From a virus (lineage: Duplodnaviria; Caudoviricetes), in the IMG/VR virus record IMGVR_UViG_3300037602_000018, positions 39,050-103,049 of that record: 64,000 nucleotides of DNA. One strand, given 5' to 3'. The notes below the pieces were generated by a model. That model did not search any database and was not told the DNA's origin. It worked only from the letters and a program-made list of their open reading frames with translations. This document shows positions 1 through 64,000 of the stretch, piece by piece. The stretch's first letter is position 1; the number at the start of each line of letters is the position of its first letter. A program made the translations under genes and the position numbers.

Positions 1-2
1 CT

Positions 3-206
3 TATGAGTTAAGTTTTATTAAATGGGGAGAAGATGATAGAGCTTCTGACTTACTTAACAAACCTACTGTAGGAACAAGTGCTATTTTAGCTCCTTATAA
101 TAGAAATTATACTTGGTTAACTTCTCCTATTGTAGAAGTTATATCTATTACGGAATTTAAAACTAAAAACTCACACTATAAAATAATTAATCTGAAAAAA
201 GGGTAG
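3..206 (+). CDS. Hypothetical phage protein, 5'-truncated
   Basis: Open frame 3 from the window edge to TAG at 204-206 (YELSFIKWG...WLTSPIVEV...FKTKNSHYKI), translated by hand. Confidence 0.6.
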   Translation, partial: YELSFIKWGEDDRASDLLNKPTVGTSAILAPYNRNYTWLTSPIVEVISITEFKTKNSHYKIINLKKG

Positions 207-222
207 TAGTAAGATTATAATT

Positions 223-331
223 TAAAACCACTCTCAGTACCCTTGCTCAAATTAATAAGTAAAATTCTTATTAATCCCTGAAAGACCCGAAGTATATTAT
301 TATACAGGTTAAAGCTGTAGGAGTGGTTTTA
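223..331 (+). ncRNA. Putative structured RNA element closed by a terminal stem
   Basis: TAAAACCACTC (223-233) pairs with GAGTGGTTTTA (321-331); internal hairpin ATTAATAAG/CTTATTAAT; intergenic. Confidence 0.45.
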
Positions 332-345
332 TTAATTTAATAAAT

Positions 346-699
346 ATGAAAAAATATCAATTACCAAAAGAATTTACAAAAAAATGGTTAACTGCTTTAA
401 GAAGTGGAAAATTTAAACAAACTCAAGAAGAGTTATATAATAAAAATACTGGTGGATTTTGTTGCCTTGGAGTCGCCTGTGTAGTAGCTGGACACACTAA
501 AAATATAAAAAAATATGGTTATGAAGGTTACATATCAGCAAAAACCTCTTCTGGTTTACCAGTTTTTAGAAAAATACCTGCTCAATTACGAGGAGAAGAT
601 AATCGTTTAGCTAAACATTTAGCTAGTTTAAATGATAACGATAATTATGCTTTTTCAGAGATTGCAGACTGGATTGAAAAAAATGTCAAATTAATATGA
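346..699 (+). CDS. Conserved hypothetical phage protein (WxxALRSG...CCLGV...ND...F.EIADWIE type)
   Basis: ORF track; motif pattern recurrent in phage proteins, function unknown. Confidence 0.8.
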   Translation: MKKYQLPKEFTKKWLTALRSGKFKQTQEELYNKNTGGFCCLGVACVVAGHTKNIKKYGYEGYISAKTSSGLPVFRKIPAQLRGEDNRLAKHLASLNDNDNYAFSEIADWIEKNVKLI

Positions 700-1028
700 G
701 AGCAGTAATAACAATATCAGGAGATAGAAGTTATGACAATTACTCTGAATTAGCTATATTTTGTGACAAAGTATTAGAACAAATAGAAGATGTAACTATA
801 ATTACAGGAAGTAATGAAAGTACAGAAACTAATGCACAAATATATGCAGCTAACAGAGGTTACAGATTAAAAGTAATTGATGGTAATTCTATAGATAGAC
901 ATCAGGAATTATTATGTGGAAGTGAAATACTAATAGCTTTTTGGGGAGGAATAGATTCTGACACTAAATTATTAATTGATAAAGCTTATTGGTATGGTAG
1001 AAAAATTAAAGTATTAGGTTATATATGA
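696..1028 (+). CDS. SLOG-superfamily (DUF2493/YspA-like) protein
   Basis: N-terminal I.GDRSYDNY, IITG, A..YA..RG, LIAFWGG pattern. Confidence 0.65.
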   Translation: MRAVITISGDRSYDNYSELAIFCDKVLEQIEDVTIITGSNESTETNAQIYAANRGYRLKVIDGNSIDRHQELLCGSEILIAFWGGIDSDTKLLIDKAYWYGRKIKVLGYI

Positions 1029-1219
1029 GTGAAATTAAATTAACAAAAACAGGTGAACAAAAATTTACACCTATAAAAGTAAATATAGAATTTACTATTA
1101 ATTCTCAATTAGAATTAGATGATATAAGAGAAGAATTTATTTCAGGTGAATTTGATGAAATTACTACTCAATATTCTAGTAAGTTATATGATATTTTGTA
1201 TAAATTAAAAGAATTATGA
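1025..1219 (+). CDS. Hypothetical protein
   Basis: ORF, ATGA-coupled to both neighbours. Confidence 0.7.
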   Translation: MSEIKLTKTGEQKFTPIKVNIEFTINSQLELDDIREEFISGEFDEITTQYSSKLYDILYKLKEL

Positions 1220-1425
1220 ATTTAGAATTTAAAGATTTAGATGAAATTCAATTTAAACAATTAAGTAAAGCTTCTGATATGGCAGCTTGTTTATTTGATA
1301 TTAGAATGAATTTCTATAAAGAATTAATTAAATGGTCTGTACCTCCTTTAACTGGAGAAGAAGTACTTCAAAAAGTATTTGATAAAATGGATGAATATGA
1401 TATTAATGTAGAAGATTTAAACTAA
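1216..1425 (+). CDS. Hypothetical protein
   Basis: ORF translationally coupled in the operon. Confidence 0.7.
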   Translation: MNLEFKDLDEIQFKQLSKASDMAACLFDIRMNFYKELIKWSVPPLTGEEVLQKVFDKMDEYDINVEDLN

Positions 1426-2183
1426 TGCCAATATTAATAGGGAGTTCAGCAATTAAACATTGGTATCCAGATTTTCCAAGAGAACCAAATGATACAGACT
1501 ATGCTATTAGTAGCGATGAGAACTACAAAAGTAATATAAATGTAGAATATTTGGTTAATGACATTCTCATGCAAGTAGTAAATAAGCCTATACTTGAGCC
1601 TCAAATATTATGTACTCTTAAAGCATCTCATTTATTTTGGGATACTAATTGGGATAAACATATGTTTGATTTTCAATGGTTACAAGATAAAGGTAATACT
1701 ATTGATGAGAAATTATTTTGGAAATTAGTAAATTATTGGGATGAAGTTTTACCTAAGATAAGGAGAAGTAATCTTACTATGAGTAAAGAAGATTTCTTTA
1801 CAAATGCTATTAATAAGGATACTGATGAACATGATTTTTTACATACTTTAATTAATCCTATACCTATGTACACAAAATTATTAAAAGAGAATTCAGAAGT
1901 AGAACTGGATGAGAATAAGTGGTGTAAATTAGGTTTAGAAGATAAATTTAAAGTAATTAGAGAAGAAACATATGTAATGGCATATGAAAGATATTTTGGA
2001 AAATTACATTATGCTCATGGTTATTACAGACAACTAAGAGATAATATAATTAAACATTTCCCAAGATATATAGGATTAGAAGCAATTAAAAATTTTAAAT
2101 TATTAATCAGACCAGAATTTGATTATTACAAAAAAATAACAGATGGAATCAATAGAAGTAAAAGTTTTACAGGAGCTATTTAA
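1425..2183 (+). CDS. Putative nucleotidyltransferase (Pol-beta-like) phage protein
   Basis: LIGSSA...PNDTDY (hGS + DxD) N-terminus; KASH and EHDFLH motifs. Confidence 0.65.
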   Translation: MPILIGSSAIKHWYPDFPREPNDTDYAISSDENYKSNINVEYLVNDILMQVVNKPILEPQILCTLKASHLFWDTNWDKHMFDFQWLQDKGNTIDEKLFWKLVNYWDEVLPKIRRSNLTMSKEDFFTNAINKDTDEHDFLHTLINPIPMYTKLLKENSEVELDENKWCKLGLEDKFKVIREETYVMAYERYFGKLHYAHGYYRQLRDNIIKHFPRYIGLEAIKNFKLLIRPEFDYYKKITDGINRSKSFTGAI

Positions 2184-2427
2184 GAATAAGAATAGTTATC
2201 TTGTATCAACAAAATCAGGCTATACAGGTGTAACTAATAGTTATGGTAGTGGTGTACAAGGTGAATGGAATGAAACATTTCATTTTTATAGGCATCCTAA
2301 AATGCCTGAGAATTTATTCTTTAGAGAAACCTATCATACAGATAGTTATGGAGATAATGAATCTATAGTAAGTATAGATTTTGTAGAAGGTAAAGAAAAA
2401 ACAATAACAGTATTTGAGCCAATATGA
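2143..2427 (+). CDS. Hypothetical protein (ends EKTITVFEPI)
   Basis: ORF track; C-terminus resembles that of the next gene. Confidence 0.75.
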   Translation: MESIEVKVLQELFKNKNSYLVSTKSGYTGVTNSYGSGVQGEWNETFHFYRHPKMPENLFFRETYHTDSYGDNESIVSIDFVEGKEKTITVFEPI

Positions 2428-2837
2428 ATTACGAAGAAATAATAACAAGGTTAAAAGAAGGATTTAATAGTGTAGCTGATTTTGCTTATGATGAATACAC
2501 AGAATTTGATGGGATAGAATTCCCAGATTATCATTTAGACAAATATAAAATTACTAAAACCAGAGAAGATGGTACAGAATATGAAACTGTAGATTTTGAT
2601 CAATACCAGAAAGATTGTGCTAGTTTAATAATTCCTGGAGGTTGGGAAGAAATAGATTCTTATGGAGGTGAAGGTCAAGGAGAAACTTGGTATTCAATTA
2701 AATATTTCCCTGAACATAATATTTATATTCGTGTAGATGGATTTTATCAATCTTATAATGGTACTGAATTCTATGATGGATGGAATTGTTGTAGTGAAGT
2801 TAGACCAATAGAAAAAACAATTACTGTATATGAGTAA
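2424..2837 (+). CDS. Hypothetical protein (GGEGQGE...GFYQSYNG...EKTITVYE family)
   Basis: ORF track; recurrent phage motif. Confidence 0.8.
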   Translation: MNYEEIITRLKEGFNSVADFAYDEYTEFDGIEFPDYHLDKYKITKTREDGTEYETVDFDQYQKDCASLIIPGGWEEIDSYGGEGQGETWYSIKYFPEHNIYIRVDGFYQSYNGTEFYDGWNCCSEVRPIEKTITVYE

Positions 2838-2840
2838 ATA

Positions 2841-2868
2841 ATAAGAGGGGATTAATTTCCCCTCTTAT
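2841..2868. terminator. Bidirectional intrinsic terminator between convergent modules
   Basis: ATAAGAGGGGA-ttaatt-TCCCCTCTTAT 11-bp hairpin where plus- and minus-strand operons converge. Confidence 0.8.
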
Positions 2869-2885
2869 AAAAATTTTGACTTTTC

Positions 2886-5800
2886 TTAGTAATAAAATTG
2901 CATCTTTTCTCTCACTTTATAATCAGCAAATTTCAATAATGGCACTAAATCTTGTACATCCTTTTTAAGTTTATATGTACCTTTTCTTATACCTGTTTCA
3001 TATTGTTGTATTTCAAGATGAAGTAAATCAGAGAATCCTTGTTCAAATACATCTACTACATTTTCTAATACACTTAATGATACAGCAGGATTTCTAAGAA
3101 TTCTAAATGTTTCTCTTGGATTTGCAAAGAAAGCAAGTTCAGAATATAATCTTCTTGTAAAAAATGCTGACCAGTAAATTCTAGTTTGAAAATCTTCATT
3201 AGATTCATCATCTCCTAATTCTTTAAGAGCTAAACTTGCAAATAAAGCTAATGCTATAAATCCAAATTCTGTAACAGCTTTCATAACGTTACCTTTCTGA
3301 TAATCAGATAAACTATCCCATGAACCTTGAGCAGCTTGTAAGTTAAATCCTAATTCTTTCATGCCTTTATAAACTCCAACAATTAATCTTGTTGTTGAAG
3401 TATAATATCCTTCTTTAAATTCCTTAGTTGCTTCAGAATAAAAAGTATTATCATCATTATCATCTTTAACATACTTAAAGCTTCTCCAACGTCTATCAAA
3501 CCCTCTTATAATAAACTTTCTAAACATCATAATAGCTTTACCAAACCAATATCTCTGAAGAATAGAATTCATTTCAGAATCATATTGTCCAAATAAATCA
3601 GCTTTGGTATCCCCTATTAAATTAGTGATGGATGTTTGACCTTCTATAGAATCGTGTGTATTTCTAATATCAAATTCATTATGTTTTACATTAGAATTTA
3701 ATTCAAGTTTACCATCTTTTACTGTATAGGCTTCTGCTAATGTCATAGCTTTAGATTTAGAAACTACATTACCTTTACTATCTATATATTCTCTTTTAGC
3801 ATTCATTACTTTAATACTGGATAATACAGCATACATAACAGAAGCATGTTGGTAATATTCAGAACCATTCATCATAAACCCTAAATTAGATTTTGATAAT
3901 AAAGCTTTTAATCTTGAATCTTTTGCAAATTCATTCTGTAGAATTTTAAAATCTGAAAGACCTTTAAACTTATCTAAAAGTAATTGAGTTTTACTATTTT
4001 GATTTACAGTACCTTGTTCAGTCATTATATTAGTAAAATCTTTCCAAAATAACTGTTCTCCTTTAAAGAAATTTTTAAGATATTTATTTCCTGTAGTTTC
4101 TATAATTTGAGAAATCTTACCTTGAATGGTGTTCACTATAGCAGCAGGAAAGTTAAAAGATAACATAAGATTACCAGTATAACCAGCTATGGCTCCAGAT
4201 AACTTATTTATATCCATTCCTAAAAAGTCTCCAGCCTCAATAGCTTTTATTCCATAAAGTCTGTTTTCTATAGTAGATTTAAGAGCCTGATACTCATTAC
4301 CCATATAGAAAGGCTTTTTAAGAGATTTATCACTTCTTAATAAATTAGTAATTTTCTCCTTGTTGATACCTTTAGTTTCAAAATATAATTTTTGAGCTGA
4401 AGCTTCTAATATTAATTCTACAGTAGGAGCAACATTCTTCATGTTGTAGTAATTAGTAGAAGTATAATTATTCATTAAGAATATAGTTCCTAAATCTAAT
4501 GATTGATCTTTAGGATTTACTTTACCTCTGTAATATATAGGTACATCTCTCTGAATATGATTGGAGGCATCTCCTTTCATCATAGTGCTTCCAAATTCTG
4601 TATCATCAGCTTGTTTTTTAGTATATTTATCAAGCTTCATCAGCTCTTTAACTTTACCTTCAGACATCATTTCAAAAGTAGATTTAGTTACAGAAGGTAG
4701 TTTTACAAAATAAGTACCATCTAAATCTTTATTTAATCTACTTCCTTTAGGTAATTTACCATCCTGAGCTAACACATCATTACGTAAGAAAGCTATAAAT
4801 TTAAGTTGAAATTTATTTAATTTACTAAATGCAGGATTTTTCCATTTATCTATAGGTTTACCTGCTTTAACATTAGCTTTTCTCCATGCTTTAAATTTAT
4901 TATTAGCTTCTTTATATTCTTTTGAATCTAATCCGTATTCTCTCTCAGCTTCTAATTGAGCTAAGTACAATTCAGTATTTTGATTATAATATTCTGCTTT
5001 ATATGGGCTTGTTAAATAATAATTACCATCTTCATCCTGTTGATATAAACCTTTATACATTTGTTCAGGATTTATACCAGAATTAGCTTTTTTAAATTCT
5101 AAAAACTCATCAATAAAATTCTTACGAGAATTCATAAATTGATTACGAGTTTTTTGTTGTCCTTCATCAAGTATTACAGATACTAACTGAATTACTTGAG
5201 AATTTAAACTTTTAGGGTCTTTAAGACTAGCCGTAGCATAACCCATATCAAAAGCTCCTTCTTCAAAATATTCATTCCATATATTAATTTCTTCCTGTAA
5301 AATATTATTTTTATTTTCTAATAGTTTTTCTATAATATATTTATCTTTTTCTTCGCCTTTTAAACCTAAGTTATTAGCTTCTTTTTGAAAATTATTTCTA
5401 TATTTAGATTCTACTTTAGTAGATTTTTGAGCCATTCTTTTAGAGAACTCAGATTTAATAATTTTATTTCTCTCTTTAATTAATTGATTTAATACATTAC
5501 TTGCTTCAGTAAAAGCTTTTTGTATTTCAGAATCATTAAGAATTTCATTAGCTTTATCAGCTACATTTTCAAAAGCTCCAAAATAATTATCAATAGCCAT
5601 AAGATATTCTGAAGTAACAGTTCCTTCAGCTATTTTTTCTTTTAGTCTTATTAAACTATGTTCAGAACTATTTAATACATAATCAGCAAATTTTAACATT
5701 GCTAATTTAGCATCTTTATCCTGTAAATCTTTTAATTCTGTATGTAAAGATTCTAATTCATTTTCATAAGATTTACCTTCTTCAGTAGCTTTTTTACCCA

Positions 5801-6890
5801 TTCTTGAGTTAAACCTTTTCTGAGAACCTAATCTTAATTCTACTATACTGGCAGCTTCATTAACTAATTGCTCCTGAGTTTTGATTTTTTCATCAAGTTT
5901 AACCTTTTTAGATTGTACATAATCAGATATTTCACCTTGAACTATTTGTTCACTAATTAAATCCTTGGCTAAACTTTTAAGCTCATTTCTACTTTGACCT
6001 GTTAATTTTTCTATAAATTCAAAGAACCATTCAGTAAATCTATTCCACCATGATTGTTTTTCAGTATTGTTCCATATTTGAGAACCTTCTAAACCTAATG
6101 CAGTAGCTACAATTTCTTTATCTAATCTTTCTCCATCTAATTCAGGATATAGTTCTATAATATCAGATTCTATCTTAGAGCCATTTAACTTAGCTCTAGC
6201 AGCTTTAATTCTTGTATTGGACATACCACCTATCATATCAATAAAGATGTGTCCAAACTCATGTATTACAGTGTCAGAGAATAATTTATTAGGATTAATC
6301 TTAATTACTGGTTTACCATATTGTTTAGTTAATGGGTCTGACTTAGCTAATACTTTACCAGATTCTTCCATAGTGTTATCTTCTAATACTACAGCATTAA
6401 ATTTAGCTTTTAAAAATTCTATTTGATCTTGTACTTCATCTAAACTTCTTAAATCTCCTTCAGAAAAATTTTGACTTTCCTCCTGCTCCATAAGAGCTTG
6501 GTCTCCATTGTAATAATTTATATCTCTTTTAAATTCTATATCAGAATTATCGAATAAAGATTCAGATTCTTTCTTATCTACTATATATAACATAGCAGAC
6601 TTACTATCAGAAGTTAATTTGTAAATAATTTTTTTATCTAAGAAATTTTTATTTACTTCTCTAATATCTCTACGAAGATTTTGTAATGTACCTCCATCTT
6701 TGCCTAAAGGAATAAACTTACCTTTCTGAGCATTATAAAGTTTAAGTAATCTTTTAAGTGCTTTATTAGGATTGGTCTTAGATTCACTCCAATTATATCT
6801 TTTATTCCATTCAAGCATTATTCTAGATTCACCTACTTCAGCAAGTAAATCTTTATATTCCTTAGAATTTTTGTTTGGACAAGCTATCAT
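2886..6890 (-). CDS. Virion cargo/ejection protein with zincin-like (HExxH) domain
   Basis: 1334 aa next to the vRNAP; DTVIHEFGH plus a downstream E; hydrophobic C-terminal segment (FGFIALALFASLAL). Confidence 0.7.
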   Translation of the reverse strand: MIACPNKNSKEYKDLLAEVGESRIMLEWNKRYNWSESKTNPNKALKRLLKLYNAQKGKFIPLGKDGGTLQNLRRDIREVNKNFLDKKIIYKLTSDSKSAMLYIVDKKESESLFDNSDIEFKRDINYYNGDQALMEQEESQNFSEGDLRSLDEVQDQIEFLKAKFNAVVLEDNTMEESGKVLAKSDPLTKQYGKPVIKINPNKLFSDTVIHEFGHIFIDMIGGMSNTRIKAARAKLNGSKIESDIIELYPELDGERLDKEIVATALGLEGSQIWNNTEKQSWWNRFTEWFFEFIEKLTGQSRNELKSLAKDLISEQIVQGEISDYVQSKKVKLDEKIKTQEQLVNEAASIVELRLGSQKRFNSRMGKKATEEGKSYENELESLHTELKDLQDKDAKLAMLKFADYVLNSSEHSLIRLKEKIAEGTVTSEYLMAIDNYFGAFENVADKANEILNDSEIQKAFTEASNVLNQLIKERNKIIKSEFSKRMAQKSTKVESKYRNNFQKEANNLGLKGEEKDKYIIEKLLENKNNILQEEINIWNEYFEEGAFDMGYATASLKDPKSLNSQVIQLVSVILDEGQQKTRNQFMNSRKNFIDEFLEFKKANSGINPEQMYKGLYQQDEDGNYYLTSPYKAEYYNQNTELYLAQLEAEREYGLDSKEYKEANNKFKAWRKANVKAGKPIDKWKNPAFSKLNKFQLKFIAFLRNDVLAQDGKLPKGSRLNKDLDGTYFVKLPSVTKSTFEMMSEGKVKELMKLDKYTKKQADDTEFGSTMMKGDASNHIQRDVPIYYRGKVNPKDQSLDLGTIFLMNNYTSTNYYNMKNVAPTVELILEASAQKLYFETKGINKEKITNLLRSDKSLKKPFYMGNEYQALKSTIENRLYGIKAIEAGDFLGMDINKLSGAIAGYTGNLMLSFNFPAAIVNTIQGKISQIIETTGNKYLKNFFKGEQLFWKDFTNIMTEQGTVNQNSKTQLLLDKFKGLSDFKILQNEFAKDSRLKALLSKSNLGFMMNGSEYYQHASVMYAVLSSIKVMNAKREYIDSKGNVVSKSKAMTLAEAYTVKDGKLELNSNVKHNEFDIRNTHDSIEGQTSITNLIGDTKADLFGQYDSEMNSILQRYWFGKAIMMFRKFIIRGFDRRWRSFKYVKDDNDDNTFYSEATKEFKEGYYTSTTRLIVGVYKGMKELGFNLQAAQGSWDSLSDYQKGNVMKAVTEFGFIALALFASLALKELGDDESNEDFQTRIYWSAFFTRRLYSELAFFANPRETFRILRNPAVSLSVLENVVDVFEQGFSDLLHLEIQQYETGIRKGTYKLKKDVQDLVPLLKFADYKVREKMQFYY

Positions 6891-9800
6891 TAATTACAAT
6901 ATTTTTTTATAAATTCATTTAATGCTGAGAAAGTATTAATACTTTCAAGTTCTTTTAATAATTCTGAAGAATTTTTAAGTTCACTAATATCTTCTATTAC
7001 TAAATTTTTTAACTCATTTAATTCTTCTGGAGTACCTTCAGATTGTGTTAATCTATTTTCTGAAGTTTCATCTTTATTCAACCATTCATCTAAAGTTTTA
7101 TCTTTAATTCTTTTAGCTACTGGTAATTTAGGAGAATTCATTTTAGGTAATACAAAGTCTAATTGTTCTGTATTAAATATACTTTCTGGTGTATATTCAT
7201 TAATTTTTAATCCTCCAGGTTGTTGAATACCTAACGGATTAACTCTGACATATACTCCGTTTTCCTGATTATCATTACCTACCCATTTATATAAATTAAA
7301 TTTATTTTTAGAACCTGTTTTTAAATAAGGATAATAAATTTTAGCTTTATCTAAAGAATCAATTCTGTAATTTTCTGAGTCTATAGAAAATACATCTTTA
7401 ATATTAAAATTTTTACCTTCTGTATTAACTACAGGTCTTTTTTTAATTCGATCTGCTAATTTAGGAATAATTTTATTATCTGCAATCTTTTGTTTATAAT
7501 AAACATCTAAAGCATTATCTAATAAATTTATATTGTTAGACTCCTCTATTTGTCTTATAAATCCTGATTCATACATCCATTCATGTGGGATATAAGGGAC
7601 TAAAGACATAATAGCATTTTGAAAACCTGTAGAATAAAACGCATGTTTAACTAATTTATCAGCTAAATCTGGGTGTGTTTGCATTAATTCTTTCCAACCC
7701 TGATACATCATATCATTAAAGTATTCAGAATCAGCTCTTAATTGATTAACTCCTATAAAAGAATATTCTCCAAAATTAAATTCCAGATTGTCTATGAATT
7801 CATTAGTACCTCTTAATTTATAAATTTGTTGAGGTAAGTCTGTAAATAAAGATTTAATATCAGTTTCTCTTAATACTGGAATCTGACTATAGAATATAGA
7901 ATAAGTGTCTTTAATTATATCTCTTAATAACTTATGATTAGTTAAAGAGTTATCTGTTTGTAAAGCAATAATATCCATAAATTCTGACTGTCTATAGATA
8001 TTTTGAAATAACTCTTTAGTAATTTCATCTATTAAATCAATGGAATTTCTATAGTAAGCTCCCATAAAAGTATTATCAAACTTAGCTAAGAAATTCTCAA
8101 CTAATCCTTCAGTAACTACTTTACCAAATAATTTTTTAGAAGCTATTAAAGTTGCTAAGTCATTACCAGCTCCATTAGTGTCTACCTTACTTGCTACTAC
8201 AGAATCTCTTAATGCTTTAGAAGCATCTTGAAGTTTAAGAAAAGTTTTAAGTATTTGAAGTTGATATTCTTTAGATTCTTCTAATGTTATAGTAGCTTCA
8301 TTTGAAAATTCAAATTTTAATGCCTTTTCAAAACTTTCAGTACTAAAATTACTTATAGGTTCTAATTCTTTAAATAATTTATCATTAGCACCATACTTAG
8401 CTAATACTTTATCTATAGGCTTAATTAATTTCCCATTAACATATTGTTTTTCATATACTTTACTTTCTTGTTTGTTAGTTTCTTTAACATAATCTACAAG
8501 AATAGGTTGCATTAAAAAACCATTAATCTGATCTATAGGTACTCCAGCTCTTGCTAATAAGAAAGCAACATTAGCTGTTAATGTATTATGATTACCTTTA
8601 GTAATATAGTTATCTTTAGCAATATCCACATAAGCGTTCAAAAATGCAGATAGTACCTGACTAATTTTTTGTTTACCATCAGTAGTATATTCCTGAGATA
8701 AATCTATTAATCCATTTAACTCATGTCCTACCTGATAATCTGTAGCTAACATAATCTCAGCTAATTGACTTAATGGATGGTCTACCACATGGTTAGCAGT
8801 TTGTCCTACACCAGCTTTACCACCCATGTAAGCAAACTTAATGTTTAACTGATTTACTCCATCAAAGAAATTTAATTGAGTTTGTTCAGATTGTGGTCTT
8901 AATGCATCTAATCTTTCAATAGAATCCTTTAAGAAGTTAGCATCTAAAGGAGTCATTTTATCTATATATGATTTAGGGTCATTAAGAATATCTATATAAG
9001 CCTGTATTAATTTATTCTTAATTCCTTTACTTCCTTGTTCAGCATATTGTATATTTTTAAATATCATTTCATCTGAATGAAATTCAGTCATGTATTTAAA
9101 TACAATTTTACTATATTCTGATTGACTGTATTTTTTATTAAAATCCTCTACAGTAAATAACTTATCATCTGGAATAAATCCTTCATTTATATACCAATTT
9201 TCATCTACTTCATATATACTATTAAGCATATCATCAGCAGATAAATTATAAGTATCTATAATATTTAAAGCTGTATTATACCATGATAAGTCTGGAACTG
9301 TATTAAATTCAGGCATCATTACATACATCTTATCAATATCAAAGTCACTACCTGTTTTAGTAGTAATTTCTGAATAAGGTACAATTGTATCTCCCATTAA
9401 GTCAGGTAGTATTCCAACAACTCTTAAATTATCATTAGAACTCATACCTTGGTTAGGAATACGATACCCCACTATATCAAATATTCTGGAGTCCACTACT
9501 TCCATTAACTCATTATAAGGTATTTCTCTCCAGTTAGGTATATATTTACTTAACCATCCACCAGATATTAATACTTCACCTGGTTTACCTTCTAATGGAG
9601 GAGCTAAACCTTTATCAGCTAATCTTTCAATTTCATCAGTTAACCAATAAATACCTTCTTTTTCAGTAGTAGTTAATTTATCTAATCCAAAACTAGACAT
9701 CTGAATTAATCCACCACCATTAGTAGTTATCTTAGTAGTTCTTTTATTAACCCATGAGAAAATTAAATTCTGAATTCTATTTAAATGTTGAGGTAAAGCT

Positions 9801-12800
9801 TCGTAACTAATACCTTTCTTTAAAGCTTCTATAATATTATTACCAGCTTTTCTATCTTCTAGTTCTCTGATAATTATATCATTAAGTACAGCTATATCTA
9901 ATTTAGAATCTAATTTTAATATTTTTCTAATTTCCTGAGCTTGCTCATTAGACAACTCTGAAATGTAATTATGAATATCCTGAACCAAATCACTGCCTAA
10001 TCTTCCATTATAATCTTCATCTAATTTAATATTAGCTAAAATATTCTTTTGAATCTGAGAAGCTATAGCAGTTTGTTTAATTCCCTTAGTAGGTAAATCC
10101 TGTTGTAATCTCCAATTTCTATTATCAAGTTCAAATGAATCTAAAGTAAACTGTCCTTTAAGTTCACCATCTTTTGAAATTTCAGAAGGAGTAAATGCAC
10201 CTACTTTAACACCATCTAAAGTGATAACTTCATCTACATTATCTATATCCATTCTAACGGCTAATTGAGCTAACTCTGTATCAGCAATCATTTGAGGAAG
10301 TAATACTCCTAATGAATATTTAAGATAAGTAGGTTTACCATCAACAAGACCATAATAAACCCCTTTAATAGGTTGGGTAGATTGAGTAAGAACTTTAAAT
10401 TCTTCTTGGCTTATTAAATCTTCTTTAGATAACTTTTGGTCTTTTTTAACTTTCTCAAAACCACTTTCTATCTTTTTATAAATTACATCAAGATCGCTAT
10501 TCCATCTACCTAATCTTTCTATAATGAATTTCCATCTCTTATGACTAGCCAATGCCTGAGCGTCAGTTCTGTTTACATTCTTATATTCCTGAACTACTTC
10601 ATTATCACCAAAGGCTTTTTCAAGTTGTTCATAATATAGACTTTGAAATATAGCATTATTAATTACAGAAGCATTAAACTTGTGATCATTTTTAGTTTCA
10701 CCTAATGATAATCTAAGTCCATCTATTCTAGCTGCTTGCGCTCTTTTATTAACATCAATAAGGTCTTTAAAATAAGACATATCACCATATATAGTGTTAG
10801 TCTGTTCATAATTCCCTATAATTGTATTAATAGTATAATCAGCTAATGCAGATTCAAATGAAGAATATTTATTTAAAATTGCTTTATCTATTACACTTCT
10901 TGTAATACCTTTATTTTCATTAACTACATGTTCTACTATACCTTGTTCTTTAATAGTATTTACAGAAGTTTGAATATCTTGTTTTAACTTTTCTCTTATA
11001 TAATCTTTTAAATTATCAAGCTTTTTAGGGTCTAACTTAGAAAAAGGTTTACCTGATTTACCATATAAGCCTAGTCTATTATTAAGTTCTTCTGAAATAA
11101 CATAAGGACTTAATTCTGAATATAAATGAGATTTAAAAGCATTTCCTACTAACTGACCTGCTTCATTAGTTATGTTACCTCTTTTATCTGTATGATAATA
11201 CATTACTCTGTCTTTTTCAGAGATAGGATTTTCTTTAAGTTCCATCCATGTATTATACATTCTTTTATATTCATCCTGAAAATGCCCTAATAGAATATTA
11301 ACAGGTTCTTCTGAAAGATTAATTTTCCCATTATTGAATTCTACTTTACCTTCTACAAATGGTAAACCTTCTAAAAACGTAATAGTAGATTTATCACCCA
11401 TAGTTAAAGTAGGATGCATAGTTTTTTGACCTCTCTTACTTCCTAATAATGCATTAATCTGAAAAGCTAATAAATCAGCAGGTTTAATATTTTTAGGGTC
11501 AGCAGCTAAATCTCCTACTTCATCTAGTCTTATAGATGAGAATATTCTTGTACGTATTTCTGGAGAATCTAAAAGATATTGTACCCATTTAGAATTAGGA
11601 TGTTTAACAACTAATTCAGTTAATTGAGATATATCTCCTTCTGCTATTCTTGTAAAGAAATCTGTAATCATTGAAGGACTACCATATTCCCAATATTGTT
11701 TATTATTTACAGTAACATTAGCTTCTGTTAATGAACCATTTAAATCTGATTCAGCTAAAGCTAATTCAGTTATTAAAGTTTCATTTGCAAAAGGATTATT
11801 AAACTTATTATTTACAAATAAAGGTTTTCTCAAACTAGTAAATAAATAAGTCTTTCCAGAGATAATATTTCTTATAGTTTCTTTCTCTCCATTTGTATTT
11901 CTTATATTCCTTAAAGATTCTTCTGTAACATCAATACCTATTTTACCTAATAAAGCCTTAAATTTTACTAAAGCCTCATCAGGTTGTTTTAATACAATTT
12001 CTTTTATTTCATTGTATTCATTAACAAGATTATCTACTTTATCTGTAGATATTTCATTTTTAACTACTAAGTCTGAATATAATAAATTATTACCCCATTT
12101 AGCAATTAATTTATCAGAAGGAGATATTCTTTGTGTATCAAATACTTTAAAGTTTTCTTTTCTTTTATTTAAAGTAGCACTAACATAATTAGACTGTTCT
12201 TTATCAAAAGCTAGTTTAAACTGTCTTTGAATATGTTTAGGGGCCTTATCAAGAGTATTTAACAACTGGTTCATCCAAGGTTTGTTACTCTCATAAGACT
12301 TCATTACATTAATCATTTTAGGTAAGACATCTACTATCTCACCATTAACTAATGTACTACTAAAACCAGCTAATTTAGGTTCAAGAAAACCCCATATTTC
12401 ATCAAAAGGTACAAAAGAATATCCTATAGTGGAAGGTTTTTCAGAAGGTATAAAAGACAACATTAATTTAATATTAAATGTAGCTTTGTCTTTACCGCTA
12501 CTTTCAAAAGAAGATTTAATATTTAATGGGTCAGTTCTATCTTCTTCATCTACAGCTTCTAAATCATCATTAATTGTTATACCTCTTTCTTTGTAAAACT
12601 TAAATACATTCTGATAGAAATCATTTTTAGCATTAGCTACTATTACAAGCATAGAAGCTTTTTCTCTATCATTAGATTCTTTAGCTTTTTGAAATTCCTG
12701 TTTAAGAAAATTATCTAAGATAGTATAGATATTCTTATCAGCATTAAACTTTTCAAAGTCTTCTCTGGTTAATAAATTTTCTCCAGAAATTTCATTATAT

Positions 12801-13162
12801 AAAGCATAAGCTAAGTTAGCAGTTACATCATTTACTTGCTTTGCAGATAAATTAGCAAACTTACCATCTATATAAAATCTATCTCCCTTTAGATTTTTAA
12901 AGAAATGATAACCATTTTCTTCAAATAATTCAGGTTCACCATTAACATCAGTAATGCCTTTTTCTTTAAACTCAAGATTATTTTCTTTATGAGCTTTTAC
13001 AAAGTCACCAAAAAATCTTTTAAATCTTTCTGTATGAATTACATTATAGATTCTTTTAACAGTTTCTTCAGGAACTTTACTTCTTTTACTTAATGCTTCA
13101 TCTATTTTAGGAGCTAGTAAAGAAGGATTATTATTAGTATGGGTATCGTAATTACATCTCAT
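6890..13162 (-). CDS. Virion-associated single-chain DNA-dependent RNA polymerase (crAss-like, phi14:2 gp66-type)
   Basis: 2090 aa; GYRIPNQG...TGSDFDIDKMY catalytic motif; TDAQ, PIKGVY, LKYS and AYVDIAKD motifs. Confidence 0.92.
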   Translation of the reverse strand: MRCNYDTHTNNNPSLLAPKIDEALSKRSKVPEETVKRIYNVIHTERFKRFFGDFVKAHKENNLEFKEKGITDVNGEPELFEENGYHFFKNLKGDRFYIDGKFANLSAKQVNDVTANLAYALYNEISGENLLTREDFEKFNADKNIYTILDNFLKQEFQKAKESNDREKASMLVIVANAKNDFYQNVFKFYKERGITINDDLEAVDEEDRTDPLNIKSSFESSGKDKATFNIKLMLSFIPSEKPSTIGYSFVPFDEIWGFLEPKLAGFSSTLVNGEIVDVLPKMINVMKSYESNKPWMNQLLNTLDKAPKHIQRQFKLAFDKEQSNYVSATLNKRKENFKVFDTQRISPSDKLIAKWGNNLLYSDLVVKNEISTDKVDNLVNEYNEIKEIVLKQPDEALVKFKALLGKIGIDVTEESLRNIRNTNGEKETIRNIISGKTYLFTSLRKPLFVNNKFNNPFANETLITELALAESDLNGSLTEANVTVNNKQYWEYGSPSMITDFFTRIAEGDISQLTELVVKHPNSKWVQYLLDSPEIRTRIFSSIRLDEVGDLAADPKNIKPADLLAFQINALLGSKRGQKTMHPTLTMGDKSTITFLEGLPFVEGKVEFNNGKINLSEEPVNILLGHFQDEYKRMYNTWMELKENPISEKDRVMYYHTDKRGNITNEAGQLVGNAFKSHLYSELSPYVISEELNNRLGLYGKSGKPFSKLDPKKLDNLKDYIREKLKQDIQTSVNTIKEQGIVEHVVNENKGITRSVIDKAILNKYSSFESALADYTINTIIGNYEQTNTIYGDMSYFKDLIDVNKRAQAARIDGLRLSLGETKNDHKFNASVINNAIFQSLYYEQLEKAFGDNEVVQEYKNVNRTDAQALASHKRWKFIIERLGRWNSDLDVIYKKIESGFEKVKKDQKLSKEDLISQEEFKVLTQSTQPIKGVYYGLVDGKPTYLKYSLGVLLPQMIADTELAQLAVRMDIDNVDEVITLDGVKVGAFTPSEISKDGELKGQFTLDSFELDNRNWRLQQDLPTKGIKQTAIASQIQKNILANIKLDEDYNGRLGSDLVQDIHNYISELSNEQAQEIRKILKLDSKLDIAVLNDIIIRELEDRKAGNNIIEALKKGISYEALPQHLNRIQNLIFSWVNKRTTKITTNGGGLIQMSSFGLDKLTTTEKEGIYWLTDEIERLADKGLAPPLEGKPGEVLISGGWLSKYIPNWREIPYNELMEVVDSRIFDIVGYRIPNQGMSSNDNLRVVGILPDLMGDTIVPYSEITTKTGSDFDIDKMYVMMPEFNTVPDLSWYNTALNIIDTYNLSADDMLNSIYEVDENWYINEGFIPDDKLFTVEDFNKKYSQSEYSKIVFKYMTEFHSDEMIFKNIQYAEQGSKGIKNKLIQAYIDILNDPKSYIDKMTPLDANFLKDSIERLDALRPQSEQTQLNFFDGVNQLNIKFAYMGGKAGVGQTANHVVDHPLSQLAEIMLATDYQVGHELNGLIDLSQEYTTDGKQKISQVLSAFLNAYVDIAKDNYITKGNHNTLTANVAFLLARAGVPIDQINGFLMQPILVDYVKETNKQESKVYEKQYVNGKLIKPIDKVLAKYGANDKLFKELEPISNFSTESFEKALKFEFSNEATITLEESKEYQLQILKTFLKLQDASKALRDSVVASKVDTNGAGNDLATLIASKKLFGKVVTEGLVENFLAKFDNTFMGAYYRNSIDLIDEITKELFQNIYRQSEFMDIIALQTDNSLTNHKLLRDIIKDTYSIFYSQIPVLRETDIKSLFTDLPQQIYKLRGTNEFIDNLEFNFGEYSFIGVNQLRADSEYFNDMMYQGWKELMQTHPDLADKLVKHAFYSTGFQNAIMSLVPYIPHEWMYESGFIRQIEESNNINLLDNALDVYYKQKIADNKIIPKLADRIKKRPVVNTEGKNFNIKDVFSIDSENYRIDSLDKAKIYYPYLKTGSKNKFNLYKWVGNDNQENGVYVRVNPLGIQQPGGLKINEYTPESIFNTEQLDFVLPKMNSPKLPVAKRIKDKTLDEWLNKDETSENRLTQSEGTPEELNELKNLVIEDISELKNSSELLKELESINTFSALNEFIKKYCN

Positions 13163-13165
13163 TTA

Positions 13166-16100
13166 TTAACACCTTTCATTATTTTGATTATCATCCTTAG
13201 CCTTATTAGCTTCTTTATTCTTCCTAGTATCTAAATCCATATTAGATTTACCACTTAATCCTTGATTAAATGAGGCCTCTAACTCATCCATAGATTCTTC
13301 TGTTTTAAAATCTTCGTTCATGTCGTAATTACTTACTTGTTCTTTAAATAAATCTGCTACAGATTCTTTATTATCTAAACCTTCATTATCTGAAGTAATA
13401 CCAGCTTTTTTAAGGACTTCAGTTCTATCTCCATTATTTTCTTTCCATTTCATCTCAGCACCTGTAGTAACTGAGATTATTTGTCCCTTATTATTTACTA
13501 CAAATTTTCTTCCTTTATGTTCTACAACTTTAGCTCTACCTTGTTGTACTGCAAAGTTAGCAAATATTTTTCTTCTATCTACAGTATCTTTACTAAAAAC
13601 TTCTTTACCTTTACTATTAAATATTTTACTTCCTTTAATAGTATATGTTTGCTTAGATTTTCCTTTAGGGGTATAATTAATAGTGTTGAAAGGTTCATTA
13701 TATAAATCATTAACAGATACTGCATTATCTAATCCTTCTTCTTTACTTACTTTTAATTCAGGTTGTTTAGTTTCTGTAATTGGTTTTAAAAACATACTAC
13801 CGCTATAAATACCTTGTCCTTGTTTAAAAGGTAAATCAACATCTACATCTGTAGTAAGTATATTTGAATTAACTATATGTTCCCTATATGCTTTATTTTT
13901 AAATTTAGAAGCTTTTATTTGATACCTTTTTTTAGTTTTTAAATATTCTACTACAGATTCAAAATCTGATCCAGTTGCTAAAGTATTGTTATTTCCTCCG
14001 TAATATAGTTTTCCTTTACTTAAATATAACTCAGATTGTAAACCAGCAGTTTTATTTCCAAAATAAACAAAATAATCTATTACTTCATTATAAGTAGGAG
14101 AAGTATTGATTAATTCTTTATAATCAGGAAGTATTGTCTGTAATTGAGATAACAGATTGTCAGGCATTAAAGTATTCCAATTTACTTTATTCTGAAGTAT
14201 ACTTTGAAATACAGTTGCTACAAATCTTGCATCTTCATCACTTAAAGTTTTAACATTAAGTTTAATAGGAATTTTAACTCCTTTATTATTAGTTGCTTTA
14301 TAAAATATTAAACCTGAACCTGCAACTACTTCGTTACCTGATTTATAAGTTACTTCAGGTAAATCATTAAAGTCTTTATCATAATTTCTATTTTTAACAG
14401 ACCAATCAAATCTAACATATCTTCCTTCAACATTAGTCATAACAAAGTCTGATTCTTTTATAGAACCAAATACTTGTTCAATGTTATTATCTTGACGTAC
14501 ATTATTGATTTCTAAAGGATAATATCCTTCTACTTCACTTATTACTTCGTTACCTTGTTTAAGTTGGTTAAGAATATTTTTCCTAAACTCTGGATTTAAT
14601 TCATTTTTACCAGATCTTATTGTATATAAATAAGTAAATACTTCCTGACCATTAATAGTAATAGGTTCTCCATCCTTTAAAAAAGTAACTTTTAAAGCTA
14701 CATTATTTACAAAGTCTGTAAGTTCAGTAGGAGTAATAGTATCATTTAAAAACTTTTCAATTAACTGATTATATCTTTCTGTAACTTCTTCTCCACTAGC
14801 AAAATGTCTATCTCCAAAAGTTATTTTTACTTTAGTACCTATTTTATCTACAGGACTATAATACCATTCTTTAAACGCAGGTTTATCTTCTAAATAACTA
14901 GTAGCTATTTGTACACCTGTTTGATTAGTTTGTACAGACTTAGCTTTCTCTTTAATCTCATTAATTTCATTACCTGACTTAGTTTCAATATTATCTAGTT
15001 CAGAAGTAACATTTTCTACAGGCTCTACTTTACTGGTTTCTTCTTTATTTAAAGTTTCAGCTAAAGCTTCTTTAACTTCTATATTTTCTTCACTAACTTG
15101 TTCTTCACCAGTTCTTCTAGATAATTCTTCTTTATCATCTTCTGTTTGAGCAGCTTTATCAGCTTGTTCTTTAGCTTGATTTTCTAAGCTTTCTCTTTTA
15201 TTACTAACAACTTCTTTTAGTTGAGATAAATTACCAGATTGTTCAAGTTCATCTTCAAGAGCATCTAAAGAATCTAAAGATTTAATACTATTAATATTAT
15301 TAGTTAATTTAGTATTTTCAGCTTCTCTCTGATATTCAGGTGAAGTTAATTTACTAAATTCTTTCTCAAGCTTTTTAATGTTAAGTTCTGCTTGTCTTTT
15401 AGAAGCTAAAGCATTAGTTAATTCAGGATGATTAGGTAAAGTACTTATAATACTTTTATCATTGTCTATAATATCTTTAGAAGTACCTTCAGGATATTCA
15501 ATTTTATCTTTTAGCTTGGTTAATGTTTTATCAATTTTTTCTAAAGTTTCTTTATAACTATCATCTCCAGCAACATCAGCTTGCATTTGTGTTAACACTT
15601 TAGCTGATTCTAAAGCTACTCTTTGAGAATCTCTTTCAAATATTTCAAGACCTACAGCACTTAAATCTTCTATTTGAGGATATTCAGCTTTAGCTTTACT
15701 TAACTTAGAATCAGATTCTTGTCTAATTCTAACCATATTTTCTAAGTTATGTCTATTAACTGCAAGTAATCCCGCAGTAGAACCATACTTATTAGCATAC
15801 TTTAAATATTGATTTCTAATCTTAACAGCATCTTCTTTTAACTTCGGAGCTATTTCTTTAGCCCAATCTACAGACATATCTTCTATACCATATTTTTCTT
15901 TATATTCCTGTAAATCTTGTTCTTTAAGGTTTTCAAGATTATCAAAAAATTCTATATGGTTATCAAACGTATCTGTTTGTACTGCCTCTAAAGTCATAGC
16001 TAAATTCCATGCTTTTCTAGCTTCTAATGAAGCAGATAGATTTCCTTCAGCATCAGCCTTTTTAATATTTTCATGTAAAACAGCAAAATGAGTACCTCTC

Positions 16101-17308
16101 TTATTAATTACATCTTGTTGTTTTTCTAAGAAAGCTTTTCTTTTTTTATTATTTATAAGATTATTCAAGCCTTTACCAGCCATTTGAAAAACAGCTCCAC
16201 CAGCAGCTCCAGCAGTAACTGAATTCCAGAATTCTGTATCTCCAAGATAACCTTGCATTCTTTCTGTAAATGCAGATTCATCTATAAGTCCAGCATTCAT
16301 TTTTATATTATATGCAGATTCTTCAGCAGATACAAACTGATAAGCTTCTTCTAAACCTTCATAAGCAGATTGTTTTGCTAATTCTTTAGCTTTACCATAT
16401 TTACCTAACTTCTTAGCATTACGTCCTGACTTAGATACAAATTGTCCAGTCATAGGATTAAATAATTTACCTATAGCTAAGTATTGAGGAATATCCTGAG
16501 CTAACATAGCCCATCCTTTTATATAAGTACTCTTAGCTCCTTCCAAAGCTAATTCTTCTATTTCTTCTGGACTATATAATTCTCCAGTATCTTTATTAAC
16601 TTGTCCTTCTAACTCTTGCTTTAATTGTTCATAGGTTCCATAAGCTTCTAAGTTATTTTCAATTTGTCTGGATATAGTAGCTTGTCCAATACCATTTAAA
16701 GTATATTGAGTTCCTTTAGATAACTTTCCAAGAACTGAAGCACCTCTACTCATACCAGCAGCCTTACCTAACATAGATAAAGCTTTCATTGTACCAGTAG
16801 CAGGTATTAACATACTTAATGTACTACCTATAGACACCATGTTAGCAAAGAAGTTCTCAGAATTTCCTAACATAAATCCATCTGGATTACCTTGATAAAT
16901 AGGGTTAGATTCTCTTGAACCTTCTTTAATACTTCTACCTAAGTCTAATAAAATATTTTCCTGATCTACAGCAAGTAAATTACCTTTAGCTAATTCTCCT
17001 AAATAACCAAATCCTTCTATAGTACCACCTACTACTTCACCTGCTAATTGTACAGCAAAGTTACCTAGTTCATGATGAAAAGGTTGATTAGTTGCTCTAA
17101 TCTGATTTAATTCTCCAGCGTCTAAAGAAGTCTTAGGAATATTAATATCAAATTGAGAACTACCTAATCTATCTCCAGCAAACGTAGTATTGCTATCAGA
17201 GGTAAAATTAGTATCGAGAATTTTATTTAAATATTTACTTTGATATTTAGGCTTTTCTATTTCAGGAGATTGTTTATTATCAAAGTACTCTGTTAAAGTC
17301 TTAGCCAT
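13166..17308 (-). CDS. Virion cargo/ejection protein
   Basis: 1380 aa; Gly/Ala-rich hydrophobic N-terminal segments (EGLEEAYQ, GAAGGAVF), coiled coils, position in the cargo block. Confidence 0.7.
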   Translation of the reverse strand: MAKTLTEYFDNKQSPEIEKPKYQSKYLNKILDTNFTSDSNTTFAGDRLGSSQFDINIPKTSLDAGELNQIRATNQPFHHELGNFAVQLAGEVVGGTIEGFGYLGELAKGNLLAVDQENILLDLGRSIKEGSRESNPIYQGNPDGFMLGNSENFFANMVSIGSTLSMLIPATGTMKALSMLGKAAGMSRGASVLGKLSKGTQYTLNGIGQATISRQIENNLEAYGTYEQLKQELEGQVNKDTGELYSPEEIEELALEGAKSTYIKGWAMLAQDIPQYLAIGKLFNPMTGQFVSKSGRNAKKLGKYGKAKELAKQSAYEGLEEAYQFVSAEESAYNIKMNAGLIDESAFTERMQGYLGDTEFWNSVTAGAAGGAVFQMAGKGLNNLINNKKRKAFLEKQQDVINKRGTHFAVLHENIKKADAEGNLSASLEARKAWNLAMTLEAVQTDTFDNHIEFFDNLENLKEQDLQEYKEKYGIEDMSVDWAKEIAPKLKEDAVKIRNQYLKYANKYGSTAGLLAVNRHNLENMVRIRQESDSKLSKAKAEYPQIEDLSAVGLEIFERDSQRVALESAKVLTQMQADVAGDDSYKETLEKIDKTLTKLKDKIEYPEGTSKDIIDNDKSIISTLPNHPELTNALASKRQAELNIKKLEKEFSKLTSPEYQREAENTKLTNNINSIKSLDSLDALEDELEQSGNLSQLKEVVSNKRESLENQAKEQADKAAQTEDDKEELSRRTGEEQVSEENIEVKEALAETLNKEETSKVEPVENVTSELDNIETKSGNEINEIKEKAKSVQTNQTGVQIATSYLEDKPAFKEWYYSPVDKIGTKVKITFGDRHFASGEEVTERYNQLIEKFLNDTITPTELTDFVNNVALKVTFLKDGEPITINGQEVFTYLYTIRSGKNELNPEFRKNILNQLKQGNEVISEVEGYYPLEINNVRQDNNIEQVFGSIKESDFVMTNVEGRYVRFDWSVKNRNYDKDFNDLPEVTYKSGNEVVAGSGLIFYKATNNKGVKIPIKLNVKTLSDEDARFVATVFQSILQNKVNWNTLMPDNLLSQLQTILPDYKELINTSPTYNEVIDYFVYFGNKTAGLQSELYLSKGKLYYGGNNNTLATGSDFESVVEYLKTKKRYQIKASKFKNKAYREHIVNSNILTTDVDVDLPFKQGQGIYSGSMFLKPITETKQPELKVSKEEGLDNAVSVNDLYNEPFNTINYTPKGKSKQTYTIKGSKIFNSKGKEVFSKDTVDRRKIFANFAVQQGRAKVVEHKGRKFVVNNKGQIISVTTGAEMKWKENNGDRTEVLKKAGITSDNEGLDNKESVADLFKEQVSNYDMNEDFKTEESMDELEASFNQGLSGKSNMDLDTRKNKEANKAKDDNQNNERC

Positions 17309-19143
17309 TATTTTTGTTTATTATCTAAAAACATAGGTGTATAATAAGATTTAACTTTATTCATTTCTCTTTGTTGAATTTCGTTTAAACCTACTTTTTG
17401 TTTTTCTTCTTTAGGTAGATTTAAGACCTGATTTTTAGATAAACCTGATTTTGCTTCTACTACATAAGGTACATATTCATAAGTTCCGTCTGAAGCAGGA
17501 TTAAGTTCATTTACATAATACAAAGATACTCCTCTTTGATTAGTAGGTTCTTCTTCAAATCTCTTACCTTGTAAAGTATTCTGTAATAGTTTATGACTTA
17601 ATGATGTATTAGTTTTAATATTATCATCATTCTCAATAAATACTGTAGATAACTCTCCATCACTATTTTTAAGATTAGCTACATAACTTCCTGGAGTTGG
17701 GCCTATCATAGTAATACCAGCAATCTGTCCAGTTTCCTGTAAAGCAGCATAAAGCTCTGAAGCATCATCATAACCTAATTCTTCAGCAGCCTGATCTATA
17801 TTTGTAGGAGAATATTTTTTACCATTAACTGAAATTGATCTCATTGATATATCACCTACTTTACCATCTTTAGTACCTAATATTCTTTCAGTTTCATATT
17901 CCATATTAGAATTAGTAGGTCTCCATACCTGACCATAACCCTGAGTTAATTTTTGTTCAGCTTGACTAATAGCATTCCATACTTCCTGATCTGATTTACC
18001 TCGTAATATAGGATCTGAATTCCTAACTTGATTAATCATTTGTCTTTGCTGTTTGAACTTATCTTTAGCTTTTACTAATCCTTTATCAGTAGTCGCCCCA
18101 GGTAAACCAGCAGTAAAACTTTCAGACATTTTTCCTACAGGGTCTTTTGAAACAATAGGTTCAACTAGTTGACCATTTATAAATTCAGGAGAATCTAAAG
18201 TATTCATAGTTTGACTAGCAGGTAATGGTACATTACTCATTGTTAATGGTGACCATCCCTGAGCCTTTAAAGCTTCTTCACGTTTCATCATATCAACAAA
18301 GAAAGGACTGCCTTGAAATCTCATATCCCTGTCTAAAGAAACAGATTTAGGACTGTTACGTACAAGAGCTGTATTTACAGCATTTTGTAACTGACTATTC
18401 ATATATTGTTCTGGATCAGTGCCTCTTAAATAAGCACTATCTCTTAAATATGAAACTACTTCTGGACTATTTTGTAGATAATTCTTTACTACAAAATCTG
18501 TAACTTCACTAGGAATTCCTTTAACTGTTTGACCATTTTTATACCAAATATAATCACCTGTAGTAGGATCAATTTGTTCAGTTCTTTCCCAACCTGTAGA
18601 AGTCTCTATAGATTGTTGTGGAATATCTTTAGCTAAGTCTAATGCAATTTTTTGTACATCTTGATAATCTGAAGGAGTAAATCCATTAAAATTACCAGAT
18701 TCATAACCTTTATAATCCTGTAAAGACTTTTGTAAAGCTAATTGTCTATCATCTCTTAGAATTTTGTCATTAGACATTAATTCTTTAGCATAATTATTAT
18801 ATGCTTGATAGTTCTGGCCTATTTGATATAATGCTCCACCAGGATTCATTAAATCATCTCTCTTACGTTTAAGATCAATTAATTGATTTCTTAAAGATGA
18901 ATTATATCCTTTTCTATTTAATTCATCTGTAATAGCATTAATACCTTGATTAATTTCTGTTTGATATTTATCTCTTGCAGCTATGTCTTTAGTTAAAGCA
19001 TCCTGATAAACTTGTTGACTTTGAGCTGCTGTATATAATTGATCCTCTGCTTGTTGATAAGCTAAAGGTAAATAAGCATATTCTTCAAATGAAGTAGGTT
19101 GAAATTGAGGATAAATTCTACGTTGACTGTATCTATTTATCAT
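17308..19143 (-). CDS. Virion cargo protein
   Basis: 611 aa; N-terminal NRYSQ...P.SFEE..LP followed by coiled coil; position in the cargo block. Confidence 0.65.
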   Translation of the reverse strand: MINRYSQRRIYPQFQPTSFEEYAYLPLAYQQAEDQLYTAAQSQQVYQDALTKDIAARDKYQTEINQGINAITDELNRKGYNSSLRNQLIDLKRKRDDLMNPGGALYQIGQNYQAYNNYAKELMSNDKILRDDRQLALQKSLQDYKGYESGNFNGFTPSDYQDVQKIALDLAKDIPQQSIETSTGWERTEQIDPTTGDYIWYKNGQTVKGIPSEVTDFVVKNYLQNSPEVVSYLRDSAYLRGTDPEQYMNSQLQNAVNTALVRNSPKSVSLDRDMRFQGSPFFVDMMKREEALKAQGWSPLTMSNVPLPASQTMNTLDSPEFINGQLVEPIVSKDPVGKMSESFTAGLPGATTDKGLVKAKDKFKQQRQMINQVRNSDPILRGKSDQEVWNAISQAEQKLTQGYGQVWRPTNSNMEYETERILGTKDGKVGDISMRSISVNGKKYSPTNIDQAAEELGYDDASELYAALQETGQIAGITMIGPTPGSYVANLKNSDGELSTVFIENDDNIKTNTSLSHKLLQNTLQGKRFEEEPTNQRGVSLYYVNELNPASDGTYEYVPYVVEAKSGLSKNQVLNLPKEEKQKVGLNEIQQREMNKVKSYYTPMFLDNKQK

Positions 19144-19145
19144 TC

Positions 19146-20993
19146 TTAATTATTCTTTATGAGATTACCTTGTTTATCATAAACATTACCAAATCTATCT
19201 ATAGTATATCCTACTGGTAATTGATTAACCATTTGTAAGTTTCTTTCATCTTGCCCAATAGCTCCTATATTTTGTCCTAAATTAGAAGTAGAATCCATAA
19301 GTAATGAACTATATTGGCCTTGGTCTCTATCATTCATATCAGACACCTGCATTCTCATACCTTGATTACGAGCATTTTGTTGGTAATTCATTTCTTCTAC
19401 TCTGGCTCTTTCTCTGGCGTCTAATTCATCAGATTGCATATTAGCATTAGCTAAAGCTTTTTGAGTATTTAGATTTATTCCTAATAAATTACTCATTAAT
19501 GCTCCTGAGTTACCTTGAGAAGTATTTACTAATTGTCTATTGATAGCTCCTTCTTGAGATTCAATATCTCGTTTAATTTGGTCTCTATTTACAAGATTAG
19601 CTTTAAACTTATTTCTTGTATTAAACATATTCAAATCTTTACCTTCTGGTTTATTAGCCAATATCATAGCTAAGTTACCTAATTCAGCAACTGCTGGAGC
19701 ATATCTTAAATAACTTCCATAAACATCTGAACTTTTATTTACAGGTGGAGTTATTTGTTCTATTTGATTATAAGAGGGGTCTTGAGTTATATCGTTACTA
19801 AAGTCAATATTACCAGTCTTTAATACTGGTTGACCTGTAGCATACTCATTTCCAAATGAAGGGTCTGAAGTTATAGGTAATTGATAATCATTTCCATATA
19901 AAGAATTAATAGGTAAATAAGTATCATTGTTAAATATACCAGAGTTATTAAATTCATCTGGGTCATGCATGGGGCCTCCTAAAGCATATATATTTTTACT
20001 ACCATATTTTCTAGCTCCTTTATCTAATTGATAATTTTTTTGCATTGGGTTTTCACCTCTTTGATAAGATTCTAATGCTCTACGTGAATACTCAGCTTTA
20101 GTTTTAGAATCTAAACTATCGTACATAGAATAAACACTATCTGAAGTATCTCCTACGTTTGCTAAATTTTTCATAGACTGAGCAAGATAAGGTAACATAA
20201 AAGATTCTTTACGAACCATTTCTTCTCTGGAAGTGTATTTAGGGCCACCCATAGCCATTTGTTGTTGAGGTTGATCTATATTATGTACTTTTTTATAAGA
20301 TTCCTGAGCATCTATAAGATTCTTAGTTTCTTTCTTTAACATATTTTTAGCATAAGGGTCATTAGGTCTTTCTTTATCATTCATCATTTTAGATACATCT
20401 GCAAAAGATTTCCCAATAGCTTTTTTAGGTAAACCATATTCTTCAGCTAATTTTTTATTAACTTTTAGTCTATCTGAAAATACATAATTGTCAGACATAG
20501 TTTCTCCTTCTTCTACACTAGCATTAGAGCCAATGGGGATACCCCCAAGTTTGTTTTGCTCGTGAGTACCCCCTTCAGTAAATTCAGTTAACTTACCTCC
20601 ATTGGCATAGATATATCCCCCATTTTTAAATACTTTATTCTCATCTATCAGGCCCCATGTAGAAGAAGTGAGTAATTGTCTACCTGTTCCTTCCCAAAAA
20701 CCATGTTCATCTATATTAGATGTTAAACTTTTATGACTAAAATTACCAGCAGCTCCTTTAGCCATTCTTTCACCTAAATCATCTCCTTTATCTACAGTAT
20801 AATCTCCACCAGTTAAAGCATCCGCACCTGTATTAGACATTTGTATAAAGGGAGCAGCCATAGGAATCATTGAACCTACACTATTTGCAAGTTGATCACT
20901 GGTTTGACTTAATTGCCCATAGCTATCTATATCCTCTTGGGTAAGTCCACCATAGGCTTTTTTATATTTAGATTTAGAGTTTTTATATTTCAT
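19146..20993 (-). CDS. Virion cargo protein with repeated [FYMA]xxGG motifs
   Basis: GGTHEQN..GGI.....VEEGE.....VFSDRL block; Gln/Asn-rich C-terminus; directly follows the muzzle gene. Confidence 0.75.
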   Translation of the reverse strand: MKYKNSKSKYKKAYGGLTQEDIDSYGQLSQTSDQLANSVGSMIPMAAPFIQMSNTGADALTGGDYTVDKGDDLGERMAKGAAGNFSHKSLTSNIDEHGFWEGTGRQLLTSSTWGLIDENKVFKNGGYIYANGGKLTEFTEGGTHEQNKLGGIPIGSNASVEEGETMSDNYVFSDRLKVNKKLAEEYGLPKKAIGKSFADVSKMMNDKERPNDPYAKNMLKKETKNLIDAQESYKKVHNIDQPQQQMAMGGPKYTSREEMVRKESFMLPYLAQSMKNLANVGDTSDSVYSMYDSLDSKTKAEYSRRALESYQRGENPMQKNYQLDKGARKYGSKNIYALGGPMHDPDEFNNSGIFNNDTYLPINSLYGNDYQLPITSDPSFGNEYATGQPVLKTGNIDFSNDITQDPSYNQIEQITPPVNKSSDVYGSYLRYAPAVAELGNLAMILANKPEGKDLNMFNTRNKFKANLVNRDQIKRDIESQEGAINRQLVNTSQGNSGALMSNLLGINLNTQKALANANMQSDELDARERARVEEMNYQQNARNQGMRMQVSDMNDRDQGQYSSLLMDSTSNLGQNIGAIGQDERNLQMVNQLPVGYTIDRFGNVYDKQGNLIKNN

Positions 20994-21078
20994 GTTTACA
21001 AAACTATTTTAAAAAGTTAGTACGTACAAATAAAATGGGGGATAATATCTATACGTACTTTATTAAGGATATATATAT

Positions 21079-24000
21079 TTATATAAAACTAGCAGGTAAA
21101 ACATTATACGATATAATTATATCTTGTAATTCTAATTTAGAAACTCCATCGTTTTGAAATTCTAATGTAAGATATAAGTATTGAGATCTTAACCTATTTC
21201 TAGTGTTATTTTGTCTTGGTAAATTAATTCTCCATTCTCTGAATTTTCTAATAACATTTTCACCTACAGTAAGCTCTATATCAGCATTTTGATAATCATT
21301 ATAAGCCTTTAATGAAGTTATAGTTTCTAAAGGAATATCTGTTTCATTCCTTATAACTTTAGAATTATATAATAAGTTATTAAATACTTTAGTAACATCT
21401 ACATCAGGATTTAATATAAATGTAACATAAGATTTAATTGGAGCTTGGTCAAAATAAATTCCATAGTTATTAGTTTTATTGAGGTATAAAGAAGTTAAAC
21501 TATCATTTACACTAAATGAATTTTTTCCATTTATAAAATTTAAAGAAGATTTTATAGGATGAAAATTATGAAATCCGTTAGTAAGATTATTAAATGTAAT
21601 AGTATAATTATCTGAGGTTTCTAATTCAGCTTGTAATATGGTAATATATACTTCTTGTAATTCATTATCAAAATAACCTGTTATGCCTTTTTTAATTAAA
21701 GGATTATCTGATTTAAGAATATCATAGTTTAATCTCTTTCTAAAAAAAGAATGCATACCTTCTATATCAGATACAGGCTTTACATTATTATTTACTAACA
21801 TTAATTTTTTATTATTTAAGTCAATATAATATAAACCATAAGGAGATTTAATAACTCCAAATTGATTTATACTTCCACTAGAAGTACTTAAATATTTATA
21901 ATCTTGTAATGTTTCTCCAGAACCAATTAATACAGAGACTCCATCAGATGATTGTTGATATACTCTAGGATTTATAATTAATCTTGCTACAGCTTCTGAT
22001 TGTAAAGTATATAATTCATCAGCAAATTCATAAACACCTGTAATAGCTCCATATTTAGCATTTAAGTCTTTATAATTATTAGTTCCAAATCTCAACCAAT
22101 TGTCAACTAATTCTCCATTTATTTTAGTATCTGATATTATAACACGAGTATCAAATTCTGAAATTTCAGTAAAGTTAAATGGTTTAGGAGTACCTTGATC
22201 ATATTTCTTCTGAAGACTATATACGTTATTGTATTCATAAAAATCATCAAAAGTATAACCTACTCTGGATAATGGATAATCATTACTATTATTTCTATCA
22301 GTTCTTAAATCTAAATTAATAGATGTTTCTACTGGAAATATAATAGATTCTCTCCATGAAGTATTAAATATAAAAGATTCAGGAGAATACGCTGTAGTCC
22401 TTGCTAAATTAAAATAAGATACATAAGTATCTCCATTAAATACTTCAACTGTATTTTGAGATTTAGGCACATGGTCACTTACTACAACAGGGTTACCTCT
22501 ACTTATAGCTTCATAAGTATCTCCTCCATATTGATTTTGTACAATTCTTTTATGGTCTACTAAAGGAAAAACTTCAATAGGAGTTTTAGGAATTACATTA
22601 CTTTGTGTTAAAACAGTACCTAAACCTTTTTGATAAAACCCTATTTGCATAGTAAGGTTTTTAGAATTATAAGATCTTAATTTATGTCTGTTATTTCCTT
22701 GATTTCTTTGGACATAAATACTATCCATAAATTCAACATTCTGTCCTATAATATCTGTATAAGATTGTAATGTATCATCACTATTATCAACTAATAAGTG
22801 TCCATTATTTTTAAGTAAAGCAGAACCATTAGAGGTCATTACAGTAGCTTTCCTTATAATAGACCTATAGTTTTTTTCATCTCCTGAATTATCAGAAAGA
22901 ATTATAGAACCTACATTATAACCACCAAAGTTTTTACCATCTCCTTCTCTAACCCATAATCCTAAAGAAGGGTCAAAAATAGTACTTTCAGCATAAGACC
23001 TGCTTACTCCATTATATTTAGGCCCTACAACATCATCAAAATTATTTCTATATCTCCATGTTTTATTCCATGTATTTGCAACTCCTCCTACTAATATCAT
23101 ATAATCTGTAGAACTTGCTGAATATTCATTGAATATAATTTCAGGAGAAAACAATTGTACTATATGACTATTCATTTTATAATGAGAGCCATTTTCTGAA
23201 AATACTTCTAAATTTAAATCTACTTCATCTTCTATAGGATGATTAACTGTAAGAGAAGGAGTTTTACTATGCCATGTTCTAAATAAATAAGAAGGTTGTA
23301 ATTTTTCAGCGTATTCAGGACTACCAGCAGCATTTTCATTAGGAGAAGCTACCATAGGATTTATAATACCTTGAGATACAATAGTTTTATCACTATCTGT
23401 TCTTTCTGACCTTAGTATCTCGTAAGACACTACATCTGAAGGTAAATTATTTACTGTAACTTCTACATATAAAGCAGAGAAAAATACATCTAAATTTTTT
23501 TGTACAGTAATAGGAAATTCATCCTGATTAGGCATTCTTAAATCACAAATCCATTTAACAAAACTATGTTGTCCTTTTATATTAGTAGTCCTTAAATAAA
23601 ATCTGTAAACTTCATCTCTTTTAAGAGATTTAGGAGTTCTTGGGTCTATATAAGAATTATCTTTATTTAAAGTAATATTAGCTTTTGTATAAGTATCTTC
23701 AGGCTTAAATAATTTTCTTTTAATCTGTATTTTAACATTTTTACCTTGTGCACCTAATGTAGTACCATCTCCTTGATAAATATATTTATTAAAATTAGGG
23801 TCTTGAGTTTCTCCTACATTTAAATAAGTTAAGCTTTGTTCAGCTTTATTTGAAGGATTAATACAATCCCATGTTTCATCAATAGTTTGAGAATTTAAAT
23901 TACTTATATTAAATGTTAAATCTCCCCTAGTATTATCTCTTAATAAAGTGTCTCCGTTAGAATCAAATCTAAAAGCTCTGGCATCAAAGTCTATATCATA

Positions 24001-25062
24001 CTTTTGGTATTTTATATTAACAGGAAATAAAATATTATCCTTGGTTTCTAAGTCCTTAATGATCATAGGGTCATTTCCTAGAAATAATATTTCTTCTAAT
24101 GTAATTGCTCCTACATCAAGATTACCATCGTCTAAAAAAGTATAAGTATTAGTACTTATTTCTTCTTCTATAATAATTTTTACTTCTGGAACATTATTTA
24201 TATTAGACCAAAATAATCTATACACCTTTAGATAAGTCATATCTTCAGGTATATTACTTAATTCTATTTCATAACTTTTTCTAATAATTTCTCCTTCAGG
24301 TAAACCTTTACCTTCATTAACTGTAATTAAATCAGAGAATGGAGAAATTTTAGTTTCTGCTCCATTCTTATTGTAAGTGTTATAAGCATATTGAATAACA
24401 CCTGCTGTAAAATTCCCACCTTCTTTAATATTAATTAATTTAGGTTTAGAATAAAACATATTAGGAGAAGTCTCTAATTCATCAATATCAATATTAATTA
24501 AATTTTCATCTGCTACATTAGCAAATTTAAAAAGAGTAGTATTATCTGTAAAATAGATTTTTTTAATTAAAGAATTTTCATACCTACCTAATGCTTTTCT
24601 TATAGGAGTATTTATAGAATATCCTAAATCATCTACATATTTTAAACTTAAATTATTATTTATGGGATTATATAAAAATATAGCCCCATAACCAACATTG
24701 ATTAAATCTGAAGTAAAAATTACTATTTCTTCTCTAATGTTAACAGCATAATTAAATCTAAGATTATTTAAATCAGGTACATTATTTTTATTAGGATTTG
24801 TATAAATTACAGTTTCTAAAGTTGTACCAGTATTAAAATCTTTAACTTCAAAATTACCTCCTGATGCACCTTGTACATTAATAATTTTAGGTAACCTTTT
24901 TTTAAAAGTATTACCTTTTTCATTAGTAAAGGCAAAACCAGATTGAGAATCATCTGTAACAATTCTCATCCCATAGGCTTCAAAATAATGGTCTTGAGGA
25001 TATTTATTGGGGGATATATCCTGCGTCATTTTAGTAGGAGATACTTTAGCCTTCTTAATCAT
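21079..25062 (-). CDS. Tail muzzle/stabilisation protein (P22 gp10-like)
   Basis: 1327 aa; KIYFTDN, SLKRDEVYRF, QYGG.TYEA, GDTYV, NGELVDNW.RF, KFREWR, RLRSQY motifs. Confidence 0.85.
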   Translation of the reverse strand: MIKKAKVSPTKMTQDISPNKYPQDHYFEAYGMRIVTDDSQSGFAFTNEKGNTFKKRLPKIINVQGASGGNFEVKDFNTGTTLETVIYTNPNKNNVPDLNNLRFNYAVNIREEIVIFTSDLINVGYGAIFLYNPINNNLSLKYVDDLGYSINTPIRKALGRYENSLIKKIYFTDNTTLFKFANVADENLINIDIDELETSPNMFYSKPKLINIKEGGNFTAGVIQYAYNTYNKNGAETKISPFSDLITVNEGKGLPEGEIIRKSYEIELSNIPEDMTYLKVYRLFWSNINNVPEVKIIIEEEISTNTYTFLDDGNLDVGAITLEEILFLGNDPMIIKDLETKDNILFPVNIKYQKYDIDFDARAFRFDSNGDTLLRDNTRGDLTFNISNLNSQTIDETWDCINPSNKAEQSLTYLNVGETQDPNFNKYIYQGDGTTLGAQGKNVKIQIKRKLFKPEDTYTKANITLNKDNSYIDPRTPKSLKRDEVYRFYLRTTNIKGQHSFVKWICDLRMPNQDEFPITVQKNLDVFFSALYVEVTVNNLPSDVVSYEILRSERTDSDKTIVSQGIINPMVASPNENAAGSPEYAEKLQPSYLFRTWHSKTPSLTVNHPIEDEVDLNLEVFSENGSHYKMNSHIVQLFSPEIIFNEYSASSTDYMILVGGVANTWNKTWRYRNNFDDVVGPKYNGVSRSYAESTIFDPSLGLWVREGDGKNFGGYNVGSIILSDNSGDEKNYRSIIRKATVMTSNGSALLKNNGHLLVDNSDDTLQSYTDIIGQNVEFMDSIYVQRNQGNNRHKLRSYNSKNLTMQIGFYQKGLGTVLTQSNVIPKTPIEVFPLVDHKRIVQNQYGGDTYEAISRGNPVVVSDHVPKSQNTVEVFNGDTYVSYFNLARTTAYSPESFIFNTSWRESIIFPVETSINLDLRTDRNNSNDYPLSRVGYTFDDFYEYNNVYSLQKKYDQGTPKPFNFTEISEFDTRVIISDTKINGELVDNWLRFGTNNYKDLNAKYGAITGVYEFADELYTLQSEAVARLIINPRVYQQSSDGVSVLIGSGETLQDYKYLSTSSGSINQFGVIKSPYGLYYIDLNNKKLMLVNNNVKPVSDIEGMHSFFRKRLNYDILKSDNPLIKKGITGYFDNELQEVYITILQAELETSDNYTITFNNLTNGFHNFHPIKSSLNFINGKNSFSVNDSLTSLYLNKTNNYGIYFDQAPIKSYVTFILNPDVDVTKVFNNLLYNSKVIRNETDIPLETITSLKAYNDYQNADIELTVGENVIRKFREWRINLPRQNNTRNRLRSQYLYLTLEFQNDGVSKLELQDIIISYNVLPASFI

Positions 25063-25778
25063 TAAGGTTGAATTTTAAATTGTTCTGCTACACCTGTACC
25101 TTTATAAAATTTACTATGAGCTAAAGGTTCTTCAATTAATCTTGTCATTTGATTAGCTAAAGATTCCATTTGATCATATGAAAGCATATTAGCTCTGCTT
25201 TGAGCAGCTCCCATATACCATGCTCTTTGTTGTTCAAAATACTGTAATTTATCTCCAGTAATTTTATTAATAACAAATAGTTTTTCAGCTATTTTCCATA
25301 ATACGTGATAAGTTACAGCTTCTTTGAATTTAATATCTTCAGGAATTAACGGATAACCATTTTTATCTACAGGCATACCTCTATAATCCATTTCAACAAT
25401 ACCTTCTTCAAATGAAGTATAAATCATATCTCCATTTAAAGAATAAGTTAAATTACTACTACAGGTTAAATCTGGAGAAGAATTGTCATGCCATTTAGAA
25501 TGAAAACTTTCCGTAGCGTATCTTAATGGGGCATACGAACTACCTGTTTTAACTCTTGTTTGATTAATGTAAACTATATTACAGGGTAATTCCCCTCTAT
25601 GGTTTACTATATCTATTTTTTCTACAATACCTTCCATGTACTTATAACTTCCTATAAGTAATAAAGCATCTGCAATATGTCTTACTAAAGTACCAAAATT
25701 AATATCTTCATTGTCAAAAGTATCAAATACTCTCTCAACAATTTCATATACAGAAGTATATCCTGACGGTGTTAACAT
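25062..25778 (-). CDS. Tail ring/tubular protein
   Basis: I.TSFEEG.VE..Y.G.PVD.NGYPLIPED motif; position upstream of the muzzle gene. Confidence 0.75.
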   Translation of the reverse strand: MLTPSGYTSVYEIVERVFDTFDNEDINFGTLVRHIADALLLIGSYKYMEGIVEKIDIVNHRGELPCNIVYINQTRVKTGSSYAPLRYATESFHSKWHDNSSPDLTCSSNLTYSLNGDMIYTSFEEGIVEMDYRGMPVDKNGYPLIPEDIKFKEAVTYHVLWKIAEKLFVINKITGDKLQYFEQQRAWYMGAAQSRANMLSYDQMESLANQMTRLIEEPLAHSKFYKGTGVAEQFKIQP

Positions 25779-25782
25779 TTAT

Positions 25783-26316
25783 TTATAATTCAAAAAAATT
25801 AATAGTTCCTTTATTAATTGCTTCCTTTAGTTTAATCTTATTAGTTCTGGTAGGTTTAAACCACCACATATATCTATTAGTAACTGTAGATGTATTTTTC
25901 ATATAATAATACTTATATACATATCCATTACTATGTTTATTTAAATGTCTTATTAAAACATTCTTTTCTTTAGCCTCTGGTTTATTTTTCCATAATTCTA
26001 AAGTTTTATTCCAATCTACAGGTATATTAGCTATTTGCTTACCTTCTTCATTAAATTTATATTTTACTTTATATTTATGAATTCTAAATCTACCTAATTT
26101 ACAAGGAGTTTTAAATTCAAAATTTTCATAAATCATTTTTTCAATTATCCCATCGAAAAATAATTTCATAAATTTTACATAAGTAGTTCTATCTATATAG
26201 TATTTACTATCTTTATTCTTAAAATTATTCTCTTTGTAATACTTATAAAAATCAGCAGTACCTATATCAGCAGTAACTAATTGTTTTGATTTACCTTTTC
26301 TAGCTCCCTTTGGCAT
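25783..26316 (-). CDS. IHF/HU-like protein of the crAss-like tail module
   Basis: F.TPCKLGRFRI.K, PVDWNKT.ELW, N.HSNGY, F.PTR.NK motifs. Confidence 0.75.
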   Translation of the reverse strand: MPKGARKGKSKQLVTADIGTADFYKYYKENNFKNKDSKYYIDRTTYVKFMKLFFDGIIEKMIYENFEFKTPCKLGRFRIHKYKVKYKFNEEGKQIANIPVDWNKTLELWKNKPEAKEKNVLIRHLNKHSNGYVYKYYYMKNTSTVTNRYMWWFKPTRTNKIKLKEAINKGTINFFEL

Positions 26317-26429
26317 TCTTTACTTATTATATATCCTTTAGTTGTTTCTTCTCCTCCCCACCAATTTAAAACTAACAATCTTAAATTATCTTCTTCATCT
26401 GTATAAACTTTACTACTTTGATTTAGCAT
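26277..26429 (-). CDS. Possible small hypothetical protein (50 aa)
   Basis: Hand-translated MLNQSSKVYTDEEDNLRLLVLNWWGG...; fills a gap in the operon. Confidence 0.35.
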   Translation of the reverse strand: MLNQSSKVYTDEEDNLRLLVLNWWGGEETTKGYIISKECQRELEKVNQNN

Positions 26430-26500
26430 CTAAATATATTTTAATATCTTTTTCATATGGAACTAATTTATTCAATTCTTCTTGAGTATAATCTAACCAT

Positions 26501-27175
26501 TTATTTCGATTCTGCATCATTTTCTAAATCTTCTGGTATTTGTAGTTTAAAAGCAAATGATTTTAATACTTGTGGAGTAATATAAGCTAATACATGAGCT
26601 TTAATAGGATAGTTAAATGTATCTAAATTAAAACAATCAGTACCACTAGCACAATCCATAAAATCTTTTATGTCTAAAGGATCTTCAAGTATTACTTGTA
26701 CAGATACTTTCTCTAAAAATTTATGTAATCTATTACTTGATTTAAAATACAAGTAACCATTATTATGTTTAGATACATAAACTTCTTTACTGTTATACTT
26801 AGAATTACCTGAGAATGGAAATTGATTCCATGATACTAATGAAAAAGGTTTAGTACCTAATTGTGTTGAGGTAACTCTAAGTAATGTATTTTTATGATGT
26901 AACTCTAATAAATTAGGTAAAGGAATAGTACTTCTAAGGATGGTGCAATCTGAATCAATACAACATTCATCATCAGAAGCTTCCTCCAGAGATACACATA
27001 AAGTTTGTTTAATTTCTTCATCTACTGCTCTTGAATTTTTATTATATTCATTTCTATAAAATAATGCTCTCTGATTATTTACTTCAAAGATTATTTCTCT
27101 ATCATCTATATTAGAATCATCCACTACTTCACGTAGTTTCTCTCTAATAGAATATATTACTTCATTATATTTCAT
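26501..27175 (-). CDS. Tail ring protein
   Basis: I.QTLCV.LE..., ILRS..PLP.LL, LEDP, YPI, IPED.END motifs of crAss-like ring proteins. Confidence 0.75.
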   Translation of the reverse strand: MKYNEVIYSIREKLREVVDDSNIDDREIIFEVNNQRALFYRNEYNKNSRAVDEEIKQTLCVSLEEASDDECCIDSDCTILRSTIPLPNLLELHHKNTLLRVTSTQLGTKPFSLVSWNQFPFSGNSKYNSKEVYVSKHNNGYLYFKSSNRLHKFLEKVSVQVILEDPLDIKDFMDCASGTDCFNLDTFNYPIKAHVLAYITPQVLKSFAFKLQIPEDLENDAESK

Positions 27176-27232
27176 GTCTTTATATTCAAAGCATCATATA
27201 AACTTCTACCTTTATAAGGTTTCTCTTTATAA

Positions 27233-28159
27233 TCAGTTTTTAACAAATTCTTTATAGGCTGTGTTAGAAATTTTATAATCATGTTTACAATCATTACATT
27301 TCATTAATCTTTGTATTGTTCCTGCTTTAGTAATAACAGATTTAACATATTCTACATCTTCTGAACCACAATTAGGACAACTCCATTTAGCTTTACCTTC
27401 ATGTACTCCTACATGTGTGTTAGTATCTACATAAGATTGAATCTTATGATATATATCCTCTAGTAAAACTACATCTTGGTTACAGTAAGTTACCATTTGT
27501 TTTAAAGCTTCTTTATCGTTTTTAAAACAAACTTTTTCCCATAAATCAGATTCTGTTTTATATTTTTCACCTATGTTTAAATATTTACCAATATCATTCA
27601 AACGATTACTAGGAAAGTTAAAATAGTATCTCGCTTTCTGTAAAGTATCTAAAGATTTAATAACTGAATTAAAAGGAATTCCGTGATAAAGACATCTTGT
27701 TCTAAGCCATTTAATATCAAATTTATCTGAATTATGGCCTATAATTTCATCAGCCTTATTTAATTCTTTAACAAAAGTTTCTAATAATTTTTTATCATTC
27801 CATAAATCCTGCCATGTAATATTATAAACAGTATCTTCATTTTCCCATTTCCAAGATACACATATTATTGAAGCATGATTAATAATATTATGATAACCCA
27901 ATTTAACTTTAAAACCAGGTCGCCAAAACCAACCTATACAAGGAGAAGTTTCAATATCAAAAAACATTCTTTTAATACTATGTTTTTTTGGTTTATTCTC
28001 TGGCTCTGATTGAGTATTAAATAATCTTAAAGCTTCAGCACAATCTTCTATAGATACGTCATATCCTTTCTTTTCAAGAATTAAAGCTAATCTAAATTTA
28101 CCTTCTTTTTTATATCCTGGTTTAGAATATAAAAATTTTAAAATTCCTTCTACTTTCAT
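27233..28159 (-). CDS. DnaQ/RNase H-like 3'-5' exonuclease with C-terminal Zn ribbon
   Basis: FFDIET, IGHNSDKFD and YCNQDV (Exo I-III motifs); CPNC...CNDC. Confidence 0.85.
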   Translation of the reverse strand: MKVEGILKFLYSKPGYKKEGKFRLALILEKKGYDVSIEDCAEALRLFNTQSEPENKPKKHSIKRMFFDIETSPCIGWFWRPGFKVKLGYHNIINHASIICVSWKWENEDTVYNITWQDLWNDKKLLETFVKELNKADEIIGHNSDKFDIKWLRTRCLYHGIPFNSVIKSLDTLQKARYYFNFPSNRLNDIGKYLNIGEKYKTESDLWEKVCFKNDKEALKQMVTYCNQDVVLLEDIYHKIQSYVDTNTHVGVHEGKAKWSCPNCGSEDVEYVKSVITKAGTIQRLMKCNDCKHDYKISNTAYKEFVKN

Positions 28160-28173
28160 TTATCTATTTTTAA

Positions 28174-29172
28174 TTAATCTACTAACTCTGCTAGTAACAT
28201 ATATTTAACACCATTGATAGAAACTTCTATCTTAGTGTCATGAGAACCAGTTGCATCTGGAGAAGGTGTACCTAATTCCCAAGCACCTGCTAATTCATTC
28301 AAATTAGTATCTGATGTTTTAATCGTTTTTGCAAAATCTATATCATTAACAGAATTTTCTGCTAAGTTAGTAATAAATTTGGAAACAGAATTATCTGTTT
28401 CACTTAAATCTATATTTGATTTTGAAACTGATAAAGTAATATAATCTCCATTATCTGTAAAAGAAATAGAATCATCTGTTCTTAAAACTCCATCATCTGA
28501 CGTTGTTCCTAAATAATCAGGAACAGAATCTTCATCTACAGCAACTTTCCCTAACTTGTGTAAATTAATGTCAACCCATTTGACTCCGACTGCTTCATTA
28601 CTGTCAGCTTGTAAAAAAGTATAATCTTCTCCAACAGGAAGTCTAGTATCGTTAGAAGAAGTTCTAACGTGTAAATCTCCTTTTGTAGTTAATATACTTG
28701 AATTTGTTGCATTAATAGTATCTTCATCAATTTCAATACCTGAACCAAATTGTACAAACCTATAAATTTCTTGATCTGCATCCCATAGTAATAAACTATC
28801 TTCTTCTACATTAGGAGTACTTAAACCAGTACCACCTTTACTTACAGGTAATATTCCATCTAATTCTGATAAAGACATTTGAGAAGGTTCTACATCTATA
28901 GATATATCATTAGCATTTTCTGTAACAGATACTTTATCTGAAGCAGCTTTAACTTTTCTAAAATTAAATTGTTTTAAATCAGTAATGTTTTTAAATATAG
29001 AAGCACCAGTACCTAAGTTAGAAGCAGTAATTAATAATTCTAAAAAATTAATTTTAAAATTATCATCATTAGTTTCATCAACACCAACTAAATTAATAGT
29101 AGTGTTAATTAAATCACTCTTAATATCGTTAAAAGATTTAGAAGTAAATTCACTAAACTTCTCCTTGGCCAT
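28174..29172 (-). CDS. Putative tail fibre/fibre-associated protein
   Basis: ASNLGTGASIFK...FRK, GILPVSKGGTG, LTTKGDL......RLPVG fibre-type motifs. Confidence 0.65.
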   Translation of the reverse strand: MAKEKFSEFTSKSFNDIKSDLINTTINLVGVDETNDDNFKINFLELLITASNLGTGASIFKNITDLKQFNFRKVKAASDKVSVTENANDISIDVEPSQMSLSELDGILPVSKGGTGLSTPNVEEDSLLLWDADQEIYRFVQFGSGIEIDEDTINATNSSILTTKGDLHVRTSSNDTRLPVGEDYTFLQADSNEAVGVKWVDINLHKLGKVAVDEDSVPDYLGTTSDDGVLRTDDSISFTDNGDYITLSVSKSNIDLSETDNSVSKFITNLAENSVNDIDFAKTIKTSDTNLNELAGAWELGTPSPDATGSHDTKIEVSINGVKYMLLAELVD

Positions 29173-29410
29173 TAGTTTCGTTTTTAGGTTTAGTAATATC
29201 TTTTACAAATCTATTTAATCCTAAAGTTAATATATCTACAAGTTTATCTTGCGCTCTAATTAGTAATATACCTACTACAGGTAATAAACATAATCCTAAT
29301 AGCGGGATTTCATATAAACTAGGAATAAAAAGTAATACTCCAAATAATACTATAAATAGTATACCTATGGTTGTTGTTATAGGATTTTGCTTAAAGTTGC
29401 TCATAACCAT
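29153..29410 (-). CDS. Putative holin (2 TM)
   Basis: 85 aa, two hydrophobic helices, within the lysis cluster. Confidence 0.6.
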   Translation of the reverse strand: MVMSNFKQNPITTTIGILFIVLFGVLLFIPSLYEIPLLGLCLLPVVGILLIRAQDKLVDILTLGLNRFVKDITKPKNETNGQGEV

Positions 29411-29937
29411 TTTAATTTAAATTGAAATTTTAATACGTACCAAATAAAGAATAATAAAACTACTGTTATAATAAATGTAGGTAAAGACCACCACTTAACT
29501 ACAACTTTAGATTGATTTTTATAATGTTCTAATTCTTTTACTAACTCTTTATTTCTTAAATCATAAGCTCTGATTTCCTGAGTCTTTTCAGATAGTTTAC
29601 TTTGATATTCTTTAACAGACTCTTCACATTCATTATTAAATTGAATAGTTTTACCATCAGAAACTATACTGGAATTACCTGCTTGTACTTTAAATTTTCT
29701 AAGTTTTTTAGAAATAGTATCACAAGGATTTTCTATTTGTATATTTTGATTTTGTGGTAGAGTTTTAACTATAAAAACACTATCTACTTTTCTTTCTATA
29801 TTAGATAATGAATCTATCTTAGTTCTTAATTCAATATTTTCTTCTTTGTAATCAGAAGTTTCAACTAGTTTTTTCTTACTATTACAACTAACAAATATAG
29901 TTAATAAAAGTATTATTACCAAATTATTTTTTATCAT
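29401..29937 (-). CDS. Putative unimolecular spanin
   Basis: Lipobox (LLTIFVS-C) plus C-terminal TM helix (LPTFIITVVLLFFIWYVL); adjacent to the endolysin. Confidence 0.7.
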   Translation of the reverse strand: MIKNNLVIILLLTIFVSCNSKKKLVETSDYKEENIELRTKIDSLSNIERKVDSVFIVKTLPQNQNIQIENPCDTISKKLRKFKVQAGNSSIVSDGKTIQFNNECEESVKEYQSKLSEKTQEIRAYDLRNKELVKELEHYKNQSKVVVKWWSLPTFIITVVLLFFIWYVLKFQFKLKWL

Positions 29938-30581
29938 TTTAATATTTCATTTAATTTTTCTTTAACAGTACCTTCAATTTCTGTTTTTATATAAGAAAGT
30001 TCTACGTCAGTAAATTTTTCATCTTGGTGTGTAGCTATACTACTGAACACTAAAACATCATTATCTGCATCTATAGCTTTTCTAAATAAATGTCTTATTT
30101 TAGAATGTTTAACTCCTTCTTGAATATAAAAATTTTTTAAAAGAGAATTTTCCATTGTGTCAGTTTCTAATAATATAGTTTTACTAGGACTTAATTCTGC
30201 TTTTTTTAACATTATCTTATAAGAAGTATCTACATTGATATTTCTATATCTTTGTCCTGCTTCAATAGTTTCATCTTTATTTTTAAACCTTTCAAAGATA
30301 ACAGTAACTCTATTAAAAGATTCTTTACCATTTACAGCTATTAATACTAAAAATCTATCGGCTTTAGTATTAATAAAAATACGAGAAACTGATTTATGTA
30401 TTTCACGAATACTATCTAAACTTATAAGTTTATCAAATATATTTAATTTAATTTCAATTTCCTTATTTTCTTTTTCAAGATTATTATTTTTTACTTTTAA
30501 TTTTTTAATTTCTCTCATATGTGCTAAATAACCTAATACTAAAGTTACTAAAGCAGGGATAGCAATTGTCAAAAATTCCAT
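29934..30581 (-). CDS. Putative holin/antiholin: N-terminal TM, coiled coil, possible GAF-like domain
   Basis: Single N-terminal TM followed by a soluble domain (ADRFLVLIAVNG); sits between endolysin and spanin. Confidence 0.5.
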   Translation of the reverse strand: MEFLTIAIPALVTLVLGYLAHMREIKKLKVKNNNLEKENKEIEIKLNIFDKLISLDSIREIHKSVSRIFINTKADRFLVLIAVNGKESFNRVTVIFERFKNKDETIEAGQRYRNINVDTSYKIMLKKAELSPSKTILLETDTMENSLLKNFYIQEGVKHSKIRHLFRKAIDADNDVLVFSSIATHQDEKFTDVELSYIKTEIEGTVKEKLNEILK

Positions 30582-31085
30582 TTATAAGTTGTCGTTTAGT
30601 AGTTTTAAAACTCTATTTCTCCATCCATTAATATATTTTATTAATGCAGGTTTAGCTAATATTATATCAATATATTTATTTAATCTAAAAAGTAAAAATC
30701 TTTCTTCTGAAATAAGTTTAGATGCTTTTATTGTATTTGGCCCTACTATTCCATCAGTTAAAGTACCTATAGCTTGTTGTAGAATTCTAATCCCTCCTCT
30801 TAAACCATGGTTAATAACTGAATCAAAAACACTTACTTGTAAATGTTTAGGTAATTTATCAATTCCAGCTTCTACCCAAAAATCTAAATAATAAATATCT
30901 TGAGCTTGTTTCAAAGTTAAATTTTTTATATCTAAATAAGGGTAACTATGAGCAGCAATTCCATATTTAGTGCCTTTTAATTCACCTTTACCAATTATAC
31001 CAGTAGTCCAGTTTCCCCTATCATCTGGGTCATTTGTATAACCACCTTCGTGACCTATTATTTCTTTAAAAGCTTTATTAAACAT
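30582..31085 (-). CDS. Endolysin, glycoside hydrolase family 108
   Basis: HEGGYTNDPDDRG, GTKYGI, FDSVINHG, DGIVGPNT, GWRNRV. Confidence 0.92.
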   Translation of the reverse strand: MFNKAFKEIIGHEGGYTNDPDDRGNWTTGIIGKGELKGTKYGIAAHSYPYLDIKNLTLKQAQDIYYLDFWVEAGIDKLPKHLQVSVFDSVINHGLRGGIRILQQAIGTLTDGIVGPNTIKASKLISEERFLLFRLNKYIDIILAKPALIKYINGWRNRVLKLLNDNL

Positions 31086-31116
31086 TTTAATGTATTGTTA
31101 ATAAAATTAATTTTTA

Positions 31117-31124
31117 CAAATATA
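31117..31124 (-). promoter_or_regulatory. Bacteroidota sigma-A -7 element (TAtaTTTG) upstream of the lysis genes
   Basis: Matches TAnnTTTG in the intergenic gap. Confidence 0.45.
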
Positions 31125-31126
31125 TA

Positions 31127-33919
31127 TTATTCTAAAATTACTGGTCTTGAATCCCAATCAGAAGTCCATTGCACTTGCTTAGTACCCCCTTCTGAATTGG
31201 TATATGTTTGTGTCCATGTTTCACCCACTACCGTTGTATTGGTTAGCGTGTAATCTTTTAGTTCGTTATAAAACTCCGTAACTAATTCACCCGAAGGTTT
31301 GAGTAATAAATTACCCAATGCAACTGAGGCATCTACCCTCCAAGCTATACCTGATGATGAATAAGTAGCAGCATTTACCCATTGGCTTAAATAAGTGTCT
31401 GAGAAATTGTTATCTCTAATATGGTAAAGATATATAGTTTTAGCATACTGCGCTCCTGTCAACAAATAGCGTAGATTATAGTTAGCTTGTCTAGCTAGTA
31501 ATAATGAATCAAACATTGGCCATACTATAGAATCATGGATATACTCAGCACTATCACCACTACCATCAATGTGATAAGAGAATATAGAGTCTGTTTCTTC
31601 GCTTATATAAACTCGGTTCAAATTCCAAGGTGCTAAGGCTGCGTCTGCCCCTGTTTCAGTATTAACAACAGGTATACCTAAACTGGCTCCTAAAGCCGCC
31701 ATTTCTTCTATTGATTCCAACCATTCAGTACCTTCGGGGGGTATAGAGTAAGCGTTAGGGTCATGTTGAAACCCTGACCGATTATTGCAATAAGAGTTGA
31801 AGCATATCATGTCAGCAGGGAATAAACTATCTGACCGATTGTGGTAAAACCAGTCGCGCATCATCTTGACATATCCAGGATTGTTAAAAGCCAAAGCGGG
31901 GCCAGCTACTATCATTTCAGGAGCCACATCTTTGATACCGTTACCATATTGTCCTTCATGCCCATCATATACCATACTTAGTGCTGCCGCTGCCGCGTGT
32001 GGTGTAAGATTGTGGTATGTTGTCCACCATGTTTTATCCCATTCATTCCAAGGTGAGAAGATTACAACAGTATCTAACCTGTTAGGCTGTTCAACAATCC
32101 ATTCGGCCATTCTAACATAAATTGCACGCATAGTATCCCATGTAGCTGGGTTGGTCTGTAACTCTTTATTTTGTCGGGTTGTAAGAGTGGTGTCCCAATA
32201 CATATAAGGTTCTTCTCCTATGGGGGTATGTGTAGGGTAAGTAGATGTAAATTGATTTAGATTCTTTATAGGCGAAATCATAAGCTTGCCCCCTCTTGCC
32301 TGAAACTTTTGTATTTGGTCTATCTCTAAAGCTCCAACCGCTCCAAATTTATTAAGGCTATTATCGGTATTAATAGTCTTATTCATTTCTACGTAGGTAC
32401 GACTGCCCGCAAAAGGGTTAATGTCAAATATGTTTCTGAATACTGAATCTACAGATTCTCTATGGTCATAATCATGAGTATTGATACTCCAAGCTTGTTT
32501 TACGGGTACGTTTGGTAGTTCAGGATGAAACTCTTCTACTGTATCTATACGCACACCAAAAGCTTGAATTTCATTAATACCTGTTATAATAGCACTCCGA
32601 TTAAGTATAATGTATCGAATAGTATCATCTATGGTCACCGTTTTAGTTCCTAGATAGGTGTCTAAATTAACTCTTGTAATACTATCTAACTCAAACATAT
32701 TTTTCTTACCTATCCATATATCTACAGTAGGGCTTCCTGTACCATCTTTAATTTTTAAAGCCTCTACATAGCACTTTCCATGAAGGTCTATAATTAAAGT
32801 ATGCCCTGTAAGACCTGTGCCGTCAATTAATTCATAACTCATGGATATAAAACCACCACTAAACACATCGTTGGTATTGGTTATCCCATCAAATAAAAAT
32901 TTGGATTGTACAGGTACAGTGGGAGCATTGGACAGTACCATTTTATGAGAAAGCCTAAGTTGCCCCTCAGTTAATACAGGGGGTGGTGGGTCTATTGGGT
33001 CAGGAGAATCGTTACCTTCTTTAGGCTCTAAATTCTGTATATCTTCTACAGCAGTCTTCCATATTTCATAAAACTTTTCTTGCTTAGAGTCTGATATATA
33101 ACTACCATAAAAAGCTCCCAAGAAATCATGACTACATGGCCCACCAGCAGAACCATTTAAATTTGCTGCTAAAATGTAATGTTCTATACGACTTAAACCT
33201 GTTATTACAGCAGTACTTGAGTGAATTTCCTCACCATTTAAAAATATCTTTCTTGTAGTACCTTTTCTTGTAAATACTATAAAATTGTTAGAACTAGCTG
33301 GAAAAGAAGAGAATACAGCACTGGTAGCATCACTGAATCTAGCAGTTCCACTGGCTCTAAATACCAAATCAATATCAGGATTAGGTGTACTTTCCCTTGA
33401 ACCCATAGCCCAATCACCATCTATAGTAGAACCTTGTATTTGAATATAGGCACCAAATGAAAATGAATCTGCTTTAAAATGACTGGCGTTACTATCAGGT
33501 ATAAAATGAGTACGTAAATAAGCTCCTGAAGCATTAGGTCTAAAACCTAATTGAGGACTATATTCTACATCACCTACTATAGTACTATGTCCAATATTAC
33601 TAGCATAATTTCTTAAACCAAAATCTTCACTAGTGTTATTTGTAAATTTATACAACCTGTCAAATTCTAAATTCAACGAATCTAATCTTCTTACAAAATC
33701 ACTATTAATTAAATTTTCATCGTTTTCAGGAGTCTCTAATCCATCTGAAATAGCAGAGTCTAATACAGCTATATATTTAACATGATATAAATCACTTAAT
33801 CGAACTGTGTCTAATATTCGATTTGATTTCTCAGCATTAGCTAAATTTATAGGAATTATTGTTTGAGCTTGTATATTAAATACAATAAATAATAAGAAAA
33901 CTATATATCTTTTCATCAA
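31127..33919 (-). CDS. Secreted multidomain protein: LamG/ConA-like + beta-sandwich + clan GH-A glycoside hydrolase
   Basis: Signal peptide ...FNIQA/Q; RKIFLNGE; Pro linker (PDPIDPPPP); WNEWD acid/base and NTETGAD nucleophile motifs, AGPALA. Confidence 0.7.
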   Translation of the reverse strand: MMKRYIVFLLFIVFNIQAQTIIPINLANAEKSNRILDTVRLSDLYHVKYIAVLDSAISDGLETPENDENLINSDFVRRLDSLNLEFDRLYKFTNNTSEDFGLRNYASNIGHSTIVGDVEYSPQLGFRPNASGAYLRTHFIPDSNASHFKADSFSFGAYIQIQGSTIDGDWAMGSRESTPNPDIDLVFRASGTARFSDATSAVFSSFPASSNNFIVFTRKGTTRKIFLNGEEIHSSTAVITGLSRIEHYILAANLNGSAGGPCSHDFLGAFYGSYISDSKQEKFYEIWKTAVEDIQNLEPKEGNDSPDPIDPPPPVLTEGQLRLSHKMVLSNAPTVPVQSKFLFDGITNTNDVFSGGFISMSYELIDGTGLTGHTLIIDLHGKCYVEALKIKDGTGSPTVDIWIGKKNMFELDSITRVNLDTYLGTKTVTIDDTIRYIILNRSAIITGINEIQAFGVRIDTVEEFHPELPNVPVKQAWSINTHDYDHRESVDSVFRNIFDINPFAGSRTYVEMNKTINTDNSLNKFGAVGALEIDQIQKFQARGGKLMISPIKNLNQFTSTYPTHTPIGEEPYMYWDTTLTTRQNKELQTNPATWDTMRAIYVRMAEWIVEQPNRLDTVVIFSPWNEWDKTWWTTYHNLTPHAAAAALSMVYDGHEGQYGNGIKDVAPEMIVAGPALAFNNPGYVKMMRDWFYHNRSDSLFPADMICFNSYCNNRSGFQHDPNAYSIPPEGTEWLESIEEMAALGASLGIPVVNTETGADAALAPWNLNRVYISEETDSIFSYHIDGSGDSAEYIHDSIVWPMFDSLLLARQANYNLRYLLTGAQYAKTIYLYHIRDNNFSDTYLSQWVNAATYSSSGIAWRVDASVALGNLLLKPSGELVTEFYNELKDYTLTNTTVVGETWTQTYTNSEGGTKQVQWTSDWDSRPVILE

Positions 33920-33927
33920 TATTAGAT

Positions 33928-34806
33928 TTACGGAAGCATCGCTTCTATATCCGTTCTATTTGTTGTTTGATTAGAAGGGTAGACAATTACAAGTTTTATA
34001 GTACCTATCCAAAAAGAAGTACCTGAATGTCCACTACCCATTGTAACTCTACCTAATTGACCTGAACCTACATTCTTTGAGCCATAATCATTATTGTTTA
34101 TCCATAAGTTACTAGTAGTTGTATTAAATACAGCAAACCATACAGATTGTATTTGGAAAGGACTAACTGTCATGTAATCATTAATAGAACCTGCAAATAA
34201 ACGAGCATTAGCATCGCCATTTATACCCATTGCTTGTCTATGAGTAGCACTACCGTCTGTAATATAATGAGCATTCCCATCAGCAGCACTATCTCTGGTA
34301 GCTATAGCTATTCTTGTAGTAGGTTGTGCAATAGGCCCAAAAGTAGATGTTTGTAAATAATCATTACCATCAAATTTTAATACAGGTAAACTATCACTTC
34401 CTTTTACGAGTATACCACTTTCTACAATTTTTGGTTGATTAGCGTCTATGGTTTGAGTAGCATGTCTACCATTACCGCTCCAATCGTATAACCATGAAGC
34501 AAAACCATCGCCCCCACCAACAAATGTTTTAATAGATGAAGTATCTACCATTCCGTCTATTATGCCAAAGCTTTGACTAGAGTTGTCTAGGTTTCTTCTA
34601 ACAACAATTATACTGTCGTTATAGTTCTTATCTAACTGTATTAATGAAAATGCAGCAGAAGCTCCAGGATAATCATTCAATAACAAATTTGGAATATTAT
34701 CTGAACTAAATGAAGAAAATTGTACAGTATTAGCATTTGGACTTCTAAGTTGCCCAAATGCTTGTGTTATACATGATATTAATATTATTAATAAAATATT
34801 TTTCAT
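33928..34806 (-). CDS. Secreted LamG/ConA-like beta-sandwich protein
   Basis: Signal peptide ...TQAFG/Q; A.AAFSL..L, VRR..DN, W.YDWSGNGRHATQ...NQP, KFDGND. Confidence 0.7.
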   Translation of the reverse strand: MKNILLIILISCITQAFGQLRSPNANTVQFSSFSSDNIPNLLLNDYPGASAAFSLIQLDKNYNDSIIVVRRNLDNSSQSFGIIDGMVDTSSIKTFVGGGDGFASWLYDWSGNGRHATQTIDANQPKIVESGILVKGSDSLPVLKFDGNDYLQTSTFGPIAQPTTRIAIATRDSAADGNAHYITDGSATHRQAMGINGDANARLFAGSINDYMTVSPFQIQSVWFAVFNTTTSNLWINNNDYGSKNVGSGQLGRVTMGSGHSGTSFWIGTIKLVIVYPSNQTTNRTDIEAMLP

Positions 34807-36881
34807 TAATCAGCAGGTGTTAAAGCAAAATCTTCAAATCCATTATATATTTTACGTAAACCAGCTCCACTATATCTAGTACTAATGCTTGCACTGCCAT
34901 TAACAATACCGTTAATTCTAGTACTATTAATACATTGTATTTTAATAGGATTAGTTCCTGATATAAATAAATCTGCTACAGTAGTATAAGCAGGTACAGT
35001 TAATCCAGTATCTAAATAAATTGTTATTGTATCTGTATTAGCAGTACTATAAGTCCAGTTAGTTCTATTAAACCATTCATCAGTAATTGTATCATTTGCT
35101 GAGATTTCGTATTCACCATATGAAAAAGCAGTATTAATACTATCTATTCTAAGATTAGTAATACTATCATGATAACTAACAACGCTATCTATTTTAGAAT
35201 CAACTTCAGATTTAGTATAATAGTTATTTAAAGTACTATTATTTACTTTGTTATCTAAACTATCTTGTAAATTTACAACAGTACTAATAGCTTGTGTACC
35301 AGTATGATTACTCCTATTTAAATAATAAGCACCTGTTTGTCCATTTAAAGTACTCGCATTACTACTAGAACCACCTTCTATGCTCACAGCATTAGCCACA
35401 TAAAAAGTATCATTTACATACATTACAGAGGCAGTTGCTAATACAGTATCTGTATTTACTGAAACACCTCCAACTTTAATGTTAGAAGTTCCTTTTTGAA
35501 ATAAAAATAAACCTTCATCGCCATTATTCCAAAAGTTAGTTACGCTACCATTAGGTATAGATAAACTATTAAATGTGACTACAATAGTATCATTTGATAA
35601 ATTTTGAATATTACAAGTAGTATCAGATGTTGAAAAAGTAAAATCAGCCGTAACTTTTTTGTAACATGATTTAAAAGATGAGACAGAAGACCCTCCTCCG
35701 ACATTAATACTGTCTGCAAGGGTATCAAGTTTAGCTTGTACCCATTTAGCAGGAGGTATGGTATATGGAGTTACAGTAAAATTATTATTATAAGTACCAG
35801 GGTGATATTTAAACCCTTCATAAGAATTAAATGATGCGTGTCCTGTTTTATTTGAAAGAAGGTCTGAACTCCTAGTATTAACTGAAAAATACAAACTATC
35901 ACCATATGTTTGAAATTTTGAAAGATATGTACTTAAAGTACTAAGACCTGTTCTTTGTGAGCTATGTATGGCGCTATTTGGAGAATTTACTCTAAACGAC
36001 CTTAATCCAGTTAAGGCGATACTGCTATCTGTTAATGAAAAATCATAAGCCCTTTCAATATTAAAATACCTCTGGTGCTTTTCAAATGCTTCAGTTAATG
36101 TTAAACTGTCAATTTCATAATCAGATTTAAAATTATCCAAACTATCTAAAAACCTTGGTACTGTTACTAATTTAGTAGTATCTACTTCAACTTCATAATC
36201 AAAACCTGATTGACTTACATTAATACCAAAACCTGCTGATACAGTATCTTTTTCATTAGTAGGGTCTGAATCACCATCATCTATAGTAAACGTATCTCCT
36301 GTACCATTTGTAATAGTTCCAGTAATATTATTACCTACTTTATTAAAAGATATGTTTTGTAATTCATTTGTTACAGAAGAATCACCATCGTAAGGATTTG
36401 TAATAAATCCTACATCATTTGTAAATCCACTTAATACTGTAGGTACAACTGGAAATCTTGCTTCTAGAGCATTTAAAGAATCTTCTAACTCTGTTCTACG
36501 TATATACAGATTAGAGGAAAATCCTCCTAAACTATCTGCATTACCTACAGCACCTGAAGATATAGTAGAAATTGTATCTCCTGATATAACTATATTATTA
36601 CCTGCTATTATTCTTTTATTAACTCTTAATTCAATCCAACTACCTGAGTTAAATCTGTAAAAACTACTATCTAAAGGCTGATATACAACAAGCGTACTAT
36701 CTTTAAATTTATCAGGTACATCTGCTGTATCACTATAGTATTTAAAACCTCCTCCTACATTATAACTACGTATAGCAGAAAAATCACCAGTTGGTTCAAT
36801 AGCACCACTAGTACCTATTTTTACTTGAGCTTTTACATTAAAAACAAATAAACAAATTAAAAATATTAATATTTTATTCAT
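34806..36881 (-). CDS. Secreted tail-fibre-like protein
   Basis: Signal peptide ...FNVKA/Q; ADSLGG, VPTVLSGFTNDVGFIT, DGDSSVTNELQ, RSNHTGTQAISTV..LQ..L..K, YYTKSEVD fibre motifs. Confidence 0.7.
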   Translation of the reverse strand: MNKILIFLICLFVFNVKAQVKIGTSGAIEPTGDFSAIRSYNVGGGFKYYSDTADVPDKFKDSTLVVYQPLDSSFYRFNSGSWIELRVNKRIIAGNNIVISGDTISTISSGAVGNADSLGGFSSNLYIRRTELEDSLNALEARFPVVPTVLSGFTNDVGFITNPYDGDSSVTNELQNISFNKVGNNITGTITNGTGDTFTIDDGDSDPTNEKDTVSAGFGINVSQSGFDYEVEVDTTKLVTVPRFLDSLDNFKSDYEIDSLTLTEAFEKHQRYFNIERAYDFSLTDSSIALTGLRSFRVNSPNSAIHSSQRTGLSTLSTYLSKFQTYGDSLYFSVNTRSSDLLSNKTGHASFNSYEGFKYHPGTYNNNFTVTPYTIPPAKWVQAKLDTLADSINVGGGSSVSSFKSCYKKVTADFTFSTSDTTCNIQNLSNDTIVVTFNSLSIPNGSVTNFWNNGDEGLFLFQKGTSNIKVGGVSVNTDTVLATASVMYVNDTFYVANAVSIEGGSSSNASTLNGQTGAYYLNRSNHTGTQAISTVVNLQDSLDNKVNNSTLNNYYTKSEVDSKIDSVVSYHDSITNLRIDSINTAFSYGEYEISANDTITDEWFNRTNWTYSTANTDTITIYLDTGLTVPAYTTVADLFISGTNPIKIQCINSTRINGIVNGSASISTRYSGAGLRKIYNGFEDFALTPAD

Positions 36882-38127
36882 GATATGTTAAATTACTATT
36901 ACCTACTAACATCCAACCAATATACCTAGTTCCATCTGAATTACTCCAATCTGCAAATTTAGAATAAGCATTTCTTATATCTACTTTTTCTAAACACCAT
37001 TTGAAATAAGGTTTATTTATTTCATTTATTTCAAATGCCCAAGGTAAACCATCTCTAGTTTTATAAGTGCCATTGTAATCAGCACTTGTATAAAATCTAC
37101 TAGAATCTACTAAATTAGTCCCAGAATAATAAGGCATGTGCGTTTCACGGCCTCTTTCGTTGGTACGATAAATATAAAACTCTCCGTATAAATTACCTGT
37201 AACATTACTTTTAAAAGTAACTACCTTATTATATTGATGATAATTAGTTGTATTTAAACCGTTTATATTAGTATTATAGTATCTAGGAGATAAATCTCTT
37301 CGTACATCATTTGCTATATTTACACTATTATCAGCATCTGTAACAGATTGAATTATATCACTACCTCCATTTAAAAATCTAAGAGACAAACCACTTGAAG
37401 CACCTGCACCTAAAGCTAATATCTTACAATTTACTAAAGCATCTACGTATTCAAAATTTTTATTTAGTCGATATTCAATTATATTATCAGATACTAAATC
37501 ATTAAAATCTAAATCACCTCTACCAGGCCAAGTATCTTCAAAACACATTAAATTCTTATATACTCGTTTATAAGCTCTTAATGAATCAACAGGATAATCA
37601 TCTAATCTATCAGGCACACCATCACCATCAGTATCTAATTCAATTACTCTTCCTACGCATATATTATCTACATAACCTAAAGAATTCGTATATACGTAAA
37701 GTTGAATAAACTGAGAATTAAATGTATTTGTATATACATTAGTAATAGATACTCCATTATTTTTAGAAGGTGTTGTATATCCTAAAAAAGTACTATCACT
37801 AGAATAATGCATTATAAATAAAGAACCTCCTTCTGTATAATCATAAGCTATTCTATAAATTGCATCTGGATTTACAGGAAATGAATACTTAACTTTTCCT
37901 AAAGTTAATTTACCTTGGCTAATATTAGTATTATTTTCTTTATACCATATATTATTAGGTAATAATTTAGTATATACTTCGTTATTAGTATCTATAATAG
38001 GATTATTAAAATCTTGAGTTGTTATAGAACAACTAGTACTATTCTTCTTAATTTTATCTTTTGTGAATATATCTTTTTCACAAGCTACCGATAAGATAGC
38101 TAACATTAAAATATTTAAATATTTCAT
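36874..38127 (-). CDS. Lipoprotein with LruC/DUF4842-like domain
   Basis: Lipobox LSVA-C; DTDGDGVPDRLDDYP calcium-binding repeat; FEDTWP.RGD.DFNDLV; GLPWA; E..DI..AY.KF.DW. Confidence 0.8.
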   Translation of the reverse strand: MKYLNILMLAILSVACEKDIFTKDKIKKNSTSCSITTQDFNNPIIDTNNEVYTKLLPNNIWYKENNTNISQGKLTLGKVKYSFPVNPDAIYRIAYDYTEGGSLFIMHYSSDSTFLGYTTPSKNNGVSITNVYTNTFNSQFIQLYVYTNSLGYVDNICVGRVIELDTDGDGVPDRLDDYPVDSLRAYKRVYKNLMCFEDTWPGRGDLDFNDLVSDNIIEYRLNKNFEYVDALVNCKILALGAGASSGLSLRFLNGGSDIIQSVTDADNSVNIANDVRRDLSPRYYNTNINGLNTTNYHQYNKVVTFKSNVTGNLYGEFYIYRTNERGRETHMPYYSGTNLVDSSRFYTSADYNGTYKTRDGLPWAFEINEINKPYFKWCLEKVDIRNAYSKFADWSNSDGTRYIGWMLVGNSNLTYHE

Positions 38128-39083
38128 TGAATTTCTATTTGAGCGGACGTGTTAAATTTATTATTAGATACATATAAATAATAGTTAGTAGCTACACCTA
38201 ATGTATTTGTATGACTTACAGTTGTTCTGGTAAAAGCGGATATACTTGGAAAACCATTAATATATATTTCATCTATTTCTCCAAAGCTAACAGGAATTGC
38301 ATAGTAAAAATACTGTGTTCCTGTAGGGTTATTTGTTGCAAAAGATTTAATATAATTAGTAGCTAGTTCACCAGAACCATTATTTATTTCAGTTGGAGTT
38401 AAATTAGTAGAACCTGTTACTCCATATACATTATTATTATCAAAACCCCAATACCTTTTCCATCTCCAATTAACAGTATAATTACTAGATGTTAATAAAT
38501 TAGTAAGTGTATTTGTTGCTTCAGCTCTCCATGAATGTGAAGTAGCAGTATTTTTAGTAATTGAACCTATAGCTATAGATGCAGGGGATACATTTGAAAT
38601 ATTGCTAGTTAAATAAGAACCACTAGTAACATCGTATATATCTAAAGTATTAGTTGATACATTAGACGGATTAGATATAGACCAAGAGAATGTTTTAGAA
38701 CCTGTTAATATAGTACCTACTTCGACTGTTGAAGTTTGGTTCATAGTAAAAGATGTAAAACTAGGCGTAGCATAAGGAGTTAATAATTTTTCTATAATAT
38801 CATCATAACTCCCTGATATGTTATCACCTGCTTGATAACCTCCTAAATTTATTGTAGCAGGACTGTTACCTGAGTAAATACCTGAACCTCCGTTACCCGA
38901 AGGAATTGCCATAGTGTCTACGTAACCATCAGGTCTTACTACTAGCATTAAAGTATCAGAACCTTTTAATTTAGATATTTTAAGTCCGTGTACAAAATCA
39001 GGTATATATTGAAAATTTCTCACAAGTTGTCCTGAAAGATTAAAGCTTATTAAAGCAAATATTATAAATATTAATTTTTTCAT
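38124..39083 (-). CDS. Secreted Thr/Ser-rich phage structural-type protein
   Basis: Signal peptide ...FNLSG/Q; LGG..AG...IEKLL.PY..P and YFYYAIP.SFG...NGF motifs. Confidence 0.65.
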   Translation of the reverse strand: MKKLIFIIFALISFNLSGQLVRNFQYIPDFVHGLKISKLKGSDTLMLVVRPDGYVDTMAIPSGNGGSGIYSGNSPATINLGGYQAGDNISGSYDDIIEKLLTPYATPSFTSFTMNQTSTVEVGTILTGSKTFSWSISNPSNVSTNTLDIYDVTSGSYLTSNISNVSPASIAIGSITKNTATSHSWRAEATNTLTNLLTSSNYTVNWRWKRYWGFDNNNVYGVTGSTNLTPTEINNGSGELATNYIKSFATNNPTGTQYFYYAIPVSFGEIDEIYINGFPSISAFTRTTVSHTNTLGVATNYYLYVSNNKFNTSAQIEIQ

Positions 39084-39469
39084 TATTTAAACATTACAAT
39101 TCGTAAATAGTTTGTACCTAACATTTGATATGGAAACGTAATAGTACCTTGTGATAAATCTACAACAGCTTCTACTGAAGTATATCCTTCTTGACCATTT
39201 AAATAAACAAATACTTTTGAATCAGGATAACCTGCATAATCAGCAGCATCAGTAGTTAATTCATAAACATCAGTATCTGTAATTTCACCTGTTTCTACTA
39301 TAGCTCCTAAAGAACTACTCACTAAATCTATAATACCTGAAAAAGGTATTTTTATATTTTCATTAGAAAATTCATTATGTCCTACCAAATAAAAGAAAGA
39401 ATATTGTGGAGAAGCTATAATTTGAGCTACTGTTTGTAAAGTAAATTCTGAAAATTTTTTCTGTGCCAT
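39083..39469 (-). CDS. Putative fibre adaptor protein
   Basis: MAQKKFSEF N-terminus shared with 28174-29172; VFVYLNGQ...GTITF domain. Confidence 0.55.
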   Translation of the reverse strand: MAQKKFSEFTLQTVAQIIASPQYSFFYLVGHNEFSNENIKIPFSGIIDLVSSSLGAIVETGEITDTDVYELTTDAADYAGYPDSKVFVYLNGQEGYTSVEAVVDLSQGTITFPYQMLGTNYLRIVMFK

Positions 39470-39816
39470 TATTCTGAAATTATATTTTTACCACTTTCTG
39501 TAATTAGACAATAACCTTCTTCTGAAATTATATTGTTTTCATGACAATCTTCTGATACATCTACTATATTACTTATTCCACTAGAAGTAATACAATCTTC
39601 ACATATATCTTGTATTTTATCAATAAGACAATTTATTACTTCTGAATCTAAATTATTTTTAAGTAATAAATATTCAATATCTTGATAAGTATTAATTAAT
39701 TTAGTATTAAAAGAAGTGTTTCCTTTTTTTAATTTATTACATATTCTTTCTCCTGAAACTTTAGGACAAGTTTCAGTATCATTTAGAATATTTTTTATGT
39801 CAGTTATATTATACAT
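39469..39816 (-). CDS. Cys-rich tail hub-like protein
   Basis: Multiple Cys; C-terminal IISEEGYCLITESGKNIISE. Confidence 0.55.
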   Translation of the reverse strand: MYNITDIKNILNDTETCPKVSGERICNKLKKGNTSFNTKLINTYQDIEYLLLKNNLDSEVINCLIDKIQDICEDCITSSGISNIVDVSEDCHENNIISEEGYCLITESGKNIISE

Positions 39817-40400
39817 TAACTACAGCCACATCCGCAATCACCATCACAAATAGCTTTTGCTAGTTTATATTGACATTCAGCATTCTTAAATTCCCCATAT
39901 TTAGCAGAAATATTACCAGAATAAATCAATCCTCTGATTTTATTAGCTAATTCTATTACATCTTCTAATGAACAACCAGTAGTTTTTCCAGTACAAAGTT
40001 TACTTAATTTAGAGCTTATGCAACAATCTAAATCATCATGTACAAGAATTCCTATGAATATATTAGTTACAGCATTAGCATCTAAAAGTTTAAATTCCCA
40101 TACTCCATCACTTAATACATTTAAAGCACTTCCTGTAGTCAAAGTAGATGTATCTATTTGATGTACATACTCAGTACCATTAGTGGTAGTAGTAGCTGTA
40201 AAATCTAAATTATCAGCTCCTGAAGTAGTAGTATAATCAGTACCTCCAACAGTAGCAGTTCCGCCTACTACTAAAGTATATTTTAATACTGAATCCAAAT
40301 AAACTTCCATTACTGGATAATTTGTATTTGTATCAGCATTATCTGACTTAACAAATATTTTTTTAAAATCTGAAGATGTTTCAATTGTTATATTAGCCAT
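39816..40400 (-). CDS. Cys-rich tail hub-like protein
   Basis: DGVW.F, LDCCI, C-terminal CDGDCGCGCS; position in the structural module. Confidence 0.6.
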   Translation of the reverse strand: MANITIETSSDFKKIFVKSDNADTNTNYPVMEVYLDSVLKYTLVVGGTATVGGTDYTTTSGADNLDFTATTTTNGTEYVHQIDTSTLTTGSALNVLSDGVWEFKLLDANAVTNIFIGILVHDDLDCCISSKLSKLCTGKTTGCSLEDVIELANKIRGLIYSGNISAKYGEFKNAECQYKLAKAICDGDCGCGCS

Positions 40401-40402
40401 TT

Positions 40403-40654
40403 TTAAGCTTCTAATGCAGTTAATCTGTCTTCGTGATCATTTAATATACTATCTAGGGTAGTAGTAGTTTCTTGTAAAGTAGCTATACCTTGACTTAAAG
40501 TATTATTAATAGCAGCTATATTTTTTTCAATAACTTCTATTAATTCAATAGGTACTGGTATATTATTACCAGATTTAGGATAACTAGCTTTTAAAAGTTT
40601 TACAGCAGTATCTACAGTTGCTGTATTAGCAAGTAATTTTTGAATATCATTCAT
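40403..40654 (-). CDS. Small coiled-coil structural protein
   Basis: C-terminal LNDHEDRLTALEA heptad pattern. Confidence 0.6.
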   Translation of the reverse strand: MNDIQKLLANTATVDTAVKLLKASYPKSGNNIPVPIELIEVIEKNIAAINNTLSQGIATLQETTTTLDSILNDHEDRLTALEA

Positions 40655-40667
40655 ATCTATACAATAA

Positions 40668-40702
40668 ATGGGATTAGCAGGTTTTTAGCCCACTAATCCC
40701 AT
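40668..40702 (-). terminator. Hairpin terminator after the auxiliary capsid gene
   Basis: ATGGGATTAG/CTAATCCCAT 10-bp stem. Confidence 0.6.
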
Positions 40703-40714
40703 GATTAAATTTAC

Positions 40715-41995
40715 TTATGACAATGCAGATAGAGCAGCTAATTGAGCTGAACCAGTAGCATTGTTTAAAAGATCTATAACCTTATTGATAGCAGTATAAT
40801 CAGTACCAGCTCCAGCAGAACAGTAGATGATTAATTGACGAGGCATTGTAACATCCTGAAACAAATCAGTTTTTACAAAGTAATCAATAGTAATACTATG
40901 ATATTTACCAGTAGCACTAGATTCAAGATTTTCTTGATAGAAATCAAAAGCCATATCATCAAATCTGTAAAGATCGCCAAAGTTACCTACGGCAAACCAT
41001 TCAAGATCACGAACACGCTTACCTTCACCTTCACCTAAAGAACCAGCAGTAGCTTTAGTTACTTCAGTTTCAGTAAAACCACTAAGGTCAGTATGCCAGT
41101 CAAGTATTTCAAATCTGTCACGTCCAAGGCTATAATCCTCATCTTTACCAGAAATTTTAATACCACAATCACCAGCAGCTACATCAGCAGCAGTAACTTG
41201 CTCTAAACCTGTATCGTTAAGAGTAGTAGTTTCACCTTGAAATGCCCATTCTAATTCAAGAATGTCATTAGTAGTGTCAATACTCTTAATTTTGTAAACA
41301 GGGTCAGTTACAGCAGTACCTACACGTAGATAATTACCTACAGCCAAAGCAGCATTAGTAGTAGCATCGTCTACATTAGCCCACCCAGTCACATAACGAG
41401 AACCTTTAGTAAATACTACAGTAGCACCAGTAGCAGTACCAGTACCTAAAGCATCTCCAGCGTCTGAAGTTACCATTTCTACTTTCATACGACCACTTAG
41501 AGGCTCGCGAGATAAGTTACGAATAAGACTTTTTACAAGTCCTTCAGCAACAGCTTCCTGAGAGTAAGTAGCAGCTACAGCACTAGACTGATAAGCAGCA
41601 TCACGAAGATACCAGTTCTCAGCAGACAATGAACCTGCATTCCTCAAACGTAGGAATATTTGGTACAAATTACTGGCTGTTTCATCAATAGAACCAGAAG
41701 TTCCATTAAAACCAATATAATCTACTTTGTTAGTAGCAGCAGCATATTTTCTAGCTACAGCTTTTGTAACATTTTTTACAGGAATAGCCTCAGTTGTATT
41801 TAGAGTACCATCTGCATTTTTACCAACAACAATAATGTTTTCAGAGGTTGAAGCTACAGCAGTACCGTCTCCTTCAACTGCAATTACTTCACCAACAGAA
41901 CCACTAGTTTTGAAGGTACTTAAAGTAGTTTCTCCAGCCGCAGTAGCAGCAGAACCAATTATTACTTTAAGATTTTGTTTTTGAAATTCACTCAT
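40715..41995 (-). CDS. Auxiliary capsid protein (crAss-like)
   Basis: 426 aa, Ala/Thr-rich; G.GK.V.DLEWF..G..GD.YR and Y..I.I.Y motifs; codon usage of a highly expressed gene. Confidence 0.75.
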   Translation of the reverse strand: MSEFQKQNLKVIIGSAATAAGETTLSTFKTSGSVGEVIAVEGDGTAVASTSENIIVVGKNADGTLNTTEAIPVKNVTKAVARKYAAATNKVDYIGFNGTSGSIDETASNLYQIFLRLRNAGSLSAENWYLRDAAYQSSAVAATYSQEAVAEGLVKSLIRNLSREPLSGRMKVEMVTSDAGDALGTGTATGATVVFTKGSRYVTGWANVDDATTNAALAVGNYLRVGTAVTDPVYKIKSIDTTNDILELEWAFQGETTTLNDTGLEQVTAADVAAGDCGIKISGKDEDYSLGRDRFEILDWHTDLSGFTETEVTKATAGSLGEGEGKRVRDLEWFAVGNFGDLYRFDDMAFDFYQENLESSATGKYHSITIDYFVKTDLFQDVTMPRQLIIYCSAGAGTDYTAINKVIDLLNNATGSAQLAALSALS

Positions 41996-42026
41996 TTCTA
42001 TTAGGGGATTAAATTAAACAAATATT

Positions 42027-42725
42027 TTATTTATCAACAATCATTTTAGTTTGTAATCTAGGATTACCTGTTTGCTCTAATGCGAGTTGAACAGCTTTAT
42101 CCAATATTTCCCTATGTATTGAATTTGCTAACTCACATTCTGTTACTGTACTTATTCCATTAACACTAAGTCCTGTTAAATTACTTAATATTATAGGAGA
42201 AGGGTATTTTAAATATCTGTATGAATACTCATTAGGATAAGACCCTTCCACAGATAATATTTCTATAATTTTTTTATTATCTATATCTTTATAGTTAATT
42301 CTCCAACTTACTGTCCCATCTGGTTTTTTAAATGGATTTTTAATATTTCTGTAATATTCATCATGTCTTACAGGAATTAAATTAGTTTCTAAATTATTAT
42401 AACAAACATTAGTAGATCTTAATTTAACTCTTTCTGCTACTACATACATTACATCATCGTTCAATTCAAAAAACCTTGACTTTGAATTAATAGCATCAGC
42501 AGGTTTATTAACAGGTGTAGAATTAACTGCATTTTTTATTAAGTTAGCTAATTCTCTTCTAGCTTTTTCTGAACTATCAAATTCTTCAGCACGTTCTCTA
42601 ACTATAAGTTCTTGAGCCTGAGTCAATAACACAGACTTCTCATATGCATCCAAAGGTGGAGCTGCATTAGAAGCAATAGAGTTATACTCTATATCAAATT
42701 CATTATTAAACTCAGTTACAGTCAC
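42027..42725 (-). CDS. Head-tail ring/adaptor protein
   Basis: EFN.EFD..YNSI.SN.AP.LD.YEKS..LTQAQ; NPFKKP; YLKYPSPIIL; CEL..SIHREIL..AV. Confidence 0.8.
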   Translation of the reverse strand: MTVTEFNNEFDIEYNSIASNAAPPLDAYEKSVLLTQAQELIVRERAEEFDSSEKARRELANLIKNAVNSTPVNKPADAINSKSRFFELNDDVMYVVAERVKLRSTNVCYNNLETNLIPVRHDEYYRNIKNPFKKPDGTVSWRINYKDIDNKKIIEILSVEGSYPNEYSYRYLKYPSPIILSNLTGLSVNGISTVTECELANSIHREILDKAVQLALEQTGNPRLQTKMIVDK

Positions 42726-42962
42726 TTATATTAACTTTTTTAAAAATTCTAATTCTTCTTTGTCTAATCTTACTAAACCATCATTTTTATCTGATAATCC
42801 AGTATCTACATTAAGATTTTTACCTTGCTTTTCTAATTTAGTAATATCATAAACTTTATTACTGAAGAAAAAAGGAGATTCTGACTTTTCTAATTTAAAA
42901 GCATCTTGAGGACTAAAATTATAATTAACTATATTATTTTGCATTATTAATCCTATCTTCAA
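42726..42962 (-). CDS. Hypothetical protein
   Basis: ORF fills the gap in the operon; start uncertain. Confidence 0.5.
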   Translation of the reverse strand: MKIGLIMQNNIVNYNFSPQDAFKLEKSESPFFFSNKVYDITKLEKQGKNLNVDTGLSDKNDGLVRLDKEELEFLKKLI

Positions 42963-43794
42963 TTAACATATATTGATCCTGATTTTCTCCTTCTTGCAGA
43001 TATTTAATCAATTGGTCTGTAGAAGAAGCTATTCTTTCACCATCAAGAAAATATTGATTACCTTGTCTTGAAATAGCTCTTACATTTACAGCTTTATCAA
43101 TAAAAATTTTAATATCAAAATTTGGATCATTTACAGTATCAATAAAAGTTTTCATTGATTCTTTACTTCTCTTACCGATTTTTCTAAGTTCAGTAAGTAA
43201 GAAATTATCTGAAGAATTATCAGAAACTTTTTTACCAAATAAAGTCAAGATGTTTATCATTTTAATACGATCTTTCTTAACTTCAGAAACAAGGCTCCAG
43301 AATTCTTCTTCTAAACTAGCCTCTTCAGCTTCCATAATTATTTCTTCATCTTCATCAATTAGATAATACTTATAAGTAGCTTTTCTTTTAGACTCTTCTT
43401 TACTGTTAGCAATTTGAGGTAGTTTAGTAAGAAATTTATATTTAAAATAATCCATAGGATTACTCAAGTCTAATGTTTCTACATCTTTACCCAATTCTAC
43501 TGTAAAGTCAGACCAATAGTTGTCTACTTTTTTATGCACTGATAAGTCTCCACTTTTAAAGTGTAAATGACTTCTCTCCGAATCTTCAAAGAACTCTTTT
43601 TCTTCATCAGTCAGAATGTTCATCATCTGACCATTTCTTAGATAAGGCATTACAAATACATTCTTAGCTCTTGGAGCCAGAAATGATGCTTGGTGTGTCT
43701 CATCTGGTATAAACGCTGTTGGGCGTTTAATAGGAACTATCCTTACTTTCTTTCTAGGTAGTTCAAATTGTTTTTTTACTTCTTTTACTTCCAT
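42934..43794 (-). CDS. Conserved crAss-like protein downstream of MCP (assembly factor)
   Basis: N.LT.EEKEFFE, NYW, LDLSNP.DY.KYK.L; conserved position. Confidence 0.75.
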   Translation of the reverse strand: MEVKEVKKQFELPRKKVRIVPIKRPTAFIPDETHQASFLAPRAKNVFVMPYLRNGQMMNILTDEEKEFFEDSERSHLHFKSGDLSVHKKVDNYWSDFTVELGKDVETLDLSNPMDYFKYKFLTKLPQIANSKEESKRKATYKYYLIDEDEEIIMEAEEASLEEEFWSLVSEVKKDRIKMINILTLFGKKVSDNSSDNFLLTELRKIGKRSKESMKTFIDTVNDPNFDIKIFIDKAVNVRAISRQGNQYFLDGERIASSTDQLIKYLQEGENQDQYMLIEDRINNAK

Positions 43795-43810
43795 TGCTTT
43801 AGTTTAAAAA

Positions 43811-43837
43811 TAGGAGGGGCTTTTTATACCCCTCCTA
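43811..43837 (-). terminator. Intrinsic terminator after MCP
   Basis: TAGGAGGGG/CCCCTCCTA stem followed by TTTTT on the minus strand. Confidence 0.8.
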
Positions 43838-43844
43838 GTTATTA

Positions 43845-45347
43845 TTATAGGAATGCAGGAATTAACGATGCAGTCCTTTGTGGATCTTTAATCATTGCTC
43901 CGAATGTACACATCTTATGCATTTCAAATCCATCTATAGAATTTGCAACACGTTTAACAGCAGCACCAGTAGGAGAATAAGGGTCACGTAGTCCAGGTAC
44001 ATAGGCATTAATATCAGGACTGTTAGATGCCATAACTTTCTGAATGTTAGGTTCATCATTTACAGTACCAATATCAAAAATGTCCATACGATAAGACTCA
44101 GCTACACCTCCAGAGAATACTCCGTTATTAGGAGCCATTTGTTTGTTACGTACTGGATCATCATACATTGGATCTACTTCTACACGAACTACGATTCCAT
44201 TAGGAGCCATAAATTCAGTGTATTGAGTACCAAAGGTACGAGCATTAGAATGTAGTTTAGAACTAACATTTTTCTGGATAGTAGTATCCTGAAGTGCATT
44301 CCAACCACTAGCTTCAGCTTGGATAGCTTTGTGGAACAAGATAGCACCACGCTCACCTGTACGGATTACAAACTTACGCTCATCTGTAGAAAGCTTATTG
44401 ATAGAAAGCTCCAATAGAATGTTAGTAAGGTAGTCAGCAGTAAAGCTATTATAGAAGAAAGTGTTAGCTACTTCCATTTGCTCACGTAGTCCAAATCCAG
44501 CTCTGATAGCATGACCTGAGTGGTGGTCTACGTTAGATACCTGACCTTTACCATTAATAGTTGAACGTCCGTAGAACATAGCTCTGTTCTTCTCTTGCAT
44601 GAACTGATGCTCATATACAAAAGCCTGATATTGCAACCAAGTAGTAAATGATTGTTTAGCACCTGATTCATCAACTATTTCAAAGTTTGCAACAAACTTC
44701 CTATCTACCATGTTTCCAGGACAGATATATTGCTTACGAATGTAAGTAAAGCTGTTACGGAAAGAAATAGGAGAAGTAAAGTTAGTTTCACCACCACGTA
44801 TTGATAAAGTATCAGATACAGGAGAAAATTCTTTACTAAACAATTTACCTGCTACAAGTTCTTCTCCAGGAACACCAGACACTACAGCGTCAGCACCATA
44901 CACCTTTACAACGTAAACATGATTAGCACCTTCACGAAATTCTGATTGTACCTGCATAGGATACTTTTCATTTTGCTCACCAACAATTACGTCAGTAGGA
45001 GCAAACAATCTTTCAGGAAATACAAGTTCAATTTCAGCACCATTAGCTCCAACATTAAAGTCAGATACTGTAATGGTAGCACCTTGATAACGAGCTTCTA
45101 CAAGAGCTATATTGCGTTCAGAAGAACCAATAAGTTTCCATGTAAAATCATCATCAGTTTCAAGAGTTTTAACAGGAATACCTGCTAACATAGTCTCAAG
45201 AGTAGTTCCATAATGCCTTTGCAATAGCTTAGACATAATTTTAGAAGCAAGCTGAGGCTTGGCTTCACCAATAGCTCCAAGGTGGTTTCGAGTAGTAATA
45301 CCCGACCAGCTCTTCGCGTCATGGATTTGTAAATTACTAATTTTCAT
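43845..45347 (-). CDS. Major capsid protein (crAss-like HK97 fold)
   Basis: 500 aa; WSGITT.NHLG, G.GLREQ, TGERGA..FH, PNG..V.V..DPMYDD, AESYR.DI. Confidence 0.92.
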   Translation of the reverse strand: MKISNLQIHDAKSWSGITTRNHLGAIGEAKPQLASKIMSKLLQRHYGTTLETMLAGIPVKTLETDDDFTWKLIGSSERNIALVEARYQGATITVSDFNVGANGAEIELVFPERLFAPTDVIVGEQNEKYPMQVQSEFREGANHVYVVKVYGADAVVSGVPGEELVAGKLFSKEFSPVSDTLSIRGGETNFTSPISFRNSFTYIRKQYICPGNMVDRKFVANFEIVDESGAKQSFTTWLQYQAFVYEHQFMQEKNRAMFYGRSTINGKGQVSNVDHHSGHAIRAGFGLREQMEVANTFFYNSFTADYLTNILLELSINKLSTDERKFVIRTGERGAILFHKAIQAEASGWNALQDTTIQKNVSSKLHSNARTFGTQYTEFMAPNGIVVRVEVDPMYDDPVRNKQMAPNNGVFSGGVAESYRMDIFDIGTVNDEPNIQKVMASNSPDINAYVPGLRDPYSPTGAAVKRVANSIDGFEMHKMCTFGAMIKDPQRTASLIPAFL

Positions 45348-45377
45348 TTATGAATGAAATTTATGGGGGTTATATAA

Positions 45378-46505
45378 TTAATTAAAAGCTTTATCCAATT
45401 TATCCAGAGCTTTCATAAATTCAGTATCATTTGCACTATTAGCTAAACTTCCTTCTTTACCTAGGGTATTTGAATTCAACTTATTAATAAACTCCTGAGT
45501 AGCTTTACTTTTTGTAGTCTTATAGAACGAACTGAAGTCTTTAAATCCATCTGTTAATGCAAATAAAGTATGTAACTTTATTTCAAAATCTATAGGATTC
45601 TCAGAACGTGCTTTTGCAATTGCACTAAGAGGTCTCCCATCTTCAGTCATATCTACAGGCTTTGTAAGTAAGTCATAAGTCTTTTCAGCTACTTTTGAAT
45701 TATACTTAAATCCTGGAATAATTTCTTTTTTCTCATCAAAAACAATAGACTTAATTTTATTATTAAGTTCTGATTGTTGTTTCTTTGCACTTTCTATTTC
45801 TGCTTTTCTCTGAGCTACTTGTTGCTCCTGTTGTTTTTTAATAGTAGATCTTTTAGCTTCCAATGCATCCATAGCATCTTCTACATCTGTTCCACTATCA
45901 ATACTCATTTGAGCAAGTTTCTCAGCCTTCTCTTTGTTAAACCCTTTAGATAAAAAATCTTCTGTAATCAGTTGTTTACGTAAATCTTCTCTATCTTCAA
46001 GAGTTTCTTTAGTTATTTTACTAAGGTCTTCAAATTGCTTTTCAGATTTAATAAACTCATCTTCAGGTAATCCTAATTCAAGAGTTTTTAAATAATTCTT
46101 TTGACGTTCATTTAGTCCTGCAAACTCATTATCTTTAATAGTTTTAAGAACTACTTCTTTTAAATCATCAAATGATTCAATCTTAGTATCTTTGTCCAGA
46201 GAAGTAAGCACCCCTTCCTCAGCTAAAGCAGAAGCAAAAAAAGAAAGTGTCTTGGAAAAATCTTTAGAAGGAGTGCCTTCCTCTGGTGTTTCTTCGTCAA
46301 CTACGTTCTCTTCCTCAGCTTCTGCTTCCTCTTCGGTTGCTTCTACATTAGGATCATCGACTATGTCATTATTTTCTTCAGAAGATTCCTCTTGTTCTTC
46401 CTCTGAAGTAGTATCTTCTTGTGTTGAGGCTAAAAAGTCTAAATCATCAGAGTCTCCCAATGATTCTAAACTTAATTGCTCTAAATTTTCTATTTCTTCT
46501 GCCAT
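45378..46505 (-). CDS. Putative scaffolding protein
   Basis: Highly acidic N-terminus and coiled coil; between portal and MCP. Confidence 0.7.
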   Translation of the reverse strand: MAEEIENLEQLSLESLGDSDDLDFLASTQEDTTSEEEQEESSEENNDIVDDPNVEATEEEAEAEEENVVDEETPEEGTPSKDFSKTLSFFASALAEEGVLTSLDKDTKIESFDDLKEVVLKTIKDNEFAGLNERQKNYLKTLELGLPEDEFIKSEKQFEDLSKITKETLEDREDLRKQLITEDFLSKGFNKEKAEKLAQMSIDSGTDVEDAMDALEAKRSTIKKQQEQQVAQRKAEIESAKKQQSELNNKIKSIVFDEKKEIIPGFKYNSKVAEKTYDLLTKPVDMTEDGRPLSAIAKARSENPIDFEIKLHTLFALTDGFKDFSSFYKTTKSKATQEFINKLNSNTLGKEGSLANSANDTEFMKALDKLDKAFN

Positions 46506-46521
46506 TCTTGCTTTATTTTAT

Positions 46522-46600
46522 AACAAAATTACTTATAGGATATATACAAATTACAAGAATTAATTACTTATAGAAATAATTGTATATTCCTAATAACTAC
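46522..46600 (-). promoter_or_regulatory. Late promoter (TAatTTTG -7 plus conserved upstream blocks)
   Basis: Ungapped 79-nt similarity to 49014-49092. Confidence 0.65.
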
Positions 46601-46605
46601 TTATG

Positions 46606-48999
46606 TTAAGTTTTACTTGCTACTTTATTTGCTTTTTTCTTTTCTACCTGTAATTTTTCTTGAAATTGCTTTTTATCTTCATAAAACTTTTGTTTTTCTA
46701 ATTCTAATTTTTCATTAAATTGTATAACCTGATCTAGTCTTTTTTGACGGTCAAGATTTAATTTTTCTATTTCTTTAGAATTATCTACAGGAGCTTCATC
46801 TTTATTAAGTAAAGCTTTTTGAATTTCAGTTTGAGCTTTTAAATCAACTTCATATTTCTTTAAATCTCTATCAGCTTGCTTATCTTCAGCATCTTGTTGA
46901 GTTTTTTGTTGTATAGCTTCTTGTTGTTTAGCAAATTGTTCTTGCTCTCTTTGATTTTTATCTCTTTCAGCTTTTTCAACTTTAGATTTAATATCAGATA
47001 ATGAATCAGATAAATAAATACTTGAAATGGTAGCAAAGTCTATTGTACCTGCATTAAGAGCCACTTCAGCTAATTGCTTTAATTTCTGTTCAGCTTCCTG
47101 AGTTCTTGCAGAAGAAGTTAATACAATACCATAATCATTTTCAGAAAATTCATCTCCATCAAGATTTAACATCTGAATAGATTGGTCGTCTAAAATATAT
47201 TGTACTTTTTTATTCTGACCTTTATATGCAATTTTAGCTGTTTCTAATAGTATTCTTAATGCTTCAATTTTAACATCATCATGTTCTGAAAAATACCATT
47301 CAGTAATATGAGAAGATTGTGTAACACTTCTTTCTACTCCACCTACAGTTTCTCTATTAGAAATTTGTCCTAATCTTTGATCTGATACACCAGTAATTTC
47401 AGACATCTCTTGCTTAATGAATTCCATTAAAGCAATTTGCTGTTGAATATAAGCACCTGTTTCCAAGTCTATATAACCTTTAGAAGCGTTATTCATACCA
47501 CCAGCTAATTTACCAGTAGCAGCTCCTTTATTACCTTCTTTAAAACTATCCTTAATAGCAATACCCATTTTCTTCATATAGAGAATCCATTTTTCAGGTT
47601 CCCAACCTTCAGGTATCATAGCTAAATCTATTTCTAATATCTTACCATGATTACGTGCAATAGCTTTATTAAGCCTATCATGTAGTACATCATATAAGTA
47701 TTGGTAATTCTTTACCTTACTCATAAGAGATACTGTTTGAGAACTATTAAATGAATAAGCTCTACCAGTAATTCCAGGGTGACAATAAGAAGGATTATTC
47801 ATAGACCTATACTGAATTTGTTTAGGTCTTAAATTAACATATATATCTTTACCTATTTTAGTACCTTCATACCATTCATTAATCCATAAAGGTTTAGAAG
47901 ATTCTCCTTCATCTTTTTTAGGAATATAAGATTCTGGAAATATATCTTTTTGTTCATTTCCAAATTCATCAAAATAAGTAATTTCCTGAACTTTTCTCCA
48001 ACCTCTCCAATAAACTCTTAATACTCTTACATTACCAGAAGCATCATAAGGTTCATTTAAACTAAATCCATTTAACTCTCCTAAATTAATTAAAGAGTTA
48101 ATAGAATTCATATCTTCTGGATTACCTGAATCAAATGTGGTAAATGCCATACCAGAAAAATCTCTGGCAAGTTTATCTACAAAAGGATCATCTCCAGCAT
48201 CTCCATAACCTCTTTCAAGTTTTTTAACATCAGCATCTTTAAGCTCATCATGAAAATGGTCTAAAATCTGACCTGGACTCCAATAGTCATTAATGAAAAT
48301 CAAGTCTGAATCTTCTATTCTATTAGAGAAACCAGACCTTATTGAAAATACTTTATGTGGATTTAACTTTCTGAAAAAAGGCTCATTAGAAACTATTTCA
48401 GCTTGATAATATTCTTCTCCTAATATAAGAGCATCTTTAAAACCAGCATTAAAAACTCTCTCAAGTTTAAGTTCGTTCCATAAGTGTCTTAAAATTCTAT
48501 TAGCACGTACTTCTCTTTTATCCTGATAATTACGTGCATCTTCAGCAAGTTCTCTTAATCTTATTTCTAATTCCTGTTCTGTATAGTTAGATTCAATTAA
48601 TTCTCTTATCTTACTATTCAGCTCATTATTCTTTTCTTCTTCTTTTGCTGATACTGCTTCAGGATTAGTTACAATAGCTTTATAATCAAATCTACGTTTA
48701 GCTTCTTCACCTACTAATACATCTATCCTAGGATTAATAATAGGATAATGTTGCATTGTAGTTGGAATACTTTCATCATGTAATGATTCAGGATTTAATA
48801 CTTCCCTTATATCACTAGGATTAAGTTTTCCATTATATAAATCTGTATTTATTAATTTTTCCTTCCAATTAGCTCTTACACCTTCATCTAAAAGATAAGA
48901 AGACTCTGTAATGGTATCTATACATTGTTTATACCATTTAGGGCCTTTCTGATTAGAACTTAATTTTTGTCTAGGAAATGAATTAAAGTATGAATTCAT
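46606..48999 (-). CDS. Portal protein
   Basis: 797 aa; FPRQKL, HYPII.P.IDVLVGEE.KR, LWINEW.EG.KIG, GVSDQRLGQISNRETVGGVERS. Confidence 0.92.
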   Translation of the reverse strand: MNSYFNSFPRQKLSSNQKGPKWYKQCIDTITESSYLLDEGVRANWKEKLINTDLYNGKLNPSDIREVLNPESLHDESIPTTMQHYPIINPRIDVLVGEEAKRRFDYKAIVTNPEAVSAKEEEKNNELNSKIRELIESNYTEQELEIRLRELAEDARNYQDKREVRANRILRHLWNELKLERVFNAGFKDALILGEEYYQAEIVSNEPFFRKLNPHKVFSIRSGFSNRIEDSDLIFINDYWSPGQILDHFHDELKDADVKKLERGYGDAGDDPFVDKLARDFSGMAFTTFDSGNPEDMNSINSLINLGELNGFSLNEPYDASGNVRVLRVYWRGWRKVQEITYFDEFGNEQKDIFPESYIPKKDEGESSKPLWINEWYEGTKIGKDIYVNLRPKQIQYRSMNNPSYCHPGITGRAYSFNSSQTVSLMSKVKNYQYLYDVLHDRLNKAIARNHGKILEIDLAMIPEGWEPEKWILYMKKMGIAIKDSFKEGNKGAATGKLAGGMNNASKGYIDLETGAYIQQQIALMEFIKQEMSEITGVSDQRLGQISNRETVGGVERSVTQSSHITEWYFSEHDDVKIEALRILLETAKIAYKGQNKKVQYILDDQSIQMLNLDGDEFSENDYGIVLTSSARTQEAEQKLKQLAEVALNAGTIDFATISSIYLSDSLSDIKSKVEKAERDKNQREQEQFAKQQEAIQQKTQQDAEDKQADRDLKKYEVDLKAQTEIQKALLNKDEAPVDNSKEIEKLNLDRQKRLDQVIQFNEKLELEKQKFYEDKKQFQEKLQVEKKKANKVASKT

Positions 49000-49013
49000 A
49001 AAGATATTTAAGC

Positions 49014-49092
49014 AACAAAATTACTTTTATAATATATTGATATTACAGAATTTACTCTATTTAAAAAATAATCACTCATTTCTAATAACTAC
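49014..49092 (-). promoter_or_regulatory. Late promoter upstream of portal
   Basis: TAATTTTG -7 element; aligns with 46522-46600. Confidence 0.65.
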
Positions 49093-51329
49093 TTTTCCCA
49101 ACTAAATTTCATTTCTTTGGGTGTATTTTTAAATCCAAGTACTTTATCCCAATATGGGTCATTGGCTAGAATATTTGCTTTTGTATGGCCTTCAGACTTT
49201 TGAGAATATTTTTTTACTTCTTCTCTAAGTATCATTAACATACCCATTGCAGAAACTCTATCAAAGTTACCATCTTCATTCCATGCTATACATTCATCTA
49301 TATAAGCTAAAGACCTTATTTTTCTTAAATTAGGTACAACTATTTCATTACCATCTTTATCTATTTCAGGATTAAGTGCCTGAGTATTCATCCAGTCAGC
49401 TTGTAATCTTCTGCCCCATTTATTCACTTCTTTATTAGCTCTTGTTCCTTTAGCTGTATTACCATAACTAGGTTTACTACTAGCCATATCTACATCTTTA
49501 AGAATTTGAGGAGTATCGCATAATAAATGCAATGAATTTTTATTAGAGAAGTAGCTGAATAAACCTTTTAAGTTTTGCTCATAATTTCCAATAGCATTAT
49601 AGTATATTAACATTCTTCTACATATTTCATAAAAATCATCTGCAAACTTTGGTCTACCAGTATATTCAGCTACTATCTGGTCAGTAAACATATCGAATAT
49701 AAAGATAGAGGCTAATGAAGTTCCAGAGTCTGCATCAATAGGGTCAATACCTGCTATATATCTATACTTAGGAGCATTTTTTACAGGTTGTACAAATATT
49801 TCTAATCCTCCTGTTTTATCTGGATTACTGTCATTATATTTTCTAAGAGGATTAACATCAGCATCTGGAGTCCATTCTATTAATCCTTCTCCTGCTAATT
49901 TTAATCTGCCTACATAATGACTTCTTACAAACTGCTGTTCGTTAGGACGTACATCTGAAATATAATCTTTTAGGTCAGATACAGGAAATACTGTACCTTC
50001 AGTACGCATGATAGCTTCTTGAGGAGTAATAGGTGATTCAGCTTTTTTCTGAGTTAATGCTCTTGGGTCATTAGAGCTTTGAGCAATTTTTAACCTTTCT
50101 TTAAATATATTTATTAATGAACCTATAACATCTGGTTCACCATTTTCTTTAGTTACAGATTCACCTCTGTTAAGATAAGCTCCCCAAAAGAAACCACAAT
50201 CTCTACTTCCATCTACATTTTTATCAAAAACATTAGGAATTCCATATATATTATAAGCATCTGGTTGATAAAATAATTTTTCAGAACCTTCAAAACTTGC
50301 TCCTTCAACACCTCCTGTACCTGCTGCACACATGAACGCAAACGCTACTCCATCTTCCTCACAAGCTTCTCTATTAACGTTCCATGCATGTTCAAGATTA
50401 GGAAATAACCCGTCTTCTTCATAATGAATTAAAGCCCCACGAATACCACGAGCTTTATCAGGATTATCTTTTAAAGATATACCAAATACAGAAGTTAATA
50501 GTCCTTTACGAGAGCCATACTCATCTTCATAACCTAATTGAAGTTCCATAGCTTGTTTTTTATCAACAAGTCTTAATTTAGGTAAAGGAGTATTTTCAGC
50601 TATAAAATCTAAATTATCTAATATTTTACCCCATATACCCTTATCACCTAAAAGGAAAGTTTTATCTGAAGCTAAGTGGAAATTAGGATTACCAGACCCA
50701 GGTTTAGTGTACATATTTCTTGGAGACTCAGCTCCAAATTTCATTGATGCACCTATACCTCTGGATTTCAACATTTTACCATGTTTACCTCTAATTTGAG
50801 CTTGATCACAATAATGAAACCATAAATAATCTCCAAGGTATACTCTAGGAAAATCTTTTACACGTTCTCCTTTTTTAGTACCTTCTACTTTTTTAACAAG
50901 TGATATTTGTACATAATTCCAATAAAAATATAATGAACCTGGAATCCATTCTCCATCAGGTCTTGTTAACCCTTTTTTCCAACGTCTAACTTCTTCTTTC
51001 CAGAATAATGCATAATCAGACTTAGGGTTAGGATTTTTTGGTAAATGAGTATATACACCATGTTCTTTAAAATATAATGCCCTTTCTCTAAACCAGTCCA
51101 TATTCTCAAGGAAATGTGGTTTAGTTATATCTATCTCTTTCTTACCTGTAGGTGTACCGTTTGAGTCTAATTTCCAAGGTCTATCTTTAATCGTACCTCT
51201 TGAATCAGAAGCTAGCCATTGAATAAATGGTATAGTGTCTAAAGCGTCTGATATATCATTCCATATCTTCTTAGGTAATTCTTTTTTTAATTCCTCAGTT
51301 AATTGAGTTTGAAATTTATTCAGTTCCAT
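49089..51329 (-). CDS. terL: Terminase large subunit
   Basis: LKSRGIGAS Walker A-like, YEEDG, GTGG, YIAGIDP, VAEYTGRP, NFDRVSA. Confidence 0.95.
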   Translation of the reverse strand: MELNKFQTQLTEELKKELPKKIWNDISDALDTIPFIQWLASDSRGTIKDRPWKLDSNGTPTGKKEIDITKPHFLENMDWFRERALYFKEHGVYTHLPKNPNPKSDYALFWKEEVRRWKKGLTRPDGEWIPGSLYFYWNYVQISLVKKVEGTKKGERVKDFPRVYLGDYLWFHYCDQAQIRGKHGKMLKSRGIGASMKFGAESPRNMYTKPGSGNPNFHLASDKTFLLGDKGIWGKILDNLDFIAENTPLPKLRLVDKKQAMELQLGYEDEYGSRKGLLTSVFGISLKDNPDKARGIRGALIHYEEDGLFPNLEHAWNVNREACEEDGVAFAFMCAAGTGGVEGASFEGSEKLFYQPDAYNIYGIPNVFDKNVDGSRDCGFFWGAYLNRGESVTKENGEPDVIGSLINIFKERLKIAQSSNDPRALTQKKAESPITPQEAIMRTEGTVFPVSDLKDYISDVRPNEQQFVRSHYVGRLKLAGEGLIEWTPDADVNPLRKYNDSNPDKTGGLEIFVQPVKNAPKYRYIAGIDPIDADSGTSLASIFIFDMFTDQIVAEYTGRPKFADDFYEICRRMLIYYNAIGNYEQNLKGLFSYFSNKNSLHLLCDTPQILKDVDMASSKPSYGNTAKGTRANKEVNKWGRRLQADWMNTQALNPEIDKDGNEIVVPNLRKIRSLAYIDECIAWNEDGNFDRVSAMGMLMILREEVKKYSQKSEGHTKANILANDPYWDKVLGFKNTPKEMKFSWEK

Positions 51330-51883
51330 CAGATTAATCCACTTTCAAAAGTATTATGTGACCTGCTACCAGATTTCTTTTTAGAAGAATCTTCTTTTTC
51401 TTTAATAACTTCTCTTTCAGCTTCTTTAAGATCTCTCATAATAATTTTAACATCTTTTAAAGCTCTTGTTATATCTGCTGTTTTATAAATTGGTTTATCC
51501 ATCTTATCTCGTTCATTGAGAAGAACTTCAGCTTTATCTAAATAATCTCCTACAGCATTAGCACCATTTACAGCTTTTTTATATAAAGATTCTGTAATAG
51601 TTTCAAAAGAACTATAATAATCAACAGCTTCTTTAATAACAGAATCCATTTTCCAACTATCAGGAAGTTTAATATCTTTCTTAATTTCAGAAATTCTGTC
51701 TTTTTCTGAAGTAATAAGATAATCAGATTTTACATCACAATAGAAATAAATAAATAACATCTCTTTTAATGCTGTTGCTTTATCTTTAGATTTATCTCTT
51801 TTAAGAATTTTTTTAAATGGTTCTAAACCCCATGCTTCTTCAGTAACATTTAGCTCCCAATCTTTTAGTTCAAATAATTTCAT
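51329..51883 (-). CDS. Conserved crAss-like protein upstream of TerL (candidate small terminase)
   Basis: PFK...RDKSKDK..A.KEM.FIYF..D..SDY; coupled to terL. Confidence 0.65.
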   Translation of the reverse strand: MKLFELKDWELNVTEEAWGLEPFKKILKRDKSKDKATALKEMLFIYFYCDVKSDYLITSEKDRISEIKKDIKLPDSWKMDSVIKEAVDYYSSFETITESLYKKAVNGANAVGDYLDKAEVLLNERDKMDKPIYKTADITRALKDVKIIMRDLKEAEREVIKEKEDSSKKKSGSRSHNTFESGLI

Positions 51884-51943
51884 TATTTTACAGACTTTTT
51901 TTAAATTTCATATATATATGTTTTACTTCTTTATTAAATTCTG

Positions 51944-52017
51944 CGCTGAAGATAGGATTTGAACCTATGACCTTGGAGTTAACAGCTCCCTGCTCTAACC
52001 AACTGAGCTACTTCAGC
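51944..52017 (-). tRNA. trnN: tRNA-Asn(GTT)
   Basis: Reverse complement GCTGAAG TA GCTC AGTTGGTTA GAGC A GGGAG CT-GTT-AA CTCCA AGGTC ATAGG TTCAAAT CCTAT CTTCAGC G; G73 discriminator; no encoded CCA. Confidence 0.92.
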
Positions 52018-52053
52018 AATTGTAAGTTTTTAGAGAACTTACAAACTCATATA

Positions 52054-52431
52054 CTATGCTTTTACTTCTTTAGGGATTTCAGATTCATCATATACATATT
52101 TAATATTCCTTTCAGATATATGTCCATATACTTCTCCATTAATTTCCATTAGTGGAATCTGAAGTTCATATGAAGTTTCGGGAACCTGAGCATCCATATT
52201 ATTTTTAGTATTTCTTACAGGTTTTAAAAATGCATCAAAATCTACAATAACAGTATCTCCTACTTTTACTTCCTGACACATACCTCCAGCAGACACTATT
52301 GTTTGATATGGAAATAATTTACCTTCTTTTCCTTTAATATTTGTATCATTAACAAGAATGATATTACTTTTTGTTTTTTCAGTATTTAGTGTAATTAATA
52401 CTGAATTAAATGTTACTTTACCTTTTACCAT
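52054..52431 (-). CDS. GroES/Cpn10-like co-chaperonin
   Basis: NSVLI...SNIIL...IVSAG....EVKVGDTV...ISERNI pattern. Confidence 0.65.
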   Translation of the reverse strand: MVKGKVTFNSVLITLNTEKTKSNIILVNDTNIKGKEGKLFPYQTIVSAGGMCQEVKVGDTVIVDFDAFLKPVRNTKNNMDAQVPETSYELQIPLMEINGEVYGHISERNIKYVYDESEIPKEVKA

Positions 52432-52434
52432 TAC

Positions 52435-52641
52435 TTAATTATTACGTATTACTCTTTCTGTTTCTGCTTCTTCTTCTGTCATTATAAGTTCTTCCCTTAA
52501 TTCTGTTATAGAATAGTCAGCCCATTGAACTCTATAGGTTGTTTGATTGTGAGGATGTTGAACAACAGCAATTATTACTCCTGCTTCATTTGGGTCTAGT
52601 GTATAATACACTGTTTGAAAAAAATTAAATTGATTACTCAT
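52435..52641 (-). CDS. Small SH3-like hypothetical protein
   Basis: ORF; F..FQTVY...G.I......YRVQW...EEL. Confidence 0.6.
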   Translation of the reverse strand: MSNQFNFFQTVYYTLDPNEAGVIIAVVQHPHNQTTYRVQWADYSITELREELIMTEEEAETERVIRNN

Positions 52642-52879
52642 CTTTCTTATTTAAATTAAACTTTTTTTTGATACCTTCTCTTTTATGTTTATCTGAATAG
52701 ATAATTCCAAAATTTATCCATCTGATATTTTTATAACTGTCTGGATCATCTGGATCAGCAGACTTCATTATTTCTCTTGTGTACTTAAACCAATTGTCTA
52801 TAATAGCTTTAGCTACATCAGGATGAATAGCTAATTCAAGAGCTTTAGACTTAGCTATAGTTTCTATAGTTTTATCCAT
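52634..52879 (-). CDS. HU/IHF-like DNA-binding protein
   Basis: Helix-turn-helix followed by NIRWINFG.I. Confidence 0.55.
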   Translation of the reverse strand: MDKTIETIAKSKALELAIHPDVAKAIIDNWFKYTREIMKSADPDDPDSYKNIRWINFGIIYSDKHKREGIKKKFNLNKKDE

Positions 52880-53255
52880 TTATCTTAAAATTAAATATTA
52901 ATTGAAATTTATCTGTTTTCTCAATGTCTGGAATATATTTATCTGGAATCTGATTATCAATTATTAAACCTTTCTTTCTAAGAGCTGTTATATAATTATT
53001 CAGAGAATATTCACTCATATCCAATTTATCTCTTATTTTAATCCTACCATCATAAGAAAATATTTTATTCCATCTATCTTCTGCTTTTAATATATTCTCT
53101 TTCTCTATTTCATTTAAATACATCATATAAGCTAATAATTCTATTTCTTTAGTACCTAATTTATTAATAGGTTTAAGAATAGTCAAATAATGCTTATATA
53201 AATTATGAAGAGAAGTGGGAATATTAATTACTTTCTTTTTAATTTCCATCTTCAA
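52872..53255 (-). CDS. Winged-helix DNA-binding protein
   Basis: L..KEIELL...IRDKLDMSEYSLNNYITALRKKGLI. Confidence 0.65.
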   Translation of the reverse strand: MKMEIKKKVINIPTSLHNLYKHYLTILKPINKLGTKEIELLAYMMYLNEIEKENILKAEDRWNKIFSYDGRIKIRDKLDMSEYSLNNYITALRKKGLIIDNQIPDKYIPDIEKTDKFQLIFNFKING

Positions 53256-53676
53256 TTATTTTAACATATACTCCAGGATTTTCTTTATCTATAGTATGAT
53301 ACTTTCCATTCTTTTCATAATACTGAGGTACTACATGATAACAATCATCATCTTCAATAAAATTATGAGCTGTCATTAAATCCAATATTACTTGACTTGC
53401 ATTATTAAAATCAAACCCTCTTTTACTGTTTCTGACAAAATGCATTCCCAATACTATCAAATTGTCAGGTTTTTTCCAACCTTTAAAAGCTTCTCTAAAA
53501 AGATTAGGTTTAGTTTTATAATCTACTATTTCTTTTTTACTTGAAGAATATTTTTGCACACCTAACTCTCTTAGATATTTCATTACTGTTTTAGAAGGAA
53601 ATATACCTCTACTAGTTTTTATTTTACTATTCTTTAATGAAGGAGTATTTAATGGTATAAAATATTCTTTAGTCAT
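53239..53676 (-). CDS. RusA-like Holliday junction resolvase
   Basis: PSLKNSK, R.FDFNN..Q..LDLM....IEDD, DKENPGV. Confidence 0.75.
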   Translation of the reverse strand: MTKEYFIPLNTPSLKNSKIKTSRGIFPSKTVMKYLRELGVQKYSSSKKEIVDYKTKPNLFREAFKGWKKPDNLIVLGMHFVRNSKRGFDFNNASQVILDLMTAHNFIEDDDCYHVVPQYYEKNGKYHTIDKENPGVYVKIIEDGN

Positions 53677-53896
53677 ATATTTCAGCTCCTTTAATATCCA
53701 GATTGTTTACTTCCAACCATTCTAAATACTGTTCTTTTTGATTTTCTATAAATACTGGCTTATAATATTTCCAACCTTTATAAACTTGTTTCTCAAAAGT
53801 TAAGTCACTTAAATAATCACTAACTGCTTTTAGATTATCTGAAGCCTCAAAAACTAATACTTCATTAATCCTATCAAATTTAACTTTCAAACTCAT
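53669..53896 (-). CDS. Hypothetical protein
   Basis: ORF coupled to its neighbours. Confidence 0.65.
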   Translation of the reverse strand: MSLKVKFDRINEVLVFEASDNLKAVSDYLSDLTFEKQVYKGWKYYKPVFIENQKEQYLEWLEVNNLDIKGAEIYD

Positions 53897-54074
53897 GATT
53901 TTTTTTATAAAACAAACTAAGTCCTAATACCTTTGCGTTACGAATACAATCTTGTTTATTTCTATATCCTTCTGTACTCCTACCAATAATATTTCCATTT
54001 TTAGCAGTTACTTTCCAATACCAATTGGTTTTACCCCAAAAACTTTTCTTCTTAAAAAACTTTACTTTATACAT
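53880..54074 (-). CDS. DUF1508/YegP-family protein
   Basis: WYWKVTAKNGNIIGRSTEGYRNKQDC. Confidence 0.8.
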   Translation of the reverse strand: MYKVKFFKKKSFWGKTNWYWKVTAKNGNIIGRSTEGYRNKQDCIRNAKVLGLSLFYKKNHEFES

Positions 54075-54228
54075 TCTTTTTAATTGTTAATTTTAATCTA
54101 TATGTGTAATTTTTATAATTATTTGTTGGTAAGCTTGGATAATATTTATCACCTGACTTTGTTTTAATAATTGAAGCTTTTGGTAATAAAACGTTATTTG
54201 ACCAAACTTTCTCTATAAGTATTTTCAC
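54067..54228 (-). CDS. Possible small hypothetical protein (53 aa)
   Basis: GTG start overlapping the phoH stop (GTGA); hand-translated. Confidence 0.35.
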   Translation of the reverse strand: MKILIEKVWSNNVLLPKASIIKTKSGDKYYPSLPTNNYKNYTYRLKLTIKKNV

Positions 54229-54869
54229 TTTTCCAGAAATTTAATTATATCTGTTAATACTTCATTTCTATGATTAGAACTCAATGTAGTATATCCTACC
54301 TTATCAAATTTCTCTAGTTTAATAGTTTGATGAATACATGAATTCTTACCTATCTTATCATCTATTTGTTCTTTAGACCCACAAAAAATAATTTTACTAT
54401 CTTTCCCTAATCTTGTTAATATAGTTCTAAAATCCTGATAATCCATATCCTGATATTCATCCACTATAACAACAGACTCTATAAATGTTACACCTTTAGC
54501 TACTTCAATAGGCATAATTTCAATATCTCCATCATTAATCATTTTTTCAGTAGTATTCTTAGCTTGACATACATTTAAATTCTGAAGAATAGGAAATACA
54601 TAAGGAGCCATTTTTTCTTCTAAAGTTCCTGGAAGAGCAGCTAAATTATTCTTTAACATAGGACGAGTAATCCAAATCTTATTAAATTCTCTTTTCCTAT
54701 AAGACATTAGAGCAATATAACAAGCTATTAAAGACTTACCTGAACCAAAATCTCCATGTACAAAATTTACATCATGGTTATAAAATAAAGCTCGTACTTT
54801 CTTTTGCTCATCATTTGGTTCTACATTAAGTCTTGGTTGTTGAGGGACTCTCTTTTCTTTATTTGCCAT
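54225..54869 (-). CDS. phoH: PhoH-family ATPase
   Basis: GDFGSGKS, ITRP, LPGTLEEKM.PY, GVTF, DEYQD, LTRLG..SK, QID, HR. Confidence 0.92.
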   Translation of the reverse strand: MANKEKRVPQQPRLNVEPNDEQKKVRALFYNHDVNFVHGDFGSGKSLIACYIALMSYRKREFNKIWITRPMLKNNLAALPGTLEEKMAPYVFPILQNLNVCQAKNTTEKMINDGDIEIMPIEVAKGVTFIESVVIVDEYQDMDYQDFRTILTRLGKDSKIIFCGSKEQIDDKIGKNSCIHQTIKLEKFDKVGYTTLSSNHRNEVLTDIIKFLEK

Positions 54870-54999
54870 TTAATAATCTGCCTTTCTTATATTGTTTAAT
54901 AACATATGCTGTTAATTTCCTTCTATTCTTATAATCTTCAAAAGATTCTCCAGGAAATCTTTTAGGATCTAAAGAGTTAAATTTTATTTCTTCACTCAT
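54859..54999 (-). CDS. Small hypothetical protein (46 aa, PKR..GESFEDYK.RR)
   Basis: Hand-translated; overlaps both neighbours in operon fashion. Confidence 0.55.
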   Translation of the reverse strand: MSEEIKFNSLDPKRFPGESFEDYKNRRKLTAYVIKQYKKGRLLNGK

Positions 55000-55234
55000 T
55001 TTCCATTTTATAAATTTCTATTTCTAAAATATTAGGTTCTCCTATAAACATATTTGTCTTAAACATAAATTGTTTAGTATTATATTTCTGTATAGCCTTT
55101 TTATGGGCATGGTACTTATCAAATAAATCCTGAACATCTTCTGTCTCAAGACTTAATGTGTTTATTAGCTTTTTCTTTAAGTTCAAGGTATTCAAATATA
55201 TCTGAAGCATGTGTTGTAAAATTAGTAGCTCCAC
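54992..55234 (-). CDS. Hypothetical protein (true start probably downstream)
   Basis: ORF track; 5' end overlaps the upstream gene. Confidence 0.45.
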   Translation of the reverse strand: MELLILQHMLQIYLNTLNLKKKLINTLSLETEDVQDLFDKYHAHKKAIQKYNTKQFMFKTNMFIGEPNILEIEIYKMENE

Positions 55235-55334
55235 AATTAGTACATAATACTACTCCTTCTTTCTTATCTATAATTCCTAGCTCAAGACAATTTCTGCAAT
55301 ATTCTACAGATTCTTTATTGTAGTCATTTTTCAT
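55146..55334 (-). CDS. Small Zn-ribbon protein
   Basis: YN.E.V.YCRNC...CTNCG. Confidence 0.75.
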   Translation of the reverse strand: MKNDYNKESVEYCRNCLELGIIDKKEGVVLCTNCGATNFTTHASDIFEYLELKEKANKHIKS

Positions 55335-55851
55335 TTTTAATTCTTTCTAATTCAAACCCTAACCAAAATCTAGATTCTGATAAATATTGTTCAACTCTTT
55401 CTAACAATAACATTCTTTCGCTTTCTACAAAATGTAATTGTTCTTTTATTTGATTAACTACTTTTTCAATCTCAGTTCTCAACCAATCTACTTTTTCTAT
55501 ATGAGATTTTTCTTTCCAAGTAGAATTAAAATCTTCTTCATATGAATCACATCCAATAATATATTTATCAGCAGTAGGTTGAATATCTTCTTTAGTTTTA
55601 TATCCTGAACCATAAGGATTTTTATTCTCTAATTCTCCAAGTACTTTACCTAACCAAGCTTTAGCTAAATATAAACTATCTACAGCTTTTTCTATTTCTT
55701 TAGAATTTTCTAAAAGAATAAAATCTTCTAACGGTTCTTTACTTAATGAATTATCGTTATTTTTAATTTTCTTTTTGATAGGTTTTAACTCTTTAGTTAA
55801 TTGAGCTAATCCATCAATATTAACTCTTAATTCTTTAATTTCTTGTATCAT
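55324..55851 (-). CDS. Hypothetical protein
   Basis: ORF; internal helical repeat (AKAWLG / SRFWLG). Confidence 0.75.
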   Translation of the reverse strand: MIQEIKELRVNIDGLAQLTKELKPIKKKIKNNDNSLSKEPLEDFILLENSKEIEKAVDSLYLAKAWLGKVLGELENKNPYGSGYKTKEDIQPTADKYIIGCDSYEEDFNSTWKEKSHIEKVDWLRTEIEKVVNQIKEQLHFVESERMLLLERVEQYLSESRFWLGFELERIKNEK

Positions 55852-55852
55852 T

Positions 55853-55996
55853 TCAAATTGGATTTACAATTATATACCCTTTTGCTTTTAATTCTTGAAA
55901 ATCTTTATATGCTTTCTCTAATTTAATAGTAGTTTCAGAAGGTAAGGCATATAAACCTTGTCTATTCTTTAAATATTTAGTCTGTATATTCCCCAT
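55853..55996 (-). CDS. Possible small hypothetical protein (47 aa)
   Basis: Hand-translated MGNIQTKYLKNRQGLY... Confidence 0.4.
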   Translation of the reverse strand: MGNIQTKYLKNRQGLYALPSETTIKLEKAYKDFQELKAKGYIIVNPI

Positions 55997-56196
55997 CTCC
56001 TTCTGTATCTATATATTGTTCATCTCCTACAAACTCATTAAGAAATTTAGTTTGTAAATCAACAGATAATTTATTCCACATTTCTACAAATCTTTTATAT
56101 TTTGATTCCATTCTTCATTCCAGTATAACTGATTATTATTCTCCATTCAATTTTTATGCTAATATATAATATTATATTATATAAGTCAAGTATTTA

Positions 56197-56622
56197 TTAA
56201 ATTATTTTTTCTAAAATTTCTTTTAATTCAGATTTATTTTTAATTTTTCCATCAAAAACTATTTTTCTATAAATTTTATCACAAGGTATTGTAATTCTAA
56301 CACTAGAATTAGTTTTATTAAATATAATACCTACTCCATTATTTAAATTTAAATAAGGTTCATATTTGTCAGGAATTACAACTCGTATAATATCTAAATC
56401 AAATCCCAAGTCTTCTATATCTTCTTTATCAAGATACTTTACTCTAATTTCTTTTTCAATTATTTCATCATCTAATTCATCTAATGATAAATAATTGACA
56501 GACATTGATAATTTATCCCAACATTCTTCTTCTGTAGCATTTGATCTTGGAATAAACCTCTCATATTCAAATCCAACATGGAACTCTTCTATTGAAGGAG
56601 TGTAATATTTATTTTCTTTCAT
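56197..56622 (-). CDS. Hypothetical protein (YYTP.IEEFHVGFEYE family)
   Basis: ORF; motif recurrent in Bacteroidota phages. Confidence 0.8.
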   Translation of the reverse strand: MKENKYYTPSIEEFHVGFEYERFIPRSNATEEECWDKLSMSVNYLSLDELDDEIIEKEIRVKYLDKEDIEDLGFDLDIIRVVIPDKYEPYLNLNNGVGIIFNKTNSSVRITIPCDKIYRKIVFDGKIKNKSELKEILEKII

Positions 56623-56843
56623 AATTCTAAAAATACTAATTTATAGCTTCCTGTATTAGGATTAAGTTTTTCATCAAATAAAGAGTTATGTTGTAAAATT
56701 AAAGTAAATTCTACTTCTTTACCATAATCTCCATCTGTTTTTAATTTCTCGATATATTTTATATGATTCTTCCAATTTTCTTCAGTCCACCATTCTGTAT
56801 TGCCAATTTCTCCTAATCGTATCTTACCTTTATATTCTACCAT
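56619..56843 (-). CDS. Hypothetical protein
   Basis: ORF preceded by TAtaTTTG at 56860-56867. Confidence 0.65.
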   Translation of the reverse strand: MVEYKGKIRLGEIGNTEWWTEENWKNHIKYIEKLKTDGDYGKEVEFTLILQHNSLFDEKLNPNTGSYKLVFLEL

Positions 56844-56921
56844 ACTTAATAATTTTCATCAAATATAAAATTTTACTATCTAAAAAACAAACCTAAAATA
56901 ACGTATTTACTGAGATGTTCA

Positions 56922-56956
56922 TCCCTGATCAGGGACAGATCATCCCTAATTAGGGA
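56922..56956. repeat. Tandem palindromic repeats TCCCT-N4-AGGGA, 21-bp period
   Basis: TCCCTGATCAGGGA (56922-56935) and TCCCTAATTAGGGA (56943-56956). Confidence 0.85.
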
Positions 56957-57002
56957 TAAGCTTTGTAGTGATAGCGCGGATCTAGCTCTTCCCCTTCTTA
57001 TA

Positions 57003-57506
57003 TTACATAAGTAATTTTGAAATAGTAGTATTTTTAAAGTGACTAAACATACTATCTTTAATAGTTCTCCCTTTCCACGAAATATTAGGATTAAGTACCC
57101 AATACTCCTTATCAGAATTCTCATAGATTTTAATTTGTAGATAAACCCCTAACCTATAAAGTCTATCCAATACCTTATTAACTCTGTTTTTACCTATACC
57201 AAATATATCTACAAGTTCAAGTACTGTAGTATCATTATTAAGTGGTTTAAGAGAATTAGTATTAAATTCAGACACAGCAGCCATATAAGTAATAATACCT
57301 ATTTCCTCCATAGAAAGAATCTTAGTACCTTTTAATCTTAATACAAGGGAAGTATTCATTTTAAAAAAATCTTCCATTACATGTACTCCAGTGCCTTTAG
57401 GGAAGTTATTAGGTCTCTTATTAACCTCCTTAATTTCTCCAGTTTCCTTATCTATTTTAGCAGCAACCTCATTGTGCTTTAATTTTAATTCCTGTGTATA
57501 ATTCAT
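57003..57506 (-). CDS. RepL-like winged-helix (replication initiator/regulator) protein
   Basis: D.ETGEI N-terminus, HTH (LVDIFGIGKNRVNKVLDRLYRLGV), YWVLNPNISWKG C-terminus. Confidence 0.7.
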   Translation of the reverse strand: MNYTQELKLKHNEVAAKIDKETGEIKEVNKRPNNFPKGTGVHVMEDFFKMNTSLVLRLKGTKILSMEEIGIITYMAAVSEFNTNSLKPLNNDTTVLELVDIFGIGKNRVNKVLDRLYRLGVYLQIKIYENSDKEYWVLNPNISWKGRTIKDSMFSHFKNTTISKLLM

Positions 57507-57676
57507 TTTATCATTTTAGATTACAAATATAAAAAAAATTTTTTTATTTTTTTAAAAATTTTATGTATCAATGAAAGCGTAGACTAGATAACAATTCACC
57601 CCCACTCTTTCAAATTATTGGGAGTTAGGGGGTATTCAATCCTAATTCCATTTATTCTTTCTAATTAATTTAAAAC
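57507..57676. promoter_or_regulatory. Divergent control region between late and early modules
   Basis: Strand switch; TAtaTTTG at 57524-57531 (minus); A/T palindrome; G/C-rich hairpin at 57598-57633. Confidence 0.6.
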
Positions 57677-57979
57677 TTGAGAATTATGAATACTGTTAGC
57701 TTAAAAGAGTACTGCGAAAAGAATAACATCCGTGAAATAGGCAGCGTATTTTCCTCTAAGGACAATAACTATCCTACTATCATGATGGTTAATGATAAAG
57801 GAGAGAGAAGTCCTTTCATGCTATCTCGTAATGCTGGAGAGCAATGGCCTGTTGGTACATCACCAAGAGTATTTGCTAAAGAGGCATACGTTAGTACATT
57901 CATGCATGAAACATTGAATACTGAAGTGTCTCGTATTAGTACTGGTAGCAATGTTGGTACTGATGAGCTATTTGCATAG
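57677..57979 (+). CDS. First plus-strand (early) gene, hypothetical; likely start ATG 57686
   Basis: ORF with C-ending codon bias, followed by a terminator. Confidence 0.75.
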   Translation: MRIMNTVSLKEYCEKNNIREIGSVFSSKDNNYPTIMMVNDKGERSPFMLSRNAGEQWPVGTSPRVFAKEAYVSTFMHETLNTEVSRISTGSNVGTDELFA

Positions 57980-57981
57980 CT

Positions 57982-58011
57982 ATAAGGGGAGTGTAATACT
58001 CCCTTTATTTT
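57982..58011 (+). terminator. Intrinsic terminator
   Basis: ATAAGGGGAGT-gtaat-ACTCCCTTTAT followed by TTT. Confidence 0.75.
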
Positions 58012-58039
58012 GACTCTTGTATAACTTAAATTAATTGTT

Positions 58040-58219
58040 ATGAAATATCAACATATATTAAACAATAAGCTATTGTTTGAAACAAATAGTGCATCAGATT
58101 TCTTTCATTACTTAATGAATAATCCAGATGCTAAACAAGCTAAAAATAATATTCTTTATAATCTATTAGAATCTAATAAAGGATATATTTGTGAGATGAG
58201 TACAACTACTCAAGAATAA
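58040..58219 (+). CDS. Small hypothetical protein (59 aa)
   Basis: Hand-translated MKYQHILNNK...; AT-rich leader. Confidence 0.5.
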   Translation: MKYQHILNNKLLFETNSASDFFHYLMNNPDAKQAKNNILYNLLESNKGYICEMSTTTQE

Positions 58220-58271
58220 CACATTAAAAAACCTAAAAAGTTCTTTTATTCCTAACACTTGTTTTGATTGA

Positions 58272-58311
58272 TAAATAACCACAAGTTTAATAGGTTTCTT
58301 GTGGTTTATTT
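58272..58311 (+). terminator. Hairpin (terminator or processing site)
   Basis: AACCACAAG/CTTGTGGTT stem followed by TATTT. Confidence 0.5.
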
Positions 58312-58419
58312 AATTAATAATGAAGGGATTAGTTAGAGTGTTTATCAACAAACCCTAATATTCACCTTATTATCAATCAATAATAAATTATCGTTAATCA
58401 ATAATTAAATAACTAAATT

Positions 58420-58746
58420 ATGAAAAGTGAAATATTTGAAGATGTTTCTGACATTAATACTTCTATTAAAATAGGAGATAAAGTTAAAGTGTACGATGGT
58501 TCATCATTATCTGCAATAGGTCATGATGAAGAAGTATATATTGTATATCCTTATCCAGCTATAACTGGAAGTAAATCTAAATTACAGGACATGATAGGAA
58601 CTGTTGTAGAAATAAACAGACCTTATTATTGTTCAGCTTGTTTTAATAATAAACTTTACAGATGTGATTTAGTAATTCAATTAGGTGAAGGTAAATTTAG
58701 AACTAATAGTACAATGGTAACAGTAGGCAGAATTGTATTTGATTAA
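58420..58746 (+). CDS. Hypothetical protein (SH3/KOW-like)
   Basis: IKIGDKVKV.DGS motif. Confidence 0.75.
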   Translation: MKSEIFEDVSDINTSIKIGDKVKVYDGSSLSAIGHDEEVYIVYPYPAITGSKSKLQDMIGTVVEINRPYYCSACFNNKLYRCDLVIQLGEGKFRTNSTMVTVGRIVFD

Positions 58747-58810
58747 TGGAAATAATTAACATTTACTAATCAAAAGTAGTTCAAAAAATTAATAACTAAA
58801 TATATAAATT

Positions 58811-58993
58811 ATGACTTTAGCAAAAGAAATGAGAATAAATTCTCTAGGAGGATGTTCTTTACCAGCAATGAAAACATCTTTAGAAGTACAAACATCAAAA
58901 TATCACATGTCACATAGTAGTTCACCACCTGTTAATGATCCAATCAACAAAGGTTTTAATTGTGGTAATGGTCATTTTGTTAAATACTTTTAA
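58811..58993 (+). CDS. Small hypothetical protein
   Basis: ORF with AT-rich leader. Confidence 0.45.
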   Translation: MTLAKEMRINSLGGCSLPAMKTSLEVQTSKYHMSHSSSPPVNDPINKGFNCGNGHFVKYF

Positions 58994-59003
58994 ATTAATT
59001 AAA

Positions 59004-59297
59004 ATGAAAAAGTTAACAATCATTTTATCAATATTAATTACATGTATTATAACATCATGTGATTCTAGTATTAAAAGAGTTGGTGTAAATACCTCAACTT
59101 CAGAATTAGTTGTTCCAGATAGTACGCATTACGTAATAGGTTATGATATTAATTCAGAAGAAGAAAAGCTTATTAATGTAGAAACTAATAAAATCGAATA
59201 CATTGTAAAAAAAGATAAAACTGGATTTGGAATATCTATTACAATATTTATTGGTTTCATAATATTTATGGTAATAGCATTAATATTCTATTATTAA
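59004..59297 (+). CDS. Lipoprotein with C-terminal TM helix
   Basis: Start revised to MKKLTIILSILITCIITS-C; C-terminal hydrophobic helix. Confidence 0.7.
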   Translation: MKKLTIILSILITCIITSCDSSIKRVGVNTSTSELVVPDSTHYVIGYDINSEEEKLINVETNKIEYIVKKDKTGFGISITIFIGFIIFMVIALIFYY

Positions 59298-59300
59298 AAT

Positions 59301-59537
59301 AAAACTCTTTGTTTGAAGGTAAACAGTACATATATTTAGAGATGGGTTTGACCAGAAACTAAAGAAGTAGAAATAGTACAAACAACTGTATTAGTTATCA
59401 GTTGTAGTTTATTGGATAATTGTGTATTAGTGAAGATTATAAAGTTTATCAGGTTACTTAGAGTATGAGTCTTTATAATATCAGGAAACTAATTAATCAT
59501 CCCATAACTAAACCAGTAATGGTGGGCAAAGAGTTTT
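59301..59537 (+). ncRNA. Putative structured ncRNA (about 237 nt)
   Basis: Closing stem AAAACTCTTTG/CAAAGAGTTTT; inner ATGGG/CCCAT, ACAACTG/CAGTTGT, ATTATAAAG/CTTTATAAT and ACCA-GTAA-TGGT. Confidence 0.55.
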
Positions 59538-59539
59538 TT

Positions 59540-59630
59540 TAATACCATAGTCCAAATTGATGAAATATATAACTAATTATTTAATTAATAATATAGAATA
59601 TAAAGTAAGATAAAGTAGATTATGGTATTA
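59540..59630 (+). ncRNA. Putative stem-closed RNA element (about 90 nt)
   Basis: TAATACCATAGTC/GATTATGGTATTA, 13 bp with one G-U. Confidence 0.45.
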
Positions 59631-59639
59631 TTTAACTAA

Positions 59640-60387
59640 TTAAGCTAGTTATAAAACAGCCACACAATAGGAAAACTTTAAGTTATTAAGTATAATTATA
59701 TTTAATAATGTATAGATTAATACAAGTGTAAAAAGGTGAGATGCCTTATTTAAATACTGTTGCAATATGTAGTTAATTCTACTTTTGTATAAATAATGTC
59801 TTAGTTGTACAGTCAATAATGGCAGATAGAGGTATGGATATTAGTCCTCTGAATTAAGGTAAAAAACATCCCTTATTTTTATTAACAACTGGTAATATGA
59901 TTAAAAGAGTGTGTCAGTTCACTCGTACAAACAAAGAAAATAGGTTAAACCTTGAAACCTTGTGATTATCTAGAAGGATATACGAGATACTGTCTATGCA
60001 AGTTAGACATAATCACTAAAAAAAGATAGAATATAAATTGTAATAATATTTTGATTTATAAAAAATAGTTTGTTATTAGATAAATCTATGATACTTTCTA
60101 TAATCATATAAATATTTAATTACATATTAAATCTATCCAAAGTACCAACTGTATTGTGATATGTTGGATAAAGTAATAATTGCACATTAAATCCCTATTG
60201 AAGTCTTGTGTGCTATGGGTTAAAATAAAAATAGACAACCCTGTGGAGGGTTCTTTAGTAAATTATCTGAACAACAGACTTACCTAAAGGAAACCAATTA
60301 CTTAATACTTTGAGGAGTTTACAGCAAGAGATAATTCATACTACGGAAGAAATAAAGTTGTATAAAGAACTTTATAGGATAGCTTAA
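59640..60387 (+). ncRNA. Putative large structured ncRNA (about 750 nt)
   Basis: Closing TTAAGCTA/TAGCTTAA plus TATAAA/TTTATA; many inner hairpins; no ORF of 60 aa or more. Confidence 0.5.
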
Positions 60388-60415
60388 ATTCGCGCAATCT
60401 TCTAATTATCTCGCG

Positions 60416-60480
60416 ACCATTTATAATAGTCCAGTGATGCTAAGTGTGACCACAAGAGTTGTACAGCTATTATAGATGGT
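60416..60480 (+). ncRNA. Putative stem-closed RNA element (65 nt)
   Basis: ACCATTTATAATAGT/GCTATTATAGATGGT, 15 bp with two G-U. Confidence 0.45.
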
Positions 60481-60512
60481 GCTAATAAATTATTAATCTT
60501 AAAGTTAAACAA

Positions 60513-61190
60513 ATGGAAACGAATAAGAAAGTACAAGTAATAATGTTACCAGCAAGTAAAAGTCATTTATGGAATAATATTTCTTATAATAATGGTAAAA
60601 TAATTGACCAGAGTTTATTTTATAACTCTAATGAAATTAAAGAAATAATTAATTATAAAGGTTTACAAATTAAACCTCAACATCTTTACATTTTATCAAA
60701 TGATGAGATTAAAGAAGGTGATTGGTGTGTTAAGATGTCTACTAATAGTGTATTGTTTGTAGATTGTGAGGATAATGAAAAATTAGCTAATGAGTTAAGT
60801 TTTAATTATAAAAAAATCATAGCTACTACAGATAATTTTTTAGGTTATGTTCATCAAGGCGCTATGAGTCAAAGATTTTTTACTCTACCTCAACCATCTC
60901 AAGGATTTATTGAAAAGTATGTAAAAATGTATACTCAGGGTAATCCTATTACTGAAGTGTTGGTTGAGTATCAAAATAGATATGAAGGAGAAACTGGCCC
61001 TACTAGGTTCCTAGGTTGTTTTCCTAGAATAAATCCTAAAGACAATACTATCACAATTCATCCTGTAAAGGATAGTTGGAGTAGAGAGGAAGTTATTGAA
61101 TTATTAAGAGAAGTCCATTATTTAGAAAAAGGGTTTAGTAAAAGTCAAACTAAAGCTATATTAGATAAATGGATTAAAGAAAATCTTTAA
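60513..61190 (+). CDS. Hypothetical protein (QHLYI.S..EIKEGDW...KKIIATTD family)
   Basis: ORF; motif recurrent in Bacteroidota phages. Confidence 0.8.
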   Translation: METNKKVQVIMLPASKSHLWNNISYNNGKIIDQSLFYNSNEIKEIINYKGLQIKPQHLYILSNDEIKEGDWCVKMSTNSVLFVDCEDNEKLANELSFNYKKIIATTDNFLGYVHQGAMSQRFFTLPQPSQGFIEKYVKMYTQGNPITEVLVEYQNRYEGETGPTRFLGCFPRINPKDNTITIHPVKDSWSREEVIELLREVHYLEKGFSKSQTKAILDKWIKENL

Positions 61191-61216
61191 ATTTAAGTAA
61201 ATATTAAAATTAAAAT

Positions 61217-61354
61217 ATGGAAATTGTAATAATAATATTAATAATTATTAGTACGTTATATCTTGGTCGTAATCAAAAAATTATAACTGAAAATCAACAA
61301 TTGTTAGAAAATAAGTTGACTAAAATATTAAGAAATGAAACTAAAATACCTTAA
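61217..61354 (+). CDS. Small membrane protein (45 aa)
   Basis: Hand-translated MEIVIIILIIISTLYLG... Confidence 0.5.
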   Translation: MEIVIIILIIISTLYLGRNQKIITENQQLLENKLTKILRNETKIP

Positions 61355-61958
61355 TATAAACGGACACGGAGTACTTGTAGATGAAAGTGTTAAGATTAAA
61401 GAAGGTGATACTGTTTTTGACAACTATGCAGGAATACATAATATTCAAAAGGTTAGAACTTGTGACTTAGATTCAATGCATTATAAAAATGGTAATTGGA
61501 ATAAAATCATTTTCGCAGAAAAAGAACTTAATCTTAATGTACCTATATTACCTAATTGGAGAGAATGGGAGGTTGAGCAAGAAGCAAAGCAATACAGTAT
61601 AAAAAGACATAAAGTCTTAAATTATGAATTAGAGTTTGCATTTTTAGCAGGTTACAACCACAATAAAGCTAAGTACACTGAAGAAGATTTAAGGAAAGCT
61701 ATTGAGATAGCTAAAAATTCTATGGGAGTAGATAATTGTGGAGAAGTATGTTATTCTAATAAATCAACAGATAGTATCATCCAATCACTTCAAAAAGTAC
61801 CTAAGTATATTGTGATGGAAAGTATCTTTTGCAGTAAAGATGAAGAGATATTAAGACGTCCTCATACTAAAAATGATTTAGAAGAAAAACCAAAATTAAT
61901 CACTAATTCAGAAGGTAAACAAGAAGGAATTATTAAAGAAATTATTTATGATAATTAA
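61335..61958 (+). CDS. Hypothetical protein, distant paralogue of 60513-61190
   Basis: IKEGD, KIIFA, YTEEDLRKA. Confidence 0.8.
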   Translation: MKLKYLNINGHGVLVDESVKIKEGDTVFDNYAGIHNIQKVRTCDLDSMHYKNGNWNKIIFAEKELNLNVPILPNWREWEVEQEAKQYSIKRHKVLNYELEFAFLAGYNHNKAKYTEEDLRKAIEIAKNSMGVDNCGEVCYSNKSTDSIIQSLQKVPKYIVMESIFCSKDEEILRRPHTKNDLEEKPKLITNSEGKQEGIIKEIIYDN

Positions 61959-62091
61959 AGAAATAATAAATAATGAGTTTTATTTATACATGAATGGTAA
62001 ACTTATTTACAAAAAATGGTTAAATCAATCCAGATCTGTTGTATTTGATATAATGACTTATGATAAAAATACTTTAAAATCTATTAAATAA
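61948..62091 (+). CDS. Small hypothetical protein (47 aa)
   Basis: Hand-translated MIIKEIINNEFYLYMNGKLIYKKW. Confidence 0.55.
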   Translation: MIIKEIINNEFYLYMNGKLIYKKWLNQSRSVVFDIMTYDKNTLKSIK

Positions 62092-62093
62092 TT

Positions 62094-62216
62094 ATGAAAC
62101 TTGAAAACTACTCTACTCAACAATTGAAAGATTTATCTAGTCTTATACATGATGAAATCATTAAAAGACAAAAGAAGAAAATTAAAGAATTAAAACAACT
62201 TATTTATTATAACTAA
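62094..62216 (+). CDS. Small hypothetical protein (40 aa)
   Basis: Hand-translated MKLENYSTQQLKDL. Confidence 0.45.
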   Translation: MKLENYSTQQLKDLSSLIHDEIIKRQKKKIKELKQLIYYN

Positions 62217-62223
62217 AAATAAT

Positions 62224-62422
62224 AAAACCATCTGATTCATTACAAACAGATAATTAGTCACTCTTTTTAGAGCATATTATCAACATCATCTAAGAGGTGT
62301 TTAGGTTTGAATAAATATATTTTACAGCTTAAAAAAATTTAGAGTTAATAATAATTAGCTATTATTTGATATGGCTGTATACTCTAAAAAGTATTCCGCA
62401 ATTAGAGTGGACAGATGGTTTT
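62224..62422 (+). ncRNA. Putative structured ncRNA (about 200 nt)
   Basis: Closing AAAACCATCTG/CAGATGGTTTT; inner CAAAC/GTTTG, GATAAT/ATTATC, AACATC/GGTGTT, TACAGC/GCTGTA, TCCGC/GTGGA. Confidence 0.55.
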
Positions 62423-62431
62423 TTAAAATAT

Positions 62432-62692
62432 AAATTACCTGCTGAAGATTAACAATAAACAGTATCGAAATTAAATCCTTTGAAACAACAGGTATAGGGG
62501 CCTACGTGAGCAAGACTCCAGAGAAGTTTATAGTAAACCAAGTTACGTTGTTAATTGTAAGATATTTAATAAGAAGTTAAATCCGTGAGTAGCCTTTACA
62601 AGGAACTGGATACTAATGAGTGATTATTAGTTGCTAGAAATAGTGGTAAGACTTAAATTAATATTCACACTTGGGAATGTGACAGGTAATTT
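62432..62692 (+). ncRNA. Putative structured ncRNA (about 260 nt)
   Basis: Closing AAATTACCTG/CAGGTAATTT; inner ATTAACAAT/GTTGTTAAT, ACTAAT/ATTAGT, GCTA-GAAA-TAGT, TCACA/TGTGA. Confidence 0.55.
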
Positions 62693-62733
62693 TTTTAATT
62701 AATTAAATCTAACTAAAATTAAAATTAATAATT

Positions 62734-62889
62734 ATGAGTAATGCAAGACCACAATCTGTAAACAGACAGATTAAAAGAGGACATTTAGTACTAGCAGTAG
62801 TTGGTACAGAAACTAAATTATTACCTACAAAACAATGTTATTCAGTAATAGATAAAGAAGGTAATATTATCTGGAAAGTAAAAGTTTAG
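62734..62889 (+). CDS. Small hypothetical protein (51 aa)
   Basis: Hand-translated MSNARPQSVNRQIKRGH. Confidence 0.55.
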   Translation: MSNARPQSVNRQIKRGHLVLAVVGTETKLLPTKQCYSVIDKEGNIIWKVKV

Positions 62890-63024
62890 GTTAGATAAAA
62901 AAATACTATGCATTCTTTTATTCATGATGCGTAAAAGCTCAGTTGATAAAAACTAACAGTTTTTGTAGTATTTCTGTTAGTTTATTTAATTAGAATTAAG
63001 AATTTTTGATAAATTAATATCATT

Positions 63025-63588
63025 ATGGTAACAAATAAACAAATTAAAAAATGGAATGAAGAATTTAATTCTTTAGATGAAATGGGTAAAAGAGTTTTAA
63101 TTGCTAAAGATGTAATAAAGCAAATTAAAGCTGAAAGATATATACCAAATAGTACATATTGTTCAATAGAATGTAATGAGGACTTAATAGATGAATCATT
63201 ACAAAAACATTTACCTAATATAGAATGTAATGTATGTGCTGTAGGTTCATTATTTGTATCTCATATTAAATATAATAATAAATTTACTGTTTATCAAGCA
63301 GATGAAATAAGTACTGAAATACTTGAAGATATTTTAGAGGAGTATTTTGATATTAAGACACTAATATTAATTGAACAAGCTTTTGAAGGTTTTGGGTATT
63401 ATAACTCAAATAAAGGTTTTTGTTTTGACAATGGTTTAAAAGGGGATAAATTATTATCTAATTTTAATATTACTGTAGAAGAAGTGGATAAAGCTGTATC
63501 ATTTAATAATAATTATAAAGATAGAAATGAATGTCTTATAGCTATTATGAAAAATATTATTAAGAATAAAGGAGAATTTGTATTATGA
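63025..63588 (+). CDS. Conserved hypothetical phage protein (RV.IAKDV..Q...CNVCAVG)
   Basis: ORF track. Confidence 0.8.
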   Translation: MVTNKQIKKWNEEFNSLDEMGKRVLIAKDVIKQIKAERYIPNSTYCSIECNEDLIDESLQKHLPNIECNVCAVGSLFVSHIKYNNKFTVYQADEISTEILEDILEEYFDIKTLILIEQAFEGFGYYNSNKGFCFDNGLKGDKLLSNFNITVEEVDKAVSFNNNYKDRNECLIAIMKNIIKNKGEFVL

Positions 63589-63695
63589 AATACTTTAAGT
63601 ATTATTTAATTATTATAGTTTGTACATTATTATTAGGAAGTTGTTCTTCAACTTATAAAAATGGTGTGTTATATAAAAAAGAATGTAAAAACTAG
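63585..63695 (+). CDS. Small lipoprotein (36 aa)
   Basis: Hand-translated MKYFKYYLIIIVCTLLLGS-CSSTYKN; ATGA-coupled. Confidence 0.55.
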   Translation: MKYFKYYLIIIVCTLLLGSCSSTYKNGVLYKKECKN

Positions 63696-63764
63696 TGAAA
63701 CAGAAGGATTGTAGATGGAGATATGTTGAATGAAAACTCTTGAAAAACAGCTAGTTTTAAATTT

Positions 63765-63799
63765 AGATTAGTAGTGAAATTAGTAGCTACTAATCTTTT
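63765..63799 (+). terminator. Intrinsic terminator
   Basis: AGATTAGTAGT/GCTACTAATCT stem followed by TTT. Confidence 0.65.
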
Positions 63800-63828
63800 A
63801 AATAGTTAAAAAATAAATTATTAAAAAA

Positions 63829-64000
63829 ATGAAATATAAAATTAAACCAGAATATTCACAAGCATATAGAGATATATGTGAATTAGGTGATGTAGCAGAT
63901 GGAACATTTCTTAAAAATTCTTATGTTTATAATAAGCTTCAAGAATTAAATATTCTTGATAAATGGTGTGATATTGTAAAAGAATATGAAATAGGTGATT
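63829..64000 (+). CDS. Hypothetical protein, 3'-truncated
   Basis: MKYKIKPEYSQA... open to the window end. Confidence 0.6.
   Translation, partial: MKYKIKPEYSQAYRDICELGDVADGTFLKNSYVYNKLQELNILDKWCDIVKEYEIGD

Follow-up and report, generated by a model that had tools for sequence, protein, structure and literature searches.

The three giant proteins of a crassvirus RNA polymerase cargo block, here called A, B and C, carry cysteine only where the end of one protein faces the start of the next. We consider it likely, with a probability of roughly 0.78 judged from sequence comparison and from an analogous bond in a cyanophage, that disulfides between these facing residues join the proteins head to tail in the order A-B-C, in place of a peptide bond.

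Cysteines of the cargo block

The window, that is, the whole 64,000-nucleotide stretch of DNA that was analysed, comes from the genome of a 103-kb crassvirus. Five ORFs, all on the minus strand, fill positions 2886-20993 and encode proteins of 615, 611, 1380, 2090 and 1334 aa (6,030 aa in sum). Chain protein A (1380 aa; 13166..17308, minus strand) is a homologue of phi14:2 gp67 (BLASTP E 1.6e-14), and its crAss001 counterpart, assigned by position, is gp47. Chain protein B (2090 aa; 6890..13162, minus strand) is the virion RNA polymerase (RNAP), a homologue of phi14:2 gp66 that matches the structure of this enzyme (PDB 6VR4) with an E-value of 7e-209 and an identity of 30% over 94%, and it shows a DFDID motif (DFDxD type) near residue 1273. 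Chain protein C (1334 aa; 2886..6890, minus strand) is a homologue of phi14:2 gp65 (E 1e-108) and crAss001 gp49, and has a zincin-like HExxH motif, HEFGH, at residue 210. The labels RNAP and zincin that an earlier note on this DNA had given to two of the proteins were thus confirmed. For A and C, sequence searches found no relative of solved structure. The remaining two proteins lie outside the chain; the 611-aa cargo protein (17308..19143, minus strand) is C2-like by position only, while the 615-aa cargo protein 1 (19146..20993, minus strand) has a Pfam match to crAss_CARG1.

Ring, muzzle and cargo protein 1 genes lie upstream of the chain genes, and both sequence and gene position place the block in the gp67-gp66-gp65 type of Crassvirales RNAP cargo. 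The phi14:2 gp67-gp66-gp65 and crAss001 gp47/gp50/gp49 sets are homologous to it, occupy the same place after muzzle, C1 and C2, and are packaged in the virion and delivered. Homologues of A-B-C have been detected as virion proteins by mass spectrometry, in crAss001 among others (PMC10172136), and transcription assays showed that phi14:2 gp66 enters the host and transcribes early genes. By analogy with these homologues, A, B and C probably also travel in the virion and enter the host.

An automated count combined with codon reading bore out the claim of the earlier note that the five cargo ORFs hold only four Cys, all at facing termini of A, B and C, and that the 611- and 615-aa proteins hold none. 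At junction A-B, the tail Cys is Cys1380, the last residue and sole Cys of A (13169..13171, minus strand), and the head Cys is Cys3 of B (13154..13156, minus strand). At junction B-C, the tail Cys is Cys2089 (6896..6898, minus strand), the only other Cys of B, and the head Cys is Cys4 (6879..6881, minus strand), the only one of C, which begins a head of the form C-P-N-x-N. The Cys content of the other ORFs in the window is 0.85%, from which about 51 Cys would be expected in the cargo ORFs (Poisson P about 2e-17 for the depletion). With the number of Cys fixed at four, each of the four facing 5-residue ends would receive one with a probability of about 1e-11, a post hoc figure.

Facing cysteines across crassviruses

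The earlier note had made its proposal depend beforehand on the conservation of the terminal Cys in relatives, and they were found to be kept. In phi14:2, the only Cys of the three proteins are Cys1797 at the end of gp67, Cys3 and Cys2179 of gp66, and Cys3 of gp65. The same rule was seen in nine IMG/VR loci, as well as in Suoliviridae, Intestiviridae (the prototype crAssphage included), gut Steigviridae and Flavobacterium phage FpV4. Both pairs are also present in crAss001, even though its gp47 is encoded on the other strand relative to gp50-gp49 (gp47 C2339 with gp50 C5, and gp50 C2404 with gp49 C5).

For a broader survey, 240 further loci were gathered with a profile of the RNAP catalytic region, with reassigned stop codons permitted; A starts and C ends were located by profile search, and dereplication at 70% RNAP-core identity gave 136 clusters. 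A junction was scored as positive when a Cys lay ≤12 residues from the end on both sides. The results showed that 116 of 121 inner junctions in these clusters had Cys on both sides (one of them, in crAss002, depends on an internal Met), although such counts overstate the number of independent events because the lineages are related. At the outer ends, Cys was found at 0 of 66 A starts and at 1 of 86 C ends, this one (L180, Cys at -7) having no explanation, and none of 46 genes directly upstream of A ended in Cys. Four of the five exceptions among the inner junctions could be accounted for: the only Cys of L111 lies at -25 (similar positions occur in L018, -32, and L201, -23), C is broken in L086 and its first piece does begin with Cys4, L235 has an assembly gap, and L046 shows an apparent break within a fused gene. 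The fifth, L181, has no pair and is not accounted for. The purge of other Cys is not universal, because the chain of some gut lineages holds 20-33 internal ones.

The pairs also follow gene fusion and splitting. In some phages, the equivalents of A-B-C are fused as one polyprotein (bioRxiv 10.1101/2020.03.07.982082). Among 52 clusters with both ends identified, the architecture was A|B|C in 24, AB|C in 19, A|BC in 5, AB with C split further in 2 and ABC in 2, the RNAP sharing one polypeptide with A, C or both in 28 of them. Fused proteins, in A-B, B-C and A-B-C fusions, had no Cys at the fused seam; many AB or BC fusions of 3,300-5,300 aa had a single Cys, located at whichever end still has a neighbour to face, and neither of the full A-B-C fusions, L152 (5649 aa, 0 Cys) and L149, had a terminal Cys. 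Conversely, additional splits came with additional Cys pairs (L038, L235, L255 and L256), while intron- or frameshift-like breaks within the polymerase did not (L033, L040, L131 and L161). Furthermore, the domain with the zincin motif opens C in the window and B in L003 and closes A in crAss001-like Bcn23 and crAssphage, as expected if A, B and C act as one polyprotein cut at different places.

Cyanophage precedent and other readings of the pairs

A comparable link has been observed in the cyanophage A4, in which cryo-EM showed that gp27 reaches into gp26 with its C-terminal helix, held in place by a Cys1715-Cys5 disulfide (PDB 9K2V), a bond described by the authors as stabilising the packed ring of the pre-ejectosome (PMC12002296). 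In the A-4L genome, the gp27 and gp26 genes are adjacent; Cys1715 is the third residue from the end of the 1717-aa gp27, and Cys1715 and gp26 Cys5 are the only Cys of their respective proteins. The pair is conserved in Pf-WMP3, Pf-WMP4, CHP58 and TR020. A4 (A-4L, Saffermanviridae) and the crassvirus block thus share adjacent giant ejection proteins with sole facing Cys near a C-end and an N-end. However, A4 has one link between two proteins, has no RNA polymerase in the linked set, and its bond was seen in the virion, whereas in crassviruses the putative links, of which there are two here and at least three in some relatives, flank the RNA polymerase, vary with gene fusion and are deduced from sequence. 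Neither phmmer nor profile searches matched A4 gp27/gp26 to crassvirus A, B or C, and fold searches by Foldseek and VIA-align with predicted C residues 701-1334 (pLDDT 89) gave nothing above background (best Z 6.6 over 58 residues). Because these sequence and fold searches found no homology, the two arrangements may be convergent, remote homology being the other possibility. The A4 precedent strengthens the case for disulfides at the crassvirus junctions and at the same time makes such a bond less novel.

Overall, conservation, loss upon fusion, gain upon splitting and the A4 example strongly support a head-to-tail link between A, B and C. This part of the earlier proposal stands, but the link follows the order of the A-B-C domains as defined by homology, not gene order as had been proposed, because crAss001 gp47 sits on the other strand.

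The facing Cys might instead bind a metal ion (e.g. Zn), with the junction of a neighbouring copy giving the other two ligands, an alternative that the earlier note had also raised. Such a site could assemble during head packing in the cytoplasm, whose reducing conditions should keep disulfides from arising, and it predicts the same pairing rule. However, the Cys is the sole invariant residue on either side of the junctions, junction sequence comparison found no second Cys or His conserved near it, and a His is close to a Cys in just 20 of 116 junctions; moreover, the analogous A4 pair was modelled as a disulfide. With no second ligand conserved in sequence, a metal site is disfavoured and appears improbable, though one supplied by a neighbouring chain copy would fit.

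Even less probable is that each terminal Cys, as a signal for packaging or anchoring, reacts not with the adjoining cargo protein but with a small molecule or some other component of the virion's protein set. Poor conservation of the tails would fit such a role; they are diverse with little common sequence, and iterative profiles built from them stayed at the seed. This low similarity also counts against the disulfide chain, as it offers no obvious means for a tail to recognise its proper head. On the other hand, A starts and C ends are nearly Cys-free, complete fusions have no terminal Cys yet need packaging, and both Cys of a seam appear and vanish jointly.

The heads of B and C are recovered by one profile family. 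In the window, structure prediction placed a helix pair at residues 10-32 of C, after Cys4 (pLDDT 73), and the C-terminal stretch of B that ends at Cys2089 has a helix-like pattern common to L257, the one useful close relative found for this tail and head. Heads of the C-P-N type occurred 39 times at B-C junctions versus 2 elsewhere, a distribution that hints at junction specificity. Tail features were associated with head type at 2 of 8 positions (P 0.007-0.03, uncorrected and among related lineages); because these signals are weak, specificity between tail and head is not established.

The interchange of fusion and splitting in evolution, together with the Cys-Asn end of B in the window, could also suggest that the Cys serve protein trans-splicing or thioester ligation in the fashion of split inteins, giving a true peptide bond. 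Nevertheless, the head Cys lies at position 2 to 11, mostly not at the N-terminus, the tail Cys, at -1 to -9, has 0-8 residues behind it (as many as 31 at certain loci), the intein His-Asn is not conserved and no intein profile matched, which makes this reading highly improbable. A split intein as such was rejected after a negative test for an N-terminal nucleophile, C-terminal His-Asn and a HINT domain.

The placement of the codons indicates that the Cys rule acts on the protein, not on the DNA. TGY was in frame at 116-118 of 119 junction ends, compared with 8-20 in the other frames. That a DNA or RNA junction signal (translational coupling, readthrough or frameshift) incidentally encodes these Cys is hardly credible, as the TGT excess at terminal Cys and the in-frame arrangement of A and B in the window, with TAA TAA between them, are outweighed by the strict in-frame placement, by the use of both codons, by gene gaps of -25 to >20 nt in all frames and by pairs kept with genes on opposite strands. 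A DNA-level junction signal was rejected as largely refuted by the frame, gap and opposite-strand evidence. Separately, 92% of terminal Cys codons are TGT, versus 77% T-ending codons at other nearby two-fold positions, a small DNA-level bias without explanation.

A probable disulfide-linked cargo and its meaning for crassviruses

If the facing Cys form disulfides, A, B and C would make up one virion-delivered cargo unit of ~550 kDa that evolution has divided into one to five genes. At each cut, the upstream piece would close with a short variable tail carrying one Cys, and the downstream piece would open with a small helical head whose one Cys lies near position 3-5. We suppose that tail and head dock while the capsid is packed in the reducing cytoplasm, and that the docked Cys oxidise to an intermolecular disulfide upon virion maturation, release or lysis. 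This bond would replace the missing peptide bond, so that the order and stoichiometry of A-B-C could be kept through unfolding and passage via the tail and the envelope, and the purge or strong reduction of the remaining Cys would avoid wrong disulfides. Linkages that arrive in the cytoplasm could be reduced by host thiols, with activity probably independent of this reduction. In bacterial A-B toxins, a single disulfide keeps the cargo chain on the delivery chain until the cytoplasm is reached, and in modular polyketide synthases, short terminal docking domains order separately encoded giant proteins; both are functional analogies only and imply no homology.

The earlier note had further proposed that reduction in the cytoplasm releases the RNAP as a redox-gated step. 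This idea fared poorly: redox-gated release is unlikely to be essential, because reduction cannot cut the peptide bond that joins the RNAP to a neighbour in 28 of the 52 architectures, unless proteolysis substitutes. Single-file threading of A-B-C through the tail is plausible. A fuller scheme is tentative, and we lean against it as a whole: modular, junction-specific pairs would build a covalent thread of ~0.5-0.7 MDa that leaves in single file with A first, its order setting that of ejection and host thiols cutting it, as a general rule of ordered protein injection reached convergently in the unrelated, short-tailed Saffermanviridae.

Several features of crAss001 bear on these ideas. In its virions, disulfides link subunits of the tail and of the portal vertex, the cargo must pass constrictions under 50 Å, gp47, gp50 and gp49 are not resolved in the map, and both reduced and non-reduced samples were run for mass spectrometry (PMC10172136). 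The masses of gp47, gp50 and gp49 add up to about 690 kDa. A thiol-oxidoreductase-like CxxC protein was not seen in a simple, non-exhaustive motif scan of our genome outside the window, nor did a Pfam scan of ten small proteins from the window reveal a thiol oxidoreductase.

A purge of Cys is also known from the ejection proteins of Schitoviridae (N4 and DEV), in which the vRNAP is Cys-free, a feature ascribed to passage through the oxidising periplasm (PMC11445570). These phages resemble crassviruses in this respect; however, their polymerase, which is of a different class, and its flanking domains lie in one ~3,500-aa polypeptide, and conserved terminal Cys are not reported in PMC11445570. 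Neither bioRxiv 10.1101/2020.03.07.982082 nor PMC10172136 mentions terminal Cys or a link between cargo proteins, and we found no description of cysteines or disulfides in crassvirus cargo in the freely accessible literature, comparative crassvirus papers included.

Terminal Cys pairing in crassvirus cargo would be a further form of a link that has been observed one time, in a different family of phages. Crassvirales counts the most abundant phages of the human gut among its members, and podophage-like viruses eject several large proteins in order via a narrow tail. The ejection order of crAss001 was proposed to arise probably from packing and cargo-cargo interactions (PMC10172136), and the present analysis names four exact residues per phage as a possible cargo-cargo interaction of this kind. 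The pairs also provide an annotation rule for the cargo block: where terminal Cys are paired, the gene split and the start codon are genuine, and where the pair is missing, an intron, a frameshift or an assembly break is to be suspected. Should the tail and head pairs prove portable, they would lend themselves naturally to joining large proteins in a set order.

Junction exceptions and possibly inserted ORFs

Among the inner junctions between consecutive chain proteins, only one exception was left without explanation, namely the comparison locus L181 (L181:1634-14401), in which terminal Cys is lacking at the junction on the upstream side of the gene for the polymerase. For crAss002 gp33 (L015:17232-17400), the annotated start is probably too early, because Met33 opens an M-S-C head resembling that of crAssphage gp44; the true start would thus lie 32 codons downstream. 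Extra ORFs were also found between the polymerase pieces and chain protein C in two loci (L033:11308-16790 and L040:12444-15929). These ORFs, of 573 and 1161 aa, respectively, begin with a similar 'IE.EG.E' motif and are possibly inserted elements.

A facing Cys pair in Saffermanviridae

A facing pair of terminal Cys residues between two adjacent ejection proteins was kept in all five Saffermanviridae genomes checked (A-4L, L258, and L259-L262). In A-4L, this is the gp27-gp26 pair (L258:16766-25269), whose terminal Cys bond is seen in the structure solved in A4 (PMC12002296).

Other genes in the window

Two small Cys-rich ORFs on the minus strand (window 39469-40400) adjoin the major structural genes, one of 115 aa with 7 Cys and the other of 194 aa with 9 Cys and a C-G-C-G-C run at its C-terminal end; a Pfam scan gave no match for either. 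Amid the tail genes lies a gene (27233-28159, minus strand) for a 3'-5' exonuclease-like protein of the RNase H fold that carries a zinc ribbon, and tRNA-Asn(GTT) (51943-52017, minus strand) was the sole Rfam/ARAGORN match within the window.

Internal Cys in the chain proteins

Internal Cys residues were absent from the chain proteins in 66 of the 126 crassvirus clusters. Some gut or rumen lineages, L195, L196, L202, L212 and L223 among them, carry 20-33 such residues, and the terminal pairs are nevertheless retained there. The purge of internal Cys may be relaxed in anaerobic hosts.

Follow-up and report, generated by a model that had tools for sequence, protein, structure and literature searches.

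We describe here a cassette of five consecutive late genes (31127-39083, minus strand) in a crassvirus genome of 103 kb, 28% GC and a Flavobacteria-type host, in which each gene starts with a Bacteroidota-type export signal and the five together fill the tail-fibre position. Morphogenesis of tailed phages is taught as a purely cytoplasmic process, and the best explanation for the cassette is that it is a crassvirus tail-fibre and depolymerase module furnished with export signals. Because these signals are on all five of the genes at the tail-fibre position, the host-recognition gear of this phage probably matures outside of the cytoplasm. Our literature search turned up no account of a tail-fibre position filled wholly by substrates with export signals, although phage-encoded proteins following the Q-rule have already been noted in this phylum (PMC10367356). 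All coordinates refer to the window, which is the whole stretch of 64,000 nucleotides that was analysed.

Organization of the cassette and its flanking genes

The features of the cassette and its surroundings, with the basis for each assignment in parentheses, are as follows.

40668-40702, minus strand: terminator-like 14-bp hairpin, upstream of the block (sequence)
39469-40400, minus strand: 194-aa protein with a Cys-rich C-terminus and 115-aa protein, candidate tail-hub pair (position only)
39083-39469, minus strand: 128-aa signal-less fibre-like protein, at the position of the crAss001 head fibre gp21 (synteny)
38124-39083, minus strand: 319-aa protein (ORF)
36874-38127, minus strand: 417-aa lipoprotein (ORF, PF16130, TIGR04456)
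34806-36881, minus strand: 691-aa fibre-like protein (ORF)
33928-34806, minus strand: 292-aa protein (ORF, phrog_10356)
31127-33919, minus strand: 930-aa predicted exported glycoside hydrolase (ORF, domain and homologue comparison)
30582-31085, minus strand: endolysin, GH108 plus peptidoglycan-binding domain, without a signal peptide (Pfam and PHROG matches)
29934-30581, minus strand: 215-aa membrane protein of the lysis block (ORF, phrog_29276)
29401-29937, minus strand: 178-aa unimolecular-spanin-like lipoprotein with a C-terminal transmembrane helix (ORF, N- and C-termini)
29153-29410, minus strand: 85-aa hydrophobic holin-like protein (ORF, N- and C-termini)
28174-29172, minus strand: 332-aa signal-less fibre-like protein past the lysis genes, at the position of the crAss001 head fibre gp29 (ORF, synteny)

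An earlier note had read this region as a run of five signal-bearing genes directly upstream of the lysis genes, and its description holds. The run is real, with all five ORFs present on the minus strand; the cleavage contexts that it had claimed are all found (FNLSG/Q, LSVA/C, FNVKA/Q, TQAFG/Q, and FNIQA/Q), comprising four signals of the SPase I type with Gln at +1 and one lipoprotein signal, and the fibre motifs that it had quoted are located in the 691-aa and 319-aa products. The cassette abuts the endolysin gene (GH108 plus PG_binding_3), with the other lysis genes beyond it, and the order within the lysis block (29153-30581) is that of phi14:2 g078-g076.

The cassette genes are translationally coupled, and because the genes are packed or overlapping from the hairpin to 28174, this segment suggests a single late transcription unit; matches to sigma-70-type promoters were not above chance. 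The gene order corresponds to that of crAss001, in which gp21 is followed by gp22-26 (five fibre genes), the lysis genes, and gp29, and the flanking genes (ring, capsid, and portal-side genes) match crAss001 gp36, gp34/35, gp40, and gp43 by BLASTP. The candidate tail-hub pair has no significant BLASTP match to crAss001 gp38/gp39 and no PHROG match. The 128-aa and 332-aa proteins have their first 55 residues in common (36% identity, z 10), and the 332-aa protein is the sole other fibre candidate besides the cassette and the 128-aa protein.

Export signals of the cassette proteins

Signals were called by direct reading, by a rule-based heuristic scan of N-termini, and by conservation in homologues. 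The 319-, 691-, 292-, and 930-aa proteins each have a K/R n-region, a hydrophobic core of 10-14 residues, and small residues at -1 and -3. Signal-type N-termini are found by the heuristic scan in 8 of the 131 ORFs in the genome, with the spanin-like lipoprotein among the other three, and the probability of a run of five signal-bearing genes by chance is about 2e-5. Gln is at +1 in all four of the SPase I-type signals (chance p about 1e-6, with Gln at 3.4% of the proteome) and is kept in most homologues of the cassette proteins. A Gln at +1 of Bacteroidota signal peptidase I substrates constitutes the Q-rule, in which the exposed Gln is expected to be cyclised to pyroglutamate, stabilising extracytoplasmic proteins (PMC5837995, PMC10653852).

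The signals persist among relatives. Six of seven homologues in the 319-aa family (33-93% identity) have a signal peptide, five of these with Gln at +1, and L075, L077, and the siphovirus L076 again combine a 319-like with a 691-like protein, both signal-bearing; conservation there starts exactly at the predicted +1 Gln. A trio composed of the fibre C-domain, a 292-like protein, and the hydrolase recurs, also with signals, in L002, an unrelated 46-kb temperate phage, and the signal of the 292-aa protein is kept in the L002 and L007 orthologues. The proposal in the earlier note that the products travel through the host Sec pathway thus draws on three independent lines, namely the Q-rule signals, their conservation in diverged homologues, and a signal-linked enrichment of O-glycosylation motifs (see below). 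Predicted Sec export is well supported, and we infer that the signals are cleaved and pyroglutamate formed at +1.

Architecture of the five proteins

The 319-aa protein has a signal peptide (residues 1-18, ...NLSG/Q), then a variable segment of ~60 residues that is hypervariable among homologues, and two tandem beta-sandwich domains. Its AF2 model (pLDDT 76) matches tail-fibre and tail proteins of crAss-like and other phages by Foldseek (E 1e-14 to 1e-8), and crass phage cr131_1 encodes a signal-less homologue, gp79 (tblastn). We considered a single motif common to all of the post-signal segments and rejected it, as local alignment backed only the pairing of the 319-aa segment with L002-1330 (z 5.8); a likeness of the 319-aa N-terminus to the docking peptide of crAss001 gp22 was likewise rejected, with no significant match by local alignment. 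In the 691-aa protein, the signal peptide (1-18, ...NVKA/Q) is followed by a conserved domain at the mature N-terminus, which starts QVKIG, then by a middle part that is mosaic, and finally by some 280 aa of C-terminal domain common to other phages; across its family the N-terminus is conserved and the distal part is mosaic. A word-based homology search with this protein gave one weak match, phage records had no match to the cassette by megablast or to the 691-aa protein by tblastn, and its AF2 model (pLDDT 31) is too low for use. Because the 319-aa protein is variable at its N-terminus and conserved at its C-terminus, and the 691-aa protein has the reverse arrangement, the two look like an adaptor and its fibre.

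In the 292-aa protein, the signal peptide (1-18, ...QAFG/Q) precedes a carbohydrate-binding-type domain that is frequent in phage tail proteins. The protein matches phrog_10356 ('virion structural protein', E 1.6e-11) and, by tblastn, virion and minor tail proteins of cyano- and actinophages. An alignment-based scan places the domain in 64 viral loci, mostly signal-less, where it frequently forms the C-terminal end of a long tail protein. Pattern scans with the single sequences of the 292-aa and 417-aa proteins gave no match in viral contigs, nor did PDB sequence searches with three cassette proteins.

The 930-aa ORF starts with TTG, and the public protein set has an ATG start one codon later (33916), which probably is the true start, giving a hydrolase of 929 aa. 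The protein has a signal peptide (...NIQA/Q), a LamG/ConA-like domain (about 47-292), a Pro-rich linker, and a discoidin-type binding domain, followed by a clan GH-A TIM-barrel (about 480-930). All of 25 homologues keep N625, E626, and E755, which, judged from the alignment and the model, would provide the clan GH-A catalytic pattern of an Asn-Glu acid/base and a second Glu as nucleophile in a (beta/alpha)8 fold. The Atlas model resembles GH39/GH42/GH5-type clusters (TM 0.63-0.78), and there is no match to a named Pfam GH family at E<=0.01. The single sequence has no PDB match, and a profile matches only the uncharacterised chain 5jvk, over the catalytic part. None of the five proteins has a T9SS C-terminal sorting domain (PF18962 / TIGR04183). 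Such a domain is present in bacterial relatives of the hydrolase (e.g. P0028) and missing from the phage copies, and the idea of a T9SS-secreted enzyme was rejected on the absence of this domain.

The 417-aa lipoprotein has a lipobox (...AILSVA/C16), a thrombospondin-type-3-like Ca-binding stretch (DTDGDGVPD), and an LruC/DUF4842 domain (about 194-405), with matches to PF16130 (E 7e-26, 92 bits, cut-off 22) and NCBIfam TIGR04456 (E 8e-35, 121 bits, cut-off 36). The Cys is followed by acidic residues (C-E-K-D-I, two within +2 to +5), an arrangement that we take to be loosely like Bacteroidota surface-export signals, although no match to a published consensus could be established. Its nearest homologues are tandem chromosomal bacterial genes (36-37% identity), and the cassettes of L002, L006, L075, L076, L077, phi10:1, and phi18:3 have no counterpart of it. 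We regard this LruC lipoprotein as a probable host-derived addition to the module, one that remains on the cell envelope and not in the virion. The T5 Llp and Cor lipoproteins, which are exported, block receptors, and are encoded beside receptor-binding genes, provide a plausible model for it.

Enrichment of an O-glycosylation motif

The periplasmic O-glycosylation motif of Bacteroidota, D[ST][AILVMT] (PMC8550257), occurs 21 times in the 691-aa protein and 15 times in the 930-aa protein, compared with 4.3 and 3.8 in shuffles (p<1/2000 for each). This excess of 4-5 fold is not significant in the other three cassette proteins, and five control motifs are flat in the same test. Signal-bearing homologues also have an excess (observed/shuffled counts of 14/5.3, 11/2.2, 16/4.2, 14/3.3, 16/4.8, and 10/3.1), and there is none in L007-654, a homologue that has no signal (2/1.4), nor in crAss001 gp22-26 and phi14:2 g080-g086, which are likewise signal-less fibres. 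Across the family of the hydrolase, signal and motif are only marginally linked (ratio 1.85 vs 1.03, p 0.05). Internal repeats were rejected as a cause of the excess in the 691-aa protein, in which the sites are scattered and in varied contexts. The motif content makes O-glycosylation by the general system of the host probable for both the 691-aa fibre and the 930-aa hydrolase. The signal-bearing proteins of the Cellulophaga phages have no motif excess (8 observed vs about 22 expected), and glycosylation is therefore no general reason for export.

A plausible assembly pathway and its alternatives

The properties of the cassette suggest a pathway in which the five genes would be translated late in infection, alongside the structural and lysis genes. 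Four of the products would pass through Sec, lose their signals to signal peptidase I, and expose an N-terminal Gln for the host to cyclise to pyroglutamate. The exported products would fold in the periplasm, with host O-glycosylation of the 691-aa fibre and the 930-aa hydrolase, and because they have no type IX secretion domain they would be retained there, until holin, endolysin, and spanin merged the compartments and the exported parts could meet finished fibre-less particles and dock. We slightly favour this reading, in which the periplasm is where the fibres and depolymerase mature, and lysis is when they become part of virions. The broader proposition is that this phage and many other Bacteroidota phages have two-compartment virions, with cytoplasmic heads and tails, and with fibres and depolymerase that are exported, capped with pyroglutamate, decorated with O-glycans, and added at lysis, leaving host-made glycans on the particle; this we offer more tentatively, and think it a little more apt to fail than to hold.

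We know of no tailed phage that adds Sec-exported parts to its virion, and a literature search found no description of signal peptides on phage fibres. The view in the earlier note that the products are fibre or adhesin parts of the virion stands in part: synteny with crAss001 gp22-gp26 and the MS/MS-annotated analogues in phi10:1 and phi18:3 both support it, and the domains of the cassette are of phage-fibre or depolymerase types. On the other side, the signal-less 128-aa and 332-aa proteins could be the sole virion fibres, and a lipoprotein is awkward within an operon for virion fibres.

The exported proteins might instead never join the virion, with the 332-aa and 128-aa proteins serving as its fibres. 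They would then be released at lysis as free, stabilised strippers or maskers of surface polysaccharides, or would act in the periplasm on receptors or capsule precursors, whether in receptor destruction, superinfection exclusion, or help with escape. We regard this as unlikely, although it merits serious consideration. It would use the same well-supported export, and the genome does have signal-less fibre-like proteins, but the cassette stands in place of the tail-fibre genes found in crAss001 and phi14:2 and is not an addition to them. In its favour, members of the 319-aa family show no conservation in the N-terminus that follows the signal; against it, the 691-aa family combines a conserved N-terminus with a mosaic distal part, as virion fibres typically do. 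The cassettes examined always abut lysis genes, and the T5 receptor blockers offer a precedent for exported products encoded beside receptor-binding genes; however, without a T9SS domain the products could not reach the cell surface before lysis. Phages of P. gingivalis encode Q-rule proteins whose role is not assigned (PMC10367356), but seven signal-bearing proteins analogous to those described here are annotated as detected in purified Cellulophaga virions.

A structure on the surface of the infected cell, anchored by the LruC-like lipoprotein, had been put forward in the earlier note and has little left in its favour. The acidic residues after the Cys and the translational coupling of the genes would suit it, but no related cassette examined contains the lipoprotein, the genes most closely related to it lie on bacterial chromosomes, and the other four proteins have no outer-membrane translocation signal; we consider such a structure very improbable. 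That the hydrophobic N-termini stay uncleaved, anchoring the proteins in the membrane or serving as assembly handles of virion proteins within the cytoplasm, is scarcely credible, for although the signal calls are rule-based, Gln is at +1 in all four and in most homologues, the residues at -1 and -3 are small, the mature sequence is conserved from precisely +1 onward, and a periplasm-specific glycosylation motif is enriched only in the signal-bearing versions.

If periplasmic maturation followed by docking at lysis is correct, then the end product of cytoplasmic assembly is a fibre-less particle, and host range depends on host genes for secretion, glutaminyl cyclase, and glycosylation. Virion fibres could bear host glycans that affect stability, protease resistance, and recognition, and annotation pipelines that count a signal peptide against a structural role would mislabel such genes. 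The question is testable now, as cultures exist of Cellulophaga baltica, phi10:1, and phi18:3, together with virion MS/MS data for the phages.

Comparison with known systems

A close parallel in organization is found in the Cellulophaga phages, in which phi10:1 gp091-gp095 (NC_021802) and phi18:3 gp085-gp087 (NC_021794) all have a signal peptide and Gln at +1, with gp085-gp087 of phi18:3 / phi13:2 (NC_021794, NC_021803) forming a three-gene counterpart of the cassette. As here, these are runs of five or three consecutive late genes between tail and lysis genes, the hosts are Flavobacteriia, and the products are of tail-fibre or polysaccharide-degrading types (pectate lyase, tail fiber). Seven of the eight Cellulophaga proteins have the GenBank note 'experimental MS/MS proteomics', although MS/MS of purified virions may also pick up co-purifying proteins, and a literature search found no published comment on the signals of the phi10:1 and phi18:3 proteins. 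These cassettes differ from ours in having neither a lipoprotein member nor an excess of the O-glycosylation motif, and the phages are of different families (an Assiduviridae siphovirus and Pachyviridae). No sequence similarity was detected between their cassette proteins and the five described here, and their support is therefore by analogy.

In crAss001, a member of the same order, Crassvirales, gp22-gp26 are located exactly at the cassette position, between the head-fibre-like gene and the lysis genes, and encode proteins of comparable sizes, and phi14:2 has MS/MS-verified virion proteins at the same site. The crAss001 gp22-gp26 proteins, unlike those of the cassette, are without signal peptides; they are assembled in the cytoplasm, and the cassette proteins have no BLASTP match to them; the statement in the earlier note that such fibres are normally signal-less holds for both crAss001 and phi14:2. 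The first 26 residues of crAss001 gp22 serve to dock it in the gp38/gp39 hub (PMC10172136).

The Q-rule proteins of P. gingivalis phages are not described as fibre-module genes, whereas here such substrates fill the whole tail-fibre position. Phage proteins that are exported by Sec include signal-peptide or SAR endolysins, spanin lipoproteins, and T5 Llp and Cor. Like the cassette proteins, these are late or accessory phage products that use the host Sec and lipoprotein pathways, but they are small and non-virion, with no fibre, adhesin, or polysaccharide hydrolase of 300-900 residues among them.

Identity of the phage and organization of the cassette

The window comes from a single contig of 103,049 bp and 28% G+C, of which it makes up bases 39050-103049. 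The phage is an uncultured member of the Crassvirales, as seen from the identity of its capsid protein to those of phi14:2 and crAss001 and from a late operon of the kind usual in crassviruses, with terminase, portal, capsid, and ring-protein genes, a gene for a muzzle-sized protein, and giant cargo/RNA-polymerase genes. Base composition and the nearest relative suggest a Flavobacteriia-type host.

Features of the late region (window positions)
43845-45347, minus strand: major capsid protein, 45% identical to Cellulophaga phage phi14:2 and 42% to Bacteroides phage crAss001
40668-40702: strong hairpin, upstream of the gene block
39083-39469, minus strand: 128-aa fibre-like protein, signal-less, at the position of a crAss001 head fibre
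29401-29937, minus strand: 178-aa protein of unimolecular-spanin layout, with a lipobox (FVSC) at the N-terminus and a transmembrane helix at the C-terminus
28174-29172, minus strand: 332-aa fibre-like protein, signal-less, at the position of a crAss001 head fibre

All five open reading frames that the earlier note had described at 31127-39083 (319, 417, 691, 292, and 930 aa, minus strand) were found, and direct reading agrees with it on their N-termini. In four, an n-region with K/R and a hydrophobic core precede a small-x-small site that has Gln directly after it (NLSG/Q, NVKA/Q, QAFG/Q, and NIQA/Q); the remaining one carries a lipobox (LSVA/C). When all 131 ORFs of the genome were scanned by rule, only three signal-type N-termini came up outside the cassette, one of them on the spanin-like lipoprotein of the lysis block; the chance of five such genes in a row is about 2e-5, and that of Gln at +1 in four of four about 1e-6. 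Every gene from the 115-aa one at 39816 to the 332-aa one at 28174 overlaps or almost touches its neighbour, and with the hairpin upstream the cassette therefore appears to share a transcript with structural and lysis genes. We also note that the 930-aa ORF has a TTG start at 33919 with ATG as the next codon (33916), the public protein set taking the ATG (929 aa), and that a 156-aa protein of the early/replication region (genome 5028-5498, plus strand, some 34 kb before the window begins) carries a signal peptide with Gln as the next residue (…NTYS/Q) and is a further phage protein predicted to be exported.

Evidence for export

Export of the cassette proteins by Sec is predicted, and we regard it as very likely. 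Beyond the sequence features themselves, the signals are read as real because of their conservation, an O-glycosylation motif, and the Q-rule. Of seven homologues that the 319-aa protein has in the database, at 33-93% identity, six keep the signal peptide, five of these six with Gln at +1, and a hypervariable segment directly follows the signal in this family. Orthologues of the 292-aa protein in two other phages retain the signal and its Gly-Gln site, and in the 691-aa family conservation of the mature protein begins exactly at the predicted +1 Gln (QVKIG..G.IEP.G) for three other phages, in one of which a mis-called start had hidden the signal. Gln at +1 is specific to SPase I substrates of Bacteroidota, and the pyroglutamate formed from it stabilises extracytoplasmic proteins (PMC5837995, PMC10653852).

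The motif D(S/T)(A/I/L/V/M/T), an O-glycosylation site on exported Bacteroidota proteins (PMC8550257), is present at 21 sites in the 691-aa protein (shuffles, 4.3) and at 15 in the 930-aa protein (shuffles, 3.8), the sites being scattered and their contexts varied; reversed and substituted motifs, used as controls, are flat. Enrichment is not significant in the three smaller cassette proteins. The excess is also seen in signal-bearing homologues from other phages and is not found in a signal-less hydrolase homologue (L007; 2 versus 1.4), in the signal-less fibres of crAss001 and phi14:2, or in the rest of the window phage's proteome; in the hydrolase family at large, signal and motif are linked only marginally. 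Roles for these N-termini other than export fit the data poorly, and we consider them highly improbable.

Replacement of the tail-fibre set

In crAss001, gp21 (head fibre) is followed by gp22-gp26 (five tail-fibre/depolymerase genes), gp27/28 (lysis), gp29 (head fibre), and gp30 (endolysin). In the window phage the 128-aa fibre-like protein is followed by the five signal-bearing genes, then by the lysis block, which adjoins the cassette where the earlier note had placed it, and then by the 332-aa fibre-like protein. BLASTP of flanking genes matches gp31, gp33, gp34/35, gp36, gp40, and gp43 of crAss001, and the same site in phi14:2 encodes signal-less virion proteins verified by MS/MS. Gene order and these matches argue that the cassette is a replacement of the tail-fibre set. 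The only other fibre candidates in the window phage are the 128-aa and 332-aa proteins, whose common first 55 residues (MAxxKFSEFT..., 36% identity, z 10) suggest that they dock at the same particle site. A 194-aa protein at the tail-hub position (39816-40400, minus strand) ends in a Cys cluster (CDGDCGCGCS) and gives no significant sequence match to crAss001 gp38; in crAss001, disulfides hold the hub and rings.

Conserved in its N-terminal domain and mosaic in the middle, the 691-aa protein ends in a domain common to fibres of two other phages, which is the classical tail-fibre layout. The 319-aa protein is modelled as two beta-sandwich domains, and the model matches tail-fibre or tail proteins of many phages, several crAss-like phages among them; crass phage cr131_1 has a relative without a signal. 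The 292-aa domain occurs at 64 viral loci, mostly without a signal and often C-terminal in long tail proteins. The 930-aa protein combines LamG-like and discoidin-type binding domains with a TIM barrel of clan GH-A, in which an Asn-Glu is invariant and a second Glu is present; a C-terminal domain for type IX secretion is found in its bacterial relatives and is missing from the phage copies. The 417-aa lipoprotein has a calcium-binding-type stretch followed by an LruC/DUF4842 domain; its closest relatives are tandem bacterial chromosomal genes, it was not found in any related cassette, and we read it as a host-derived add-on. One 144-kb bacterial contig, from the same metagenome as the phage contigs L002/L005, has the closest relatives as a tandem pair (L078).

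Possible fates of the proteins after predicted export

We lean slightly towards a model in which the cassette proteins are the tail fibres and depolymerase of the virion, which would mature in the periplasm and attach to particles once lysis merges the compartments, with the 319-aa protein as adaptor and the 691-aa protein as its fibre. The 319-like/691-like pair is present, with its order kept, in four phages of different morphotypes. The earlier note had fibre parts routed through Sec to virions; the conserved signals and the motif excess support the Sec route, and the fibre position and the virion labels of the Cellulophaga cassettes speak for the joining of virions, a marginally favoured reading. 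The main rival, to which we give a distinctly lower probability, shares the export step and has the proteins staying free or cell-bound, where they would destroy or mask receptors or serve in escape. A surface structure on the infected cell anchored by the LruC-like lipoprotein, also raised earlier, fits poorly, that protein having no counterpart in related cassettes, and is very improbable.

Comparison with other phages

In one survey a lack of signals serves to mark phage proteins (PMC6199706), P. gingivalis phages have been noted to encode Q-rule proteins of unknown role (PMC10367356), and our literature search found no published description of signal peptides on tailed-phage fibres. Such signals are absent from crAss001, the first 50 kb of FpV4, and the phi14:2 fibre locus. 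Signal-bearing fibre-like cassettes lie directly before lysis genes in unrelated phages that are likewise uncultured: L002 (46 kb, temperate), L006, L075 (a run of four signal-bearing genes), L076 (a siphovirus, with a gene for a tape measure), and L077. Lipoproteins resembling the 178-aa protein follow the cassettes in L002, L006, and L075. L002/L005 (IMGVR_UViG_3300037790_000023), temperate by its tyrosine recombinase, encodes a glycosyltransferase and has the signal-bearing trio in common with the window phage. In L060 (IMGVR_UViG_3300049214_000138, 61% GC) and L032, two or three adjacent structural-block genes have signal peptides, some with +1 Gln; the habit may extend beyond low-GC Flavobacteriia phages.

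Among cultured phages, three consecutive such genes are present in Cellulophaga phages phi13:2 and phi18:3 and five in phi10:1 (gp091-gp095), every one encoding a signal peptide with Gln at +1, and of the eight products in phi18:3 and phi10:1, seven carry the GenBank label of virion protein 'based on experimental MS/MS proteomics analysis'. In the signal-bearing virion proteins of these two phages the motif is rarer than composition predicts (8 versus about 22), the opposite of the motif-rich fibres of the uncultured phages, and glycosylation therefore cannot be the universal reason for export. No sequence similarity was found between the Cellulophaga cassette proteins and the five window proteins, and the signal-bearing fibre cassette is therefore a trait of the host-phage system and not of one protein family. 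To this the window adds a tail-fibre module, of predicted Sec-export type, that replaces the fibre set of crAss001 in synteny, has a lipoprotein among its members, and shows strong enrichment of the motif.

Follow-up and report, generated by a model that had tools for sequence, protein, structure and literature searches.

To our knowledge, the parts of a tailed phage are thought to fold and assemble entirely in the cytoplasm, and we know of no route by which a periplasmic protein could join a tailed-phage particle. Glycosylated virions have been described in mycobacteriophages, whose virion proteins Freeman et al. in 2023 reportedly found to be modified in the cytoplasm by phage-encoded glycosyltransferases; the phage analyzed here would resemble them in having sugar-coated structural proteins, while the route would be the periplasmic system of the host. 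In the Bacteroidota, non-cytoplasmic proteins that carry the motif D(S/T)(A/I/L/V/M/T) are almost completely modified by the general O-glycosylation system, engineered motifs are glycosylated as well, glycosylation functions across species, and the motif is enriched in the non-cytoplasmic proteins of the phylum (review PMC12871550). The bacterial substrate TfsB, the most heavily glycosylated protein found in its species, has 20 predicted sites, 19 of which were detected. Exported proteins of this phylum also follow the Bacteroidetes Q-rule, in which a glutamine stands directly after the cleavage site (PMC5837995, PMC10653852). In the literature we found no report of a phage-encoded substrate for the general O-glycosylation system of this phylum, and no published description of an exported, sequon-dense phage fibre cassette.

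Phage proteins with some of these features have been described. Cellulophaga phage phi18:3 (NC_021794; Pachyviridae) encodes three fibre- or depolymerase-type proteins with Q-rule leaders, gp085-087, directly upstream of its lysis genes, and these are recorded as virion structural proteins by MS/MS, in a record where the leaders are not remarked on. Their N-termini, leaders included, align with PHROG families annotated ‘tail fiber’ and ‘pectate lyase’, the matches starting at profile position 1. However, they are sequon-poor, with 1 each against 2.9–3.7 expected, so export and dense sequons do not always occur together. The fibres of PhicrAss001 (gp22 and its partners; PMC10172136) and of phi14:2, a cultured relative of the present phage (gp91-97, verified by MS), have trimeric fibre-type shafts; PhicrAss001 gp22 docks in the tail hub through its free residues 1–26 (PMC10172136), and the phi14:2 fibres begin without leaders and show no sequon excess. 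Lastly, Porphyromonas gingivalis prophages encode proteins with Bacteroidota-type leaders that expose Gln; they are temperate-phage cargo of unknown function, and the paper on them mentions neither glycosylation nor a fibre nature (PMC10367356).

For the uncultured crAss-like pond phage studied here, we analyzed a 64,000-nucleotide stretch of its DNA (the window), in which all features described below lie on the minus strand. Downstream of a strong terminator-like hairpin with a 14-bp stem (40668..40702) come, in order, small genes, a cassette of five consecutive late genes whose products bear leaders, and the lysis genes. No comparably strong terminator-like hairpin was found past this one, the weaker candidates lying at 35700 and 31629, and a sigma-70 promoter scan did no better than shuffles, as expected for this phylum. 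The cassette encodes a 319-aa exported protein (38124..39083; leader ending in LSG before Gln; 2 sequons) whose nearest Atlas clusters are all viral and may be beta-propeller-like; a 417-aa lipoprotein (36874..38127; lipobox SVA before Cys; 2 sequons) with an LruC/DUF4842 domain and bacterial-type homologues; a 691-aa exported fibre-like protein (P0001; 34806..36881; leader ending in NVKA before Gln; 21 sequons); a 292-aa exported protein (P0003; 33928..34806; leader ending in AFG before Gln; 3 sequons, unenriched) whose domain other phages have as well, in minor tail proteins and virion structural proteins; and a 929-aa exported enzyme (P0002; 31127..33916; leader ending in NIQA before Gln; 15 sequons). 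A start at the TTG at 33919 would make the last of these 930 aa long, though the ATG at 33916 is likely the true start. Directly downstream, the lysis cassette opens with an endolysin (30582..31085; GH108 and PG_binding_3) and includes a 215-aa protein with an N-terminal membrane segment (29934..30581; phrog_29276) and a 178-aa lipoprotein (29401..29937; FVS before Cys) that is spanin-like by position and has 3 sequons against 0.3 expected. By synteny the five genes occupy the fibre locus of phi14:2 and PhicrAss001; the cassette takes up the host-recognition (tail-fibre) locus, and the lysis genes follow it directly.

The leaders of the 691-, 929-, 292- and 319-aa proteins, which were called by eye and with a simple hydrophobicity rule rather than by a trained predictor, consist of a basic N-region, a hydrophobic core of 10–12 residues, small residues at -3 and -1, and Gln at +1. 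Across the genome, Gln is exposed by all five signal-peptidase-I-type leaders. From these Q-rule leaders, the kinship with Crassvirales and the homologues, we infer a Bacteroidota host. Secretion by the T9SS was rejected, as no cassette protein matches its C-terminal sorting domain (PF18962 / TIGR04183), which the homologues P0008 and P0030 do have. Neither GT1 nor GT2 glycosyltransferase genes were found in the phage, which argues against phage-encoded glycosylation and means that any glycan would be host-derived. Unlike the fibres of PhicrAss001 and phi14:2, the 691-aa protein begins with a predicted cleavable export signal rather than with free docking residues. Free, mutually similar N-termini occur in this phage only in a leaderless 128-aa protein (39083..39469), whose stop overlaps the start of the first cassette gene, and in a leaderless 332-aa fibre-like protein (28174..29172), which served as an internal control. 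Since its first 55 residues are similar to those of the 332-aa fibre, the 128-aa protein is a candidate hub-docking adaptor.

The original prediction had counted by hand about 49 Asp in the 691-aa protein, about 29 of them followed by Ser/Thr and about 21 in strict sequons, with about 15 sequons in the 930-aa protein, and an exact recount returned the same numbers (49, 29, 21 and 15), along with 27 broad sequons in the 691-aa protein. It had also placed sequons within fibre motifs, which is true of LQDSLDNK (DSL at 540), while EVDSKIDSV holds DSV (565) but no other strict sequon. Against composition shuffles (n = 2000–5000), the 691-aa protein has 21 sequons where 4.1 ± 1.9 are expected (z 8.9) and the 930-aa protein has 15 where 3.7 ± 1.9 are expected (z 6.1), which is 4–5 times the shuffle expectation, and no shuffle reached the observed value of either protein. 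When shuffling was confined to blocks of 10, 20 or 40 residues, the excess persisted (z 7.7–8.4 and 5.6–6.1, respectively), ruling out local low-complexity clustering as its cause. The excess is present in each of the three thirds of the 691-aa protein. In the 930-aa protein it is seen only in residues 311–929 (12 observed versus 2.4 expected), with none in residues 19–310 (3 versus 1.3, p 0.14).

The excess is also specific to the motif. D(S/T) followed by any other third residue is flat (8 versus 7.2 expected), as is the reversed motif (3 versus 4.1), and replacing D by E, N, G or K brings the counts to or below expectation; these motif controls, with the shuffles, rule out chance or composition. 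The Ser/Thr codons inside the sequons are varied (AGT, ACT, ACA, TCT, TCA, TCG, ACC and AGC), showing that this is not a nucleotide motif and removing a DNA-level cause. Eukaryote-type glycosylation was rejected because N-x-S/T sequons are not significantly enriched (20 versus 14.4). In number of sites, the 691-aa protein (21 predicted) is close to TfsB, and the phage pair shares with TfsB-type substrates a Sec leader, a predicted non-cytoplasmic location and many D(S/T)(A/I/L/V/M/T) sites. In contrast to the bacterial substrates, the pair is encoded by a lytic phage in a late virion and lysis operon, and the 691-aa protein lacks a T9SS C-terminal domain. Its density of 3.0 sequons per 100 aa is at the top of, not beyond, what exported proteins reach in a 190-kb sample of a Bacteroidia genome (up to 2.7–2.8 per 100 aa, z 8.5), and we therefore discarded the idea of a glycosylation heavier than that of any bacterial protein.

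Genome-wide, the sequon excess is confined to proteins with export signals. Seven exported proteins together hold 47 sequons against 12.5 expected (Poisson p 7e-14), whereas the remaining 119 ORFs hold 82 against 74.9. The cytoplasmic virion proteins named as controls in the original prediction were flat as well: the MCP has 2 sequons versus 1.2 expected, the protein referred to as the muzzle, probably the 1327-aa homologue of phi14:2 structural protein gp082, has 4 versus 4.3, and the leaderless 332-aa fibre, which is Ser/Thr/Asp-rich, has 4 versus 2.9. Within the cassette, three of the five members (the 292-, 417- and 319-aa proteins) are not enriched. The same arrangement recurs in an unrelated 46-kb phage, G001, where homologues of three cassette genes lie in the same order before the endolysin gene; all three have Q-rule leaders, and they carry 14, 3 and 11 sequons against 5.2, 1.5 and 2.1 expected, while the G001 head and portal proteins show no excess. 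A search for further crAss-like relatives with a 194-aa neighbour as anchor gave one irrelevant locus, and among the matches listed for tblastn with the 691-, 929- and 292-aa proteins there was no Cellulophaga phage.

For the 691-aa protein, searches of Pfam, PHROGs, NCBIfam and PDB sequences gave no match, tblastn against 50,697 phage records gave nothing, and among 5.8 billion proteins the only match was a 12% overlap with a Prolixibacteraceae protein. The ESM Atlas gave no more than weak pointers, to viral clusters of Mtd_N and T4 gp9/10 type, and the Atlas model of the protein has a pLDDT of 0.49. Residues 399–497 form a conserved module with a Cys406/Cys423 pair, and residues ∼503–586 are modeled as an in-register trimer shaft. 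A three-copy model of residues 395–691 scored 0.79 against 0.00 for the best control, at a pLDDT of 64–66, with at least 50% of contacts in common between runs; among proteins solved as pairs, 20 of 30 reached the mark used in this test, compared with 1 of 23 among those solved as single chains. The modeling supports trimerization as a prediction, and in our best explanation the protein would be a homotrimeric fibre-type binding protein.

The 929-aa protein is of a different kind. Its N-terminal region gives a weak ConA/LamG-type, lectin-like match, a beta-sandwich domain is possibly F5/8-C-like, and the hydrolase domain (residues ∼465–929) is predicted as a TIM barrel (AF2 pLDDT 89.7) whose top Foldseek matches are PslG of Pseudomonas aeruginosa (E 8e-15) and GH39 enzymes (PDB 9g17, 5bx9, 5jvk, 2bs9). 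The model shares with these enzymes the (beta/alpha)8 barrel with a C-terminal beta-sandwich and the GH-A features, with Asn-Glu following strand 4 and Glu at strand 7; the corresponding residues, N625-E626 and E755, show no variation across sets of 6 and of 40 sequences. The catalytic part has no Pfam family and no PDB sequence match, and identity to PslG/GH39 is only 12–15% with no Pfam GH39 match, so that the modeled protein is GH39-like by fold without family membership by sequence. It further differs from PslG/GH39 in its extra lectin-type domains, in being phage-encoded and in being sequon-rich; on the side of likeness, PslG is an exported enzyme that cuts the exopolysaccharide of its own cell. 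In our best explanation the protein would be a polysaccharide hydrolase of the PslG/GH39 fold.

On the evidence of leaders and sequons, we consider it quite likely that the 691- and 929-aa proteins are exported and O-glycosylated by the host. The original prediction of host-glycosylated fibres fits the first, which is fibre-like, but not the second, which appears to be a PslG/GH39-like glycoside hydrolase with carbohydrate-binding-type domains. The uses suggested there for the glycan would be shielding, adhesion or stability. In the mechanism that we propose, the Sec system of a freshwater Bacteroidota host would translocate both proteins, signal peptidase I would cut their leaders before the glutamine, and the general O-glycosylation system of the host, whose machinery is assumed from phylum-wide data, would modify them in the periplasm at up to 21 and 15 sites. 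As glycoproteins with a function outside the cell, the two proteins would keep their sequon excess under selection. Taken as a whole, this explanation, in which late proteins of a crAss-like phage are exported and O-glycosylated with their sequons under selection, is probably correct; actual export, glycan attachment and final location are its inferred parts.

As to their destination, the exported proteins may have to wait for holin lesions or lysis to bring periplasm and cytoplasm together before they can join particles, possibly with leaderless adaptors such as the 128-aa protein as the link, and we give this step an even chance. By analogy, the best support for virion attachment is the MS/MS record of phi18:3 gp085-087. 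The broader reading, that the host-recognition apparatus of Bacteroidota tailed phages is in part built outside the cytoplasm, with Sec export of fibres and depolymerases, a pyroglutamate cap, a host O-glycan in the periplasm and attachment to finished particles at holin lesions or lysis, is tentative and a little less likely than not. The alternative in which export and glycosylation take place but the cassette proteins stay out of the virion, acting in or on the envelope of the infected cell or free after lysis, is rather unlikely. They could then cut capsule or exopolysaccharide, mask or destroy receptors so that progeny are spared from debris, or help lysis. The closeness of the enzyme to PslG, an exopolysaccharide hydrolase, is in line with such roles, as are the position of the cassette directly upstream of the endolysin in both phages and the presence of a bacterial-type LruC lipoprotein among its members. 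In phage T5 a receptor-blocking lipoprotein, Llp, is encoded next to the receptor-binding gene, which counts in the same direction. The phage has also retained its leaderless 332-aa fibre, and would thus not be fibreless even if the exported proteins never reached the particle. Moreover, the P. gingivalis phage Q-rule proteins have been read as host-surface modifiers (PMC10367356). Nevertheless, fibre-type or phage-typical domains are present in all but one of the five proteins, the cassette sits exactly at the virion-fibre position of a relative, the only tail-fibre-type match of G001 is a leader-bearing 1330-aa protein, and the phi18:3 particle is on record as containing leader-bearing proteins. 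Separately, the LruC lipoprotein in the cassette and the adjacency to lysis genes are features that an envelope role fits as well as a virion role does.

Export and glycosylation under selection, whatever the destination, can be set against the idea that the sequons are baggage inherited from sequon-rich bacterial exported proteins and persisting neutrally, which we regard as improbable. The bacterial homologue P0008, with its T9SS tail, is equally sequon-rich (19 versus 4.7 expected) and has sequon columns in common with P0002, and the G+C content of the cassette region is slightly higher than that of the rest of the window (0.33 versus 0.28), as expected after transfer. Sequon columns are, however, common to P0002, its G001 copy and a Bacteroidia homologue, and at 33–45% identity 11 of 12 sequon Asp are retained, compared with 15 of 29 among the other Asp. 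Some sequons are private to P0002, falling at columns that lack one in its relatives; the 691-aa protein, nearly without bacterial relatives, is the most enriched, over its whole length; and small periplasm-facing lysis proteins are enriched in four phages. Owenweeksia homologues have leaders but only 1–2 sequons, with Ser/Thr at 0 of the 12 columns, so the motif is not required by the fold. An excess that is motif-specific, restricted to leader-bearing proteins, recurrent at shared alignment columns in the corresponding G001 cassette and missing from bacterial homologues of a lineage whose exported proteins show none is the expected product of selection for periplasmic O-glycosylation by the host, and the sequons thus lend independent support to real export, as the original prediction had argued.

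Very improbable is that the leaders are unused and the proteins are ordinary cytoplasmic fibres with a structural excess of D-S/T-hydrophobic triplets (helix caps, coiled-coil heptads), for although sequons 565, 572 and 580 in the shaft model (553–586) are ∼7 residues apart with their hydrophobic third residue at or beside trimer contacts, the excess is no weaker beyond the shaft or in the TIM-barrel enzyme, is absent from the leaderless 332-aa fibre, the phi14:2 fibres and same-fold homologues, does not accept Glu for Asp or the reversed motif, and is accompanied by leader features that G001 copies keep despite differing leader sequences.

The sequon excess can be read as an evolutionary footprint of periplasmic exposure that is independent of signal-peptide prediction, and whether fibre-type proteins are exported thereby becomes a question that sequence can answer. 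Should the proteins reach the particle, there would be a new assembly step and a coat of host-type glycan on the virions, which would bear on receptor binding, protease resistance, recognition by other bacteria and, in gut relatives, recognition by animal immune systems. If they stay off the particle, they would be phage-made, host-glycosylated secreted enzymes or binders tied to lysis, which are also undescribed. Either way, the general O-glycosylation system of the host would shape phage protein sequences, and the idea is directly testable in the cultured Cellulophaga phage phi18:3. For the present phage no RNA run is listed, and its DNA occurs in six metagenome runs from ponds, five of them possibly the source of the DNA analyzed here.

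Recounting the sequon D(S/T)(A/I/L/V/M/T) in the two late proteins singled out by the original prediction reproduced the hand counts exactly. The 691-aa protein (34806-36881, minus strand) contains 49 Asp, 29 of them followed by Ser or Thr and 21 lying in the full motif, and the 930-aa open reading frame (31127-33919, minus strand), which likely starts at an ATG one codon in to give 929 aa (31127-33916), contains 15 sequons. The enrichment over shuffled controls that had been anticipated is present, with 21 sequons against 4.1 ± 1.9 under composition shuffling in the 691-aa protein (z 8.9) and 15 against 3.7 ± 1.9 in the 930-aa protein (z 6.1), and it persists when shuffling is confined to blocks of 10 to 40 residues (z 7.7–8.4 and 5.6–6.1, respectively). 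Taken separately, all three thirds of the 691-aa protein show enrichment, whereas the 930-aa protein owes its excess to residues 311-929 (12 versus 2.4) and is not significantly enriched in residues 19-310 (3 versus 1.3). The signal is motif-specific: in these two proteins Asp-Ser/Thr followed by any other third residue shows no excess (8 versus 7.2 and 7 versus 6.3), the reversed motif does not exceed expectation, counts with Asp swapped for Glu, Asn, Gly or Lys are at or below expectation, and N-x-S/T is not significantly in excess. Since the sequons are encoded by varied codons, the excess has its cause at the protein level.

Genome-wide, 47 sequons against 12.5 expected fall in the seven proteins that have a signal peptide or lipobox, compared with 82 against 74.9 in the other 119 ORFs. 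The control proteins named in the original prediction (major capsid protein, muzzle and 332-aa fibre) were all flat: the capsid protein has 2 sequons against 1.2, the 1327-aa homologue of gp082 of Cellulophaga phage phi14:2, probably the protein meant by the muzzle, has 4 against 4.3, and the leaderless 332-aa fibre, despite much Ser, Thr and Asp, has 4 against 2.9. Sequon excess goes with export signals, not with fibre character. Leaders occur on five consecutive genes, encoding proteins of 319, 417, 691, 292 and 929 aa from 38124-39083 down to 31127-33916, most of which overlap a neighbour by 1-8 bases. In four of the five leaders a small residue precedes the cleavage site and Gln follows it (LSG/Q, VKA/Q, AFG/Q and IQA/Q, cleavage at the slash), as in the Bacteroidetes Q-rule of Gln at +1 (PMC5837995, PMC10653852), and the 417-aa protein has a lipobox. 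The 292-, 319- and 417-aa proteins, with 2-3 sequons each, are not enriched. The one further leader of this type in the genome likewise exposes Gln (..NTYS/Q) and belongs to a 151-aa protein outside the window (genome 5043-5498, plus strand), a predicted exported protein of the early region in which a DSL sequon immediately follows the cleavage site.

The two sequon-dense proteins had both been read as fibres, a label that suits the 691-aa protein, on fibre-type homology and a trimer model, and fails for the 929-aa protein, which is not a fibre. The 691-aa protein has nearly no relatives, but its residues 399-677 share homology with the end of a leader-bearing 1330-aa protein of another phage. 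Other regions of that 1330-aa protein have matches among the tail-fibre and minor-tail proteins of 499 phage records. Residues 399-497 (window 35400-35690, minus strand) share 70% identity with their counterpart on a related contig, versus 34% for the whole protein; most of these positions are invariant across three sequences (the 691-aa protein, the contig copy and G001, a phage of 40% G+C), with a conserved Cys406/Cys423 pair, and the segment has the look of a domain that was exchanged recently and may be disulfide-bonded. Modelled in three copies, residues 395-691 scored 0.79 versus 0.00 for the best control, a mark attained in benchmarking by 20 of 30 pair-solved and 1 of 23 single-chain-solved proteins. 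The model has a pLDDT of 64-66, separate runs have at least 50% of their contacts in common, and the chains meet in register along residues 503-586; the modelling supports a putative trimeric shaft. Residues 312-930 of the 929-aa protein are predicted (pLDDT 89.7) to fold as a beta-sandwich domain and a TIM barrel with a C-terminal beta-sandwich, structurally closest to PslG, a Psl exopolysaccharide hydrolase, and GH39 enzymes; among viral models, clan-A hydrolases match best. Asn625-Glu626 and Glu755 are invariant, and the catalytic part matches no Pfam family. The N-terminus gives a weak ConA/LamG-type match, and some distant relatives give weak F5/8-C matches. As for the remaining cassette members, the 292-aa protein has a domain common to minor tail proteins, the 319-aa protein resembles viral clusters only, and the 417-aa protein is a bacterial-type LruC lipoprotein.

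The source record is a complete genome of 103,049 bp with direct terminal repeats and 28% G+C (the window is its bases 39050-103049), with crAss-type family matches for terminase, portal and major capsid protein, and the window DNA is present in six pond-metagenome runs. Its nearest cultured phage is phi14:2 (a relative of phi18:2; Crassvirales, Steigviridae), with a capsid protein of 45% identity. Synteny with phi14:2 is kept on both flanks (terminase to gp99; gp86 to gp79) and broken between, where phi14:2 has gp91-97, five of them recorded as virion proteins by MS/MS and none with a leader or sequon excess; in the window phage this interval contains the exported cassette, lysis genes and the 332-aa fibre. 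In G001, an unrelated 46-kb phage that encodes a tape-measure protein, homologues of three of the cassette genes keep their order and sit immediately ahead of the endolysin. Each of the three bears a Q-rule leader, with sequon counts of 14 versus 5.2, 3 versus 1.5 and 11 versus 2.1; the capsid, portal and tail proteins of G001 show no excess. The first ORF of G001 (1-1332) is incomplete and its first 30 residues are near-identical to a stretch of P0008, a 1289-aa T9SS-tailed bacterial homologue on the Bacteroidia MAG contig JAUICR010000050 (8058-11927), so the G001 record may continue into, or be related to, that contig.

In the hydrolase family, sequon columns are common to the window protein, the G001 copy and a T9SS-tailed Bacteroidia homologue, and sequon Asp are conserved at 11 of 12 positions versus 15 of 29 for other Asp. 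Chromosomal homologues from Owenweeksia have leaders, only 1-2 sequons and Ser/Thr at none of the 12 columns, so the motif is dispensable for the fold; exported neighbours on the Owenweeksia contigs show no sequon excess. The motif follows lineage, as expected under selection by a host system.

Bacteroidota O-glycosylation is periplasmic and modifies this motif in non-cytoplasmic proteins. Occupancy of the sites is almost complete, motifs introduced by engineering also receive glycan, the machinery functions across species boundaries, and the phylum's non-cytoplasmic proteins are enriched in the motif (PMC12871550). In Tannerella forsythia the protein with the heaviest glycosylation, TfsB, has 20 predicted sites (PMC8550257), compared with 21 strict and 27 broad predicted sites in the 691-aa protein. 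A density beyond the bacterial range was considered and rejected, as the 3.0 sequons per 100 residues of the 691-aa protein stand at the top of that range, exported proteins in a 190-kb sample of a Bacteroidia genome reaching 2.7-2.8. With no GT1 or GT2 enzyme among the phage's genes, any glycan would be host-derived. Export of the 691- and 929-aa proteins and selection for their glycosylation, as originally proposed, are well supported at the sequence level by an excess that is motif-specific, confined to leader-bearing proteins and recurrent in G001, and by the preferential retention of sequon Asp. Our literature search found no paper on phage proteins as substrates of Bacteroidota O-glycosylation, nor on exported tail fibres; nearest are the Q-rule proteins encoded by Porphyromonas gingivalis prophages (PMC10367356).

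The most interesting question is whether the cassette proteins attach to the virion, to which we give about an even chance; that they act free or bound to the envelope seems less likely. The locus of the cassette and its fibre-type domains favour the particle, and in G001 the leader-bearing 1330-aa protein is the sole one with a tail-fibre-type match. There is also precedent in Cellulophaga phage phi18:3 (NC_021794), whose leader-bearing gp085, gp086 and gp087 (7892-13584) are annotated as virion structural proteins from MS/MS. They have textbook Q-rule leaders and lie directly upstream of the lysis genes; matches to PHROG families named 'tail fiber' and 'pectate lyase' start at profile position 1 and cover their N-terminal 60-115 residues, including the leader. 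Counting against the particle, these three are sequon-poor, with 3 sequons together against ~9.8 expected, a depletion opposite to the window phage. A free or envelope-bound role would also suit the lipoprotein among the cassette members and the retention of a leaderless fibre, and we know of no assembly route from periplasm to particle.

For attachment to the particle, such a route can be envisaged. The fibre gp22 of PhicrAss001 docks to the hub via residues 1-26, and further fibre proteins bind gp22 (PMC10172136). The leaderless 128-aa (window 39083-39469, minus strand) and 332-aa (28174-29172, minus strand) proteins have their first 55 residues in common (36% identity), both begin MA.(K/E)KFSEFT and neither has Cys; the 128-aa gene overlaps the start of the cassette. 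Their N-termini may be a common tail-hub docking module, and adaptors of this type could capture periplasm-matured proteins once the inner membrane is breached by holin lesions. In vitro, P22 tailspikes and T4 fibres join particles spontaneously.

Four Bacteroidota phages show sequon enrichment in small lysis-cassette proteins that face the periplasm, are lipoproteins or membrane-anchored and are spanin-like by position: the window phage (29401-29937, minus strand; 3 versus 0.3), G001 (9261-9719; 3 versus 0.4), phi14:2 (gp087; 4 versus 0.6) and phi18:3 (gp094; 3 versus 0.5). Lysis proteins of Bacteroidota phages may be glycosylated. The G+C content of the cassette (0.33 in window 32001-36000) is raised over the adjoining blocks (0.26-0.29), which fits acquisition by transfer. 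A terminator-like hairpin with a 14-bp stem (window 40668-40702, minus strand) separates the 426-aa gene from the small genes, exported cassette and lysis genes that it precedes, which suggests that the cassette and lysis genes form a separate transcription unit.

What the first reader, a model, noticed from the sequence alone, without database searches (positions are those of the whole stretch)
59301..60480. Back-to-back array of four stem-closed non-coding RNA modules in a 1.2-kb ORF-free gap
Seen: the gap is tiled by units at 59301-59537, 59540-59630, 59640-60387 and 60416-60480. Each is closed by an 8-15 bp terminal helix, often followed by a U-run. G-U pairs and a GNRA loop (CCA-GTAA-TGG) work on the plus strand, matching early transcription. 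The units share no obvious primary repeat. Inference: a polycistronic ncRNA cluster released by processing at the closing stems, possibly anti-defence decoys, antitoxin mimics or scaffolds. I recognise no known family.
Basis: partly seen in the sequence, partly recalled or inferred. Interest (0 to 1): 0.75.

Follow-up and report, generated by a model that had tools for sequence, protein, structure and literature searches.

The report
Two tandem structured phage RNA genes
The gene-free 1.2 kb of this crAss-like phage holds two separate conserved folded RNA genes, not four stem-closed modules; the larger one belongs to the same family as a very abundant, unexplained transcript of the cultured phage phi14:2.

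Summary
The gap 59298-60512 has no credible ORF and the four closing helices exist. As a class, such helices are no more frequent than in shuffled sequence. Comparison with about 100 related contigs redraws the map.

A four-helix RNA of about 240 nt. Its closing stem covaries.
- **RNA-X (59942-60492).** About 550 nt, with nine helices including a pseudoknot. It takes in unit 4 as its 3' hairpin and the 3' part of unit 3.
- **Covariation.** RNA-X has 31 of 62 pairs changed on both sides; RNA-Y has 12 of 26. No shuffle in 500 reached either count.
- **Strand.** A U.G wobble in P6, kept in 23 of 24 sequences, fits plus-strand RNA.
- **Known families.** Rfam matches neither RNA.
- **phi14:2.** A covariance model of the RNA-X 3' domain hits the g004-g005 gap at 56.6 bits. 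That gap was published as an abundant, early, persistent lncRNA.
- **Unsupported parts.** Unit 2 and 59631-59941 have no solid support. Unit 3's closing stem conflicts with the conserved fold.

Function is unknown. My best guess is stable trans-acting RNAs that bind a conserved host machine. Earlier notes of this scan appear to describe the same families on other genomes.

The parts
58935..59297 (+). Upstream early ORF (120 aa, signal/lipobox-like N-terminus and C-terminal hydrophobic segment). Its stop codon abuts RNA-Y.
   Evidence: One search lists the ORF. It has no Pfam or PHROG hit. RNA-Y also starts within about 10 nt of an upstream stop codon in phi14:2 (g002, OmpA-domain protein) and in L009.
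59298..59540 (+). Y1 is the closing stem 59298-59311/59527-59540, whose A-run and U-run form part of the helix. Y2 is 59318-59324/59407-59413. Y3 is the hairpin 59383-59388/59399-59404. Y4 is 59501-59504/59523-59526.
   Evidence: A profile search found homologues in 103 fetched loci. On the 13-sequence alignment A3, 89.3% of cells pair. 12 of 26 pairs change on both sides against 7.1 +/- 1.4 in shuffles (0/500), and slid controls give 1-4. RNAalifold recovers Y1 and Y3 on its own. The core pattern occurs in 91 viral contigs.
59540..59630 (+). Status unresolved.
   Evidence: Fold z-score is -3.3. The only look-alike is the spacer between RNA-Y and RNA-X in L050, 73% identical over 111 nt. No covariation test was possible.
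59631..59941 (.). No conserved element was detected.
   Evidence: nhmmer found no significant homologue. The only matches are three weak ones (E 0.0018) to window 59881-59931. Rfam gave nothing.
59942..60492 (+). RNA-X gene, about 550 nt. P0 is 59942-45/59957-60 with a conserved 11-nt loop. P0b is 59962-69/60009-16. P1 is 60025-30/60132-37 and P1b is 60039-43/60120-24. P2 is 60138-44/60306-12. P3 is the hairpin 60145-49/60163-67. P5 is 60328-35/60405-12. P6 is 60416-29/60467-80. The conserved 3' tail GCUAAUAAA is 60481-60489.
   Evidence: nhmmer found colinear conserved blocks. On the 24-sequence alignment A1, 92.1% of cells pair. 31 of 62 pairs change on both sides against 12.6 +/- 2.2 in shuffles (0/500), and slid controls give 7-17. 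There is one copy in the genome. Conservation stops sharply at both ends.
60155..60159 (+). 5' strand of the pseudoknot (PK), in the loop of P3. It pairs with 60319-60323.
   Evidence: The pair takes five covarying forms: UGUAA/UUACA, UGUGA/UCACA, UGCCA/UGGCA, AUGGA/UCCAU and UGUCA/UGACA (helix 7). phi14:2 has UGAGAA/UUCUCA.
60313..60327 (+). Near-invariant junction AGGAG-U, the PK 3' strand UUACA (60319-60323), and GCAA. This is the core of the fold.
   Evidence: Invariant and nearly invariant columns are listed.
60416..60480 (+).
   Evidence: U.G is kept in 23 of 24 sequences and is C-G in one. One pair reads A-U, G.U or G-C. The tip varies from 4 to about 100 nt.
60513..61190 (+). Downstream early gene (225 aa, phrog_15656, function unknown). 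It is the homologue of phi14:2 g004.
   Evidence: It adjoins RNA-X in only 3 of 41 loci examined (40 non-redundant members plus the compact L177 form), so it is not a fixed partner.

Best explanation
The gap carries two independent non-coding RNA genes on the plus strand, inside the rightward early transcription unit of a crAss-like phage.

- **RNA-Y (59298-59540).** A four-helix RNA of about 240 nt whose two ends pair.
- **RNA-X (59942-60492).** About 550 nt. Conserved sequence blocks form nine helices, one of them a pseudoknot between the P3 loop and the strand just 3' of P2. Inserts of variable length sit at the helix tips.
- **Published relative.** RNA-X belongs to the family of the phi14:2 g004-g005 transcript, which is very abundant from the earliest time point and does not decline.

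Inferred, not shown:
- Both RNAs are made with the early genes, which in phi14:2 are transcribed by the injected virion RNA polymerase.
- They persist because compact folds with paired or hairpin-capped ends resist nucleases.
- They act in trans by binding a conserved partner. I favour a host machine for translation, RNA processing or RNA surveillance over a phage protein, for three reasons: the junction nucleotides are nearly invariant while all neighbouring proteins differ; the family often lies among phage tRNA and tmRNA genes; and RNA-Y is shared with non-crAss Cellulophaga phages.

The confidence given is for 'two real structured RNA genes with these boundaries'. For the host-machine mechanism I would give about 0.3.
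For: - **Homologues.** nhmmer and pattern scans gave about 40 non-redundant RNA-X members and 103 loci with RNA-Y.
- **Covariation, RNA-X.** 92.1% of cells pair. 31 of 62 pairs change on both sides against 12.6 in shuffles (0/500), and slid controls give 7-17.
- **Covariation, RNA-Y.** 12 of 26 pairs change on both sides against 7.1 (0/500), and slid controls give 1-4. RNAalifold recovers Y1 and Y3 independently.
- **Strand.** The conserved U.G wobble in P6, 62 G.U against 22 A.C cells, and co-orientation with flanking ORFs all fit the plus strand.
- **Non-coding pattern.** Invariant blocks are separated by inserts of 4 to about 200 nt.
- **Link to phi14:2.** Model R1 hits NC_021806 3184-3363(+) end to end at 56.6 bits, E about 1e-11. 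P0, P2, P3 and the pseudoknot are readable in the sequence.
- **Published expression.** bioRxiv 10.1101/2020.03.07.982082.
- **Phage type.** 7 of 9 tested contigs have a Crass capsid.
- **Context.** No conserved protein neighbour. tRNA or tmRNA genes lie within 3 kb in about 11 members.
- **RNA-Y outside Crassvirales.** Its core is 100% identical in the non-crAss phages phi4:1 and phi17:2.
Against: - There is no expression data for this phage. No RNA run holds the stretch, so transcription and RNA ends rest on analogy with phi14:2.
- I derived both structures by eye from the same sequences on which they were then counted. This inflates 'cells paired', though it inflates the compensatory changes less.
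- Several helices (most of P6, and P3) are nearly invariant, so they say nothing either way.
- Thermodynamic support is modest: z = -2.5 for RNA-X.
- Nothing ties either RNA to a partner, and tRNA adjacency is absent in this genome (the nearest tRNA in the early direction is about 7 kb away).
- RNA-Y begins directly after a stop codon and ends in a U-run, so it could be a 3' UTR or terminator structure and not a separate gene.
Confidence: 0.85

Rival explanations
1. One reading: four separate stem-closed RNA modules, each released by processing at its closing stem.
For: All four helices exist. Unit 1 is a true stem-closed conserved RNA. RNA-Y lies 8-218 nt upstream of RNA-X in six loci, and RNA-X copies abut within 3 nt in L042, which suits processing from one transcript.
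Against: Unit 3's closing stem is not conserved and clashes with the conserved fold. Unit 4 is an internal helix of RNA-X: conservation continues 5' of it through P5, the junction block and P2. Unit 2 has one weak look-alike. The number of long helices is within the shuffle range.
Confidence: 0.07
2. RNA-X is a self-processing ribozyme or an RNA-only assembly. It would cut itself out of the early transcript at its conserved ends, or multimerise as ROOL and GOLLD do.
For: It has sharp conserved 5' (AGGUUAAACC) and 3' (GGUGCUAAUAA) ends. Copies lie head to tail 3 nt apart. The junction nucleotides are near-invariant and there is a pseudoknot core. It is ornate and large, and like GOLLD and ROOL it lies near tRNAs.
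Against: It matches no known ribozyme model. I recognised no catalytic motif. The compact form (L177, 272-280 nt) lacks P5, so much of the RNA is dispensable.
Confidence: 0.1
3. The elements act in cis. RNA-Y is a structured 3' UTR or terminator of the upstream gene, and RNA-X is a leader that controls the downstream gene.
For: RNA-Y starts right after a stop codon here and within about 10 nt of one in phi14:2 and L009, and it ends in a U-run. RNA-X ends 20 nt before the start codon at 60513.
Against: Genes flanking RNA-X differ in nearly every locus. In phi14:2 and L022 RNA-X lies downstream of the homologue of the gene that follows it here. Some members sit between tRNAs. The simple scan finds no plus-strand terminator. 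The U-run of RNA-Y pairs with the 5' A-run as part of helix Y1.
Confidence: 0.1
4. The conserved blocks work as DNA, for example as a promoter array, a replication origin or a packaging signal near the genome end.
For: The locus is 3.5 kb from the right end of a genome with direct terminal repeats. Block B contains a TAGAAT hexamer.
Against: Compensatory changes keep the pairing. G.U wobbles fit one strand only. The phi14:2 homologue is an abundant RNA. Promoter-like hits are at shuffle level.
Confidence: 0.03

Closest known systems
Abundant early 'long non-coding RNA' of Cellulophaga phage phi14:2, g004-g005 intergenic region (Drobysheva et al., bioRxiv 10.1101/2020.03.07.982082)
   Same: It is homologous to RNA-X. 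Model R1 scores 56.6 bits over its full length at NC_021806 3184-3363, and P0, P2, P3 and the pseudoknot are readable from about 2912. It lies in the same early rightward region and next to the same protein family (g004 corresponds to window 60513-61190).
   Different: The paper reports a transcript only, with no structure, family or function. The order is reversed: in phi14:2 the RNA follows the g004 homologue, here it precedes it. The phi14:2 sequence is strongly diverged; P5 and P6 are rebuilt by compensatory changes, and AGGAG reads AUGAG.
GOLLD (RF01998) and ROOL (RF03087), large ornate RNAs of phages and prophages
   Same: They are large (several hundred nt), multi-helix, phage-borne, often next to tRNA genes, and of unknown function. 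They are the best analogy for what RNA-X may work like.
   Different: There is no sequence or structure match at E<=10 in the window or in 12 other members. The hosts differ (Bacteroidota phages). Multimerisation has not been tested.
Phage-encoded tmRNA (RF00023)
   Same: It is the neighbour of RNA-X in phi14:2, L055, L053 and L022, and it is the second abundant phi14:2 'lncRNA'.
   Different: Neither RNA-X nor RNA-Y is a tmRNA, and this phage has none.
Bacterial Y RNA / YrlA (RF02553)
   Same: Like a Y RNA, RNA-Y has paired 5' and 3' ends that enclose a variable module. In one member (L210) that module is a permuted tRNA-like element with a weak YrlA hit (26.6 bits, E 0.088).
   Different: The window's RNA-Y has no tRNA-like insert and no YrlA hit. 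The weak hit is far below the gathering score of 69. The phage has no TROVE/Ro60 gene.

Membership tests
phi14:2 g004-g005 lncRNA family (RNA-X) | Sequence and structure homology to NC_021806 about 2912-3364 | tested here: met
   A model built without phi14:2 hits it at 56.6 bits, E about 1e-11, over model positions 1-160. The window scores 115.5 bits. The pseudoknot, P2 and P0 are readable by eye.
phi14:2 g004-g005 lncRNA family (RNA-X) | Lies in the early, rightward region of a crAss-like phage, on the strand of the early genes | tested here: met
   Crass capsid hit. The strand switch is at about 57.6 kb. Flanking ORFs are co-oriented.
phi14:2 g004-g005 lncRNA family (RNA-X) | Very high transcript level from the earliest time point that persists late | not testable with these tools
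   No RNA run holding this DNA is listed.
GOLLD / ROOL | Match to the Rfam covariance model | tested here: not met
   No hit at E<=10 in window 59000-60800 or in 12 other members.
Group I intron | Match to RF00028 and insertion in a host gene with flanking exons | tested here: not met
   No Rfam hit. The element lies between unrelated ORFs or tRNAs. The order of helices differs from P3-P7 topology (inference).
Y RNA / YrlA (for RNA-Y) | Match to RF02553, and a TROVE/Ro60 partner gene | tested here: not met
   No hit in the window. Only a sub-threshold hit in the L210 insert. No TROVE domain in the phage genome.
   Only short two-copy direct repeats are present in 58900-60700.
Intrinsic terminator | G+C-rich short hairpin followed by a U-run on the transcribed strand | tested here: not met
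   No plus-strand site in 57400-62800. The U-run after RNA-Y pairs with the 5' A-run.

The most novel reading that the evidence does not exclude
RNA-X is a new class of large catalytic or self-assembling RNA. It would be either a ribozyme that excises itself from the early transcript or an RNA-only or RNP machine that takes over host translation or RNA surveillance. It is made at very high level in the first minutes of infection by environmental crAss-like phages. RNA-Y would be a companion RNA, like a Y RNA, that docks tRNA-like modules.
Probability: 0.15. Interest if true: 0.9.

Novelty: new variant of a known kind. Interest (0 to 1): 0.7.

Why it matters
Crassvirales are among the most abundant phages known, and what their early region does is largely unknown.

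- **A structure for a published mystery.** The abundant 'lncRNA' of the one well-studied environmental crAss-like phage now has a fold, defined boundaries and about 40 non-redundant relatives. The second phi14:2 'lncRNA' is identified as a tmRNA.
- **Direct tests become possible.** Helix-breaking and compensatory mutations, pull-downs, probing and cryo-EM can all be done in a culturable system (phi14:2 on Cellulophaga baltica).
- **Two families missing from Rfam.** One is a pseudoknotted RNA of 270-570 nt. The other is found in more than 100 fetched loci and crosses phage family boundaries. Both add to the small set of large phage RNAs of unknown function.
- **Annotation errors.** Cultured Cellulophaga phages carry 'hypothetical protein' calls that overlie RNA-Y.

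Tried and rejected
- **Rfam.** Gathering and E<=10 scans of the window, 12 RNA-X members and 5 RNA-Y loci gave nothing relevant.
- **blastn against GenBank phages.** The whole gap and the compact L177 form gave no match.
- **Single-sequence nhmmer.** The 5' half found nothing. RNA-Y appeared only after an all-against-all comparison of the regions flanking RNA-X.
- **Expression.** No RNA holder is listed for this stretch.
- **Genome-contig scan with the 19-mer.** Six of 7 hits are chance matches in coding DNA. The seventh (L239, binned as an archaeal MAG) is a true member.
- **Cellular homologue.** Model R1 found nothing in 151 genomes of the order of a Croceimicrobium MAG. This says only 'not found in those searched'.
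- **Conserved protein partner next to RNA-X.** None found.
- **TROVE/Ro60 gene in the phage.** None found.
- **AGGAG junction as a Shine-Dalgarno sponge.** Weakened, because phi14:2 reads AUGAG and other members read AGGAU or AGGUG.
- **Group I intron, RNase P, 6S.** No model match, and the helix topology differs.
- **Supplement of PMC10690425.** Not held, so I could not check whether these RNAs are among its 10,006 candidates.
- **Literature searches.** I found no paper on these families beyond the phi14:2 study.

Full report
**Setting.** The window is the last 64 kb of a 103,049-bp viral record with direct terminal repeats.
- The phage is crAss-like. It has a Crass capsid match at E 4e-153 and giant ORFs of 1334, 2090 and 1380 aa. 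G+C is about 27%.
- Genes run leftward up to about 57.5 kb and rightward after that. The finding therefore lies 2-3 kb into the rightward arm. In the related phage phi14:2 this arm is the early region.
- The source appears to be pond metagenomes.

**Checking the observation.**
- The gap 59298-60512 has no ORF above 55 aa.
- The four closing helices are real, and there is no primary repeat.
- Long helices are not rare here. I counted 4 helices of at least 13 bp with at most one mismatch, against 1.95 +/- 1.42 in dinucleotide shuffles, and 13% of shuffles reach 4.
- Fold z-scores run from -1.9 to -3.8.
- Rfam gives nothing, even at E<=10.
- So the sequence of this genome alone cannot decide the matter.

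**RNA-X.**
- *Homologues.* I fetched 34 loci that encode relatives of the downstream protein. nhmmer then found colinear, near-identical blocks in two of them, covering only window 59940-60510. Pattern scans of viral, metagenome and genome collections and profile searches raised this to about 40 non-redundant members.
- *Pattern.* Invariant blocks of 10-50 nt are separated by inserts of 4 to about 200 nt. This is typical of a structured RNA and not of a coding region.
- *Fold.* The blocks pair into nine helices (P0, P0b, P1, P1b, P2, P3, PK, P5, P6; coordinates are under 'parts').
- *Covariation.* On the 24-sequence alignment A1, 92.1% of cells form standard pairs. 31 of 62 pairs change on both sides, against 12.6 +/- 2.2 in shuffles (0 of 500). 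Slid controls give 7-17.
- *Pseudoknot.* The pairing between the P3 loop and the strand 3' of P2 takes five different complementary forms within the family and a sixth in phi14:2.
- *Strand.* P6 keeps a U.G wobble in 23 of 24 sequences. One of its pairs runs through A-U, G.U and G-C. Overall there are 62 G.U cells against 22 A.C cells. Together with the co-oriented flanking ORFs, this fits plus-strand RNA.
- *Boundaries.* Conservation starts at AGGUUAAACC and stops after GGUGCUAAUAA. In L042 a second copy begins 3 nt after the first ends.
- *Variants.* Length ranges from 272-280 nt (L177, which lacks P5) to about 570 nt. A 'type 2' variant has a different P3 and pseudoknot.
- *Copy number.* The genome has one copy.
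- *Caveat.* I derived the structure by eye from these same sequences, which flatters the percentage of cells paired. The compensatory changes and the slid controls are the stronger evidence.

- Unit 4 (60416-60480) is helix P6 of RNA-X.
- Unit 3 (59640-60387) is not a unit. The 3' arm of its closing stem (60381-87) lies inside the variable insert of P5. Its 5' arm lies 300 nt upstream of the point where conservation begins.

**Link to published biology.**
- The downstream gene is the homologue of phi14:2 g004.
- Drobysheva et al. (bioRxiv 10.1101/2020.03.07.982082) report two intergenic regions, g004-g005 and g005-g006. [quoted passage not shown] The function was left open.
- A covariance model of the RNA-X 3' domain, built without phi14:2, hits NC_021806 3184-3363(+) end to end at 56.6 bits, E about 1e-11 by a rough calibration.
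- P5 and P6 of the phi14:2 copy are rebuilt by compensatory changes. P0, P2, P3 and the pseudoknot can be read upstream, starting at 2912.
- The first phi14:2 'lncRNA' is therefore a member of this family.
- The second is a tmRNA at 4031-4500 (ARAGORN; Rfam 46 bits, E 1.4e-16). The record does not annotate it.

**RNA-Y.**
That led me to compare the regions flanking RNA-X with one another. By profile search it is also conserved in L017, L009, L210, L030, L031, L014, L006, L028 and phi14:2 1284-1490.
- *Covariation.* On alignment A3 the four helices pair in 89.3% of cells. 12 of 26 pairs change on both sides, against 7.1 +/- 1.4 in shuffles (0 of 500). Slid controls give 1-4.
- *Independent check.* RNAalifold recovers Y1 and Y3 on its own.
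- *Distribution.* The core 23-mer occurs in 91 viral contigs, and 103 fetched loci match the profile. The core is 100% identical in the non-crAss Cellulophaga phages phi4:1 and phi17:2, where a 'hypothetical protein' call overlies it.
- *Position.* RNA-Y ends 8-218 nt upstream of RNA-X in six loci. Here the distance is about 400 nt.

**The rest of the gap.**
- Unit 2 resembles only the spacer between RNA-Y and RNA-X in L050.
- Window 59631-59941 has no significant homologue.
- I leave both unresolved.

**Context and mechanism.**
- No protein gene is a constant neighbour of RNA-X, yet the RNA blocks are nearly invariant in phages whose capsid scores range from 98 to 602 bits.
- About 11 members have tRNA or tmRNA genes within 3 kb on the same strand. 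L022 places RNA-X inside an array of 20 tRNAs and a tmRNA.
- This genome has no tmRNA, and its nearest tRNAs in the early direction are about 7-9 kb away across the genome end.
- Model R1 found nothing in 151 sampled genomes of the order of a Croceimicrobium MAG.
- *Shown:* two conserved, covarying, plus-strand RNA structures, and homology of RNA-X to an abundant phi14:2 transcript.
- *Inferred:* co-transcription with the early genes; stability that comes from the fold; action in trans on a conserved partner, most likely a host machine for translation or RNA metabolism (about 0.3).
- *Not excluded:* self-processing or self-assembly (about 0.1) and cis roles (about 0.1).

**Comparison with known families.**
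- RNA-X resembles GOLLD and ROOL in kind: large, ornate, phage-borne, near tRNAs, function unknown. It fails their membership test.
- RNA-Y resembles Y RNAs in layout, and one member carries a permuted tRNA-like insert with a weak YrlA hit. The window's copy has neither the insert nor the hit, and the phage has no TROVE gene.
- I found no paper that describes either fold.
- Notes e1-5855069 and e1-5869933 suggest the scan met the same families on other genomes. I could not compare sequences with them.

**Verdict.** This is a real and interesting feature with the wrong map. There are two RNA genes instead of four modules. One of them gives a structure and a family to a published, unexplained, highly expressed phage RNA.

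Noticed in passing
L051 (NC_021806.1, phi14:2) 4031-4500 +: An unannotated phage tmRNA (ARAGORN tag peptide GSSVQKLAMVA; Rfam tmRNA 46 bits, E 1.4e-16). It fills the g005-g006 gap, so the second published phi14:2 'lncRNA' is a tmRNA.
   Followed up: yes
L022 4472-9945; L055 8101-8550; L053 9767-10142: RNA-X sits inside or next to phage tRNA arrays and tmRNA genes. L022 has 20 tRNAs plus a tmRNA around it. In L177, L190 and L199 a compact RNA-X starts about 20 nt after a tRNA-Met.
   Followed up: partly
L175, L223 and L177 (inside P1 of RNA-X); L201 about 4952-5167 (between RNA-Y and RNA-X): A conserved module of about 70 nt (CCUCAGUNCCUAAG ... AAAAGAGCUGAG) occurs both as an insert in RNA-X helix P1 and free-standing between the two RNAs. 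It may be a third, mobile RNA element. It is absent from the window.
   Followed up: no
L210 1767-2022; L006 8797-8994: Some RNA-Y members carry tRNA-like inserts in their variable loops. L210 has a T-arm followed by a D-arm (permuted order) and a weak YrlA hit (26.6 bits, E 0.088). L006 has a cloverleaf-like insert and what looks like a second RNA-Y copy directly downstream.
   Followed up: partly
L331 (NC_021788.1, phi4:1) about 129600-129800; L051 1284-1490: In the non-crAss phage phi4:1 the RNA-Y core lies under a 52-aa 'hypothetical protein' (gp168), directly after an OmpA-domain membrane protein gene. The gene order is the same in phi14:2 (g002 then RNA-Y). This suggests a shared gene-plus-RNA module and a wrong ORF call.
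   Followed up: partly
L042 / L226 / L198; L151; L218: Some phages carry two RNA-X copies in tandem: a 'type 2' copy followed by a 'type 1' copy in L042, and two copies each in L151 and L218.
   Followed up: partly
It has no Rfam hit at E<=1 and no nhmmer homologue among the fetched loci.
   Followed up: partly
L183 160-191 +: A DUF805b RNA (RF02914) match above the gathering score (47.3 against 35.6 bits), about 220 nt upstream of RNA-X.
   Followed up: no
L044 2808-2879; L057 9721-9815: Suppressor-type tRNAs (anticodons CUA and UUA) lie near RNA-X in two relatives. They hint at stop-codon recoding in those phages.
   Followed up: no
window 59881-59931: Weak similarity (E 0.0018) to stretches just downstream of RNA-Y in L252, L317 and L307. 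The stretch contains the hairpin GAGUG-N8-CACUC.
   Followed up: no
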